Positions 1-64,000 of a stretch of 64,000 nucleotides of DNA are shown here, piece after piece. This stretch comes from Somniosus microcephalus. Lineage: Eukaryota. The DNA is taken from positions 340,690,001 to 340,754,000 of the forward strand of contig CM126204.1 in NCBI GenBank assembly GCA_052327205.1, in the 5' to 3' direction. Within the stretch, counting starts at the first letter, position 1; every line of letters begins with the position of its first letter. The position numbers and the translations under genes were made by a program. Below the pieces are notes generated by a model that made no database searches, was not told the DNA's origin, and saw nothing but the letters and a program-made list of their open reading frames with translations.

Positions 1-412
1 GACTTAGTAGCAGCTGTGGCAGCTCACAGCAGCATACAGCCAACATGTTGTTCTGGGTTAACTGCGTAATTAGTTATACCAAATAAGAATACATGTGTTT
101 CTAACTAGATACTTGACACCATGGCTGCAACACAACTGCGATAAACCTGAAGATCGTCCAGTTTTAGAGCTCAAGAATTTCTACTTTTTTAAAATATATA
201 TATATATAAAATTGACCAATTAATGGGGTTTTATTTTCACCTTCACCATTTGGACAGTAAGTAATCTGATGGATCGCATGGCCTGTCCATTGTAGAACCT
301 CAAAATTGGGCGGGTTTAGAATGGTAGTGAAAACCAGGCAAGTAATTGGAGGAGGAGCGTCCACGACATCCCATCTTTAACCATGTTGGAGCCCAACATT
401 TAAGTGCATGAG

Positions 413-949
413 ACATAGAAACGTAGAAGATAGGAGCAGGAGTAGGCCATTCAGCCCCTTGAGCCTGCTCTGCCATTTAATGAGATCATGGCTGATCATC
501 CATTTCAGTACCCTGCCCCTGCTTTCTCCCCATATCCCTTGATCCCTTTAGCCTCAAGAAATATATCCAACTCCTTCTTGAATATATTTAATGAATTGGC
601 CTCAACTGCCTTCTGTGGCAGAGAATTCCACAGGTTCACCACTCTCTGGGTGAAGAAATTCCTCCTCATCTCAGTCCTAAATGGCTTACCCCTTATCCTT
701 AGACTGTGACCCCTGGTTCTGGACTCCCCTGCCATCGGGAACATCCTTCCTGCATCTAGTCTGTCTAGTCCTGTTAGAATTTTATAAGTTTCAATGAGAT
801 CCTATCTCATTCTTCTAAACTCTAGCGAATATAAGCCTAATCGACCCAATCTCTCCTCATACGTCCTTCCTGCCACCCCAGGTATCAGTCTGGTGAATCT
901 TCGCTGCACTCTCTCCATGGCAAGAACATCTTCCCTCAGATAAGGCGAC
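413..949 (-). mobile_element. CR1-clade LINE 3' end (ORF2 C-terminus, 3' UTR, TTCTATGT-type tail); interrupted by Gypsy element A
   Basis: ORFs 505-744 and 802-996 give the CR1 ORF2 C-terminus (RTRGHSLRI...FFTQRVVNLWNSLP). The tail repeat (acatagaa) is at 413. The sequence resumes at 10238. Confidence 0.92.
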
Positions 950-1229
950 TGTCTTGTTTTGCACACTTTGTACAAAAATAATAACTTGCAGGACAACAGA
1001 GTATTACAGTTTAACTCTTTTATTAAGCATTAGGTCTGATCTTACTCCTAGCAGCACCAGTGGGGAAAAGCCTGGAATTAGGACCCCTAGCCTGGGTCTT
1101 CAAAACAATACTAGTCCTTACAGATGCCTGCAGGCCAATGACAACTCAGCATGTGATCACATGTGAATATAATAGGTATTCCTTACGGATGGCTGCGGGC
1201 CAATGATAATTCAATATGCAAATGTTACA
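950..1229 (-). repeat. 3' LTR of element A (280 bp)
   Basis: Matches 5383-5603 plus 10186-10237. The adjacent ccccctttctttt is the reverse complement of a PPT. Confidence 0.95.
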
Positions 1230-1491
1230 CCCCCTTTCTTTTAAAAGAAAAATGTTATGCATTACTTTTAAACCTTTCTTCTACTTAATGTTCTTGGTAG
1301 CATAAAGATATAAGGAAACTCAGCATTTAACTAGCATCTCAACGTTTCAGTAACGATGTACAGTTTTTTTTTAGGGCAGCGATCCGCCTACACCCTTTGA
1401 CAGTTCACAAGTCAAGGATAACTCTAGGCTTGACCTCTCGTCCCGACCTTGTGTGGTATGGAACTGAGCATGCTTCTGAATTGGTCAACAA

Positions 1492-4400
1492 TTAAGGTTC
1501 AGGTTTAGGTTCAGGTAAGTATGAGGTGTTTTGTGTATTGCTCTGTTCATCACACTCTTTTGAACTGATCCTCTCGTCGGAATGATGGTGTTGTTCCTTG
1601 GTGTTCAGGAGGTGCCTGCGATTGCGGTGGTACACCTGTCCTTCTGGGGTGCAGACGTGATACGATTGCTCAGTGTCAGCTGGCTGGATGACAACTGCTG
1701 GCTTCCAGTAGTCATGCTCCTGGATTCTGACGGATTCTCCATTGTGCAGCGGCAGCAGTAGTCTAGCTGACCTGTCATAGTATCTCTTTTGGTGTTGCTG
1801 TCTCTGTACACGTTTTGCATGCACTTGCTTGCAGCTGACGACCTTTGGCTGCAGCTGCTGGTTGGTGCTTGGAAGGATTGAGTGAAGTCTGTGGCTCATC
1901 AACAGCTGTGCTGGTGACTTGAAGTTGTCAACCAGAGTGTTGCGGTACTCAAGGAGACTGATGTAGGGGTCTCTTTTGTCCGCTTTGGCTTTGTCCATGA
2001 GTGTTTTTGCAATCTGGACAGTTTTTTCAGCAAGGCCATTACTTTGAGGGTAATGTGGGCTTGATGTGACATGTGTGAAATCCCATGCCTTGGCAAATGA
2101 CTCGAACTCTTTTGATTTGTATTGGGGGCCATTGTCTGAGACTAAAGTCTCTACCATGCCATGCCTGGCAAAGGCTGCCTTTAGCTTGTGGATCACAGCT
2201 GCAGATGTGGTGCTGTGAAGCTTGTCCAGTTCAAAAAATCTGCTGTAGTAATCAACAGTCACTATGTAGTCCTCGTTGTTCCATGTGAACAGATCCGTTG
2301 CCGCGACCTGCCAGGGCCTGTCTGGGATATGGTGAGGTATCATGGGCTCTTTGACATTTGATGGGCGGCGTTCTAGACAAATGGAACATTTTCCGACAAT
2401 GTCCTCAATGTGTTTGCACATTCCGGGCCAAAACATAATGTCACGTGCTCTTTGTTTGCATTTTTCCATGCCCAGCATGAATTTTTGTCAACATCTCTTC
2501 TCTGGGACTGGTAAGAATGATGATTTTCTCCCCTTTGAAGATGATTCTGTTGATTTGTGACAGTTCGTCTCTGTGGTTCCAGAATTCAGATATGCTCTGA
2601 GGGCATTTCCTCCTTTCCTCAGGCCATCCTTCATGTATGACTTTGCTCAGCAGTGTGAGTTGTGCATATTTCTCTGTTCCTGCTCGGATCTCCTTCAGTT
2701 TTGAGTCACTCACAGGTAAGCTGTTGTACACCATGTGCACCTGCACATCCATGCCTTCACTGAGGCTGCTGTCCTGGTAGCTAAGAAACTTTCTGGAGAG
2801 CGTGTTTGCGACAGGAATGTCTTTGCCTGGACGGTGAATGATTGTGAAGTCGTACTTCTGTAGCTGAAGGATCATTCTCTGTAGCCTTGGTGGGGCTGCA
2901 GCTAGTGGTTTCCTCATGATTGACTCGAGGGGCTTGTGGTCGGATTCCACAATGACTTGTCGGCCATAGACGTACTGGTGGAAACGCTTGCATCCACACA
3001 GAATTGCATATAGCTCTTTCTCGATTTGAGCATAGTTGATTTCACTGTCTGTGAGAGATCTGGAAGCGTAGCCGATGGGCTTTCCTTCTTGCAGTAATAC
3101 TGCACCTAGTCCGTACTTTGACGCGACCACTTGTAGTCTGAGCTCTTTGTTGGGGTCAAAGTAGGCAAGAACTGGTCCTGGTTCTCTGGTGAGTAGGTCT
3201 TTCATTTTCTGAAATGCTGTGTCATGTTTTTGTCCCACAGGAACTCACTGGATTGTTTGAGCAACTGACGCATGGGTGCGTTGATTTCGGAGAGGCTTGG
3301 GGCAAACTTGGCTAAGTAGTTAACCATGCCTAGTACTGTCTCTAGCTCTGCGCGGTTCTTCGGCGGCTCCATCTTCTTGATGACGGAGATTTTCTCTGGA
3401 TCCGGCTTAATGCCATCAGTTGAGAGGTGATGCCCGAAATAACTGATCTCGGTGGATCCGATTATGCTTTTCTCGGGGTTGAGCCAGATACCTTTCTCCT
3501 GTGATCTTTGTAGCATCGCACGGAGGTTCCTGTCATGTTCCTCTATTCCTGCCATAGATGAGGACGTCGTCTACGATTGCGACGACTCCATCAAGGCTTT
3601 CATAGGTTACGTCGATCTTCCGCTGGAATTCATCCTGAGCTGAGGTAAGACCAATCAGTAGCGTCCAAATGGTATGTTGAACGTTGTTAGCTTAGATGAC
3701 TCTTCCGTGAGCCTGATGGTCCAGTATCCTGATCGTGCGTCCATTACACTGAAGTAACGTGCTCCCACTAGCTTGGGTGTGATGTCATCTAGCGTTGGTA
3801 GAGGGTAGTGAGGGCGTTTGAATAGCCTTGTTCAAATCTCTGGGGTCGAGACAGACTCTGAGCTTGCCTGTACATGGTTTCTCGAGCACTACTAACGCGT
3901 TGACCCACTCTGTCAGTTCTGTTTCCTGGACGATGATTTCTGTATTCTCCATGGTCTGCAGCTCCTCCTTCAGGTGACTATGTAGAGTAAGGGGTATCCT
4001 TCTCGGTGGGCAAACCACAGGGGTTGCTGTTGGGTCAAGGTGAATAGTGCATTCACCTGGGAATAGTCCGATTCCTTTGAAAACGTCAGCAAACTCCTCC
4101 ATGACTGTCTGCTTCTCAACTGGTGCTGTCAATGATAGCACTAGCTTGATGAGGTCCATGTCTAAACATGTCTTTAGACCTAGCACTGGAGGTGCTCAAG
4201 TGTCAACAATGTAAAAGTCCAACATCATGTCGCTTTCTTTGTACTTGCATTTCATCATGTATGTGCCTTTTACAATGAGTTACTCAGCCCCATAGCTGGT
4301 CAGTCTGCATGAGGTGGGCTGTAGCTCACACTCATCCTTCAAGCTGTGATACTCACTCAGAGGAATTACATTAACCTGAGCTCCAGTGTCTAGTTTAAAC

Positions 4401-4540
4401 TTAAGCTCTTTGCCCTGTTTTCCTATCTCAATATCTGCAAAGGCTTGCTCAGTCTCTGAAATCTGTTTTTTCTGTGACACAGAATCAATAAACAGTTCCT
4501 CTGCATTTGGCTCTCTATCTGGCATTTGGCTGTCACTCAC
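1492..4540 (-). pseudogene. Element A pol (protease, RT, RNase H, integrase), frameshifted
   Basis: LDTGAQ protease (4280-4540); RVCLDPRDLN RT (3785-4186); RNase H NYAQIEKE (2441-3238); integrase SDNGPQ...SNGLAE (1492-2478). Confidence 0.93.
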
Positions 4541-4555
4541 TGTGTGTACTGCTTT

Positions 4556-5383
4556 TCAAAAAACAGTCCTGCAAACTTTAGCAAAGTGGTTCTGTTTACC
4601 ACATTTAGCACATTGTCTTCCTTTGGCAGGGCAATGCTCCTTTTCCCCATGCACCTTGTTTCCACAATATCCACAGTGTTTGAAGCGTTTTATGTCTGTG
4701 TTGCCCATTTTTAGAACTCTCGCTGTTCTTTCTGTTCTGAAACACGCTCTCTGGGCGGTGTTCTTTGGTGTGTGTCTATTAACTGCATGCACTGTCTGTT
4801 CACGCGAGCTGTTGGTGGCACCGGTTATAGTTTTCAACTGTGCTTGGGCTATCTCGTGTGATGTAGCTATGTCCATAGCTTTGTCCAGCGTTAGCCCGGA
4901 CCCAACATTCAAAAGTTTCTCTCTCACTTTAGCTGAATGTATTCCAAACACGATGCGGTCTCTGACCATCTCATCTTTATCTGCATATTCACAGTCTTTT
5001 ACCAGCAGTTTTAACTCGGTCACGAACTGTTCAAACGACTCACTAGCTCCTTGTACTTTCTCCTGAAACTTGTACCTAGCGAATATCGTATTTGTCTTGG
5101 GCATCACATATGATTCAAAACGGTCAAAATAACTTTTCAGTACATTTGCTTCATCCGCGGTGAGAGACCATGTGTTAAAAATGTCTCTCCCTTTTTCTCC
5201 GATCCACAGGAGTAGGTAGCTGCATCTTTCTTCCTCCCCTTTGCTTTTCAGCGGACCCGAGAACATCAACTCCACGTGTTGCTTGAACTTGTGCCATTCT
5301 GTATGTAAGTTCAAAGATTTCCAATCCATTCGAGGCAAGGGAGCTCCAACAATGTCCATTTTCAATCCCTGTTCTGACACCAT
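4556..5383 (-). pseudogene. Element A gag with two zinc knuckles
   Basis: 275-aa ORF ending in CGYCGNKVH..C and CAKCGKQNHFAKVC; out of frame with the protease. Confidence 0.9.
5372..5382 (-). promoter_or_regulatory. PBS of element A (tRNA-Leu CAA-type)
   Basis: Minus strand reads TGGTGTCAGAA directly after the LTR end. Confidence 0.75.
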
Positions 5384-5603
5384 GTCTTGTTTTGCACACT
5401 TTGTACAAAAATAATAACTTGCATGACAACGGAGTATTACAGTTTAACTCTTTTATTAAGCATTAGGTCTGATCTTACAGCACCAGTGGGGAAAAGCATG
5501 GCATTAGGACCCCTAGCCTGGGCCTTCAAAACAATGGTAGTCCTTACAGATGCCTGCAGGCCAATGACAACTCAGCATGTGATCACATGTGAATATAATA
5601 GGT
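5383..5603 (-). repeat. 5' LTR of element A, left piece (remainder at 10182-10237)
   Basis: Aligns to the 950-1229 LTR up to the AGGT insertion site; split by element B. Confidence 0.93.
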
Positions 5604-6025
5604 TGTGGCGGAGCCACTAAGGGACTCCGATCAATTGTGTATAATTCCCTTTAATAATATGTTAGCTACAGCCTGAGTCTGTATCTTTGTTTTCACTGTT
5701 TACATGTACAGAGCGCGATCACTTTAATAGCGCGGGTAAACGCGATGACGTCACACCGTTCATCATGTGATCCCCCACCGGCGGGAAAAACGTGATGAAG
5801 TCATGGCGTCAGCCACGGGACTGCCCAAGCCGTCCTCGTGGAGCCTCCGAACTGACTAGACGTATATTCGATGTTCTCCTGTAATTATCCATTAAACTCT
5901 GTTAGTTTTCATTAAACCTCGTTTATTTGATCGCCTGAGTGGACCTCAGTCTTTTGATAGGAACTAGATATTCCTACATTGGTGACCCCGACTTTTGCGA
6001 ACGGTTTTCACAGAAGTTACTGAAC

Positions 6026-6661
6026 ATGGAAACGAACGCCGTTGCTTTGAAGCTACCACAGTTCTGAGAGCAACAGCCAGCCGCGTGGTTCATCCAGGCT
6101 GAAGCCCAGTTCGCAATCAGGAACATCGTTGCGGATCAGACCCGTTACTATTACGTGGTCTCCACCCTCGACAGCGCCACAGCCTCGCGGATCATCAGCC
6201 TGCTTGGTAATCCACCAGAAGATCGTAAGTATGAAACGATAAAGGCGCGGTTGTTACAGGTCTTCGGGCTCACGAAATCAGAGTGCGCCCGCCGGCTGCT
6301 CGCTATGCCCGGCCTCGGGGACTCCAAGCCATCCGAGCTCATGAGCCAAATGCTCACGCTCCTGGGCTCCGAACTGGAATGCTTCCTCTTCAGGGAGCTA
6401 TTCCTCAGCCAGCTACCGGAGCAAGTTCAGGCTGCCCTAGCCAGGTCGGAAGTAACAGACTGCGCAGAGCTGGCTGCTGAAGCGGACAAGATTTTCGCGG
6501 TGACACAGCAGTACTGCGCTGCCACGAGGCGCCCATCCCCCACAGACGCTGCCCCAGCCCCATAGCCTGCGGGGTTGTGCTTCTACCACGCCCGTTTTGG
6601 CGCAAAAGCAAGATGCTGCCGCCCTCCCTGCAGCTTTTCGCTCAAAAAAACCCAACAGTAA
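6026..6661 (+). pseudogene. Element B gag with CHCC motif, premature stops
   Basis: METNAVALKLPQF*EQQPAAWF... followed by CFYHARFGAKARCCRPPC at 6578-6631. Confidence 0.85.
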
Positions 6662-6706
6662 CCCTGTCGAAAGAGGACCGGTTATAACGAGCGCCCCGCG
6701 GCTGCG

Positions 6707-9700
6707 ATGGCAATCGGTAATTCGGGAGACCTCCTCTTCATCACCGACTCCCTATCTGGTCGATGTTTCCTCTGCGACACGGGGGCGCAGTGTAGCATCC
6801 TACCCTCGTCAAATCTTGATATACAAGCCGGGGGGCACGGCCTCTCCCTCGAGGCGGCTAATGGCGGGGCCATTCGGACCTTCGGAAGATGGCGGGTCCA
6901 GGTGTGCTTCGGCGGCCAGCGGTTTTACTGGGATTTCATCACGGCCAAAGTCTCTCAAGCCATCCTCGGGGTGGATTTTTTGTGCGCCAACGGCCTCCTG
7001 GTGGATGTAAGGCACCGCCGGTTGATCAATGCGGCCACTTTTCACTCCATTCCATGCCACCGCTTTAACGCCGTGTCACGCACTGTCTCCTGTGCGTTCC
7101 CACCTCCGGATGACTTCACTCGCCTCCTCGGAGATTTCCCAGACCTGACCAGACCCACTTTCTCTTCCACAGCCACGAAACATGGTGTCGAACATCACAT
7201 CACCACTACTGGCTCCCCGGTCTACGCATGGGCCCGGCGCCTCAAACCTGGCAAGCTCGCAGCTGCGAAAGCGGAGTTCGACACGATGGAGCGGCTAGGG
7301 ATTATTCGCCGGTTGAATAGTCCCTGGTCTTCGCCTCTCCACATTGTTCCGAAACCTGGTGGCGGATGGCGGCCTTGCGGCGACTACCGACGCCTGAACG
7401 ACGCCACTACTCCTGATCGGTACCCGATCCCTCATGTTCAGGATTTCTCTGCCCATTTGGCGGGAAATACCATTTTTTCAAAAGTCGACCTTGTCCGTGG
7501 CTACCACCAGGTCCCCGTGCACCCACAAGACATCCCGAAAACTGCAGTCATCACCCCATTCGGCCTGTTTGAATTTCTGCGGATGCCATTTGGATTGAAG
7601 AACGCTGCACAGGCTTTCCAGCGCTTGATGGACTCCATGCTTCGGGACCTCAAGTTTCTATTCGTCTACCTCGACGACATCCTCATCGCCAGCCCGAATA
7701 AAGAGGAGCACATCTGCCATTTACGCACCCTCTTAGACGCCTCAGTCAACACGGCTTGATCATCAACCCAGCCAAATGCCAGTTCGGCCTGCAGCAGATT
7801 GATTTCTTAGGCCATCGCATCACATCGGACGGCGCAATTCCCCTGCAAATGAAGGTGGAGGCAGTTACTTCTTTCCCGCGCCCGCAGACTGTCAAGGCCC
7901 TGCAGGAGTTCCTCAGGATAGTGAATTTTTATCACCGGTTCGTCCCTAATGCAGCTCTGCTCATGCAGCCCCTGTATGAGGCCCTCAAGGGCAAGTCCGG
8001 CAAGGATCCGATTAGCTGGACGGTCGACATGGACCGGGCGTTTGTCGACACAAAAGGCGCCTCAGCCAACGCAACCATGCTGGCGCACCCGCTGCCAGGT
8101 GCCACCGCCCTTACCACCGACGCGTCAGACTACGCCATTGGCGCAGTGCAGGAACAGTGGGTGAATGGGACGTGGCAACCGCTGGCGTTTTTCAGCCGTC
8201 AACTACGGCGAAACGAACGGAAGTACAGCACGTTCGACTGGGAGTTGCTGGCCCTTTTTCTGGCCATCTGCCATTTCCGGTTCTTGCTAGAGGGCCGTCT
8301 GTTCATGGCTTTTGTGGACCATAAGCCACTAACGTTCCCTATGGCCATGACCGCCGAACCGTGGTCAGCTCGGCAACAACGTCAGTTGACGTTTATCTCA
8401 GAATTCACCACTGACATTCAGCATGTGTCCGGTAAAGACAACCTGGTGGTGGATTGCCTCTCCCGCGCGACCGTTCATGCAGTGCAGCTCGGCATCGACT
8501 ATGCCCTCATGGCTGCGGATCAAGCCTCGGATCCGGAAGTCCAATCTTACAGAACCAACCCCTCTAGCCTCCAAGCGGCCGACGTCAAATTCCATGCCAC
8601 AGGCACTACGCTACTCTGCGACGTCTCCGTAGGAGATCCTCACCCTATCGTGCCGGTCGCAAATTTTTGACGCCATACACGGGTTGTCGCACCCTGGCAT
8701 GAAGGCCTCACAACGGCTGATGTCATCCAAATTCGTGTGGCGGGGCATGCACATGGATGTCCGCGACTGGGCCAACACCTGCGTGGTCTGCCAAAAGGCC
8801 AAGGTGCAGCGTCACGTCAAGGCTCCATTGGCCACTTTTGCTGTTCCGGAACGTAGGTTTGATCATGTGCATGTGGACCTGGTGGGGCCACTTCCGCCTT
8901 CGCATGGGTTTACTCATCTTCTTACAATGGTGGACCGCACCACTAGATGGCCTGAGGCGGTTCCTTTGTCATCCACCACTTCCGCAGATGTCGCCAGGGC
9001 ATTCATCTCCACTTGGGTCACCCGTTTCGGGGTACCGGCGGACATCTCGTCTGATCGTGGGCCGCAGTTTTCTTCTGAGCTCTGGAATGCTGTGGCACAG
9101 GGGCTCGGCGTCAAGCTACATCGCACCACTGCCTACCATCCACAGGCGAACGGCCTGTGCGAACGATTCCACAGGTCGCTCAAAGCCGCACTGCGAGCCA
9201 GCCTTCAAGGCGCGGGCTGGGTGGACAGGCTTCCATGGGTCCTTTTGGGTCTTCGTATGGCACCTAAAGAAGATCTTCAATCGTCCTCGGCGGAGCTCGT
9301 ATATGGCCAGCCGCTACGCATACCAGGGGATTTCCTTCCGACTCCAACAGAGCCATGGTCCGCATCCCAGCAGCTCATCAGCCACCAGGAGGCAGCCAGA
9401 AGTTTCGCTCCAGTGCCTACATCGCATCACGGCTTGCAGAGCTCCCACGTCCCAGCTGAGCTGAAGAACGCCGACTATGTGTTTATCCGCCACGACGCTC
9501 ATCGGGATCTGCTCAAACCCCCTTACACTGGTCCTTTCCGCGTGATAGAGCCGGGAGACAAAACTTTTTTGGTCGATATCGGAGGTAAACCGGACCACAT
9601 TTCGGTTGACCGGTTGAAGCCGGCACACTTGGACCTTGACCGCCCAGTCGAGATTGCACAACCGCCAAAACGTGCCAGATCAAACGCAACCGCCCGCCAG

Positions 9701-9751
9701 CTCGCCCGCCGTCCATCAGCTTCCACTTCAAGGCTACAGAAGTTGATCTGA
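6707..9751 (+). pseudogene. Element B pol (PR, RT, RNase H, IN), frameshifted
   Basis: [41 protein letters not shown] across ORFs 6707-7759, 7756-8670 and 8684-9751. Confidence 0.95.
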
Positions 9752-10237
9752 CAGGCTTGTCAGGCCTCCTCGCCATTTTACTTTTGCTGTTAAAGACAAT
9801 TCTGGGGGGGCGCATGTGGCGGAGCCACTAAGGGACTCCGATCAATTGTATATCATTCTCTTTAATAATATGTTAGCTACAGCCTGAGTCTGTATCTTTG
9901 TTTTCACTGTTTACATGTACAGAGCGCGATCACATTAATAGCGCGGGTAAACGCGATGACGTCACGCCGTTCCTCACGTGATCCCCCACCGGCGGGAAAA
10001 ACATCATGACGTCAGCCACGGAACCGCCCAAGCAGTCCTCGTGGAGCCGCCGAACTGACTAGACCTATATTCGATGTTCTCCTGTAATTATCCGTTAAAC
10101 TCTGTTAGTTTTCATTAAACCTCGTTTATTTGATCGCCTGAGTGGACCTCAGTCTTTTGATAGGAACTAGACATTCCTACAAGGTATTCCTTACAGATGC
10201 CTGCGGGCCAATGATAATTCAATATGCAAATGTTACA

Positions 10238-10546
10238 GCGACCAAAACTGCACACAACACTCAAGGTGTGGTCTCACCAAGGCCCAGTACAACTGCAGCA
10301 AGACATCCTTGCTCCTGTACTCGAATCCTCTTGCTGTGAAGGCCAGCATACCATTTGCCTGCTGCAGCTGCATGCTTACCTTCAGCGACTGGTGCACAAG
10401 GGCACCCAGATCTCGTTGCACTTCCCCTTTTCCCAATCTATTGCCGTTCAGATAATCTGTCTTCCTGTTTTTGCCACTGAAGTGGATAGCCTCACATTTA
10501 TCCGCATTATACTGCATCTGCCCAATCACCCAACCTGTCCAAATCA
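10238..10546 (-). mobile_element. Continuation of the CR1 split by element A
   Basis: gcgaccaaaactgcac continues 941-949 exactly as in the intact copy near 46501; translation ...LVRPHLECCVQFWS. Confidence 0.9.
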
Positions 10547-11000
10547 AGGCTGTAGTGTTTACAAACGCCTTCAGCCAAACGTGCCGAGCGCACAAACTTA
10601 CTCGGCTTACTCCTGAGGTCCATACCATCATAGATGCCAGTGTCCAGCTAATTTGCTTCACTCCGTATGACGTTAACAAGTGGCTGAGTGCAGTAGACAT
10701 AGGAAAGGCTATGGGCCGTGACACCAACCTGGCTGTAATACTGAAAACCTGCGTACCAGAGCTATTCGCTCCCTAGTCAGCCTATCTCAATATAACTATG
10801 TCACTAGTATCTACTCGACAATGAGGAAGATCGCCCATTTTATCCACACAAAAGAGGAAAAATTTAATTCGGCAAATTACTAACCTGTCAGCCTCCTCCC
10901 TATCATCAGTAAAGCGATGGAATGAGTCATCAATATACGCAAATAAGCTCATGAATGCTCAGTTAGGATTCAGCTAGAACCACTTAGCTCCAGATCTCAG
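10547..11000 (+). mobile_element. Degraded LINE (L2/CR1 group) RT-upstream fragment
   Basis: FTPYDVNKWLSAVDIGKAMG...LKTCVPEL, then an NY*PVSLL-like motif. Confidence 0.7.
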
Positions 11001-12085
11001 TATACTGGATGTGGGCACAAGATCTTGACGTGGGTGCAAGTTAAATGCCAGAGAAGAGGTGAGAGTAGCTGCCCAATTGGGTGGGCCTTGGGCCTACCTC
11101 TAGAGCGACCGATCCCTATGCCCAGTTTGTGCCAGCTTGTTCCTGGGCCACACGCTCGGGTACAGCAGCTCTGGTCACTCCCAATAGCAATTAGAGCATC
11201 TCGCGTTTAAAGGGTGTGTCCATACTTCCCAATATCTAATTATATGATTGCATAATACAGGAGTCTATCAATAAGACTGGATATTGCGTCTTTAACATGT
11301 GCCCTCATGCGCAATCTCCAATCTTTTTGAAGGCAGACTGAGAAACACTTAGTGAGACGTGGCCAGATACAAATTGTTAACCTGCTTCCTTTCACACACA
11401 AACAGAAGTGAGCATACAGAGTAACAGTCAAAGCAAATTCCACTTACTTAACGCAATCTCGCTCCTCTCCTCAAAAACGTGGGGAAAAAGTAATAAACCA
11501 CACAGCCTGTTCCCCTTTTGGACTTCTTGCTTTTGGCACTAACTTTTTTTCAGACTACTTCTGACTACGAAAACTAATCTCCTACAACTTTTTAACTTTC
11601 AGCTACGGGTCCAGGGCTGTGTGCCACAGCCCCTTGCTTGAAAATCTTGACTACCCATGTGACCCTTTGTGTCTGTAGCCAGGAATGTCATTAGATTGTC
11701 AGCTGAGAGACTGACTTCCTTCCCTTAGTGCCTTAGTGCTTTACCAGTAGACCTGTTAATAAAACTACGGCTTGGGGGTGTGAGTTTTGGAGAGGTTATC
11801 TTCTGCTGTTCTTGGGATATATAGGGCCATTCTGTCTAATGGGCCTGGGATGAAACAGGTGACCATTATTGTGTCCGTTTGAAGCAGACTGTGAACCGTG
11901 ACATTTCACAAACTGGCCCGTCTGGTTTCAATGCACCTCTTCAATACCTGCAGCCTGTGCCTTCCCCTTTTTAAATCTGAGCAGAGGCACTTTGGTTCAA
12001 TACACAGCGCTTAAACACAACTCAATCCCCAAAATCATTTCGGAATCCCAAAACATGAGAGCGGCCAAAAAAAGTTACAGCTTCA

Positions 12086-12207
12086 AGGGATGAAATTTGT
12101 CAATAGACTTCAATGGGAAAGAAAATCGGAAAGAAAATGGTGTAAAACGGGCTGCTGATTCGCTATGAGCCTACTTTGCGCTACTGGCATTGACCAATTT
12201 CACCCCT
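12086..12207. mobile_element. Short MITE-like inverted-repeat element
   Basis: agggatgaaatttgtcaat ... attgaccaatttcacccct form imperfect 19-bp TIRs. Confidence 0.55.
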
Positions 12208-14001
12208 CCCATGTGTCATTTTATTTTGGGTATCCCATAATATCATTACCAAGCTTGCTTTTTGCGTTCAGCACACTCTTTCTTTAAATAGGATGAATCA
12301 TTGTGATGGGGCTGTAGTCCTTAATAAATACGAACAATGTAAGCCAAAATCCAAGCTGACAGATGCTTTGCTCCACAGTGGTCATTTTTCAATTACAATA
12401 TACTTAATTAAAACTCGTCCATTAGTACTTAGCAAAACAAAGTCCTTAAAATTAATGTCTGCACTTTTTAATAATTGAGAATTTAGAATTTTCCAAAGAA
12501 ACTTGGCACTATCCAGACTTCTTCATTGAGGATGGAATCAAATTCTGATAAAAGCTATGCAATTTAAAATCAAGTATTGGGCAGGTCATTTGTGTTCAAT
12601 GTTGTGCCAGACACACTCGGCGGCAGTAATTTGAGTTTGGTACTCTTGAGCTGAAATCCAAGCTGAACAAATTGAAAAAGTAGTTGTGACAGTGTCCTTT
12701 TTAAAATAGAGACCGAGGACTATAAGACAGGAATTTGTTAATGTGCGCATGTTTTTTTTAAAAACACCTTAAATCTTTTTAGTTGTTGGCAAAACAAGAA
12801 AAGGAGTAATGATTGTTCTGGTTAGCAGAGGCATTAAATTCTGAGAGGGCTGTGTGGTGTTCCTGTACCAGTGTGCTGCACCATGGAGTTGTACAACATG
12901 GGTTCACACCCATTTCTCCCACGTGGCAAGTTTCAGTTCTTTGCTTAGTCACTGAGGAGGCAACAATGCCGATCTGGTAATCTTCCCAGGAGAAGGGGTG
13001 ATAGTCTTGTGGACCTCCTCCAGAGGCCAGGGATCAGGTTACCTGTGAGCCTCTTCGGTTTTAGGAATGATGCACATTTCAGGGTGTGTGTCAACATGGG
13101 GAGATTCAAGAACAAAGCTCACCGCTACTTTGTCGGGGCAATTAGCAATGGGCAATAAGTGCGGCCTTGCCAGTGTTGCCACATCCTGTAAACAAATTTT
13201 AAAAATAAATGAAAGGGAAAAAAAGCACTGATGGCATTATTTTCAATGCCTGCCATTGCAACACACTTTGTGTGGCATTACTTTTCCTACACAGTAATAA
13301 ACTGACATTTTCAATGCCATTGTGCTGCGAGCACATATATGCAGCATATATATTGATCTATATTATTATTAAAACCATATATCCAGTGTGTATTTCCTAT
13401 TTCTCACACTTCGTGTCACACCTATCTTTTTGTATCACGACTAAAAGTCCATAAAGGAACAAAGGCATTAATATTACACATAAGCCAGATTCTTTGTAAT
13501 TTTTCAGTCAGCTTCTCTGGCACTGCCTAATCACACTTGAAAGCAGTTAATCATTTGAAACAGAAGCAGAATGTCTGTAACTGCTGAGTGACTTTACCAG
13601 TTAGCAGAAGAAGAATACATTGTGCATTGTGCACGACATAACACCCCTGTCATTATAAAACAGGGCACCCTCCGACTTATGAGCAATGCCACAGGAGATT
13701 CACCAATAGCTTCAATGGAAATGAAAATGGGGAGAGATCTCGAACGGGTGGCTGGTCCGATATCGCTCGTTTTATACTACCCTCAAAGTCAAAATTGTCC
13801 CCATTGACTCAGTTGTGCATTTGAATCCCAGTTGAGCAAGTATTTGCCCTGGATATTCGATAAGTGTTGAAATATTGTCCGTTAGGCAACCAAAATCTAT
13901 TAATGGATACGAAAATAAAAATGTTCACTTTATTGTGATCTAATCACTGGACTATTGGGAAGTAAATGCATGGACTGAATTAATAAAAAAAATATAATTT
14001 G

Positions 14002-14228
14002 TGTTATGAATCTTATGATCCATTGACGAAAGACTCATGAAGTAACACTGGACGGCCAGCTGGTGGCGCCGTCCAAGGAGTATAAATACTCAGGCGTGGG
14101 CCCAGCTTGCCCAGGACATTTTTAAACAGGAACTAGTGAAGTACAACTAGACCTCCATGTTTTGAAACAAGTTGATTAAAGCCTTGCTTTATACTCAAAC
14201 CAAGTGCGTAGTGAGTTTTATTACGTCA
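14002..14228 (+). mobile_element. Solo LTR (family S), copy 1
   Basis: TG..CA, 227 bp, TSD ATTTG; TATAAATA followed by ATTAAA; homologous to the copies at 41995 and 59999. Confidence 0.88.
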
Positions 14229-15284
14229 ATTTGTATCATTTTTATGTAAACCCTTATAACGTAAAACAAATGATGTAAATTCCATTCTTTATATGAGTGT
14301 TTTTTAAAATTAGATTGAAGCTGTTTAGCATCTGTCCCTTTTCACAACAAAAATATAATTTAAACTTTAAACCAAATTCTATTTTACAAGTCCAAGGCAC
14401 TAGATGGAGCACAAGTGGCTGCAAGCACAGAAAAGTGGGAGAAATGTCTAATTCTTGTCTCCGTGTCATTAAATTTAACAAGGTATAACACAACAACTTT
14501 TTGTCTCCCAATACTTGATTCGGGCAGAAAAACTACAGTCAACATTCACTTCAGCCATTGATAATGCTGTGATATTTTAGACTGATTCCAAAACAATCAG
14601 CCATCAGCAATTAGCCATCCAATTTAAAATAAATGGTAGTTTTTAAATCCGGTCTCCTTATTTAATATTCTGTCCGTGTAAATAGGCAGTGCCAGAGAAG
14701 GGTTTACTTAATGCGTAATGATGTTTGATTGATGCTTTGTGTAACTGGACTTTGTATCCATGATGCAGCTGCACTGAGCAAGAAAAACATTTTTTACTCC
14801 GATATTCCACATATATTATGTTTCTTTGTAGCAGGTTAGACTACAACCTTCAGAAAACACTCCTGAGGTTTTAAATGCTTTAAAAATGTTTTTTGTGCTC
14901 AGCAAGGTGATATAATGATCAGCGAATAAATGTGCTGCAGCACAAGTCACTGATCATGTATTTTGGTTAAGAATCGCAGCAGCCATTTACAATTCACTGG
15001 AATGCTGGAGTTGGATGTTCCCACACAATACAGGAATACTCATTTGGATGGAAGCATTGGGGTTGTTCTTCGTATATCGGATAAATTGGGTGTGAGGTAA
15101 AGTGATCGGTAGTTTAAAAAAAAATCATCTTGTTACCACCCCGTTCAGACCGAAAAACAGAGCAATAGAAAGTGAGACAAAAATTGTCCCCATTCCTTCA
15201 GTCTGATTTGAATTATAAGAGGTGAAAGGACAATGTTATAACCCAGTGCACCATGTAGTCTCTTGGTAATTAAAATTTGTCATG

Positions 15285-15590
15285 GGGATCTGGGCGATAC
15301 TGGCTATATTTATTGCCCATCTCTGATTGCCCTGACAACTGAGGTCTTTCAGGCCATTTCAGGATGCGTCAAGAATCAACCACATAGTGAAATATTCGAG
15401 TCGCATGTAGGCCAGACCTGGTAAGTATGTCCCTGAAATACATTAATAAGCCAGTTTGGTCTTTACAGCAAGCCAGTATCTTTCATGTTCATTTTTCTGG
15501 TGCCATCCTACAAATGATTAGAATTATTTAATTCACTTTCATTTGTTTGAACTCACAACCTCTAGCTGTTAGTCCAGTGCCGTAACCATT
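15285..15590 (-). mobile_element. Degraded tRNA-derived SINE (same family as 44555-44950)
   Basis: Reverse-complement similarity to 44555-44950. Confidence 0.6.
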
Positions 15591-15619
15591 ATATTAAAGA
15601 ATAAGATTAAAAATATGTA

Positions 15620-15862
15620 ATTATATAGCGCCTATCATGAACTCAGGACATCCCAAAGTGCTTTACATCCAATAAAGTACATTTTGAAGTGTAGACGTTC
15701 TGTAATGTAGGAAACGCGGCAGCCAATTTGCGCACAGCAAGCTCCCACAAACAGCAATGTGATAATGAGCCGATAATCTATTTTAGTGATATTGTTTGAG
15801 GGATAAATATTGGCCAGGACACCGGGGATAACTCCTCTGCTCTTCTTCGAAATAGTGCCATT
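15620..15862 (-). mobile_element. Deu-type (SacSINE1-like) SINE, 3' half; 5' half at 21594-21750
   Basis: tatatagcgcc...caggacatcccaaagtgctttac...gaaatagtgccatt joins seamlessly to gtgccattgagatc...ggagtgggactt. Confidence 0.75.
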
Positions 15863-15878
15863 CAATGTCCTCTGTAAG

Positions 15879-16041
15879 CTGCGCTGCCTCCTGCACAGCC
15901 TGCCTCCCCCACTGCGCGGCCTCCTGCGCAGCCTGCCTCCCCCACTGCGCGGCCTCCTGCGCAGCCTGCCTCCCCCACTGCGCGGCCTCCTACGCAGCCT
16001 GCCTCCCCCACTGCGCTCCCCCCTGCGCAGCCTGCCTCCCC
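15879..16041. repeat. GC-rich minisatellite, left piece (33-bp unit)
   Basis: Repeated ccactgcgcggcctcctgcgcagcctgcctccc. Confidence 0.95.
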
Positions 16042-19000
16042 TGTAGTGTCCGCGTATCAATAATACACGGACTGCAGGAGAACAATAATAATAGGTATTT
16101 ACTGAACAGAGGGTAAGCTTAAACTGAAGTACAGAAGCCTGCTATGGCTTTATATACAGGTGTGGTCACTGCTGGTACTGCAGTATAAAATCAGTTCTCT
16201 CATAAAGCACCATACACAACAATTCCTCCCCTTTTAGATAAACAGTACATAACATTCATTTAACAACTAAATAATAACTAATTACAATTACAATTTTCTC
16301 TGTACTATATACATCAACTGAAATAATCATTTATAAGTTCAGTCTTTGAGGAGGCTTCCTGATCCTGACTGGATAGCGCCTTTCTCGAGTATCCTGTTCT
16401 TCCGGCGGAGTCGATTCTGGCTCATTGTCATTGGTTGGTTCGTCAGCTTCCAATACCACTGATTCTGAGGTAGACGCAATCTGTACTTCGGGTTCATTAC
16501 CAGGTGCACATGCTCGTGGTATGGGTTTGACTTGTTCCTGTGACTCTAGAATCTGGTCAGCATGGCGTCTCACGATGCTCTCTCCAACGTCCACTGTGTA
16601 CATTAGTGGTCCCTGCTGTGTGCATATCGTTCCTGGCTGCCATTTTTCTGTTCGGTACTCGCGGGCCAAGACTGGTTGCCCTATCTTGAAGCTCCTGGTT
16701 GGCTTCTCATTGATGTGCTGGAATTGCTTATCCTCAACATCTCGTCTTATGTTTGGTTTGAGCAAATCCAGGCGACATCTTAGCCTTCGGTTGAAGAACA
16801 TTATGGCTGGAGCTTGGTTGGTGACTGCATGTGTCGCATTCCGGTAAGCAAACAAGAAATTATCCACCTTGTGTTGTAGTGGTATGTCGTCGTTATACAT
16901 CGCCTTTATTGCCTTTTTAAAGGTCTGAACAAACCTCTCAGCCAATCCATTTGTGGCTGGATGATATGGGGCAGATGTGTAATGTTTCACCCCATTATTC
17001 CTCAGAAACCTCCGGAAATCCTCGGACACAAACTGTGGTCCATTGTCGGAGCAAATCTGTTCTGGCAAGCCATTCCTGGCAAAGATGGTCCATAGGACTG
17101 CAATAGTTTTCTCCGTGGTGGTGGAGGACATTTTGATGACCTCTGGCCATTTCGAATGGGCATCCACGGCGATTAAGAACATTGAGTCCATAAATGGACC
17201 AGCAAAATCAATGTGTACCCATTGCCATGGAGATGAGAGCCACTCCCATGGGTGTAGTGGGGCCTGTGGTGGAGCATTTTGGACCATCTGGCATCCTGTG
17301 CATCTCTTGGTCATATTCTCGATTTCTTTATCGATTCCCGGCCACCACACAAACGCCCTGGCTAGGCTCTTCATTTTTACCCGTCCCAGATGACCCTCAT
17401 GAAGCTCATTGAGCACTCTATCTCTCAACTTGGGTGGAATTACCACTCGGGATCCACACATCAAGGTCCCCCGGCACACTGACAGCTGTTCTCTCCTTGG
17501 CGAGAATGCTGGCAACAGTGAGTCGCCATGTGCTGGCCATCCCTTCACCGTCAAATCATAGACCCGAGAGAGTGTCGGGTCATTTCGGGTTTCCTTCTCT
17601 ATACTTGAGTTTGTAACAGGTAGACATTCGACTATGGTCGAATGGAATATCTCAGCAGGGTCCACTGCAAGTGCTTCCTCCACCGTAGGCAACGGTAGGC
17701 GCGACAGCCCATCAGCGTTTCCATGCTGTTTCGTACCCTTGTACTCTATGTCGTACTGATGTGCCCCAAGAAAAAGTGACCATCTTTGCAGCCGCTGCGC
17801 CATCATCACCGGAACGCCCTTCTTTGGGTTAAAAATGGAGACCAGAGGTTGATGATCAGTCAGTAGGGTGAATTTCTGCCCGTGCAGATAGTGATTAAAC
17901 TTCTTCACCCCCCACACCAGGCTGAGGGCCTCCCTGTCAATCTGGGCGTAGTTACGCTCGGCTGAGGTTAACAAGCGCGACGCAAAGGCTATTGGCCTCT
18001 CTGAACCGTCAAGGAATTTGTGTGACAGCACCGCTCCAATGCCGTAGGGAGACGCATCACATGCCAACCAAATCGGTAGTGTTGGATTGTAGTGGGCCAA
18101 TACTTCTTTTGAAGTGATTAGGCATTTACATTTCTGAAAGGCACGCTTACACTCATCACTCCATTTCCATGTTACTCCAGTTTGCAGCAGGGCGTTCAGT
18201 GGGTGCAGAATTGCAGATAAATTCAGCAAGAACTTATGGTAGTAGTTCACCAACCTGAGAAACGACCTCAGTTGCGACACATTTTCCGGTGCTGGAGCCT
18301 TGACTACTGCCTCAATCTTGTCTGGGGACTTATGCAGCCCTTCCTCATCAATCATGTGGCCACAATACGAGATTTGTCTCCTGAAGAACTCGCATTGGGG
18401 CGGTTGGCTCGTAGCCCATATTCTTGTAATCTAGTGAGCACCTGCTCCAGGTTGGCAAGGTGTTCACTGTCATTTTCGCCCGTAACCAGGATGTCGTCCA
18501 AATAACACTGGCTCCCCGGGATCCCTTGCAGGACTTGTTCCATCGCCCTCTGCTACCCCGAATACCAGTCGGTTGTACTGGTAACGACCTTTGTGAGTGT
18601 TTATCGTGAGGTATTTCCTAGATGCTTCTATCACTTCCATTTGTAGATACGCTTGGGCCAGATCAATCTTCGTAAAGCGTTTCCCTCCAGATAGTGAGGC
18701 GAAAATATCTTCTATCCGTGGAAGTGGATATTGTACTGTGTGCAGGACTGGGTTCACAGTTACCTTGAAGTCCCCACAGATGTGAACCTTCTTCGGCTCC
18801 CCAGGCATGCTGCTCAATGATTTCTTCATTACAGGAATGGTGGGTGTGGCCCACTTGCTCCAGTCCACCTTGGACAGCACACCTGAACGCTCCAGACTCT
18901 CCAGCTCTGCTTCAAAGGCTGGGCGGATCGCGTACAGTACTGGTCTGGCCTTAAAAATTTTTGGCTTTGCGTTATCTTCGATTTTTATCATTGCCGTTAC

Positions 19001-20991
19001 TCCTTTTAGAGTCCCAAGTCCTTGTTGGAACAGCTCTTTCGCGTCAGTTAGAATTTTTGACAGTCGTCCAGGTGTGACGTCATCATCCTTTTTGTCAGTC
19101 ACAGTTAGCGCCTGAATGGAATGCCGATCCAATTGTATTTTTCGGATCCATTCACGTCCCAATAATGGTGGTCCTCCATCTTGTAGTATATATAGATACA
19201 GTTTCTGTGTTTCCTTGCCGTTGTATTTAACTGGCACCCTTATTTTTCCACTGGGGTAGACTTTTTGCCCCGTGTATGTCTTCAATACAATGGACGTGTC
19301 CTTCAAGGGTATGTGTGAGAATAGCTGCTCATAGTCTCGTCGATTCATGACAGTTAGGGCTGATCCTGTGTCCAATTCCATCTTTACTTGGGATCCTGCT
19401 ATCATGAGGGTGACCCAAATGGTTCAGTGATCCTCCTTTGCGATCACGTTGTATAACTTTAGACAACTTAATCTCCTGCTCCCGGAGTCATTATCACTCT
19501 CCTGATCTTCCGAACTACTGTCATTTTTTTTTACTTTCTTGTACTTTTCCTGAGTAGTTCTTTTAGTGTTGGTTTTCTTTCCCAACCTGCAGACTCTTGC
19601 TATGTGTCCCATTTTCCCACATTGCCTGCATACTTTGTCCTTTAAACCAGCAGCCCTTCTGATCATGGGTTGTTCTGCCACAGCGATAGCACTTTTCTGC
19701 TCCATATGCCATTTCGTTAGCGCTGTATTCTTGTGGTTTCTGTTGTATTTCCACAGCTCCCCGTGCTGCTGCTTCGTAGGATACTGCCACACTGAAAGCC
19801 TGTTCTAGCGTCAGGTCCTTTTCCAAAACTATTCGTTTCTGGGTTCCTTCACTCTGGAGCCCACAGACAAACTTATCCCTTAAGGTGTCTGCCAGTCCTG
19901 CTCCGAACTGGCAGTGCTTCGATAACTTGCGTAGTTCCGTAAGATAGTCAGCATTGCTCTCATCCTTGTGCTGGTTTCTTTTATGGAACTTGAATCTTTC
20001 TGCTATCAGCAGCGGTGTAGGGTTTAGGTGTTCCTGTAAGATATTAACAATCTCTTCAAAACTTTTCTCCATTGGTTTAGCTGGGGTAATTAAATTCCAC
20101 AATAGGCCGTACGTTCTCGCGCCCATCAAATTTAATAATACCGCCACCGCCTTTCCATCGGCCACCTCATTTGCCTTGCAGTACACTTCAATTCTTTCCA
20201 CATACGTGGTCCAGTCTTCTACCTCGTTGTCGAAAGCAGTGATACTGCCAATCTTCGGCATCTTGGGTGGTTTAAAATGGCGCCTCCCGCGCTTTTTCTT
20301 CTTCCCCAATGGATTAAAATGGCGCCTCCCACGCTTTTCCTTCTTCCCCAATGGAATAAAATGGCGCCTCCCCGCTTTTCCTTCTTCCCCTTGCTGCCAC
20401 GCTGCTCCTAGCGTTCTACAGGGTACTGGCGGCGACCCGCGGCTTCGGCGCGTCTCACTTTTCCTTCCCCTCATTTTATTTTCTCTATGCTGCCCGGTTC
20501 TTGAGCACCGACCGCGCCCTGTGCGCTCCACCCTCTCTCTCTCTCTTTTCCTCCCGACGACGCTGCACGGCCCCTTTTGCAGAGCCGCTCGATCGAGCTC
20601 GAGCCCGCCGCAGTCCGGAAGGGTCAGCGCACTACCTGCTACCAGCACGATTTGCTGGAACACCTTGACTGGGGAGCCAAGCCCAGCTCTCCACAGCCTC
20701 CCCTGCAATCCTCCGAACTCCGATAGATCCCTGGGCGGTTGCCCGCGGTCAACGCCCGTTGCTCTGACTTCGACCTCCAAGAAGCTTCTTTTCAGGCGAA
20801 GATCCCCGTGAGGTGATGCAGTACTGCAGGTGAGTTCAAACCTGCTCGTCGCCAGTGTAGTGTCCGCGCATCAATAATACACGGACTGCAGGAGAACAAT
20901 ACAGAAGCCTGCTATGGCTTTATATACAGGTGTGGTCACGGCCGGTACTGCAGTATAAAATCAGTTCTCTCTTAAAGGTACATACACAACA
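16042..20991 (-). mobile_element. Gypsy LTR retrotransposon C (Mag/K02A2.6-like)
   Basis: LTRs 16042-16221 and 20856-20991; TSD TCCCC; PBS TGGCGACGAG (tRNA-Ser GCU-type); PPT aaaaggggaggaat on the minus strand. Confidence 0.95.
16331..20261 (-). pseudogene. Element C gag-pol, frameshifted
   Basis: MPKIGSI gag start, zinc knuckles, LDTGS protease, YLDD, and an RNase H/integrase ORF at 16331-18355 (674 aa). Confidence 0.93.
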
Positions 20992-21485
20992 TCCCCCACT
21001 GCGCGGCCTCCTGCGCAGCCTGCCTCCCCCACTGCGCGGCCTCCTGCGCAGCCTGCCTCCCCCACTGCGCAGCCTCCTGCGCAGCCTGCCTCTCCCACTG
21101 TGCGGCCTGCCTCCCCCACTGCGCGGCCTCCTGCGCAGCCTCCCTCCCCCATTGCGCGGCCTGCCTCCCCCACTGCGCGGCCTCCTGCGCAGCCTCCCTC
21201 CACCACTGCGCGGCCTGCCTCCCCCACTGCGCGGCCTCCTGCGCAGCCTCCTTCCCCCACTGCGCGGCCTCCCTCCCCCACTGCGCGGCCTGCCTCCCCC
21301 ACTGCGTGGCCTCCTGCGTGGCCTGCCTCCCCCACTGCGCGGTCTCCTGCGCGGCCTGCCTCCCCCGCTGCGCGGCCTGCCTCCCCCACTGCGCGGCCTC
21401 CTGTGCGGCCTGCCTCCCCCACCGCGCAGCCTCCTGCATGGCCTGCCTCCCCCGCTGCGCGGCCTGCCTCCCCGACTGCGCGGCT
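20992..21485. repeat. GC-rich minisatellite, right piece (33- and 21-bp units)
   Basis: Same unit as 15879-16041 with interspersed shorter variants. Confidence 0.95.
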
Positions 21486-21593
21486 CATTCCAGTTTTTGC
21501 GCATGTGCGGTGTCTACAATGTAAAAGCCGATGAGCGGCCTGTGCGGGACCTTGCAGATGACTGTGTGGCCGCTCAGCTTGGCAGGAACATTG

Positions 21594-21750
21594 GTGCCAT
21601 TGAGATCTTTATCTTCACTTGAGAGGGCAAACGGGGCTTCAGTTTAATGGCTCATCAGAAAAACGGCACCTCTGACAGTGCAGCGCTCCCACTGTACTGC
21701 ACTGGAGTGTCAGCCTGGATTTTGTGCTTGGGCCTCTGGAGTGGGACTTT
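21594..21750 (-). mobile_element. Deu-type SINE, 5' half
   Basis: Continuation after the hAT TSD. Confidence 0.7.
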
Positions 21751-21871
21751 ACAGTACCCATTAGTTAATAATTGGTAATTGTTGGCAATAGTATTCCTTC
21801 CTCTGGGTCAGAAGGCTATGGTTTGAAGATCCACTTTAGGACTTGAACACATAATCTGAGATGATAGCTCA

Positions 21872-24800
21872 TGTAGTGTATGCACTTTGCAGAAGGAACT
21901 ATATTCTGCAGTCCCTGTATACTGCAGTACCAGTAGTGACCACCCCTGTATATAAGCCTGTGTAGTAACTTTTGCATAGTAGTTCCAGTTTGTCTCCACT
22001 CAGTAAAGACCTGTTATAACCAACTCCTGCAGTCCGTGTCTCAATTACACGGGCATAATACTGGCGAAGAGCAGATCCGAACTTACCTACAGTCTGCACC
22101 ACCTCATGGGGATCCATCCCTGAAGCGAAGTTGTCAGAGGTCGAGGCCAGAAGAAAGAAAGAAAAAAAATAAAAAAAAATAAATAAAACAAACAGAAGAA
22201 ACGGGCGTCGACTGTGGGCAACCGCCTCTGATTCATCGGAGTTGAAGATTTGCAGGAGAGACTGTCGAGAGCGGGGCTTGGTTATCCTGTCGATGGTGTT
22301 CCAGTTAATCGGGCTGGTGGCAGGTAGTACACTGATCCTTCCTGGGCTGTGGCGGGCTAGAGCTCGATCGGGTGGCTTTTCAATGGGGCCGAGCAGTGGT
22401 GTCGGGAAGAGGAGAGAGAGGGTGGAGCACACAGGGCGTGGCCGGTGCTACGAAGCCGGGCAGCGTACAGACCCGAGAAGAGGGAGGAAAGTGTCCCGCA
22501 GGGTTGCTCCGACGACGGGGAAATAAAAGAAATTAGAAGCGCAGAAAGCCACGAGGAGCTGCAGTTTGCCACGGGAACCGCAGAGAGTGGCGTTAGCAGC
22601 AGCGCGGGGGGAAGTGCGCGAAGACCATAGGGCGTCGTCATCAAGGCATAATACGCCAGCAACAGCGCTAGCAGCAGCGGGGAAGACGGAAAGCATGGGA
22701 GGCGCCATTTTGTTAAATCGGGGAAGAAGGCAAAGCGCGGGAGGCGCCATCTTAGATTTCCAAGATGCCGAAGACTGGCAATATCACTGCCTTCGATAAT
22801 GCAATAGAAGACTGAGCCACGTATGTGGAAAGAGTCGAAGTATATTGCGAGGCAAACGAAGTAGCCGATGAGAAAAAGGCATCGGTACTACTAAACTTAA
22901 TGGGCGCAAGAACGTACGGCCTATTGCGGAACCTGATTACTCCAGCCAAACCGATGGCGAAGAGTTTTAACGAAATTGTTGATATCCTACAGGAACACCT
23001 AAATCCTACACCGCTGCTGATAGCAGAAAGATTTAAATTCCACAGGAGAAATCAGCATAAAGATGAGAGCAATGCTGATTACCTTACAGAACTACGCAAG
23101 CTATCAAAGCACTGCCAGTTCGGAGCAGGACTGGCAGATACCCTACGGGACAAATTTGTCTGTGGACTCCTGAGTGAAGGAACCCAGAAGAGGTTACTCT
23201 CAGAGAAAGAGCTGACGCTAGATAAGGCTTTCAGCATGGCAGTATCATACGAAGCAGCAGCAAGGGGAGCTGCGGAAATACAGCAAAAGCCACAGGAATA
23301 CGGCACCCACGAAATGACATGGGGATTTGAAAAATGTTATCGCTGCGGCAGAACAACCCATGACCAGAAGGACTGCTGGTCCAAGGACAAAATATGCAGG
23401 CAATGCGGAAAGATGGGACACATTGCACGAGTTTGCAGGTCTGGGAAGAAGACTAACGACAACAAAAAGGCTACGAAGGAACAGTACAGGAAAGTACAAA
23501 AGATGACGGACAGTAGTTCCGAAGGCCAGATGAGTGATAGTGAATCCGGGAACAAGAGACTAAGCTGTCTCAAACTTCACAACGTAATCGCAAAAGAGGA
23601 TCACCGAACCATTTGGGTCACCCTCACGATAGCAGGGTCCCAAGTCAAAATGGAATTGGATACAGGATCAGCCCTGACCGTCATGAATCGACGAGACTAC
23701 GAGCGGCTATTCTCACACATACCCTTGAAAGAGACATCCATTGTCTTGAAGACGTATACGGGGCAAAAAGTATACCCCAGAGGGAAAATAAGGGTGCCTG
23801 TCGAATACAACGGCAAGGAAATACAGAAATTGTATCTGTACATACTACAAGATGGTGGACCACTGTTATTGGGACGTGAATGGATCAGAAAGATAAGTTT
23901 AGACTGGCACTCCATTCAGGCACTGACGGTGGCTGGTAAAAAGGATGACGACGTCACACCTGGACGATTGTCAACATTCTTAGCTAACGCCAAAGAGGTA
24001 TTTCAACAAGAACTGGGAACTCTTAAAGGCGTAACCACCTCGATAAAAATAGAAGAGAATGCAATTCCCAAGTTTTTCAAAGCAAGACCGGTACCATATG
24101 CAATTCGCCCAGCCGTCGAGGCAGAGCTGGAGAATCTGGAGAATGCAGGCATGTTATCTAAGGTAGACTGGAGCGAGTGGGCGACACCCATCGTTCCTGT
24201 CATGAAGAAAACGTTAAACAATAAGTCTGAGGAGCCAAGGAAGGTTCGCATCTGTGGGGACTTCAAGGTGACGGTGAACCCAGTCCTTCACACAGTACAA
24301 TATCCTCTCCCGAGGATAGAAGATATTTTCGCCTCACTATCTGGAGGGAAGCGTTTTACAAAAATTGACCTAGCACAAGCATATTTGCAGATGGAGGTTG
24401 AAGAATCCTCTAGGAAGTATCTCACGATAAACACTCACAAAGGTCTTTACCAGTATAATCGACTGGTATTCGGAGTAGCATCAGCTCCGGCGATATGGCA
24501 AAGAGCGATGGAACAAGTCCTGCAAGGGATTCCGGGGACTCAGTGTTACTTGGACGACATCCTAGTGACAGGTGAAGATGACAGTGAACACCTTGCCAAC
24601 CTAGAGCAGGTGCTCACTAGACTAAGAGAACATGGGCTACGAGCCAATCGCCCCAAGTGCGAGTTTTTTAAGAAACAGATATCGTATTGTGGCCACGTGA
24701 TTGATGAAGAGGGGTTACATAAGTCCCCTGACAAAATTGAAGCGGTAGTTAAGGCTCCAGCGCCTGAAAATGTGTCGCAACTGAGGTCATTCCTCGGATT

Positions 24801-27012
24801 GGTGAATTACTACCATAAGTTTTTGCCGAATTTGTCCACAATTCTGCACCCACTGAATGCCCTACTACAAACTGGAGTAGCATGGAAATGGAGCAATGAA
24901 TGTAAGCGGGCCTTTCAGAAGTGTAAAGACCTAATCACTTCAAGAGAAGTATTGGCTCACTACAACCCAGCACTGCCAATCAGGCTGGCGTGTGATGCGT
25001 CTCCCTCCGGCATTGGAGCGGTACTGTCACATAAATTCCTTGATGGTTCAGAGAGGCCGATAGCTTTTGCGTCACGCTCGTTAACTTCAGCCGAGCGTAA
25101 CTATGCCCAGATTGACAGAGAGGCCCTCAGCCTGGTGTGGGGGGTGAAGAAGTTCAATCACTACCTGCACGGTCAGAAATTTACTCTACTAACTGATCAT
25201 CAACCTCTTGTCTCCATTTTCAACCCTCAGAAGGGCGTCCCGATAATGACAGCAGAACGGCTACAGAGGTGGTCCCTTTTCCTAGGGGCACACCAATATG
25301 ACATCAAGTACAAAGGAACTAAATAGCATGGGAATGCTGATGGATTGTCATGCCTACTGTTGCCGACGGTGGAAGAAGCACCTGCAGTGGATCCAGTGGA
25401 GATATTCCACTCGACCATAGTCGAATGTCTCCCTGTGACGAATGCAAACATAGAAAAGGAAACACGAAATGACCCGACACTCTCCTGGGTCTATGATTTA
25501 ACGGTGAAGGGATGGCCAGCACATGGCGAACCACTGTTGCCAGCATTCTCGCCGAGAAGAGAACAGCTGTCAGTGTGCCGAGGAACCTTGATGTGTGGAT
25601 CCAGAGTAGTAATTCCACCCAAATTGAAGGATAGAGTGCTCAATGAGCTTCATGAGGGTCATCTGGGAGGGGTAAAAATGAAGAACTTAGCCAGAGCGTT
25701 TGTGTGGTGGCCGGGAATCGATAGAGAAATCGAAGAGATGACAAAGAGCTGTACAGGATGCCAGAAGGTCCAAAACGCCCCACCACAAGCCCCTCTACAT
25801 CCATGGGAGTGGCCCTGATCTCCATGGCAAAGGGTACACATTGATTTTGCTGGTCCATTTATGGACTCGATGTTTTTAATTGCGGTGGATGCACATTCAA
25901 AGTGGCCAGTGGTAATAAAAATGTCCTCAACCACTACAGAAAAAACTATCACAGTCTTACGAACCATATTCGCCAGAAATGGGCTGCCTGAACAGATTTG
26001 CTCTGACAATGGACCACAGTTTGTGTCTGAAGAGTTCCGGAGGTTCTTAAAGAACAATGGTGTTAAGCATTACACATCCGCCCCATATTATCCAGCCACC
26101 AATGGATTGGCTGAGAGGTTCGTTCAAACATTCAAGAAGGCTATCAAGGCAATGTGTAATGAAAACATACCCCTACAACACAAGGTGGATAACTTCTTGT
26201 TTGCCTACCGGAATGCGACACATGCGGTTACCAACCAAACTCCAGCCATGATGTTCTTCAATCGAAGACTACGATGCCGCTTGGATTTGGTTAAGCCAAA
26301 CGTCCGAAGAGATGTGGAGAACAGGCAGTTTCAGAATATGAATGAAAGGCCGACCAGGAGTTTTAAGATAGGTCAACCAGTTTTGGCCCGCGACTACCGC
26401 ACAGAGAAATGGCAGCCAGGAACGATCTGTACACGGCAAGGACCTCTAATGTATACCGTGGACGTTGGAGAGAGCATTGTAAGACGCCATGCTGACCAGA
26501 TTCTAGAGTCACTGGAAAACGTCAATTCCACACCACGATCCGATACACCTGGTGATGAAACCAAAGTACCAATTGCATCTACCTCAGAATCGGTGATATT
26601 GGAAGCAGACGAACCAAACAACAACGTTGATCCCGAATCAACTTTGCCAGAAGAACCTGATACCCCAAAGAGGCGTTATCCAGACAGAATCAGGACGCCT
26701 CCTCAAAGACTGAACTTATAATTGCTTAACTTCAGCTAATGTATCTAGCAACTGTAATTGTAAATATGTTATTTAATTATTAATCGAATGTTATGTACTG
26801 TTTAGCTAAAAGGGGAGGAATTGTCGTGTATGTACTTTGCAGAAGGAACTATATTCTGCAGCCCTTGTATTATGCAGTACCAGTAGTGACCACCCCTGTA
26901 TATAAGCCTGTGTAGTAACTTTTGCATAGTAGTTCCAGTTTGTCTCCACTCAGTAAAGACCTGTTATAACCAACTCCTGCAGTCCGTGTCTCAATTACAC
27001 ACGGACATAATA
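21872..27012 (+). mobile_element. Gypsy LTR retrotransposon D (relative of C)
   Basis: LTRs 21872-22060 and 26822-27012; TSD GCTCA; PBS TGGCGAAGAG; PPT aaaaggggaggaat. Confidence 0.95.
22765..26721 (+). pseudogene. Element D single gag-pol ORF with a few premature stops
   Basis: ATG at 22765 (MPKTGNI); 833-aa stretch 22825-25326 covering gag, PR, RT and RH; stops near 22813, 25324 and 25816; integrase to 26721. Confidence 0.95.
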
Positions 27013-27655
27013 GCTCAGTGCAATGCTAAGAGTTTCATTGATTGAGGTATCATCCTTTGAATAATTTATCTGCCTGGTCCCGTGGTTCAGGTGGAAGTTA
27101 AGGATCCTGTGGCATTATCCAAAGAAGATCAGGGAGTTATCTGATGTTCTGGCCAACATTTTCCCCTCAATAAATATTTCCCCAAAACATTGTTGATCTG
27201 TTGCTCATCTCATTACTGTTTGTGAGAGCTTGCTGTGCAGAAATGACTGTCGTACTTGCCTATAGCAATAGTGGCTGCACTTCTAAAAGTAATTCATCGT
27301 ATATGAAGTGCTTTAAGACAGTTGAGATGCTTTTTGTGATTCTTGTAATGATCAATAACATGTCATTCTATAGTGGACACTAGGTGGAGCCGTAGAGCTG
27401 TATATAGCTGTATGTATAAGACTACACCACCCAGCTGTATGATATTAAGACTACATTACCCATGAGGCACTAGGCTACCCACAAGGCAGCAGTCAAGATG
27501 GAAGCCTCCACAGATACAGTACCTCGTCCACATGTGCTCAATAAAAGGTCTAGCAAAAGCTAGCAGTGTTCATAATAAGAATGTCTAGTTATTAATGAAC
27601 ATAACATGGTACCAGGAGTGGGGTGAAGATCTGCTGAAAATTGTGAAAAGCGACT

Positions 27656-27919
27656 GTGTCCTACAAGGGGAAGAAAGGTGGGCAGAACAGAAATGAAAAG
27701 CAATCGGAGGATGACATTTTTAATTGTAAACGCTGTGGTTACAAACACCAGTTAAGACAATGCCCAGCGTTTGGAAAAATGTGCACAAAGTGTAATGGAA
27801 AGAATCACTTTGCCAAACAATGCTTTTCAAAAGTAAAAATGATGAAAGGGCAACGAGTTAATGTGATTGAGGACACTGATTTAAGTGAGACATTTTTTTG
27901 TAGGAATGGTGTCATGTGA
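27656..27919 (+). pseudogene. Element E gag C-terminal remnant (zinc knuckles only)
   Basis: CKRCGYKH..C and CTKCNGKNHFAKQC lie ~100 bp after the PBS; the capsid region is absent. Confidence 0.85.
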
Positions 27920-28865
27920 CGATATCAAAAAAGATACAGAAAATGTGCAGCCCTCAGAAATAGACAATGCTGAACATAAAGTCAATGCAGTAAAAGAGGA
28001 CAAATGGATGATCCCACTGCAGATAAATGGAGCATTAGTTACATTGAAACTGGACACTGGGGCAAAAGCAAACTTAATCAGTATGAGTGACATTAACAAT
28101 ATGAAAGAAAAGCCCAAAATACAGAAAAAGTCAGTACTACTGAAGGACTATAATGGACAGAAAATCGATAGCTTAGGTGTATGCAGGCTCAAAGCGACAG
28201 TCAAAGACAAAGTGCATCATCTCATGTTTTCTGTTGTGGCTGAAAGACTTGATTCGATACTAGGTGACAAAGCTTGTGAAGACTTAGAACTGGTCAAGAG
28301 AGTCTACCGTATAAACTGTGCCATAAGCAGACCAGATGACTCAGGTGATGAAGCAGAGAGCCCATCAAGGATGAAAAGGCCAAAGGGTATCCATGTCTTC
28401 AAAAAGCCTAGTTTCTCCAAGAAGAAAGAAAAAGACTTTAAGGTCAAAGAGAAGCACAAAGAGGAAAAACACAAGGAGAAAAAGTCCAAAGATATAACCG
28501 CAGCAGATGTTGTTAAGCAGTGGAAAGAGAAAAAGAAAAAGAAGAAGCCTGCACCAGAGCAGGAAGCAGTTCCGGTGGATACTCCTTCTTCCCTCAGGCC
28601 AATCTTTGGTGTTCCATTAGCCGAGGCTGCTGAGAGGACTATGCTGTATGATGGGATCCAGCCGCCAGCAGTTTTTCGAGAGTGCATTGACTACATTGAG
28701 AGTTATGGCATGAAGAGTGATGGAAACACTGAAACCCTCTCCAAGCAAAGATCGCAAGGAGACCTCGATCTATACAAGAGCAGATTGATGACAATGCCGC
28801 AACTGCATCTTATCATTCACCGCCAGAACAATCTCATGAAGACACATCAGACTTACCCGTGTTGA
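27906..28865 (+). CDS. Chimeric ORF: retrotransposon aspartic protease fused in frame to a RALBP1 fragment (expression unknown)
   Basis: ATG at 27906 (GGAATGG), LDTGAKAN protease, then SGDEAESPSRMKR...YGMK with no intervening stop. Confidence 0.7.
   Translation: MVSCDDIKKDTENVQPSEIDNAEHKVNAVKEDKWMIPLQINGALVTLKLDTGAKANLISMSDINNMKEKPKIQKKSVLLKDYNGQKIDSLGVCRLKATVKDKVHHLMFSVVAERLDSILGDKACEDLELVKRVYRINCAISRPDDSGDEAESPSRMKRPKGIHVFKKPSFSKKKEKDFKVKEKHKEEKHKEKKSKDITAADVVKQWKEKKKKKKPAPEQEAVPVDTPSSLRPIFGVPLAEAAERTMLYDGIQPPAVFRECIDYIESYGMKSDGNTETLSKQRSQGDLDLYKSRLMTMPQLHLIIHRQNNLMKTHQTYPC
28341..28720 (+). pseudogene. RALBP1: Captured RALBP1 (RLIP76) coding fragment: Lys-rich region and start of the RhoGAP domain
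   Basis: SGDEAESPSRMKRPKGIHVFKKPSFSKKKEKDFK...TAADVVKQWKEKKKKKKP...RPIFGVPLAEAAERTMLYDGI..PAVFRECIDYIESYGMK matches vertebrate RALBP1 as I recall it. Confidence 0.92.
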
Positions 28866-29984
28866 GAAGATCCACACGTGAAGTAAAAGAGCCTGATGGA
28901 CTTATTCTTTGAGTACAATGTAAAGCTTTGAAAATGTGTTGACTGTTTTGAAAATGTTTATGTTTATAGAGCACTAACAAAAGTGTTACTGATATTATCT
29001 TTATTGTTTTCTTGAAAGTTGATTGATATTGATTTTGTTAAACCTCAAAGAAAGGGGGATGTAACGATCAATAACATGTCATTCTATAGTGGACACTAGG
29101 TGGAGCCGTAGAGCTGTATATAGCTGTATGTATAAGACTACACCACCCAGCTGTATGATATTAAGACTACATTACCCATGAGGCACTAGGCTACCCACAA
29201 GGCAGCAGTCAAGATGGAAGCCTCCACAGATTCAGTACCTAGTCCACATGTGCTCAATAAAAGGTCTAGCAAAAGCTAGCAATGTTCATAATATGAATGT
29301 CTAGTTATTAATGAACATAACAATTCTTTGTTATCTAAATGTATAAAAGTTTTAGGGGGCTGTTTTCCCCGCTGTAGCGCCTGCTTAGCCGCCTTTAGCG
29401 CAAGATGTCACCTTGGTAAAGGAATTTAAGCGTGTGCTAGGAACAGCCGCACCGAGGATGATTAAGCCTCTGATTACCAATTAAATTGGCTCCCAACACT
29501 CATTAAAGAGTCTGTACGCCTCATTTTGCTGGCTGGCAATGCAATTAACGGCCTCTCCTAACAGCGATCAGCTGAACTGGAGTAAAGAAGTCGTTGGTGA
29601 GGATTGCGAGCACTACTTAAAGCCACGCTCAGCTTTCACTGTTCACTTGCTGATTGGGATCGGCTGACTACACTGCGTTTGAAGAGGACTTTTGATACAC
29701 GTTGGGAGACTTTCTGGGACACTTTGTCAAGACTTCAACATTCTATCAACATTTATTCTGGAGACTCTCTGAGGACTTCACTGAAAGAGAGTGAGTGCTG
29801 TGCTACTGTACCTTTATTGGAGTCAGCAGGAGAAAGGGAGTGGTTGGTCATGGGGATCTTGCTAGGGGTCCCCCTTGGTCTGGAGGAGGCGATGAGGCCA
29901 GGCAGCTGGAGGAGAAAGGGGGGAAGAGGGACAGGAGGGCGCCAGATCATAGAATCATAGAAATTTATGGCACAGAAGGAGGTC

Positions 29985-30182
29985 AGATTCATGGTGACTT
30001 GCTGCATGCTCCACAATCTGGCGATCATGACAGACCAGCCATTACCACCAGCACTTGTGCCAGAGGATCAAGCTCAGGAGGAAGAGGAGGAGGGGGACCA
30101 GGGGGAGTACCGCAGGGGTCCAGGTAGATAGCTCGCACCTGGGAGGGATGCTCGCCCCCATCTAATTGAAGACCGCTTTTGA
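29985..30182 (+). pseudogene. Harbinger (HARBI1-like) transposase C-terminal remnant
   Basis: RFMVTCCMLHNLAIMTDQPLPP, an acidic tract, then GRDARPHLIEDRF*. Confidence 0.7.
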
Positions 30183-31556
30183 GAGACGTCCTCCACCGTC
30201 AGACTTCGGAACACTGTTACCACATGCCCTGCCTTCCACAACTGAGGATCCATCAAGAAGTCCACCATCTGCATTCAATCCTTTCAATGCCTTCCCCATG
30301 AAGAACACAATAAAAAAGACCACCAATTCCACCACTACCCAATTACCCATAATCAGTCTTTATCTAGAGAAAAAACAAAGTGAAAACACAATTCAACCAA
30401 CAGCACTTAAACTATTCACCCCGGTGTTTACCCTTAGTGCTTGTCCTATAAGCACTCTTGCCTATTCTCGTGCTTCAATGAAGTGCAACCTGAGTGGCAG
30501 CAGCATGTGAGGTGGATGGCTGCAGAAAATCTGAAGAGGGCAGTTCAGATGTCCTCCTGGACACCCTCGAGCGGCTGTGGGCCATGGTGGCCTCGCCTCA
30601 GACTGCCTCATCTCGGCATAGGCTTGAGCAGTCTGGGCCGTCTGACTGACAGGCAACTGCAAGAGCAATGATGGAGCGGCGAGGGAGGGAGCAGGAATGC
30701 TGCCATCTGGAGAGAGGCCAGTAGGTTCCTGCTCCATGATTCCCACACCACTATCTCAGGGCATCTGTTCAGCCAGCCCAGTGATCTGTTGGAGGACAGA
30801 TCTCTGGGCATCCGAGACACTCTGCAAGCCCCTTTCAACCGAGGAGCCCAGAGCTACCGTGGCAGCTGCTTGCGCTTCCATTGCAGCACTTTGCCGTTCC
30901 ATGTTTGGCGTTCCTTGGAAGCTGCTATGGCTGCAGTGGAAGCTGTGACCTCAGTCATCAGACGTTGCTTGATACTGGGCTCCACAGGTCGCTGGATTCA
31001 AGTGGCCAGCCTCTCCACGCTGGAGAGGATGAGTTCCAGTTTCTGCGTCCAGCCACAGGCCAAGCTGGAGGCAGACTCTTCCATCCCTCTAGCCACGACC
31101 CGTTAGCATTCAGGCTGATGGTTCATTGCACCAAGCAGTTGGTTTGTCAAATCCATCTGCATTCTTCTGAAGCTTGGCCCTGCAAAGCCCTCCTCTGACT
31201 CCTCTACAGTAGAACTAGTATGTGACCTTGCCACCCAGCAAGGTGGCACCTGTAGTATCCCTTTCACCCAGCGTGGCTGCTGGCCTCTAGTGCCCAGTGG
31301 TGCGTGGCACTGTGAGGATCCGTGTTCTACCCTAGCCTCTAAGTTACGCGTGGTGCCAGTCTCTGAGCTGGTGCCTGCGACAGTGATAAGCGATTGACGC
31401 AGTGTCTTCTTCCTCGCTCTCCTCCTTCTCCTCCTCTTCCTCTGGGGGGAAGTGGATCTTGCTCCTGAGGGCCTGCAATGATAAAGCTAGCAGGCCTAGG
31501 GTGCAGCACGTATGGCCACTATAGGAGCATGTATGTGATGAGGCCATATCACAGAA

Positions 31557-31833
31557 TCACACAAACCCCACAGTGCAGATAGAGGCCATTTCGGCCCATC
31601 GAGCCTGCACCGACACATATCCCACCCGATCCCCGTATTTAATCCCCCTAACACTAAGGGTCAATTTATCATAGCCAATCAACCTAACCCGCACATCTTT
31701 GGACTGTGGGAGGAAACCGGAGCACCCGGAGGAAACCCACGCAAACACGGGGAGAATGTACAAACTCCACACAGACAGTCACCCGAGGCCGGATTCGAAC
31801 CCGGGTCCCTGGCGCTGTGAGGCAACAGTGCTA
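31557..31833 (-). mobile_element. HE1/V-SINE-like SINE
   Basis: Plus strand carries ggaggaaaccggagcacccggaggaaacccacgc and ggattcgaacccggg, the reverse complements of the V-domain and the tRNA B box. Confidence 0.85.
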
Positions 31834-32302
31834 TGGAACTTGTGAGTGAGAATAGATTTGAGGGATTAGGGATCAGGAACAGTTGCGGATATATAAGGAA
31901 GCTGGAGTGGCCAGGTACCTCTAGGCGAGATGTCCCCTGCTCTGCCTGTATCCATAGCATCTGCCACTCACCTCCCGATTACTGCATCCTCGAGGGGAGT
32001 GATCTCATGGAGTTGTGCTTCCCCCTCCCCACGGTCAGGTCCTGCTGGCACCTGTTATGTGCTATCTTGTCCTGGAAGGGAAAGAGTGGTGATTGGGAAT
32101 GGGTGTTTTGACAGGTGTGAAGCCTCACATGGTTGAAGAGCTGTGAGATATGTCTGAGGTGTGAGTAGTGCCTGTGAAGGATGCAATAGTGTGGGGTGTG
32201 TGAATGTCAGTGTATAGTTAGATGGTGGATGCAGTGTGTTGTGGTTGTAATGCTGGTGGTGGTGCAGTTATTGAGAAGTGTGTTTGTGAGATGGGATCTT
32301 AC

Positions 32303-32584
32303 CTTGACCACTTGTGTCGAATCATAATTTTTTTTACGGCATTGGAGCCATATCCCTGGGCGGGGGGGGGTGGGGGGCAGTGCTCCTGGCTGTGACCTCC
32401 TCGGTGATGATCTCCCACATCTGCCGCATTATTTGCATCTGTGACCTCCTTCCCTTCGGCCCCCCACCACCCCACCCTCCCGGTGCGGGTACAGGGCACC
32501 CCTCCTCCTCTGGACCTCCTCCACCAGGACTTCCAGCGTCACATCTAAGAACATGTCAGCTCTCTCCTTCGGTCCCTGAGCCAT
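32303..32584 (-). pseudogene. Harbinger Myb/SANT-like DNA-binding protein, first exon remnant
   Basis: MAQGPKERADMFLDVTLEVLVEEVQRRRGALYP ... QCRKKNYDSTQVVK followed by a gtaag splice donor. Confidence 0.7.
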
Positions 32585-32708
32585 CCTGACACATGCCCTT
32601 GCCTGTCCGTCCGCGCACTCCATGCCTTCAGTGGAAGCGCCTGTGTGGAGGCTGAAAATTCCGCTGCTGGAAAATTGCTCCTAATCAACACTTGAGTGCT
32701 AAACATGC

Positions 32709-33102
32709 TCTGGCATGGCAAGAGAGCCCCAGGTGGGCAGAGGAAACGCTTCAAGGACACCCTCAAAACCTCCTTGGAAAAAGTGTAACATCCCCATCGA
32801 CACCTGGGAATCCCTGGCCCAAGACCGCACAAAGTGGAGGAGAAGCATCCGGGAAGGCACCAAACACCTCGAGTCTCTTCGCCGGCAGCAAGCGGAAGCC
32901 AAGCGCAAACAGCAGAAGGAGCGCACATCAACCCAAGCACCCCACCCACCCGTCCCTTCAACCACCGTCTGCCCCACCTGCGACAGAGACTGTAGGTCCC
33001 GCATTGGACTCATCAGTCACCTGCGAACTCATTTTTAATGTTGAAGCAAGTCATCCTCGGTTCCGAGGGTCTGCCTAAGAAGAAGAAGAAGAAGAAGAAG
33101 CA
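32709..33102 (+). mobile_element. 5'-truncated RTE-clade LINE
   Basis: WESLAQDRTKWR...CPTCDRDCRSRIGLISHLRTH; (aag)n tail; 11-bp TSD GCTAAACATGC (32698-32708 / 33103-33113). Confidence 0.9.
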
Positions 33103-35410
33103 GCTAAACATGCAGGTGTCCGTTTTAGCATCTCGAGGCACGTTTAAATCATGGTAATCAGCAATTAGGACCAAAACTAGCGGCTAAAACCAGACGTTTA
33201 AATGGGCTTCTTATTAGCACAGCACCCACCTAGCACCTGTTTTTACCCTTTCCCCAAAATAACCCCCTCGAGTTGTGTCCGTCACATCTCCAGTGTCACA
33301 CATTAACACACATCCAAAATTCTGTGTTTTGCTTTCTTCTAATAGACCTTAGGGTCTGCCGAACAGTAATTCGCCTTTGAATGACCTCCGGACAGCACAG
33401 TAATTATACCTCATGGTCTTCAAGGGACACACAAGGTTACACATAGCTGCAACTTAGCAGCAGAATAATATATTATGCATTACATTGTGTAATGCTTTTT
33501 ATATGCTTATAAAATAGTGACAGAATTACCATAAGTAGTTCCATGGGACATCTGCTAATCCTTATATGAATATTCAAATGATTTTCAAACCGCACAGTAC
33601 AAATGTGAATTCTAAAGTCGGCCAGGGATGTCCAAATTGCAGCTCAAGAACCACATACATCCCTCCGTTCTGTTTGTACTTGTACTTCTTATTTGCTGGC
33701 CATTTGTGTTGCATTTAGTGGACCCGGAGGTTTGGCATGAGCTGTTTTTTTGGTACTGTTGCCGCATTGGTGAATGACTCCTAAAGCAGAACACCAAGAT
33801 CTGTTCGATTCAGCAACTTAAGATTTATGAAAATGAGTATAAATGTGGGTTTAAATTTGATTTCCAATTTCTTACATTTTAGGACCTTTGCATATTTCTA
33901 TTTGAATATGCAGCGGGTTTAACGCCTGTACGCCGATTATTTTGTCGACACCAATATGGCGCTTCCTGCCTGCCATATTGGAGGCTTAGAAGGCATTTTT
34001 AGTGCAGGAAACACGTGGCCTCACGGTATGTACTTGTGTGACTCATACACCACTGCAGAAGGCTTCTGCAGTTTTATTTTTATTGGTGTGGAATGCGAAG
34101 CAATATGTTGGTCTTTTAGATTAGAAAAATACATTTCAAGACAAACCACATGAGAGTTTTTTTTTAAATGGACAATGTTAGAAAAAAATAGGCTCCATTC
34201 TCTCCAGTTCACTGACAACTAGATAAGATTGACTGAATTATAGTTGATCAAGTCTTTTTACATTGGATATGAAAACACTGAGCTAGAATCTTGCAAGTAT
34301 CTGTGCTGCAAAGATAATACAAAAATCAGTTCCTGTTATCCTTTTAAGCAGTGTCAATAAAATTAGTGAACATTTTAAATGAACGTTGTCAAAAACAACA
34401 GGGGACATATGTAGGTGATTTTTTTTTGCTACAGGGTTTTCATGCTGACAGAAACGCAATATTATTCAATGTTGTAATATTTCTAAATCAGCCACATGTA
34501 AAATATTGCTCGGAGGTTGCACAGGTGACTCTACATGGATCAGCAGCACAGCAACTGCCCTACAAATCCCTGGATGATATGCAGCAGTGACATGCTCAAG
34601 AGCAATTATTATGTATATAGAGAGCAGATATATGTAGGGCTGTTTGTGCCAATTTCCTTGAAAACTGTCTCTGTTAAATGCAGACTCCTCAAGATGATTA
34701 ATAGTGGGCTGGTATTGTGTTCTAGTCATTCAAATCTTCATTTAGTAATGTTAAGTTGTGACAGGAATATTTTAACTTTCAAAACGCATTGATTTTAATG
34801 GAAGCCATGCCTCAGTGCTTCATTTCAATTTTTGCATTCATTCCCATATCAGTTTTTGTGTATATCCATTTTTTTTGGTGCCAGTTTTCTCCTCTCCTGA
34901 AGGCACTGAGCCCTGCTGTGATAGAGTTCCACCCTCCAGATGGTCATTGTGAGTCCAGGGCAACAAATGCTGGGAGGTTATTCAATAAAAGGGAGTCACA
35001 TATGTTTAGTTTCCAGCCAGGGGTCACTGGATGGTGATTAGGATCAGGGACATCGGCTGATTTCCCTCTGGCCTTGTATATAGCATTTATTTGCTCTTTC
35101 AGTTCATTCTGAACATGAGGAATTCCACCAAACGCCACATAAAATGGAATAGAAAACCAAGGCAGAGAGTGATGAGCAATATGTCCGATAGACAAGATAT
35201 GACATTGTTACTCGGAACACTTCCGGTACACATTAACCTGCAGATCACAATGGGTCGATGATACAGGCAGAGAGCCCCCCCTTTTGCAGTTCTGTGGTTT
35301 GAACTGACTTGTATTTCACTCAAGATAAAAGCTCATTTCTGAACTAAGGTGTCTACACCGGCCAAGTTCTGATTATCTCAATTTTATATGTAATTGTTTA
35401 AAAAATATTC

Positions 35411-36121
35411 GGCCAACATTTGCGATCGGAGGCTTCCTGCGGGGCGGACGCCACCGACCTGCAAAATTTCTATGAAAGTACCTGGTGACCTGGGAAGAAT
35501 GGCGACTTGCGCTCCTGGGCCTCTCCGGGTCCGCGCGGGCAGAGCCCCCACGTTCGTAGGCGCTCCTGGGATCACGTGGGCTGGCCCAACCAATAAAAGA
35601 AGAGAATCCCCATTCATACTTTTGACAGGTCCGTACGTACGGAACTGTCAAAAGTATGAATGGGGATCACTTAAAAATACACCAACATGAAATACATTTT
35701 TTAAAATTACATATTTAAAATTAATTAAAATGCTATTTTAAACAAATTCAAGGAAAAAAAATTAAATGTTTTTACGGGGCTAAAAATAAACGTACCATTT
35801 TGAAGAATATTTTACATTTAGAAATGAGTGCTAAAATTTTATTTTTCTCTTTTTTTAAAACTCTTATGCTGGTAAAAGCAAGCCTTACGCCTGCTTTTAC
35901 CAGGCGTAAGAATTTGACAGGCTTTCAGCAGGCGGAAGTGGGGCAAATAGCGCAACTCTCCACCCGCAGAGGCGGAGGGTCTGTCAAAGAGAATTCTTGA
36001 CCAATCGCAAGTGCCGGTATTCAGCGCATGCGCTTCGCATGTCTAAAACCCGGCACTTGCTCGGCCCCGACGGGCACGTACACACCTCGTACGCACACGT
36101 AGGGGGTCGCAAAATACGGCC
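35411..36121. mobile_element. Harbinger-type MITE (related in reverse orientation to 55059-55821)
   Basis: Ends ggccaacatttgcga / tcgcaaaatacggcc; shared AT-rich core and aaaagcaagccttacgcctgctttt motif. Confidence 0.7.
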
Positions 36122-37713
36122 CAGTGTGTTTAGGTCAGCCCCGCCCCCCTGTCCCCCCACCCAGTCAACAGAGTAACATGTTCCAATATTAGCAGATGCC
36201 TTTTATTTTTTTTACTTATTTTTTTTACCTTACAATATCTGACCACTAGATGGCAATAAATTACAACTTAGCTCTCTGCCACCCAAAAAAACAATTCACA
36301 TGCAAAGCTTCACTCAAGGCTAAAGAAGTGACCTTTAAAATATAACCAATAAATTACTCTCACATGCGCCCCCCCCCTCCCCAATGTGTAAATCTGTTTA
36401 TGGCATATAAATTAAGTATCAGCTCTATATTGTGGCTCATCAAGGTGACTGACAGTTTTATTTGAATTTCAATATGCTGGTAACCTTTAATTGCGAACAC
36501 AGAATAATATGCCACAAATAGCATGATTTTTGTTTCAGTGTACTTTTAGAATTTTTTTTTTTCATTTTTGTTGTAACTCAGATTGGCTAAGAATGGTATC
36601 CAGTAATGATTGATAGCAGGTATATAAGGTACAGTGGAGAAAAGGAGTCCCTTGTGTTCACCCAGCAGATCTTGATAGTTCATGATCAGAATGCTAAATG
36701 ATGATACTGTGCTTAAGCTGTGGAAAGCTGCAAAAAGATGCACGGTGGGGGGGATCGGTTAAACACCCCTCAGGATAGATTTTAGATTGCTTTAATGTGC
36801 AGCCAGCACATGCATGAAGTGTAGCGTAGGTAGGTACACGTGCTGAATTTGAAATAAAACACATGTCAAAGACAGCTTGTACAATCAGTGATATAACATT
36901 TTCTTATCATTTTGCATACCATTCCCTTTTGCCTTAAATCCTATTTTAAATGAGACTATTCTGCATAATGTTTGTTTTACATTTATTTGATTTTGTTTAA
37001 TATGCAAGTGCCTATTTGAAATGGAGATCCTGGTATACATTTTTTTAAAGTTTATAAATGGCCCATTAATTGCTCCAACAAGAACACATGACTCTGTTAT
37101 CAATAGCACTTGCTTAAGGTATATTAATATTTTGTACTTGCTTAAGGTATATTAATATTTTAATTAATGGATGTAAAGCTAATTTCTTCCAGTATTGTGG
37201 CAGATATGGGAACAGTAGATAAATATTTAATGCATTCCTCATTAAAAATCCCTTAAAAATGGATGTGTTTTGCAGCCTTCACATAGTAAAAGCTTTTATT
37301 GATGATAGCAGATTTTGTTCTGAGACCGAGTCTAGCTATGAATGCTCAAATGCATTCCAGAGTGACTGAACTACTCGCAGCATTCATTTATACTATGAGC
37401 CAAAAGAGATGAAATATTTCATCCATGCTTCATTTTGGTTTTGCCGATAGCAGTTCTCTTAACTAGAAAATGAAATAAATGTTTAACCCCTTTTCATATT
37501 TTTCCCTCTAGAATTTTGCTCTCTTTATCCATTGCAGTTTCAAGCTAAGATATGACCAGAGCTTGTTCTATTAAAGCCAGTATCATCCATTTTATAATAT
37601 GTCGGAGTGCCGTGTTAATTAAAATGATCTTTTCTGTTGAGTTTGAGGGAGTGAGAAATAATGTGCTGCTGGAATGTTTTCAGAAGTAGTCTAAAAATGG
37701 GAGATTTCCATAC

Positions 37714-37971
37714 GGCTGAATTTTATCCTCTCCTGGATTGTAATATTGGGTGAAGGGGGGTTACAGATTCTAATATCAGTGTGACCTTTTGTCCCTGCAC
37801 CTGATACCAACATCCGTCCATAAATGAAACTGTTTACGGGTGGATGCTGGTATCAGGTGTAGGGGATGTTGCTGTTCATAGGCAACTAAGGGGCAAAAAA
37901 TCCATGGCCCTTCTGACTCACTCCCGCTGTACCTCTGGTGAGATTGTGCTGGAAGGGGTGAATATTAGGCC
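37714..37971. mobile_element. Degraded MITE-like element with internal hairpin
   Basis: Ends ggctgaattttatcc / gggtgaatattaggcc; stem-loop at 37792-37866. Confidence 0.5.
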
Positions 37972-37982
37972 AGGATCCAGAT

Positions 37983-38415
37983 ATAGAAACATAGAAACAT
38001 AGAAGATAGGAGCAGGAGTAGGCCATTTGGCCCCTCGAGCCTGCTCCGCCATTCAATGAGATCATGGCTGATCATCCAAACTCAGTACCCTGTCCCTGCC
38101 TTCTCCCTATATCCCTTGATCCCTTTAGCCTTAAGAAATATATCTAACTCCTTCTTGAATATATTTAATGAATTAGCCTCAACTGCCTTCTGTGGTAGAA
38201 AATTCCACAGGTTCACCACTCTCTGGGTGAAGAAATTCCTCATCTCTGTCCTAAATGGCTTACCCCTTATCCTTAGACTGTGACCCCTGGTTCTGGATTT
38301 CCCCGCCATTGGGAACATCCTTCCTGCATCTAGTCTGTCTAGTCCTGTTATAATTTTATAAGTTTCAATGAGATCCCCTCTCATTCTTCTAAACTCCAGT
38401 GAATATGAGCCCAAT
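37983..38415 (-). mobile_element. 5'-truncated CR1 3' end
   Basis: catagaaa tail repeats and the CR1 ORF2 C-terminus. Confidence 0.92.
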
Positions 38416-39289
38416 GATATACTGGGGAGATTCTTGTATGGCCTGGTGGGGGTGGAGCCACCACCCACGCCACACAATGCAATTAAAACAGGAGAGGGGG
38501 AGATGGGTGCAAATAAAAAGATGCCTTACATGAGCACTTAGTGGGACCCAATGATACATCAGTGGCAGTAACTGGGCATGCTAGCCGGCCAAAGAGTGGA
38601 GGTGGTCCCCACCTGGTAGTCCAGGCTGAGATTGTGGTCTGGATCCTTGATATAAAAAAATGAATTGCCATTCCCCTTGCAAGTAGTGTTCTATAGTAAA
38701 AGGCTGGTGGGTATGGGCAGGTATGGATGGTTGGAGAAGGATTATGCGAGGCCATGGAAGGCACTGAAGATGAAAAGAAGGGTCTTGAAGTCGATTCACC
38801 GATACCCAGGGAATCGATAGAACCATGCAAGGTTGGAGAAAGAAAGACTTGCGCTTCTTTAGTGATGGAGAGAATATAGGACATGGATTGTTCAATAAAC
38901 TGGAATTTGTGGAGGGCAGAAGGCTGGTGAGGAGAACATTGGAGAGGTCAAGTCTCGAGCTGATGGAGGCTTGGTTAATGTTACAGCTGTGGGAGAAGCT
39001 GGGTTGCAGTTGGATTGTGTTTCAGAGGTGGGAAGAAGCAGTCTTAGAACGGACCAGAGATAGGGTCTCACAGGACACTGAGGTTGCACATCACCTAATT
39101 TAGCCTAAAAGGGTACATAGTAAGTCTGTTGGAGTTGATGCTAGGGGCACTCAGTGCGAACTGAAAGGATGGCTTCAGTATGAAAAGAGAAGAGGGAGAG
39201 GTGACCTGATAGATTCCTTAAAATTATGAAGGGGTTTGATGGGGCAGGCGTAGTTCTATGTAGTTTTGCCAATGCTGAGCTGTAGCTGT

Positions 39290-40716
39290 AACCCTGCTTT
39301 TTAAGAAAGGAGGGAGAGAGAAAACAGGGTACTACAGAGCTGTTAGCCTCACATCAGTAATTGGGAAAATGCTGGAATCTATTATAAAGGATGCAATAAC
39401 TGGGCACTTAGAAACTAATAGCAAGATTGGGCAGAGTCAACATGGATTTATGAAAGGGAAAATCATGTTTGACAAACCTATTGGAGTTCTTTGAGGATGT
39501 AACTAGTGGAGTAGACAAAGGGGAACCAGTAGATGTGGTGTATCTGGATTTTCAGAAGGCCTTTGATAGGTCCCACACAAGAGGTTGGTGAACAAAATTA
39601 GGGCACAAAGAATTGGGGGTAATATACTAGCATGGATTGAGAATTGGTTAACGGACAGAAAACAAAGAGTAGGGATAAACGGGTCTTTTTCAGGATGGCA
39701 GGCTGTGACTAGTGGGGTACCACAAGGATCAGTGCTTGGGCCCCAGCTATTCACAATCTATATCAATAATTTGGATGAGGGGACTAAATGTAACATTTCC
39801 AAATTTGCTGATTACACAAAGCTAGGTGGCAGTGTCAGTTGCGAAGAGGATGTGAAGAGGCTTCAAGGGGATCTCGACAGGCTCAGTGAGTGGGCGAGAA
39901 CATGGCAGATGGAATATAATGTGGATAAATGTGAAGTTATCCACTTTGGTAGTAAAAACAGAGAGGCAGCGTATTTCCTAAATGGTGAAAGATTGGGGAA
40001 TGCAGATGCTCAAAGGGACCTGGGTGTCCTTGTACATGAGTCACTGAAAGTGAATGTGCAGGTGCAGCAAGCAAATGGTATGCTGGCCTTCATTACAAGA
40101 GGATTTGAATACAGGAGTAAAGAAGTCTTACTCCAATTATATAGGGCCTTGGTGAGACTACACCTGGAGTACTATGTACAATTTTGGTCTCCTTACCTAA
40201 GGAAGGATATACTTGCCATAGAGGGAGCACAACGAAGGTTCACAAGATTGATTCCTGGGATGGCGGGACTTTCGTATGAGAAGAGATTGAGTAAATTAGG
40301 CCTGTATTCTCTTGAATTCAGAAGAATGAGAGGGGATCTCATTGAAGCATACAAAATTATTACAGGGCTTGATAGGGTGGATGCTGGGAGAATGTTTCCT
40401 TGGCTGGGGAATCTAGAACCAGGGGCCACAGCCTCAGGGTAAAGGGTAGGCCATTCAGGACTGAGATGAGAAGAACTTTCTTCACCACAGCAGGTGGTGA
40501 ATCTTTGGAATTCTCTATCCCAGAGGGCTGTGGAGGCTCAGTCATTGGGTATATTCAAAACAGAAGTCGATAGATTTCTGACTAGTAAGGGCATCAAGGG
40601 ATATGGCGATAGGGCCGGTGAATGGAGTTGAGGCAGAAGATCAGCCATGACCATATTGAATGGCGGAGCAGGCTCGAAGGGCCGAATGGCCTACTCCTGC
40701 TCCTATTTCTTATGTT
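39290..40716 (+). mobile_element. 5'-truncated CR1 LINE (RT to 3' UTR), frameshifted
   Basis: [10 protein letters not shown] and KFADY motifs; 3' UTR ending ttcttatgt. Confidence 0.92.
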
Positions 40717-41045
40717 AACAGGTCATCCAGGACTCAATGGTGGACAAGAAAGTATTGCAGCGGCTTTGGAATCCATAGTAGATATGGAGTTGGGTGTCAT
40801 CAGCATACATGTAGAAGGTGACTCTGTGCTTGCATATGATGCCACTGGGTGTTACATGTAGATGACGGAAAGGTGGAACTGAGTCCAGGGTAATGGTGCA
40901 GGCATGAGAGGGTGCAGGCATGAGAGGTTGAGCTATTAGAGGAGATGAGGGACTATTTTGCAACGGGTATGGAGAGAGGCGGGGGAGGAAAATGGTGCGG
41001 TCAGCAGTGTCAAAGATGGCCGAGAGGATGAGGAAGGCAGGAGAA
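40717..41045 (-). mobile_element. Old L2-like LINE RT fragment
   Basis: LSAIFDTADRTI and MYADDTQLH motifs. Confidence 0.7.
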
Positions 41046-41994
41046 TTTTGCATGAAAATTTTGTTTGAAATTATATGAATGAAAGAATTTTTCCTGAAAT
41101 TATTTCTCCCATATTTCCCTCTCCCTTAGCCAAAAATATTCAAAACACATTTAATAAAAAATACCTTTCTGAAAAAGTACAAAGCGTTGGGATATTTTGG
41201 AACTGTTTGATTTTTAAAAAATGGCCTGATGGTGACAGTAGAACTTTAGGATACAGAAAAAAAACCAATGTTTTGTTGGTGCTGGGTTGTGATTTGTGAA
41301 TTATGCTTGTGCTGTAGCTTCCTTGTAAATACACTGTTACTTGGCGACACTACTGGATACAATCAAAATCAACAACCCCTCCCACCCCCTCCTGCCTGTG
41401 GTTACTGACGATAAGTGTATGGATTCCATTAATATGCAAGCTGAGATGAACTACCAGTGTGCAGGTCAGTGATTGGACCGGTTACCTATGGTTGAATACA
41501 ATGCTACCCAGGATAGCTTTCCATTAAACCATTGGGGAGCCCATAAAAATTAATTATAATTTTGTTCATGGAAACTAATATTTCTAAAGCCAATCATAAC
41601 AAATAAACAGATTACAAATTGAAACAGGCACATGACCAAACGTTTAAATGGTCAATGCATAAACGGTTTGGTCCCAAAAATCAACTGGGGTTCGATTCTT
41701 CTCCTACTGGAATCCGGCAGGAGACTGGTGGATGCCAGGGGAAAACGGCAGGGACCTGGCTGCATGGAGTCTCCAAAGTTCCTGGAATTTTCCAGCCTGC
41801 CATGTAAAGGTTGAAACCTTCACCTGCCCCGTACAAGGCAAGTGTTGTCAAGGGTGGAGCCAGGCGTTGGGACTTGCTACAGTGGGAATTTCTGAATCCT
41901 GGCTCATGCAGGACCCCGAGTAGGTATGGAGGGTGGTAAGTTGAGGCGTATCAGCCATCATAGGGGCGGCAGTTGACCCCAGTGGAATGGGATC

Positions 41995-42222
41995 TGACAT
42001 AATAAAACTCACTACACACTTGGTTTGAGCATAAAGCAAGGCTTTAATCAACTTATTTCAGAACATGGAGGTCTAGTTGTATTTCACTAGCTCCTTGTCC
42101 TTACAAAATGTCCCTGGTAAGCTGGGGCCAACGCCCGAGTATTTATACTCCTTGGACAGCGCCACCAGCTGTCCGTCCAGTGTTATTTCATAGGTAGTTT
42201 CTCGATGATGAGATTTATGACA
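41995..42222 (-). mobile_element. Solo LTR (family S), copy 2
   Basis: TG..CA, TSD GGATC. Confidence 0.88.
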
Positions 42223-42879
42223 GGATCGGTGGGGGATTTCCTGGGCAACCAACCCTCAATGGTGGGCAGGCGCTGGATTTTCTAACGGCACAGGGCAGGT
42301 CGGCACCAGAGAGGTACATGCAGTGCTGCTTGCGCCTACTGACCACGTACAAATTAGGTGCCTTTCAACTGGCCTCGCAAATACCAGCAGGGTGAGTGCT
42401 GGAGGGCACTGATGGGTATGATCCCAGCATAATTGCCAGGGTCACGTTTCCTGGATTTCTTACATGAGAGAAAAAGCATACAGTGGTCTTCATATTGATA
42501 GGGTTACGGCAACTATTCTCCAACTAACCTTTTAGAGGAGGTCATATTTTGCACAATTGTGCATGTTTGTACCGTAGCTTAACATGCTTCAGGGGCAGGG
42601 TGGGCACAGGCTGCTGCAGTAACAAATGACACCAGACCTAAAGCATTGGATCTCTCATGGGCATGGAAAGTAGCCTCGCCGTTCACTTTTCTTCCAGTCT
42701 TCCACCATGGTTAGAAACTGCCACGGGAGCTCGGCGAAATATGGCGTAAAGTGCAAAAAGCCCCACAAAATAATCTGTGACAATATTTACAATTCATTTC
42801 AACAGAAAGAAAAGTTAGCAGTTTCTATTACCAGTGTGAAATCCTCTCCACCAGATTTTCCATTCTGCGCTCTGTCTAG

Positions 42880-43560
42880 ACGATGCTTGAAGACGAAAAT
42901 TTACCCATCACCCTCTCCATCTACTCATTGAGGCTGAACCAGACTGTGCTGCCTGACCTTGAGATGAGCTTCAAAGCCCTTATCCTATTAATCACCAAGA
43001 TCACCGATTTCCACCTAGACAACATTGCCCACCACTACCTCAATCCCTCCACTGCTAAAACTCTAATCCATGCTTTTATTATCACTAGACTCGATTATTC
43101 CACTGCCCTCCATTCTGATCTCACAACCCCCCAATCTCCATAAACTCCAACCTGCCCAAAATGTAGCTGCACTAAGTACTGCTTGCACCTTACCCCTATT
43201 CTCACTGACCTACACTGGTTCCCTGCCCCCACTGTATTAAATTTAAGCTCCTCATCTTCAAATCACCACATGGCCTTGTCCTACCTTATATAATCTCCTC
43301 CAGCCTTCAATCCTTTGATTCTGGTCCTTTGTGCGTTTCCCCTCCCTTCCTGCTGCCATTGGTGGCAGTGTCTCCACTCTCTATAACTTCCTCCCTAAAA
43401 CCCCTTTTCTTTTTGAACTTCTCTATCCTCCTTTAAAAGTCTTCTCAAAACTAATCTTTTTGACCAGACTGCTCCTAATCTCTCCCTCCATGGCTATTTA
43501 TATTGGCGTAGTGCCTTGGGATGTACATTTTATATTAAGGTTGCTATATTAACACAAGTT
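42880..43560 (+). mobile_element. Old L2-like LINE 3' fragment
   Basis: AKTLIHAFIITRLDYS and LHW-type motifs; ends in a gctatattaacacaagttgtt tail. Confidence 0.7.
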
Positions 43561-44554
43561 GTTACACAGAATGAGGTTAATAGTTCTAAAACCTCATTGG
43601 TTTCTCAATCTTCATAAATCCTCTACTGAAGGCACTTGCTCCTTGTTTGGAGGGCAATTCTATAATTACTAGTTGCTCTCCACCGCCCTGCTCAAGTAAT
43701 CATTATTCATTCGTGAACTCCAGTGCAATCAGTTAATTCAGCACAGATAACAGAGAGAACCAGCAACCTGCTTGATCCGTATTGTTTAGCTACTCACTGC
43801 CTAAACCCATTAATCTACCTGGGGAATCATGCACCCATTCTTGATTGTACTCTATGGGACTGACCAGCACCGAGTCAAATGAAACATCCCTCCAATCAGC
43901 AAAGCTGCTTATTCATAATGGCGTTAACATTGCTGACTTATTATTATGCGCCCAATCAAATCTCTCCTGTGGTGTTAAATTAAAGTTACAGTCGCACCTC
44001 CTTTTGTGCAGACACAGTTGGTAATTGCCATTTTATTCATCTGGGTCACATTGGGGTGATGAAGATGGGGCAAATTTATTCTTTAGCAATTGGCTAGGAA
44101 ATTCTTTGAAGCTCTCGCTTTGATTGCATTTAAATTTAATATAGTTTTGGGAGGCAAGGGAAAAGGAAGCAACTAGCTAGTCATTAAGGAGGTGGGAGCA
44201 GCTGTTGGCATGTCAGGCAATTTTCTCGGCGTTTCCATGGTGATTATTTACACGGGCCGCAGTGGCTGTGGGTTCAGAGTTCTAGGTATTGTGAATTCAA
44301 GCTGTGAACCATTTAAAATAGAAAGCAAACACTTTTTGTTTCAAGCACTTCACATCTTTGATGCAGAGTATTAAAATAGCATTTCATTAAATCATATCAA
44401 AAGGTTTCCATGTGAATCTTCCCAATTTTTTATGTGAATCATCCCTTCTGAATTGTACTTTTGAAGCATGGCTGATGAGGAATATAAAATCCTACGTTAT
44501 TACCAATGTAATCTTGTGAAGAATATATTCTGTGGAAAAACAATGCAAACAGGG

Positions 44555-44950
44555 TACAGTAGCACAGTGATTATGTTGCTGGACTAGGCATCCAGAGCCT
44601 GGACTAATGATCCAGAGACATGAGTTCAAATCCCACCACGGGTTTAAAGTCAGTTAATTGAATAAATCTGGAATAAAAAGCTAGTATCAATAATGGTAAC
44701 CATGAAACTACCGTATTATCATAAAAACCCATCTGGTTCACTAATGTCCTTTAGGGAAGGCAATCTACTGTCCTTACCCAGTCTGGCCTATATGTGACTC
44801 CAGACCCAGAGCAATGTGGTTGACTCTTAACTGCCCTCTGAAATGGCCCAGCAAGCCACTCAGTTCTATAAGGTGGCTCACCACCACCTTAGGTAATAAA
44901 TGCTGGCATTGCCAGCGACGTCCACATCCCGTGAATAAGTTTCTAAAAAA
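44555..44950 (+). mobile_element. tRNA-derived SINE with LINE-like tail
   Basis: A-box-like tagcacagtg, B box gagttcaaatccc, 3' end aataaatgctggcattgccagcgacgtccacatcc. Confidence 0.75.
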
Positions 44951-45352
44951 AAGGAATACTTGGTCAGTATTTGTAGATCCTATCAGATCAGATATACATG
45001 ATGTCGTGCCATGGGCATATAATAAAAAAGTTAATAACTAATTTACTCTGCATAAGTAAGATTGCCAGGATTCTTCTTTATTAGTTGAACACGAATAACT
45101 AGTCTTTGAAATACGTAGAATAATAGGGTAGAAATTAGTACTGAAGACATTATCCCACGAGCGATTAACAATTTCTCAGCCTACTATCTGAACAAAGGCA
45201 TTACCACATTAGAATGAACAGGTTAACAGCTCTGTTAGAATAGCGGAGAGTGAAATTTAATACAGGTAATTAGCAGTAATAATGTCTACACTTCTGTCCT
45301 CTTGAATCTTACCAGCTTACTGATCTTCACTGTGCTATGCATTGGGCTGTTT

Positions 45353-47636
45353 GGCCTTGAAATTTGGCTCATTTGTGCCTGCTGTTGGCACCTCTGGGGG
45401 CGCAAAGGGCTTATCACTTCAGGGCGGGGGGGAGGTGAAAAAAGCACCTCCCGAGAAATTTGGTGGGGCGTTGCTGAGGCGCGACCTGATATCGCCACGC
45501 CCACGCCGGTAGCGCCCCAAGCCACTGCACTGCTGGTGATTATGTCATCGCCATGCGGCGCAACCCCTTACTGCCATGCGGCAGAAATTCGGCCGCGCCC
45601 TGCGAGGCTGCCGTGTGCGATGTCAGTGCCAGCCTCACGGGTTGCGAACCGGGCCGACCTCTGCTCGTGGGGCGGTAGTTAAAGGGGAGGTGTGGCCACG
45701 TACCATGCCGCCATTTTCTTTTTTTGGCCGACCTCCAGGCCGGCCCGCCATGGTGTGCCGTGGCGTGGTCTTGGCCACCATCGCGCAGCCCGCCCAGCAC
45801 GCGTCTCAGTGCCGGGCTGTGGCTGCAGCACCACGCCACCCTGGTGACCTAGTGTGGGCCATCTGAGGCCCTGCAGAGTGCGCAGCGGCCCCTCCCCTTT
45901 AACTGAAGCGGAGGGGCATTGAAACGTGGCAGCGATCTGCGGAGCCTCCGTCGAGCACTGCTGTTCATAGAAACATAGAAACATAGAAGATAGGAGCAGG
46001 AGTAGGCCATTCGGCTCCTCGAGCCTGCTCCGCCATGCAATGAGATCATGGCTGATCATCCAAATTCAGTACCCTGTCCCTGCCTTCTCTCCATATCCCT
46101 TGATCACTTTAGCCTTAAGAAATATATCTAACTCCTTCTTGAATATATTTAATGAATTGGCCTCTACGGCCTTCTGTGGTAGAGAATTCCACAGGTTCAC
46201 CACTCTCTGGGTGAAGAAATTCCTCCTCATCTCTGTCCTAAATGGCTTGCCCCTTATCCTTAGACTGTGACCCCTGGTTCTGGACTCCCCGACCATCGGG
46301 AACAACCTTCCTGCATCTAGTCTGTCTAGTCCTGTTAGAATTTTATAAGTTTCAATGAGATCCCCTCTCATTCTTCTAAACTCCAGCGAGTACAAGCCCA
46401 ATCGATCCAATCTCTCCTCATACGTCATTCCTGCCATCCCAGGTATCAGCCTGGTGAATCTTCGCTGAACTCCTTCCATGGCAAGAACATCCTTCCTCAG
46501 ATAAGGCGACCAAAACTGCGCACAATACTCAAGATGTGGTCTCACCAAGGCCCTGTACAACTGCAGCAAGACATCCTTGTTCCTGTACTCAAACCCTCTC
46601 GCTACGAAGGCCAACATACCATTTGCCTTCTTAACTGCCTGGTGCACCTGCATGCTTACCTTCAGCGATTGGTGCACAAGGACACCCAGGTCTCCTTGCA
46701 CTTCCCCTTCTCCCAATCTATTGCCATTCAGATAATAATCTGCCTTCCTGTTTTTGACACCAAAGTGGATAACCTCGCATTTATCCACGTTATATTGCAT
46801 CTGCTATGCTTCTGCCCAATCACTCAACCTGTCCAAATCATACTGGAGTTTCTCAGCATCCTCCTCACAGCACACACGCCCACCCAGCTTTGTGTCATCT
46901 GCAAACTTGGAGATATTACACCTAGTTCCCTCGTCTAGATCATTAATATATATTGTGAATAGCTGGGGTCCAAGGACCGATCCCTGCGGTACCCCACTAG
47001 TCACTGCCTGCCACTCGGAAAAAGACCCATTTATTCCAACTCTTTGCTTTCTGTCTGCCAACCAGTTCTCTATCCAAGTCAATACCTTGCCCCCAATCCC
47101 ATGTGCCTTAACTTTACACGCTAATCTCTTATGCGGGACCTTATTGAATGCCTTTTGAAAGTCCAAATACACCACATCCACTGGTTCTCCCTTATCTATT
47201 TTACAGTTACATCCTCAAAAAATTCCAGTAGATTAGTCAAGCACGATTTAGCCTTTGTAAATCCATGTTGACTTTGTCTGATCCGGTCACTGTTTTCCAA
47301 GTGCTCTGCTATTACATCTTTTATAATGGACTCTAGCATTTTCCCCACTACTGATGTCAGGCTTACCGGTCTGTAATTCCCCATTTTCTCTCTACCACCT
47401 TTTTTGAATAGTGGGGTAACATTAGCTACCCTGCAATCCATGGGTACTGTTCGCGCCTGACATTGGCTCAGTTACCGCCCCAGCAGGAAGTGGAGCTCCC
47501 AACATTGCGCTCCACTTCCTGTGCGGGACGGTAAGCTGAATTTAGCGGCCGGGGCGGTACTTCTGTGCTGGGTGCTAAATGTCCCGCCTTAACCCGGTTA
47601 CTGCCCCCAAATGGGGTGAAACCGAATTTCGCGCCC
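45353..47636. mobile_element. GC-rich Harbinger-type MITE split by a CR1
   Basis: Ends ggccttgaaatttgg / ccgaatttcgcgccc; TTT on both flanks. Confidence 0.7.
45966..47452 (-). mobile_element. 5'-truncated CR1 LINE
   Basis: RT ORFs 47196-47441, 46804-47181 and 46066-46800; tail at 45966; ctgttc on both sides. Confidence 0.93.
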
Positions 47637-47949
47637 TTTGTAATGAGAACCACATGTGAATGACTTTATCTTTGGAAAAACAAAACCATTTGCATCCATT
47701 GGTCATCAAAAAAAGGTGTTATCGCTCATAGGCTGCTGTGTGAAGTAGTTATTGAACATTTTGAGCTTTGTTCAAGCCATGTGTTCCAACCCTTCCATTG
47801 AAAGTAAGCAGTCTCTTCAACTTCTCCACAGACAATGGGTAGAATCTCTGTTCCACAGCATTATTCGATATCATGAATATTTTGATGTCTATACAGTGTA
47901 TATGCACCAGGTTTCTTGATGGGAATACATGCATTAAATTAAAGTCTTT

Positions 47950-48687
47950 GGGGGAGAAATTCCCTTCCTTTGCGCTTCCTGCAGGGGGCACTAACAGGGC
48001 GCAAAGGCCTTTTCGCCCGGGCGCGGCGCTAGCCTCGCCTCCCGCCAAATTCAGTGGGAGGTTAGCGGCGGCGTTATGGGTTTGCGCCCGGAGATCATGA
48101 CGTCATCTCCGGGCGCTTTACCCCGGTCGCACCCCGGCACAAAAATTGCCCTTGGCCCCCTGCAGCAGCACCAGGTGATGGCAGGGGATGGGAGCAGGGC
48201 GGCTGGCCGCTAGCGGGGCGGAAGTTAAAGTTGAAGTGGCCATTCGCCCTGAAACAAATGTCGGATTTAAAAAAAAACTTTTTTTTTGTGCCTCCGGACA
48301 CGGGGTCCGCGCCGTGATCGGTCAGCCCGGCTCTCTGCTTGAGTGCCGGGCTGATCGCACGGCACTCCCGCTCCCCGCTGGTCCAGATAAGTTTTTTAAA
48401 AAAACTGCAGAGTTTGCAGCTTGGGGCCCTTCCCTTTAATTCAGGGAAGAGCCCCTGCAATGTGTCAGCGTCACGTGGCCCCAGTGCGTGGGGCTGCTGA
48501 GCCGTGCGCCCCGGGTCACAAACTTGCCCCCCTCCTACGCTCCAAGAAGGAACACTTGATTTAGTGCTACTCTTCTCTCTTGGAGCAAAAAATAGCAATT
48601 TCAGAGAGGCTGGAAGTGCCCGGCGCTAACTTTTCCAGCTTTTCTGATTTAGCACCCCAAACAGGGCTCGAGGGGAATTTCTAGCCC
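47950..48687. mobile_element. GC-rich Harbinger-type MITE
   Basis: Ends gggggagaaattccc / ggggaatttctagccc; TTT flanks. Confidence 0.75.
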
Positions 48688-50479
48688 TTTGTCTCTGTCT
48701 TCAAATCCCTCCATGGCCTTGCTGTCGACTGCAGCCCTATATCCCCTTCCCAAACACTTCACTCTTCTGATTCAGGCATCTGCCCATTCCTTCACCTCAC
48801 CCTTGATGGCGGAATCAGGGGAATTTATAATGTGGAACAAAGAAATGGCAGACCAATTAAATACATACTTTGGTTCTGTCTTCACAAAGGAGGACACAAA
48901 TAACCTCCCAGAGATGTCGGGGAACATAGGGTCTAATGAGAGGGAGGAACTGAATGAAAGTATTTGTAGGGAAATGGTGTTCGGGAAATTGACAAGATTG
49001 AAGGCCGATAAATCCCCAGGGCCTGATAATCTACATCCTAGGGTACTCAAGGAAGTGGCCCTAGAAATAGTAGATGCATTGCTGGTCACCTTCCAAAATT
49101 CTATTGACTCTGGAACAGTTCCCATGGATTGGAGGGTAGCTAATGTTACCCCACTATTCAAAAAAGGTGATAGAGAGAAAACGGGGAATTATAGACCAGT
49201 AAGCCTGACATCGGTAGTGGGGAAAATGCTAGATTCCATTATAAAAAATGTAATAGCAGAGCACTTGGAATACAGTGACAGGATCGGACAAAGTCAACAT
49301 GGATTTACAAAAGGTAAATTGTGCTTGACTAATCTACTGGAATTTTTTGAGGATGTAACTGGTAGAATAGATAAGGGAGAACCAGTGGATGTGGTGTATT
49401 TGGACTTTCAGAAGGCTTTCGATAAGGTCCCGCATAAGAGATTAGCGTGTAAAGCTAAGGCACATGGGGTTGGGGGCAAGGTGCTGCCTTGGATAGAGAA
49501 CTGGTTGGCAGACAGGAAGCAAAGAGTTGGAATAAACGGATCTTTTTCTGAGTGGCAGGCCGTGACTAGTGGGGTACCACAGGGATCGGTCCTAGGACCC
49601 CAGCTATTCACAATATACATTAATGATCTAGATGAGGGAGCTAGATGTAATATCTCCAAGTTTGCAGACAACACAAAGCTGGGTGGGCGTGTGTGCTGTG
49701 AGGAGGATGCCGAGAAACTCCAGTACGATTTGGACAGGTTGGGTGATTGGGCAGATGCATGGCAGATGCAATATAATGTGGATAAATGTGAGGTTATCTA
49801 CTTTGGTGTCAAAAACAGGAAGGCAGATTATTATCTGAATGGCAATAGATTGGGAGAAGGGGAAGTGCAACGAGACTTGAGTGTCCTTGTGCACCAGTCG
49901 CTGAAGGTAAGCATGCAGATGCAGCAGGCGGTTAAGAAGGCACATGGTATGTTGGCCTTCGTAATGAGAGGGTTCGAGCACAAGAACAAGGATGTCTTGC
50001 TGCAGTTGTACAGGGCCTTGGTGAGACCACACCTTGAGTATTGTGTGCAGTTTTGGTCGCCTTATCTGAGGAAGGATGTTCTTGCCATGGAGGGAGTGCA
50101 GCGAAGATTCACCAGACGTATACCTGGGATGGCAGGAATGACGCATGAGGAGAGTTTGGGTCGATTGGGCTTGTACTCGCTGGAGTTTAGAAGAATGAGA
50201 GGGGATCTCATTGAAACTTATAAAATTCTAACAGGACTAGACAGACTAGATGCAGGAAGGATGTTCCCGATGGTGGGGGAGTCCAGAACCAGGGGTCACC
50301 GTCTAAGGGTATGGGGTAAGCCATTTAGGACAGAGATGAGGAGGAATTCCTTCACCCAGAGAGTGGTGAACCTGTGGAATTCTCTACCACAGAAGACAGT
50401 TGAGGCCAATTCATTAAATATATTCAAGAAGGAGTTAGATATATATCTTAAGGCTAAAGGGATCAAGCGATATAGGGAG

Positions 50480-53400
50480 AAATTAGAGAGTTAAATGCAT
50501 GGCTCAAAGACTGGTGTGGGAGAAATGGGTTTTGCTTCCTGGGACACTGGCACCAGTACTGGGGCAGGAGGGAGCTGTTCCGTTGGGACGGGCTTCACTT
50601 GGCCAGTGCTGGGACTAGAGTCCTGGCGGACCATATAACTAGGGCTGTAGAGAGGGCTTTAAACTAACTAGTGGGGGGGAGGTTCCTAGAGAGCAAATAA
50701 TAAAAATGACAACAGAGAAGGTCATAGACTTAGGTAGCAGTGGGGAAATTAAAAACCAGAGCATGTCAGGAAGGGGCAGAAGGTATGGAGTAAAAGGTAA
50801 AGTAATAAAAAGGGCAAAAGCAGGAACTAAGTGTCACAAAACATCTTTGAAAGTTCTCTATCTGAATGCACGTAGCATTCGTAACAAAATAGACGAGTTA
50901 ATGGCACAAATAACTACATATGGGTATGATCTTGTGGCCTTTACAGAAATATGGCTGCAGGGTGATAATGCCTGGGAATTAAACATACCAGGTTATTTAA
51001 CGATCAGGATGGACAGGCAGGAAGGAAGGGGAGGTGGGGTGGTTAATAAAGGAAGGAATCTCTGTAATACAGAGAAATGATATTGGGTCAAAAGATCAGG
51101 ATAATGAAACAGTTTGGGTGGAGGTAAGGAATAATAAGGGGAAAAAAACACTAGTGGGCGTAGTCTATAGGCCTCCGAACAGTGGCAACTCTGTTGGATG
51201 GAGTATCAATCAGGAAATAGTTGAGGCTTGTAATAAGGGAACATCTATAATTATGGGGGATTTTAACTATCATATTAATTGGACAAATCAAATTGGGCAG
51301 GGCTGCCTTGAGGATGAGTTCATTGAGTGTATTAGGGATGGCTTTCTTGAGCAGTATGTAACTGAACGGACCAGGGGGCAAGCAACCTTAGATCTGGTCC
51401 TGTGTAACGAGACAGGATTAATTAAAAATGTCCTAGTAAAGGATCCCCTTGGAATGAGTGACCATAACATGGTTGAATTCCATATTCAATTAGAGGGTGA
51501 GAAGGTTGGATCTCAAACAAGCGTGCTAAGCTTGAATAAAGGAGACTATAAAGGTATGAGAGCGGAATTGAGTAGAGTGGATTGGGAAAATAGATTAAAG
51601 GGTAAGACGATACATGATCAGTGGTGTACATTTAAGGAGTTATTTTACAACTTCCAAAAAATATATATTCCACTGAGAAGAAAAGGGCGTAAAAGAAAAG
51701 ACAGCCATCTGTGGCTAAGTAAAGAAATTAAGGATAGTATTCAACTAAAAACAAGGGCAGATAAGGTAGCCAAATCTAGTGGGAGGATAGAGGATTGGGA
51801 AAACTTTAAAAGACAGCAAAAAATAACAAAAAGATTGATTAAGAAAGGGAAGATAGATTATGAAAGTAAATGAGCAAAAAATATAAAAACAGATAGTAAG
51901 AGTTTTTATAGTTATATAAAAAGAAAAAGGGTGGCTAAAGTAAATGTTGGTCCCTTAGAGGATGAGACCGGGAAATTAATGGTGGGAAATATGGAGATGG
52001 CAAAAACACTGAATATTTTCTATCAGTCTTTACAGTAGAAGACACTAAGGCCTAGAAATTCAGTGGCCTGCGCCACCAGTTTGCGCCCAAAGAGGGCTTT
52101 TGCGCCACTGTGCAAATCTACCGCGATATTTAGCGGGGCGCTAATGGCGGCGTTAGCCAGTAGCGCTGCGCCGCCACCGATGATGTCATCAGTGTGTGCA
52201 GTGCCCCGCTATCGCCCCGCTGGCCATATTTGGTTGCTGCCGCCTCCCCCGCGCCGGCCGCAAACAGCGACCGGTACACGGGGCCTACCTGTGCCGATAG
52301 TGGGGCGAGTTAAGGTGGAGGTGCGGCCGGCCGCTTTTTCGGCGGCCGCCTGCCCGCACCTCCGTCCCCGGCCTCCTACACCACCCCCCCGCGGCATTGC
52401 CGGCTGTTTCCAGAGAGCCCGGCACTTCTCCTTGGTGCCAGGCTCATTTGCCGGCATTCATGAGCGGGGATCGCGCTGTTGCAGGCACCTCCCCCTTAAG
52501 AGTGAGAGGAAGGCCTGCAGTACCACAGGCTGCCGTGCCGCAGCGGGTGGCGCTGCGGCACTTTGCACGCCGATATTCAGTTTCAGCGCCCCAAGCGGGG
52601 CGCCGAAACCCTTGTTTAGCGGCCGGCTTCCACTTGGGGCGCTGAAACTGAATATCCCGCTGGCGCATGTGGCTCCGCGCGCAGCGGTAATTCCGGCGCC
52701 CAGGCGAGCTGGGCGCCCCAAACTGAATTTCTAGGCCTAAGAATATCCCAACACTGGACAAACAGGGGGCTAAAGGGGGGGAGGAGCTAAATACGATCAA
52801 AATCACTAAGGAAGTGGTACTCGGTAAAATAATGGGACTCAAGGCGGATAAATCACCTGGACCTGATGGCTTACATCCTAGGGTCTTGAGGGAGTGGCGG
52901 TAGGGATTGTGGATGCATTGGTAATAATTTTCCAAAACTCCCTGGACTCGGCAATGGTCCCGGCAGACTGGAAAACTGCTAATGTAACACCCTTATTTAA
53001 AAAGGGCAGTAGACAGAAGGCTGGAAACTATAGACCGGTTAGCCTAACATCTGTGGTATGTAAAATTTTGGAGTCCATTATTAAGGAGACAGTAACAGGA
53101 CATTTGGATAATCATAATTTAATAGGACAAAGTCAGCATGGTTTTATGAAGGGGAAGTCATGTTTGACAAATTTGCTGGAGTTCTTTGAGGAAGTAACAT
53201 ATAGGGTAGATAAAGGGGAACCAGTGGACGTAGTGTATTTAGACTTCCAAAAGGCATTTGACAAGGTGCCACACAAAAGATTATTGCTTAAGATAAAAAA
53301 TCACGGGATTGGGGTAATATTCTGGCATGGATAGAGGATTGGCTATCTAACAGAAGGCAGAGAGTTGGGATAAATGGTTCATTCTCAGACTGGCAATCAG

Positions 53401-54574
53401 TAACAAGTGGTGTTCCGCAGGGGTCAGTGCTGGGTCCCCAACTCTTTACAATCTATATTAACGATTTGGAGGAGGGGACCGAGTGTAACATATCAAAGTT
53501 TGCAGATGATACTAAGATGGGAGGGAAAGTAGTGAGTGAGGAGGACATAAAAAACCTGCAAGGGGATATAGACAGGCTAAGTAAGTGGGCAGAGATTTGG
53601 CAGATGGAATACAATACTGGAAAGTGTGAGGTTATGCACTATGGCAGGAAAAATCGTAGAGCAAGTTATTATCTTAATGGCAAGAAACTGGAAAGTTCTG
53701 AAGTACAAAGGGATCTGGGGGTCCTGGTGCACGAAACTCAAAAGGTTAGTATGCAGGTGCAGCAAGTGATTAAGAAGGCCAATGGAATGTTGGCTTTCAT
53801 TGCTAGGGGGATAGAATATAAAAATAGGGAGGTATTGCTTCAGTTGTACAAAGTATTGGTGAGACCGCACCTGGAATACTGCGTACAGTTTTGGTGTCCA
53901 TACTTAAGAAAGGACATACTTGCTCTCGAGTCAGTACAAAGAAGGTTCACTCGGTTAATCCCGGGGATGAGGGGATGGACATATGAGGAGAGGTTGAGTA
54001 AATTGGGACTCTACTCATTGGAGTTCAGAAGAATGAGAGGCGATCTTATTGAAACATATAAGATTGTGAAGGGGTTGGATCGGGTGGATGCGGGGAGGAT
54101 GTTCCCGGTGATGGGTGAAACTAGAACTAGGGGGCATAGTCTTAGAATAAGGGGCTGCTCTTTCAAAACTGAGATGAGGAGGAACTACTTCACTCAGAGG
54201 GTGGTAGGTCCATGGAATATGCTGCCCCAAAAAGCTGTAGAAGCTACATCATTACATAAATTTAAAACAGAAATAGACAGTTTCCTAGAAGTAAAGGGAA
54301 TTAAGGGTTACGGGGAGCTGGCAGGAATTTGGACATGAGTCTAGGTCCGGATCGGTCATGGCCCTGTGGGTAGCGGAGCGGGCCCAGGGGCCGTGTAGCC
54401 TGATCCTGCTCCTATTTCGTGTGTCTAATTCTGTTAGATTCAGGAGATGGTTCTGTGATAGTGGATTGGCGGTTAGGATCAGATCAGCCATGATCTTATT
54501 GAATGGCGGAGCAGGCTCGAGGGGCCGATTGGCCTACTCCTGCTCCTATTTCTTATGTTCTTATGTTGTTATGT
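50480..54574 (+). mobile_element. CR1 (subfamily 2): end of ORF1 plus disrupted ORF2 (APE endonuclease and RT) and 3' UTR
   Basis: DGLHL ORF1 end; YLNARSI, YRPP, GDFN and SDH endonuclease motifs; FADD RT; 5' part nearly identical to 62870-64000. Confidence 0.92.
52049..52737. mobile_element. Young Harbinger-type MITE in CR1 ORF2
   Basis: Perfect 15-bp TIR GGCCTAGAAATTCAG; TAA TSD; removing it restores EDTKNIP. Confidence 0.92.
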
Positions 54575-55058
54575 AAGGCAGGAGGAGGGTACTGAGTTTG
54601 GATGATCAGCCATGATCGCATTGAATGGCGGAGCAGGCTCGAGGGGCCGAATGGCCTACCCCTGCTCCTATCACCTATGTTTCTATGTTTCTATGGAACC
54701 TTCAGCTACATTAGTCCGATTCTTTGGAACCTCCCTCCCTGCTCCTCTCTACCTTGTTCTCCACCTTTTTAAATACATATTTAACAAAGCTTTTGGACAC
54801 CAGTCCTAAACTTCCTCTTCCTTTCTCTGTGTGGAGTTATTTTTACTTTGATTGCCAGGTGAGAACGAATTGGCAGCTTGTTTTACATACACATGGCCTG
54901 TTATCTTTTCCATTGAAGAAAAAAATTGGGCGTGGTGTTAAACGAGCTGCCGGTTTGCTGTCGGCTGTTTTTCACCCCGGGGTAAATGACCCCCCGGTGA
55001 CCTCCCTTTGCATCTATTTTCGAAGTGCCGTTAGATGTTTCTCTATAATAAAGACTAT

Positions 55059-55821
55059 GGCCCAGAAATTCGGGTCTCCACGGGTGAGTACGCATGGAGT
55101 ACTCACCCGTAGGCCAAATGGAAGTGCCGGTTTCCTGCATGTACTGCGCATGCGTGGGAAACCGGCACTTCCGATCCTCTGAAAGCAGGGGTTCAGAGGT
55201 CGAACGCACGCGCAGGGGAGGCAGCGTGTGCGCATTGAACTTAGGTTTTTTTTTTACAGGTTTTCCCAGGAGGGTAAGCCTGCAGAATTTAGAAATGTAA
55301 AAAGCAGGCATAAGGCCTGCTTTTTACAAGGTAAGTGGTGAATTAACTAAAATTAAAACATTTTTTCCACAGTTATATTATTTTAAAATACTTTAAAGCA
55401 AGGTAAGTTTATTTTTAGCCCCTTTAGAATATAAAATTATTTTTTCAAAAATTTAAATTATTGTTTAAAATAGTTATTTAATGTAATTTATAGTTTATTT
55501 AAAAAATGTGATTTTTAAAAGAAATTTATTTGAAGGTTTACTGCTATTTTGGGGTCGTAGTATTTATAAGTCTTGACAGTTCCCGTCAACACTTATGAAT
55601 GGAGCATTCCCTGCTATATTGGCTCTCCATGGCCCACGTGATCCCAGGGGATGCATCGCATTAACTGCGCCCCTGGGACATGCAAGCACTGCGCGCCGGC
55701 AGCTAGACCAAGCCCCGGATCGGAATTCCACGGGGCCCTACAGCTCAACTGCCGGCGCGTAAGGTAAGTGCAGGTCGGGGGCTTGCACCCGCGGGAAGCC
55801 CCCGACCTGAATTTCTGGGCC
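55059..55821. mobile_element. Harbinger-type MITE
   Basis: TIR ggcccagaaattc(g/a)ggtc; TAT TSD. Confidence 0.85.
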
Positions 55822-56057
55822 TATGTTAACGCACATTGTTGTTGTTGTTGCTGTTGTTCTGCCGGAACTGGCAAAGGCAAAAACTATTCATGTTTTGAAT
55901 GCAAAGGATAGGTTTCATTACATTGCATTAAACAAAGGTTCGAATTTGCTGACTGCCTTTTCTACACCATTTGGAAGATATCGATAGTTGTGCATATAAC
56001 TTTGGAATCTCTTCAGCGCCTGAGGATTTTTCAGGCAAGAATTCACAAGGCACTTCA

Positions 56058-57836
56058 AGGCTGGAATTTTGCTGGCGCTCAGTGGATGGGATGGGTGGCG
56101 GGTCAGCTGTTAAATTTAAAATGATTGGCAGTAGGTCGGGATCCTGCTGTCAAAAATATGCGCACTGGATTTTCCCGGTCGGGTCTGTCAGTGCTGAGCA
56201 AACCCGACAGGCAGTGGCGGGGGAGGCAATTAAAATCATTAGTAGCTTGTTTACAGCCACTTATCAATGTTTTTTTTCCCCCCAGCTTTTTGGATTTGAC
56301 AGGTCGCCCACCGGTTTCCCACTGTGCCTAATCTGTGAAGCTGAGGTGGGAGGTCAGTGGCCATTGAATCAGCTGATGAGTTGACAACTTCAAATGTCAA
56401 GGCAAAGCTCCCAGCTGATTGAGACGTGTTCCCTTAACCACTAGCTTCTCTAAACTGCATTCCCACTAGAGATTCAAGATGCTGCAAGACTTTACACAAG
56501 TCTCCATCCAGTCTGACCTCATTACCTCTCTCACCATAAACAAATCGCTTCTGTCATCTCTACTTCACCTGCCATCTATTACATCAGCATCGGTGTCCTT
56601 GAAACTCTCTCACCTTGGTCCTCAGAATCCCACCACGATCAGCCCCAACACCAGCATCACCGGGCACACCAGCAGCACCAACAACAACACCAACCTTCTC
56701 CGCAATCACCTGATGCTGCACAGGATAGAAAGCATCAGCACCTGACCACATTGCTGCACAGGAGGTCAGGGATAGCCTCACCATGGCCAGATTTACTTCA
56801 CTTGACGCTGTACACCCTGGCTGCCACATGACGTGCCAGGTTGGCACCACCCAACACCAACAACATAAAGCATCCTACAATGCCCAAGCCATTCCTTTCG
56901 CACTCATGACCATTGTGGGGTGTACCATTATGTCTCACCTTTCACTGTAACTTATTAAGCCACTTCCAGCAGTGCACACAAATCTGTCCAAGAACACAAA
57001 GGGGTAGATTTTGCCGAACCTGTCGGGAAGAAGGCGGGACTTCCACTTTTTGGGTTTTTGACCTGCCTACTTCGACATCCGGCCAATCCACGCGACTTTC
57101 CCTTGATTGACCTTGTTGAGCCTGCCCAGCGGGCTCAGCAGGCCAATTAAGGGCCACCCGGCAACAGGTGATGTCACAGACTGCAATTTCATCTGTCAAG
57201 AGTTCTTGACAGATGAAATATCAGTGTCTCACAGCTGTTTGAAGCTGTGAAACACTGACTGTCTGAGTTCTAAGCTGAGTCATTCTGCACAGACTCAGTT
57301 AGAACTCTCACCGGCACTCAAAGCTGAAGACTGTCACTTTTGACAGATCGCAGCCGTTCAAGTTTTAAGCGCCAGCTGAGTGATGCGCTCCCGATGACTG
57401 CAGGAAGAAAGGCTGTTAAGGTAAGTACAGGTAAGTAAAAGTCCTTTACGCACTTTAGACACACCAAACACACTTACCTTTGCACTCATGCACCCATCAC
57501 TCACCTGAGCACCGACATCGCGACCCCATCAACTCCTTCAACCCGACGGCCCGCCTGCTCTACCTGGCGTGGTTTGGAGCCGTCGGGAAACCCACACGAA
57601 ACCCCTCAAAATAGGGATTAGGCTAAAAACTGCCTGTTAACTACCTGTTAATTGGCACTAATCCCTTCCCGTCTGGTTTCGGTGGGTCCCAGTGTGGGGC
57701 GGGTACCCGCCGCCCCTGAAACTTACGTGGGGCGGGGTTTTGGGTGGGATGGTGTCGGGACCCCCAAATTCAGGATTTCCCCCCCCCCCACCACATGCCT
57801 GAAACCCCGCCTGACGGCTCCCTGAAAATCTAGCCC
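56058..57836. mobile_element. Composite Harbinger-derived region (probable inner element 57001-57836)
   Basis: Ends ggggtagatttt (57001) / aaaatctagccc (57836); degenerate CRKK..gtaagt Myb-like remnant near 57400. Confidence 0.5.
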
Positions 57837-58020
57837 TTTAAAGTGTTGAAAATAAAGATTTCAATGTTTGACAGCACATTTACATGAACATTGGCTAAAA
57901 CACTCAAGTGCCTACCTGTGTGTGTTGTTAGTTGGTATTCCTGAGAATTCTTGGAATGACTAACAATCTACATCAGTTGGCTCCAACATTATTTTTCCAT
58001 ACCACTTCTACCCTGACCTC

Positions 58021-59488
58021 AATAACAACAGAAAATGCTGGTAAAACTCAGCAGCCCAGGGCAGCATCCGTGAAGAGAGAAACAAAGTTAATGTTTCAGG
58101 TCGATGACCCTTCGTCAGAACTGGAAAAAAGCAGGAAAAGGAATAGATCTTAAAGCAAGTTAGAGGCGGGGAAAAGGGGGAAGGGATGAAAGAACAAAAG
58201 GGAAGGTCAGTGATAGGATAGAAAGCAGAAGAGATAAAGAGACATTGAGAGACATTAAGAGATATTCAAGGCAAGAGGAGGTGGTAATGGGACAGGTTAA
58301 GGAACAAAGGATGGTTATAGATGAGGTGTGAATTGCACTGGCAGAATGAAGGAGAGGGAAGAAAAAACGGCCAAACAAAAGTGTGGATAAAAAAATGAAA
58401 AATGTGTATATATATGTGATAGGGGCCTAGGTTATGATCTGAAATTGTTGAACTCTATGTTGAGTCCAGAGGGCTGTAGAGTGCCTAATCGAAAGATGAG
58501 GTGCTGTTCCACTCTGACCTCTCTGTCCTCGGCCTTCTACACTGTTCCAGTGAAGCTCAGTGTAAGCTCGAGTAACAGCACCTCATCTTTCGATTAGACA
58601 CTCTACAGCCCTCTGGACTCAACACTGAGTTCAACAATTTCAGATCAGAACCTCTGCCCCCATTTTTTCGGACGGTAGCTGTTGCTGATGATTCTGATAT
58701 TCCCATTTACACCTCCTCTAGACCCATCTTTTGTTTCTTTATTTGTCCCATTACGATCTCCTTCCACCCTGCACCATCATCCCTTTTGTCATTTAATCTC
58801 TCCTGCCTTCCACCCTATCACAGACCTTCCCTTTTGTTCTTTCCTCCCCTCCCCACTTACCCTGCCTCTGTACTAAAATCTGTTACATCTCTAACTTTTT
58901 TCAGCTTTGCCCAAGCCTACAACTCTGTGGGGCCCTACCTGGACCACCGGGGAGCGGGGTGGTGTGCCAGCAGCCCGGTACACAAGAGGAACGCTGGGCT
59001 GCCAGATCGTGGCACGGACCCCGTGTTCAAAGACGCAATGGGCCGCGACAAGTAAGTCGGCCGATTTTTTTTCCCCCCCTGCCCACCACCTTCCATTTAG
59101 TTAGCGCCCGCGAGCCTTCTGCCATCCCGTTCCCACCCCCTGAATCCGTTGCTGTCATCGCCCGGCGCAGATTCAGGGGGCGCGAGGCCAATTTTGCAGG
59201 TGGAGCAAAAATGGAGCGCTGCGCATGGTGATGATGTCATCATCGCCTGCGCAGTGGCGCGGGGTGCTAACGGTTACCACTGCCGCTAAACACCCTCTGA
59301 GTTTAGCGGGAGTCATTAGCGGCCCAGCGCCCGGGCAAAAAAGTCGTTTGCACCTCCTGGAGGTGCTAAGGCACCCAATTTCAACCCTAACTTGTTTCTC
59401 TCTCCACAGATGCTGCCTGACCTGCTGAGTATTTCCAGCATTTTCTGTTTTCATTTGAGTTCCAGCATCCGCAGTATTTTGCTTTTGT
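58021..59488. mobile_element. Penelope-like element remnant with inverted terminal arms
   Basis: CSSEAQCKLE*QHLIFRLDTLQPSGLNTEF (GIY-YIG C-terminus-like) at 58545-58640, with an inverted copy at 58436-58511. The outer ends acagaaaatgctgg / ccagcattttctgt are also inverted. Confidence 0.7.
58910..59387. mobile_element. Truncated GC-rich MITE inside the Penelope-like arm
   Basis: Right end ccaatttcaaccc followed by TAA; similar to the reverse complement of the 52049 and 47950 left arms. Confidence 0.6.
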
Positions 59489-59531
59489 AAAAGTAACTGT
59501 TGAGCTTTGTGATCTTCTGAAGAAAGACATT

Positions 59532-59870
59532 GGCCGAGAAATTCGCAGTCTTACCGCTGGCCGTTAAGGCCCATTTCGGGAAAAAGATGGCGGCCGCCAC
59601 ACTTCCACCTGCTGCCGGCGGGTCACGTGGCGACCACCATTTTCAGCAGGTTGGCAGCGCTGCAGTTGGCTGCGCTTGCCGAAAGTATTGTAATTAGTGA
59701 TGTCAGTCGGCATGCAACACTGAGTTGACGCCTGCTCATTCCTTTTTGGATATTGCCGCTCCTCCTGCCAACCTTTCCAAAGCACACCCGTGTGTGCAGC
59801 TGCTAAAAGCAGTTCAGCAGCGTAAACAGCCATGAGGACGCTTGAAGTGACAAGTGTAAGTCAGCCGGGA
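59532..59870. mobile_element. Left part of a Harbinger-type MITE (right end not identified)
   Basis: Starts ggccgagaaattcgc, like the other family members. Confidence 0.45.
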
Positions 59871-59998
59871 CTATTATCTCCACGTAGCAGTGTTTATATT
59901 AATCACAAGCCTAGGTATTGATAGCTGACCCTTGAGATTTGTAGGTAAAGTTTAATTTGTTTTTGCTTACTTGAAACTGTCCTGCCTGAGATTGTAAT

Positions 59999-60224
59999 TG
60001 ACGTAATAAAACTCACTACGCACTTGGTTTGAGTATAAAGCAAGGCTTTAATCAACTTGTTTCAGAACATGGAGGTCTAGTTGTACTTCACTAGTTCCTT
60101 GTCTTACAAAATGTCCCTGGAAAACTGGGCCCACGCCCGAGTATTTATACTCCTTGGACGGCGCCACCAGCTGGCCGTTCAGCGTTATTTCATGAGTAGT
60201 TTCTTGATGATGAGATTTATAACA
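59999..60224 (-). mobile_element. Solo LTR (family S), copy 3
   Basis: TG..CA, TSD GTAAT. Confidence 0.88.
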
Positions 60225-61010
60225 GTAATACTGAATGTAATAAATGGGAAGATGCAGAATATTGCAGGTGATTACTTCTGGAAGAGTAAGCTTGAGGTTT
60301 GGATTAGGAATCACCTATGGATGTTCAGTGTTTCGATCTCTGAAATCTGAATTCAAATTGTTTGATATAGTTTATTTTAGTACTCTGTCCTCACCATGTA
60401 ACAGTAAAAAGGCCTCAGTTGTCAGAACCTCCTAAGCCAGTGACTAAAGTGACCTCCACATATCAATGAAATTATGAATATGGTGTAATGGTTTCAAAAA
60501 CTACAAAGTGCTGGATTTGATCGTTCCTGTCCTATATCTTTTTCTTCCTGCTACATGAAAATTTAAACAAGCATTTAAAATAAAGAGCTTGGCTTAGTCT
60601 CTATTCCTTTAGAATGAGGTGTGTGGGTAAAATGACGGAGCAAGTCCTTGAAAGCATTAAATGGGCCATCTTGGCTCAACGTAAAAAAAAAATGAACTGT
60701 GGTCCCTTTCAACAACACTGAATGCTGCGTGCCTTCTTCAGCGCAATGAGAGGTACTGACTTCTGATAATTAATTTGCACTGTTGTACCCCCACACCCTC
60801 CCCCCTCTCCTCCGCTCCCATAAAACCCGAAATCCGATCAAACCACAGGCTTCCCTGGCGCAGTCGACAGACTCTCCACAAATGCATAATCAATTTGCCG
60901 AACCCTTTTTTCTATCTGTAGAAATTTTGCAAGATGGAGCCTGAGCTGATTAAAATGACGACTTCCATTGATAGATTCCGGAGCTTTGCTTGTGTCACTT
61001 TGCACTTTAA

Positions 61011-61732
61011 GCGGCAGAGCTTAAATACCGGCAGTTGCGAGGTGAGGCCCGACCAGAGCATCGGACCTGTGAGGGAGCAGTGACCGGCGGCAGAGCTTAA
61101 ATACCGGCAGTTGCGAGGTGAGGCCCGACCAGAGCATCGGACCTGTGAGGGAGCAGTGACCGGCGGCAGAGCTTAAATACCGGCAGTTGCGAGGTGAGGC
61201 CCGACCAGAGCATCGGACCTGTGAGGAAGCAGTGACCGGCGGCAGAGCTTAAATACCGGCAGTTGCGAGGTGAGGTCCGACCAGAGCATCGGACCTGTGA
61301 GGGAGCAGTGACCGGTGGCAGAGCTTAAATACCGGCAGTTGCGAGGTGAGGCCCAACCAGAGCATCGGACCTGTGAGGGAGCAGTGACCAGCGGCAGAGC
61401 TTAAATACCGGCAGTTGTGAGGTGAGGCCCGACCAGAGCATCGGACCTGTGAGGGAGCAGTGACCAGCGGCAGAGCTTAAATACCGTCAGTTGCGAGGTG
61501 AGGCCCAACCAGAGCATCGGACCTGTGAGGGAGCAGTGACCGGCGGCAGAGCTTAAATACCGGCAGTTGCGAGGTGAGGCCCAACCAGAGCATCGGACCT
61601 GTGAGGGAGCAGTGACCAGCGGCAGAGCTTAAATACCGTCAGTTGCGAGGTGAGGCCCGACCAGAGCATCGGACCTGTGAGGGAGCAGTGACCGGCGGCA
61701 GAGCTTAAATACCGGCAGTTGCGAGGTGAGGC
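61011..61732 (+). repeat. Tandem array of ~9.5 x 76-bp monomers upstream of CR1 ORF1
   Basis: Unit gcggcagagcttaaataccggcagttgcgaggtgaggcccgaccagagcatcggacctgtgagggagcagtgaccg starts at 61011, 61087, ... 61695. Confidence 0.97.
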
Positions 61733-62117
61733 TTACCAACTTAGCAGCAGAGGAGAGAGGCAAAAAGTAATCCAAGTGTGACGTCACCAGGAAGTAGGTA
61801 AGTGATTGGTTGGATTGGTTGGTGAGTATTTCTTTCTTTCTCCTTTTCATTACAAGCTTAAATTCTGCGGTTTTTTTTCTAGGGTCTCTGTGGTGTAATG
61901 GGGACAGTTGGGAAATAAGCACCCTAGAGTATATCTTTAACTGGTTGTACTTAATAAGGCCTTTCTGGTGCAGAGTGACTGTTGGTAAACCATTTAACTG
62001 GTGTAATTAGAGGGATTGATTTAATTTAAATCCAATTAATTAAAGGGGATACCAGCATCTAAAATCGGGTAGAGGGTGTCCATAACTAACAATAAAAAGT
62101 TTAATTAATTACATAGA

Positions 62118-63057
62118 ATGGAGCAGGTGATGTGTTACTGTTGCGAGATGTGGGAGCCGGTAGACCCCATTGAGGCTCACGGTGATTACATCTGTGACAA
62201 GTGTCTGCTGCTACAGGATCTCCAGCTCCGTGTTGATGAGCTGGAGTCTGAGCTTCAGACACTGCGACACATCAGGGAGGGGGAGAAGTACCTGGACTCA
62301 GTGTACCAGAAGGTGGTCACACCTATGAAGTTAATTAATTCAGATGTAGCCCATGGCCAGGGTCAGGATGGTGTGACTACGAGCGAGGCAAGTACGGGGA
62401 TCCAGGAGGTAGTGTTGGAGGAGCCGCAGCCCTTGCTCTTGTCCAACAGGTTCGAGGTTCTTACTCCCTGTGTGGACAGGAGCAGGGACTGCAGGGAGGA
62501 TGAGCAACCTGGCCACAGCACCGTGGAACGGGGGGCCATTCAAGAGGGGGGAGTAAATAGAAATGTTGTGGTGGTAGGGGATAGTATTATTAGAGGGATA
62601 GATAGAGTTCTCTGCAGCCAAGAGCGAGAGTCCCATAGGTTGTGTTGCCTACCCGGTGCCAGGGTTAAGGACATCTCCTCTGGGCTGGAAAGAAACTTGC
62701 AGTGGGAGGGGGTGGAACCAGTCGTCGTGGTCCATGTTGGTGCAAACGACGTAGATAGGACTAGGAAGCCGGTTCTGTTAAAGGAGTATGAGCAGCTAGG
62801 GGTCAAATTAAAAAACAGAACCTCAAGGGTAATAACCTGAGCCATGAGCGAATTTGGCTAGGACAAATAAAATTAGAGAGTTAAATGCGTGGCTCAAAGA
62901 CTGGTGTGGGAGAAATGGGTTTTGCTTCCTGGGACACTGGCACCAGTACTGGGGCAGGAGGGAGCTGTTCCGTTGGGACGGGCTTCACTTGGCCAGTGCT
63001 GGGACTAGAGTCCTGGCGGATCATATAACTAGGGCTGTAGAGAGGGCTTTAAACTAA
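62118..63057 (+). pseudogene. CR1 ORF1 (Zn-finger/coiled coil plus SGNH esterase), broken near 62838
   Basis: CYCC..CDKC, heptad Leu repeat, VGDS, LPGA, HVGAND, DGLHL. Confidence 0.9.
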
Positions 63058-63096
63058 CTAGTGGGGGGGGAGGTTCCTAGAGAGCAAATAATAAAA

Positions 63097-64000
63097 ATGA
63101 CAACAGAGAAGGTCATAGACTTAGGTAGCAGTGGGGAAATTAAAAACCAGAGTGTGTCAGGAAGGGGCAGAAGGTATGGAGTAAAAGGTAAAGTAATAAA
63201 AAGGGCAAAAGCAGGAACTAAGTGTCACAAAACATATTTGAAAGTTCTCTATCTGAATGCACGTAGCATTCGTAACAAAATAGACGAGTTAATGGCACAA
63301 ATAACTACATATGGGTATGATCTTGTGGCCATTACAGAAACATGGCTGCAAGGTGACAATGCCTGGGAATTAAACATACCAGGTTATTTAATGATCAGGA
63401 AGGACAGGCAGGAAGGAAGGGGAGGTGGGGTGGCTATGTTAATAAAGGAAGGAACCACTGTAATACAGAGAAATGATATTGGGTCAAAAGATCAGGATAA
63501 TGAAACAGTTTGGGTGGAGATAAGGAATAATAAGGGGAAAAAAACACTAGTGGGTGTAGTCTATAGGCCTCCGAACAGTTGCAACTCGGTTGGACGGAGT
63601 ATCAATCAGGAAATAGTTGAGGCTTGTAATAAGGGAACATCTATAATTATGGGGGATTTTAACTATCATATTAATTGGACAAATCAAATTGGGCAGGGCT
63701 GCCTTGAGGATGAGTTCATTGAGTGTATTAGGGATGGCTTTCTTGAGCAGTATGTAACTGAACCGACCGGGGCACAAGCAACCTTAGATCTGGTCCTGTG
63801 TAACGAGACAGGATTAATTAAAAATGTCCTAGTAAAGGATCCCCTTAGAATGAGTGACCATAACATGGTGGAATTCCATATTCAATTAGAGGGTGAGAAG
63901 GTTGGATCTCAAACAAGCATGCTTAGCTTGAATAAAGGAGACTATGAAGGTGTGAGAGCGGAATTGAGTAGAGTGGATTGGGAAAATAGATTAAAGGGTA
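63097..64000 (+). CDS. CR1 ORF2 N-terminus (APE endonuclease), open to the window edge
   Basis: Manual translation has no stop: YLNARSI, ITETWL, GGGV, YRPP, GDFN, LDL, SDH. Confidence 0.88.
   Translation, partial: MTTEKVIDLGSSGEIKNQSVSGRGRRYGVKGKVIKRAKAGTKCHKTYLKVLYLNARSIRNKIDELMAQITTYGYDLVAITETWLQGDNAWELNIPGYLMIRKDRQEGRGGGVAMLIKEGTTVIQRNDIGSKDQDNETVWVEIRNNKGKKTLVGVVYRPPNSCNSVGRSINQEIVEACNKGTSIIMGDFNYHINWTNQIGQGCLEDEFIECIRDGFLEQYVTEPTGAQATLDLVLCNETGLIKNVLVKDPLRMSDHNMVEFHIQLEGEKVGSQTSMLSLNKGDYEGVRAELSRVDWENRLKG

Follow-up and report, generated by a model that had tools for sequence, protein, structure and literature searches.

A Ty3/gypsy-type retrotransposon family of Somniosus microcephalus in which two pieces of RALBP1 stand in place of the reverse transcriptase-integrase core

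Oncogene-transducing defective retroviruses carry host coding sequence that is fused in frame to gag and replaces pol, and they depend on a helper. For LTR retrotransposons of animals, Tan et al. 2016 described LTR-mediated retrocopies, which arise by template switching with microsimilarity (PMC5131818). In portions of that paper, host mRNA replaces part of an internal ORF through more than two switches while both LTRs are kept, and microsimilarity at the joins, sense transcription, frequent in-frame fusion, and further retroposition are reported. The same portions describe Bs1 of maize, whose chimeric ORF joins an LTR element to host exons, only part of them in frame, and whose copies all have the same switch points. 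The TR-GAG elements of plants are shorter than 4 kb, are ordered as LTR-PBS-one ORF-PPT-LTR, lack reverse transcriptase (RT), RNaseH, and integrase, are expressed, and reach up to approximately 1,000 copies (PMC4350172, in part). The element reported here resembles the last three systems in these features, copy number aside, with an mRNA origin and sense transcription being probable.

The window, i.e., the whole stretch of DNA that was analysed, comprises 64,000 nucleotides of Somniosus microcephalus (contig CM126204.1, positions 340,690,001 to 340,754,000). A first-pass annotation made from the sequence alone had drawn attention to an ORF in which a complete aspartic protease is in frame with a Lys-rich segment of RALBP1. 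The coordinates, the length (319 aa and TGA at 27906-28865), and the Kozak-type context of the ATG, which has G at -3 and +4, were all borne out. The protease matched PF13975 over ORF residues 37-120 (E 5.5e-6; 27.3 bits, just missing the cut-off of 28.2), and the RALBP1 segment was confirmed by alignment. The ORF is housed in a Ty3/gypsy LTR element of 1,979 bp (27344-29322), of which the RT-RNaseH-integrase core is swapped for two RALBP1 pieces (Table 1). The host sequence occupies part of the internal ORF between the two LTRs, and neither a poly(A) tail nor a LINE-type duplication is present around it, which agrees with the definition of an LTR-mediated retrocopy.

Table 1 Features of the RALBP1-carrying element in the window.
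Feature	Position	Strand	Description or basis
5' target-site duplication ATTCT	27339..27343	+	same five bases at 29323-29327
5' LTR, 263 bp, TG...CA	27344..27606	+	5 differences vs 3' LTR
Primer-binding site, complementary to tRNA-Leu(TAA) 3' end	27607..27623	+	match to tRNA-Leu genes of same genome
Site of missing gag, ~586 nt incl. start codon	27654..27655	+	loose read ends and pol-bearing relatives
Gag remnant, two zinc knuckles	27725..27823	+	frame differs from ORF in window copy
T run of 7, frameshift site of window copy	27893..27899	+	private lesion or assembly slip
319-codon ORF	27906..28865	+	gag-protease linker, protease, RALBP1 piece, 46-residue tail
Retropepsin-type aspartic protease	28011..28265	+	LDTGA at 28050-28064
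RALBP1 piece 1, in frame	28340..28723	+	most of second coding exon, residues ~91-229; 128 aa, 26 Lys
Family-vs-parent sites	28369, 28550, 28586, 28656, 28703		five fixed differences
RALBP1 piece 2, out of frame	28717..28771	+	end of last coding exon through first base of stop codon; 54/55 identical
Integrase C-terminal tail and 3' untranslated region of parent retrotransposon	28770..29046	+	pol-bearing relatives
Polypurine tract	29047..29059	+	
3' LTR	29060..29322	+	
3' target-site duplication ATTCT	29323..29327	+	

The primer tRNA pattern gave 136 matches in the genome, and the loci examined were tRNA-Leu in four of four cases. Most of the 100 primer-tRNA matches listed lie in a dense tRNA-Leu(TAA) array with tRNA-Ser neighbours at approximately 0.72-1.92 Mb of contig C4. 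The full 17-nt match was present in only 2 of 89 scorable copies, 75 of which carry either of two shorter-matching forms. Reverse transcription can copy the primer tRNA into the primer site, and the window site was probably rewritten in this way.

The ATG at 27906 is an internal Met of the gag-protease linker and no new start. It had been proposed that one extra T is all that separates the gag knuckles from the ORF frame. The T run and the difference in frame are indeed present, but the window copy has also lost approximately 586 nt of gag, from the start codon onwards. The run length was found in 0 of 86 scorable family copies, and a gag as short as that of the window copy in 0 of 89.

The first RALBP1 piece derives from G000:C7:32331455-32331042 (minus strand) and matches this exon of the same genome at 376 of 384 aligned bases; it is 30 nt shorter than the parent, within the KEEKH repeats. 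Against the 655-aa mammalian RALBP1, the identity was 72% over 140 columns (residues 91-229). A search for the Ral-binding family gave a single match in the genome, the parent RALBP1 on contig C7; the parent coding exons found are open, and its closest named relatives among the matches listed are from cartilaginous fishes. According to portions of a paper on RALBP1/RLIP76, residues ~91-229 cover the basic region, which is disordered, and the first part of the RhoGAP domain, and the arginine finger is Arg232 (PMC8124665). The captured piece is likewise disordered and ends three codons short of the finger; any product would therefore lack the finger and keep the basic region, as had been anticipated. 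By the same source, the missing parts are residues 1-90, the coiled coil, the Ral-binding domain, and approximately 80% of the GAP domain, with Arg232 and Lys268 among the residues lost. The earlier term "GAP-dead" is right as to the finger but is an understatement, since only about 38 of the 177 RhoGAP-domain residues (192-368) are left, with nothing to compete for Rac/Cdc42. No match to PF00620 (RhoGAP) was obtained in the ORF at E 0.1.

The homology had been said to end at YGMK(SDG). This holds for the in-frame part, in which the D of SDG is a substitution of the window copy found in 0 of 97 sampled copies, but 55 further bases match the last coding exon (G000:C7:32292546-32292492) in another frame. 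The parent in the same genome continues as SEGIYRVSG, i.e., the continuation given earlier (CEGIYRVSG) was correct except for its first residue. The two pieces overlap by a 7-nt microhomology, a word that is found in both exons. Because piece 2 is out of frame and stops at the first base of the parent stop codon, the ORF continues for 46 foreign residues, read in a frame that neither RALBP1 nor integrase uses. Each piece lies within one exon, and their join is internal to exons, with no exon-exon junction spanned; the 38.5 kb that separate them in the RALBP1 gene would suggest an mRNA template. Another copy of the fused element, at G000:C7:32361072-32357715, has the same orientation as RALBP1 itself and lies 24 kb upstream of its first coding exon; it is interrupted by a LINE-like piece of approximately 745 bp. 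At one copy per 2.3 Mb, the chance of a copy within the 150 kb fetched is approximately 6%. This copy carries the derived joins and hence is not an obvious source.

In the 20 pol-bearing relatives that were examined, 17 of which extend to the 3' join, the alignment with the element breaks off at 28347 and resumes at 28770; the intervening segment of approximately 2,520 nt comprises RT, RNaseH, and integrase. The donor has the features of Ty3/gypsy elements: the domain order (protease-RT-RNaseH-integrase by Pfam in one pol-bearing relative), a CCHC gag, a tRNA primer site, a polypurine tract, a 5-bp duplication, and no env, the last judged only by the short gap from the integrase tail to the LTR. 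The homology is CTC (3 exact), a 1-nt gap, and then GGTG (4) at the 5' join, GTGAAGG (7 exact) at the middle join, and CT (2 exact) at the 3' join. Microhomology is present at each of the three joins, a pattern known from LTR-mediated retroposition, and is short at the outer two. The gypsy element next door (21872-27000) was considered as a helper and rejected, for it gave no BLASTN match. Longer precursors of the family were also sought; a pattern extending into GIYRVSG matched the parent and 8 loci of an unrelated family.

Other repeats surround the element. The neighbour at 21872-27000 (+) has 179-bp LTRs and an open stretch of 836 codons; it is related to a gypsy element at 16324-20870 (-), the two being 83-89% alike and facing apart, with a GC-rich 21/33-bp tandem repeat (approximately 20957-21571) between them. 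Two adjoining LTR elements of other gypsy-type families, with broken pol frames, occupy 1052-5603 and 5604-10181, many LINE RT fragments lie in 38000-55000, and a tandem array with a 76-bp period lies at 60934-61841. The unrelated family comprises loci L068-L075 on contigs C3, C5, C7, C8, C10, and C35 (approximately 600-2300 of each locus). Between its long direct repeats, it contains spliced RALBP1 (the first, second, and sometimes third coding exon) including the arginine finger, followed by pieces of other host mRNAs that differ by copy, namely PGK and VWA (L075), CCCAP (L073), and LDL-receptor A (L070) by Pfam, and stretches that we take to be Tudor-, DCN1-, and PRPF6-like. This family, with at least 8 loci, looks like a serial gene-collecting element.

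Pattern counts in the genome, which allowed up to 2 mismatches and were 0 for the controls, were 2,841 for the protease-RALBP1 junction, 6,561 for the RT start, and 9,346 for the protease end. Fused and RT-start counts together set against the protease-end total indicate that the two forms account for the family, and the fused form is about 30% of a family of approximately 9,000 copies. Chance does not account for the junction matches, which numbered 2,841 against 0 for the reversed control. We analysed 100 of these copies, taken not at random but as the first 100 on contig C1 that match the junction exactly. The middle join was present in 97 and the 3' join in 96 of the 100, and none continued into the GIYR/GAP domain. 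Five differences from the parent were fixed (in 96-100 of 97-100 copies), which together with the shared joins indicates one capture, and secondary retroposition with common switch points is evident. The target duplication was an exact 5 bp in 55 of 65 scorable copies and had one mismatch in 6. Some copies have, however, multiplied by segmental duplication and not by transposition (clusters on C3 and C39), as indicated by the common 3' flanks of two groups (L004, L005, L010, L013, and L020; L017, L018, L021-L025, L027, and L028).

The median divergence between paired LTRs was 1.65% for fused copies (84 of 100 copies, one pair being identical) and 2.1% for pol-bearing copies (12 of 20). This similarity indicates, with no rate applied, that both forms spread over the same period. 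A tree of the gag-protease region was built from 113 rows (94 fused, 19 pol-bearing) after 7 gap-rich ones had been excluded; on it, the label changed 7 times, as compared with 1 expected without recombination and 17.8 in shuffles (minimum 13). Diversity was 4.1% in gag, 3.1% in protease, and 1.9% in the RALBP1 piece. Such mixing of the forms and the higher gag-protease diversity would be expected if fused and pol-bearing elements share particles and recombine. Under a second organism label, DNA contigs formed a deep pile on the RALBP1 piece at roughly 1/4-1/3 of the protease depth, which, although depth is not copy number, fits an expansion common to two close species. The contigs of run X1 (organism A), which show presence and not absence, contained the parent's last exon only.

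Selection was measured by comparing the amino-acid-to-silent ratio of variants in at least 3 copies with that of private variants. The ratio was 0.52 for gag (95% interval 0.34-0.80, p 0.004), 0.27 for protease (interval 0.12-0.60, p 0.002), and 0.96 for the ORF tail. For the RALBP1 piece it was 0.81 (95% interval 0.31-2.08, p 0.62), a weak test with 23 variants, and 1.20 for variants in at least 2 copies. Purifying selection therefore acts on Gag and protease and is not detectable on the RALBP1 piece, for which moderate constraint would also be compatible with these values. Two-thirds of the frequent gag/protease variants also occur in pol-bearing copies, so that part of the gag-protease signal is imported; for variants absent from the 20 pol-bearing copies, the signal was weaker (37:19 vs 428:113, p 0.04). 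Private changes look neutral in every region in both the 60-copy and the 100-copy analyses.

A single Gag-protease-RALBP1-tail frame is intact in 14 of 100 copies, compared with approximately 20 expected from a rough count of independent decay, and the other 86 are broken. Purifying selection after insertion, as required of a functional retrogene, was not seen in these 100 of 2,841 copies, in view of the neutral private changes and the lack of an excess of intact frames. Shared indels were in frame in 4 of 5 cases and private ones in 6 of 17 (p 0.14). A first count had given p 0.047, and this excess was rejected because three interrupted copies had given rise to 8 of the 25 private events as artefacts; a 1-nt insertion common to a four-copy clade, apparently before the gag start as placed by eye, was also excluded. 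A stop or frameshift in the RALBP1 piece never exceeds 4 of approximately 97 copies. A lineage without 26 codons of the basic stretch occurs at 25 dispersed places on 16 contigs.

Two raw RNA runs, X23 and X24 (24% and 31% read), gave 4,400 and 8,875 reads on 27300-29059 with 30 of 30 bins covered; they were chosen by species label and may not be of the same species as the genome. The family is transcribed. In X23, one strand of the RALBP1 piece was covered at a depth of 114-314 and the opposite strand at 4-31, a bias that would fit sense transcription if the common protocol was used; X24 showed less strand bias with reads on both strands. At the 5' join, 46 X23 reads leave for RT, at a depth of approximately 330, and parent-type loose ends were absent among those listed at either RALBP1 join; judged from these ends, much of the X23 RNA probably comes from fused copies. 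Transcription of the window copy itself, one of the checks that had been proposed, was not seen: its allele at 28721 was present in 0 of 191 and 0 of 154 reads, and that at 28663 in 0 of 148 and 1 of 148, although the RNA animals may lack the insertion. No fused protein was found among public proteins, in which the best coverage was 55% among 82 near-length matches and 45% among the best 120 of 332 longer ones; repeats are seldom annotated there, which makes this negative weak. Gypsy polyproteins are processed by their protease, and if an open copy is translated, cleavage would probably take place close to the end of the protease itself and release the basic fragment within the particle. As judged from its sequence, such a fragment could not act as a GAP-dead competitor, as four-fifths of the GAP domain are gone, but it would keep the polybasic residues 154-171 and the R-Ras site (PMC8124665, in part).

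Taken together, these findings are probably best explained by a helper-dependent non-autonomous element that carries the RALBP1 piece as a passenger and of which the window copy is a dead member. In a single event within a Ty3/gypsy particle, RT would have left the element RNA within the integrase tail and switched to the end of a co-packaged RALBP1 mRNA, would have skipped approximately 400 codons through the 7-nt microhomology then or soon after, and would have rejoined the element RNA at the protease end. Approximately 2.5 kb of RT-RNaseH-integrase would thereby have been replaced by approximately 450 nt of host sequence. With the LTRs, primer site, polypurine tract, Gag, and protease kept, the fused RNA could be transcribed and packaged with that of pol-bearing relatives, whose enzymes would copy it in trans; recombination with these relatives and growth to approximately 30% would have followed. 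A point counter to this explanation is that no other large derivatives at the protease-end junction were seen in the genome pattern counts; hence shortness alone has produced no rivals here.

A broader proposal, that the gypsy element uses the RALBP1 basic segment or its open frame for a packaging or RNA-stability edge, hence makes up approximately 30% of 9,000 copies, and through its RNA feeds back on host RALBP1, appears rather unlikely to us. Its first half can be taken separately. Gag-protease-RALBP1 from open copies might enter particles, where the Lys-rich part would help to bind RNA, to contact membranes, or in transport; alternatively, the RNA might be stabilised by a frame that stays open to near the 3' LTR. 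The in-frame join, the growth of one capture to 30% of the family, the mostly in-frame shared indels, and the rarity of stops and frameshifts in the piece would all fit such a benefit, as would family RNA that crosses the piece with strong strand bias in X23. The piece also contains the polybasic 154-171, two predicted binding segments, and the R-Ras site of RALBP1 (PMC8124665, in part). However, amino-acid changes are not depleted among its shared variants, the lineage with the 26-codon deletion has transposed, the repeats favour in-frame slippage regardless, and one join in three would be in frame by chance. We consider a benefit to the element unlikely.

The second half, action on host RALBP1, seems very unlikely. 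Family RNA that is approximately 98% like the RALBP1 mRNA would feed small RNAs that lower RALBP1, or basic fragments would compete for its N-terminal partners (AP2 mu2, ARNO, epsin, and R-Ras). The high identity to the parent, the both-strand reads in X24, and the X23 joins, which are without parent-type ends among those listed and suggest more family RNA than parent mRNA, are in keeping with this. Nevertheless, the piece lacks the first 90 residues, which contain the ARNO site (Ser29/Ser30) and the segment with the strongest binding prediction, and the parent exons are intact in frame. Last, that the window copy is a new host gene translated from ATG 27906 is extremely improbable: although the frame is open with a good start context, and 41 of 100 copies are likewise open from the protease start through the tail, 12 ATGs lie upstream behind the LTR AATAAA, with three open short frames overrunning 27906, both of the copy's own changes in the RALBP1 piece alter residues, its alleles are nearly absent from the RNA, and the LTR difference of 5/263 is an ordinary age at which such openness is common. 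Neutrality and broken copies had been aptly named in advance as the evidence that would count against a neogene, and both were found. The window copy is one broken member of a retrotransposon family and not a lone neogene; as a single decayed insertion, it most likely has no protein product.

Compared with oncogene-transducing retroviruses, the probable helper-dependent passenger-carrying element is a Ty3/gypsy element without env, amplified in the germ line, and with no sign of selection on its host piece. Our literature search, outside the scope of which lay most subscription journals, repeat libraries, and preprint supplements, returned no paper on a RALBP1-carrying family. Portions of the main text of a 244-genome retrocopy preprint (2026) do not name RALBP1 and link the abundance of retrocopies in vertebrates to non-LTR elements. 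In cartilaginous fishes, LTR and not LINE machinery may have multiplied some of the genes that have many retrocopies. In genomes of this kind, a single selfish family can underlie the number of RALBP1 reads, the number of retrocopies, and "gene duplications".

The TR-GAG elements are defined as without protease and without host sequence, whereas the RALBP1 element has a protease, host exons, and a vertebrate host (PMC4350172, in part); it works like TR-GAG yet fails the TR-GAG definition, owing to its protease. Bs1 has 1-5 copies and three parental genes, whereas the RALBP1 element has one parental gene, two pieces, and thousands of copies (PMC5131818, in part). In contrast to the LTR-mediated retrocopies in portions of that paper, the RALBP1 element has 2,841 junction matches, constitutes 30% of its donor family, shows ongoing recombination, and has Gag and protease under selection; the main-text portions contain no comparable copy number. 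The mechanism is already known, and the scale is unusual. A single LTR-mediated capture can reach thousands of copies in a vertebrate, far above the 1-5 of Bs1, and the family provides a dated population for asking whether captured host sequence aids a retroelement or merely rides with it.

Follow-up and report, generated by a model that had tools for sequence, protein, structure and literature searches.

Two pieces of RALBP1 inside a putative Ty3/Gypsy-derived element family of about 2,900 copies in a shark genome

An LTR retrotransposon in the 64,000-nt stretch of shark DNA that we analysed (the window, to which positions given without a contig refer) carries two pieces of the host gene RALBP1 in place of its reverse transcriptase (RT), RNase H and integrase, and the same junctions recur throughout the genome. 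Our preferred reading, to which we assign a probability of about 0.8, is that these copies form a non-autonomous Ty3/Gypsy family which arose from one capture of RALBP1, was mobilised by its parent to ~2,900 sites and exchanged gag-protease sequence with it, and in which the insert is most likely a passenger.

The window element (27344-29322, forward strand) is of Gypsy type and is flanked by a 5-bp target site duplication (TSD), ATTCT, at 27339-27343 and again at 29323-29327. Its LTRs (27344-27606 and 29060-29322) are each 263 nt long and 98.1% identical, differing by 5 substitutions, and the 5' copy has TG...CA ends. A primer-binding site beginning TGGTACCAGG lies directly after the 5' LTR (27607-27624) and a polypurine tract (29046-29059) lies ahead of the 3' LTR; the paired LTRs, primer-binding site, polypurine tract and TSD described in the first-pass annotation, which was made from the letters alone, were all located. 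The interior begins with a gag remnant containing a CCHC zinc knuckle (27655-27916), with ~597 nt of gag including the start absent at 27654/27655 and the frame broken near 27893, and continues with an aspartyl protease domain bearing an LDTG motif (28002-28265). An ORF at 27885-28865 (Pfam gag-asp_proteas at aa 44-127, with E 5.7e-6 slightly below the curated cut-off) runs from the protease in frame into a 128-aa RALBP1-like peptide encoded by RALBP1 piece 1 (28340-28723). Piece 2 (28717-28771) is out of frame, as is the 3' tail of the parental pol (28770-28912, IQEQIDD...LRRSTREVKEP), which is entered at a 2-nt CT overlap; the fusion ORF stops at 28865, and LRRSTREVKEP lies at 28862-28894 in another frame, as noted earlier. 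The chimera had been proposed to have integrated here, and the element is indeed a real insertion with its own TSD, but the chimera originated elsewhere: the copy in the window is a dead, late member of a large family and has undergone further deletion. Just upstream (21872-27000) is a near-complete Gypsy element of another family, with LTRs 97% alike and few breaks in gag-pol, and an inverted relative of that element, 83-86% alike, occupies 16324-20266. The window also contains a 76-bp tandem array (60934-61841) and a G+C-rich array with 21/21/12 spacing (20957-21571), which has a relative at 15837-16094.

Assignment of the peptide to RALBP1, as made in the first-pass annotation, is borne out by its best structure match, RalA-binding protein 1 (PDB 2mbg, E 1.1e-17), and by 79-84% identity to chondrichthyan RALBP1 proteins over 100% of the query. 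Native RALBP1 lies on the minus strand of contig C7. Piece 1 (384 nt) corresponds to ~aa 93-230 of shark RALBP1 and is ~98% identical to the second coding exon apart from 30 nt of the exon's EEKHK repeats, which it lacks; its start is 31 nt inside the exon and its end 17 nt short of the exon end. A RALBP1 segment does follow the protease as first described, but it is not one piece, as host DNA continues to 28771: the 55 nt at 28717-28771 match the last exon at 54/55 positions, from its final 18 codons to the first base of the stop. The two pieces are 38.5 kb apart in the gene and ~1.25 kb apart in the mRNA (the latter distance taken from protein numbering), and both are exonic, in sense orientation and in mRNA order. 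Neither contains an exon-exon junction or an intron base, and the idea that the fragment might span an exon junction therefore found no support, each piece lying within a single exon; the host insert is likewise bordered by neither a poly(A) tail nor an inner TSD at its junctions. Because the insert has no splice junction, we can only infer RNA-level capture for this chimera. Readings of the fragment as the native exon or as a misassembly are ruled out by the location of the gene on a different contig, C7, and by the recurrence of the same junctions across the genome and in sequencing runs made independently. Among the latter, runs labelled organisms B and C yield contigs with sequence across the junctions, one X8 contig spanning 28299-28382.

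A search for parents with a junction pattern that excludes the RALBP1 continuation returned 60 loci, three of which were fetched. Two of these, L066 and L067, are complete LTR-gag-PR-RT-RH-IN-LTR elements of 4.6-4.7 kb, and another repeat cuts the third short. On either side of a replaced block of ~2.5 kb, L067 and the chimera are 95% identical; positions 1906-4422 of L067 are absent from the chimera, which means that host sequence replaces rather than interrupts the internal ORFs. Pfam domains in L067 occur in the order RVT_1, RT_RNaseH, Integrase_H2C2 and rve, and its best PDB matches are 4ol8 and the Ty3-G Gag-Pol 7q5b (E 1e-19). By domain order and best structure matches, parent and derivative are classed as Ty3/Gypsy LTR retrotransposons; the 4.6-4.7 kb parents have neither room nor an ORF for env. 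At three of the 60 loci (C8:28090838, C15:39348336 and C24:38780461) the protease is joined directly to the pol tail, without RT-integrase and without RALBP1, and these are clean deletion derivatives.

Comparison of the chimera with its parent, a check suggested in the first-pass annotation, reveals microhomology at all three junctions: 5 nt at the 5' junction (CTCAG, 28340-28344), 7 nt joining piece 1 to piece 2 (GTGAAGG, 28717-28723, with one change in the window copy) and 2 nt at the 3' junction (CT, within looser similarity). A summed overlap of at least 14 nt was obtained in 9/200,000 random junction triples, a joint chance of 4.5e-5. The CTCAG overlap requires an A at a variable site of the parent, where others have G, and GTGAAGG has no occurrence in the 21 kb of intervening RALBP1 DNA examined, about half of the interval. 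The L067 comparison and the junction overlaps together uphold the original proposal that RALBP1 sequence stands, in sense orientation, in place of RT-RNase H-integrase.

Searching 6.45 Gb of genome, we found 2,865 matches to the middle junction (at most 2 mismatches) and 2,850 to the protease-RALBP1 5' junction (at most 3 mismatches), alongside 6,634 matches to the parent-type junction (at most 3 mismatches) that need not be full length; reversed-pattern controls gave 0 matches each. The chimera thus accounts for 30% of copies with this junction region. TSDs and LTRs were sampled in the first 20 exact matches on contig C1, out of the 2,865, and both LTRs could be resolved in 18. Their TSDs (14 perfect, 3 with one mismatch and 1 offset) represent 17 different target 5-mers, and their LTR pairs differ by 0-2.4% with a mean of 1.2%. 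The typical chimera in this sample is 2.56-2.65 kb long, and in many copies the terminal CA is replaced by GA. Secondary duplication also occurs: 15 of 29 other loci examined fall into two shared-flank groups, one on C39 and C199 (L013, L014, L018-L021, L023, L026, L027 and L029) and one on C3 (L003, L004, L010, L017 and L025) whose flank matches window 26479-26518 in the neighbouring Gypsy family. Since their flanks are shared, both groups are copies duplicated within larger units. One chimera copy, L042 (C7:32357715-32361072, interrupted by a 745-nt repeat), lies 24-28 kb upstream of the RALBP1 start codon on the same strand, a proximity with a chance of ~0.7-4% calculated after the fact; it is ruled out as the birthplace of the family because it is young (1/285 LTR differences) and carries the derived 30-nt deletion.

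The family is transcribed in two RNA-seq runs, X23 and X24, from organism A, which is possibly other than the window's species; 24% and 31% of the respective runs were read, and the transcript evidence as a whole comes from organisms A to C, with the small-share organisms D-H left aside. Both cover the whole element, with an internal depth of ~100-900 from source copies that cannot be told apart and unique flanks near 0. Over 28365-28455 the first mate in X23 maps to the minus strand 301 times vs 29, a sense bias if the library is of the usual stranded kind, and X24 has no steady bias. Depth at 28721 in X23 is 191, and the six rows with most support, down to one of 46 reads, include no native-type loose ends; on these grounds ~100 or more X23 reads probably span the middle junction of the chimera. 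At the 3' junction, 179 and 183 loose ends are of parent type, from which chimera and parent RNAs look comparable in level.

A second, unrelated LTR element in the same genome also carries RALBP1. At four loci (L045 at C35:108470001-108480000, L069, L070 and L071) its interior consists of the start of gag, spliced RALBP1 with three exons joined, and other host mRNA pieces, in open frames; RALBP1 is spliced across two exon junctions in 3/4 of them. In L070, RALBP1 is followed by PGK1 and ANTXR-type vWA pieces and in L069 by SDCCAG8-like (Pfam CCCAP) and PRPF6 pieces, again in open frames, and a DCUN1D-like piece was recognised by eye only in L070/L071. The gag-RALBP1 junction of this family has 7 matches, indicating ~7-8 copies, a low-copy contrast to the ~2,900-copy chimera. 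Because it carries spliced exons, the second family shows that RALBP1 mRNA has been captured at the RNA level in this genome.

The preferred reading envisages the following course of events. RALBP1 mRNA would have been co-packaged with element RNA, and during reverse transcription the enzyme would have switched from the pol tail to the region of the RALBP1 stop codon, skipped ~1.25 kb of the mRNA at GTGAAGG (unless a deletion in a later round made this join) and rejoined the element at CTCAG, immediately behind the protease, an order of events that we reconstruct from the observed junctions. The product would have kept LTRs, primer-binding site, polypurine tract, gag and protease and, since the chimera has neither RT nor integrase, would have been copied in trans by those of the parent. 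Co-packaged parent RNA may then have repeatedly replaced the gag-protease region of the chimera while the RALBP1 cassette stayed single-origin. A precursor with a longer RALBP1 insert was not found in three genome searches, with protein, exon-end and last-exon patterns. The protein search, a stricter first look with the C-terminal 429 aa, returned 7 native exons and one second-family locus; the undeleted exon-end pattern returned 9 loci, namely the native gene, the 4 fetched second-family loci and 4 others, of which 3 are near a second-family junction; and the last-exon upstream pattern returned the native gene only.

Diversity within the family is consistent with recurrent exchange outside a single-origin cassette. 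With 13 shared-flank duplicates removed, the analysis set 37 copies against one real copy. The RALBP1 insert is star-like, with a mean distance of 1.9%, 20 informative sites/kb and one substitution fixed in 36/36 inserts, and gag-protease has a diversity of 3.2-5.1% and 74 informative sites/kb. Minor gag-protease alleles are found also in one of the 3 parents in 40/94 cases vs 15/313 for singletons, and we infer that gag-protease recurrently recombined with helper (parent) RNA. Nonsynonymous to synonymous ratios for variants common to at least 3 copies are 41:25 in gag, 7:9 in protease and 6:2 in RALBP1, vs 144:44, 56:14 and 65:18 for singletons (P=0.036, P=0.009 and P=1, respectively). Recombination with helper RNA would also account for the lower ratio in gag-protease, and we do not accept that ratio as proof of selection on the chimera's own Gag because these alleles are common to parents.

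No purifying selection was detected on the insert in a test of low power; with only 8 shared variants in it, weak selection may still act there. The captured piece, which takes in the basic disordered N-terminal region and the start of the RhoGAP domain, stops three residues short of the GIYR arginine (the arginine finger) and has no Ral-binding domain; in human RLIP76 the GAP domain spans 192-368 with Arg232 as arginine finger and the Ral-binding domain after it, according to the available part of PMC8124665. As the piece stops before the arginine finger and lacks the Ral-binding domain, GAP and Ral-effector activity are predicted to be lost. The insert, a basic disordered stretch plus a truncated GAP start, is most likely a passenger. 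It is quite unlikely, in our view, that the insert is adaptive, whether through a basic RALBP1 peptide or host-like RNA that aids packaging, export or escape from silencing, or through small RNAs that act on RALBP1. The 30% share of the chimera, the scarcity of clean protease-to-tail deletions without the insert (3/60 non-RALBP1 matches), the in-frame position of piece 1 and the sense-biased transcription in X23 are all compatible with such a role, as is the presence within the captured span of human RLIP76 residues 100-120, 150-170 and 180-192, predicted or mapped interaction regions in the consulted portion of PMC8124665. Against it stand the selection result and the state of the fusion ORF (~600 codons of gag-protease-RALBP1), which is open in only 2/16 full-length C1 copies vs 3.8 expected from random, neutral decay. 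Nor is the native gene accelerated in the captured span, unlike nxf2 or aub: 4/~369 sites changed inside vs 3/~230 outside, numbers that are small, and host escape evolution is thus not seen. RALBP1 is not known as a silencing gene.

Two further alternatives concern the donor. At 4 bases the chimera and the second family agree with each other and not with today's native exon, as would be expected if the donor had been RNA from an earlier retrocopy or a different LTR chimera, for example a second-family ancestor, rather than RALBP1 mRNA itself. These bases fit ancestral states, one of them restoring an Ile that other sharks have; beyond the shared span, the native gene and the second family diverge at a similar rate; and the second-family copies examined have neither the last exon nor the repeats kept by the chimera family, all of which makes such a donor very unlikely. 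Capture at the DNA level, in which break repair copied genomic RALBP1 and a 38-kb microhomology deletion then joined two exons, would explain the missing splice junction, and microhomology is also a mark of DNA repair. We regard it as extremely unlikely, given that all four RALBP1 breakpoints fall in coding exons of a gene of more than 40 kb that is mostly intron, with no intron base included. A bolder extension, which we think unlikely, is that the captured piece drove the sweep to 30%, either because a basic peptide released from the polyprotein helps the particle or because ~1.3 Mb of transcribed RALBP1 regulates the gene in trans; together with the second family, shark LTR elements would then constitute a system that samples mRNAs and shuffles exons on a large scale, with competition among its products at the element level.

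We found no report linking RALBP1/RLIP76 to a retrotransposon, a shark element or Gag in the literature searched, which lay outside subscription journals. Titles and abstract openings likewise yielded no thousand-copy LTR capture in a vertebrate, Repbase, Dfam and subscription journals being outside that scope and the tables of Tan 2016 possibly holding higher numbers. In the available accounts, reported animal LTR captures of host mRNA are single or few-copy, compared with ~2,900 copies and ~7 Mb here, beside a helper. The family, in which LTR pairs can be dated and every junction read, offers a natural population in which to follow the fate of a captured host sequence, whether passenger, selected peptide or small-RNA source, and in which the recombination rate between non-autonomous and helper RNAs can be measured. 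Thousands of 98%-identical fragments will also confound work on RALBP1 copy number, expression and annotation in this lineage.

The likeness to oncogene acquisition drawn in the first-pass annotation holds for mechanism but not for function, as the catalytic arginine and Ral-binding domain are absent and no selection was seen. Acutely transforming retroviruses are defective, helper-dependent genomes with gag-onc fusions (described in part in PMC4299795). The chimera resembles them in having a defective genome, in-frame host sequence behind gag-region genes and helper dependence, and differs in having no env, no catalytic or effector domains and no sign of selection on the host part. Among vertebrates there are the crocodilian CrocERV29 and CrocERV31, which captured KIT-ligand and nectin3 and are present in nine and six copies; these too are vertebrate LTR lineages that carry host mRNA and were copied further, but as far as the text seen of PMC4299795 goes they are retroviruses with long ORFs under purifying selection, whereas the shark element is a Gypsy element with hundreds-fold more copies and a fragment without detectable selection.

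Other systems are alike in part, each described here from partial texts. Maize Bs1 (PMC13317346, PMC5131818) is an LTR element with host gene pieces inside, to which our second, multi-gene family is especially alike, but is a plant element with three different genes. The bat Helitron HelibatN3 carries a NUBPL fragment and likewise places a host fragment at about a thousand copies in a vertebrate, but is a DNA rolling-circle element that captured promoter, exon and intron DNA without a reverse transcriptase template switch (PMC4224331). Drosophila telomeric elements with nxf2, piwi or aub fragments are similarly amplified with a short host coding fragment and possible anti-host-gene small RNAs, but are LINEs that captured silencing-pathway genes and are accompanied by accelerated host evolution in the captured span (PMC13534243). 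A parallel in mechanism, anatomy and secondary retroposition is given by the LTR-mediated retrocopies of metazoans in Tan 2016 (PMC5131818), in which, in the sections available, partial mRNA replaces internal ORFs with more than two switches and a median microsimilarity of 6 bp at the junctions, followed by sense co-transcription and secondary retroposition as non-autonomous elements. In that work nine fly retrocopies occupy 18 insertion sites and other species have 1-8 LTR-mediated retrocopies each, whereas here one chimera built from two pieces of the same mRNA has reached ~2,900 copies and exchanges gag-protease with its helper. The capture mechanism, as set out in those sections, is thus already published (PMC5131818), and the copy number is the unusual part.
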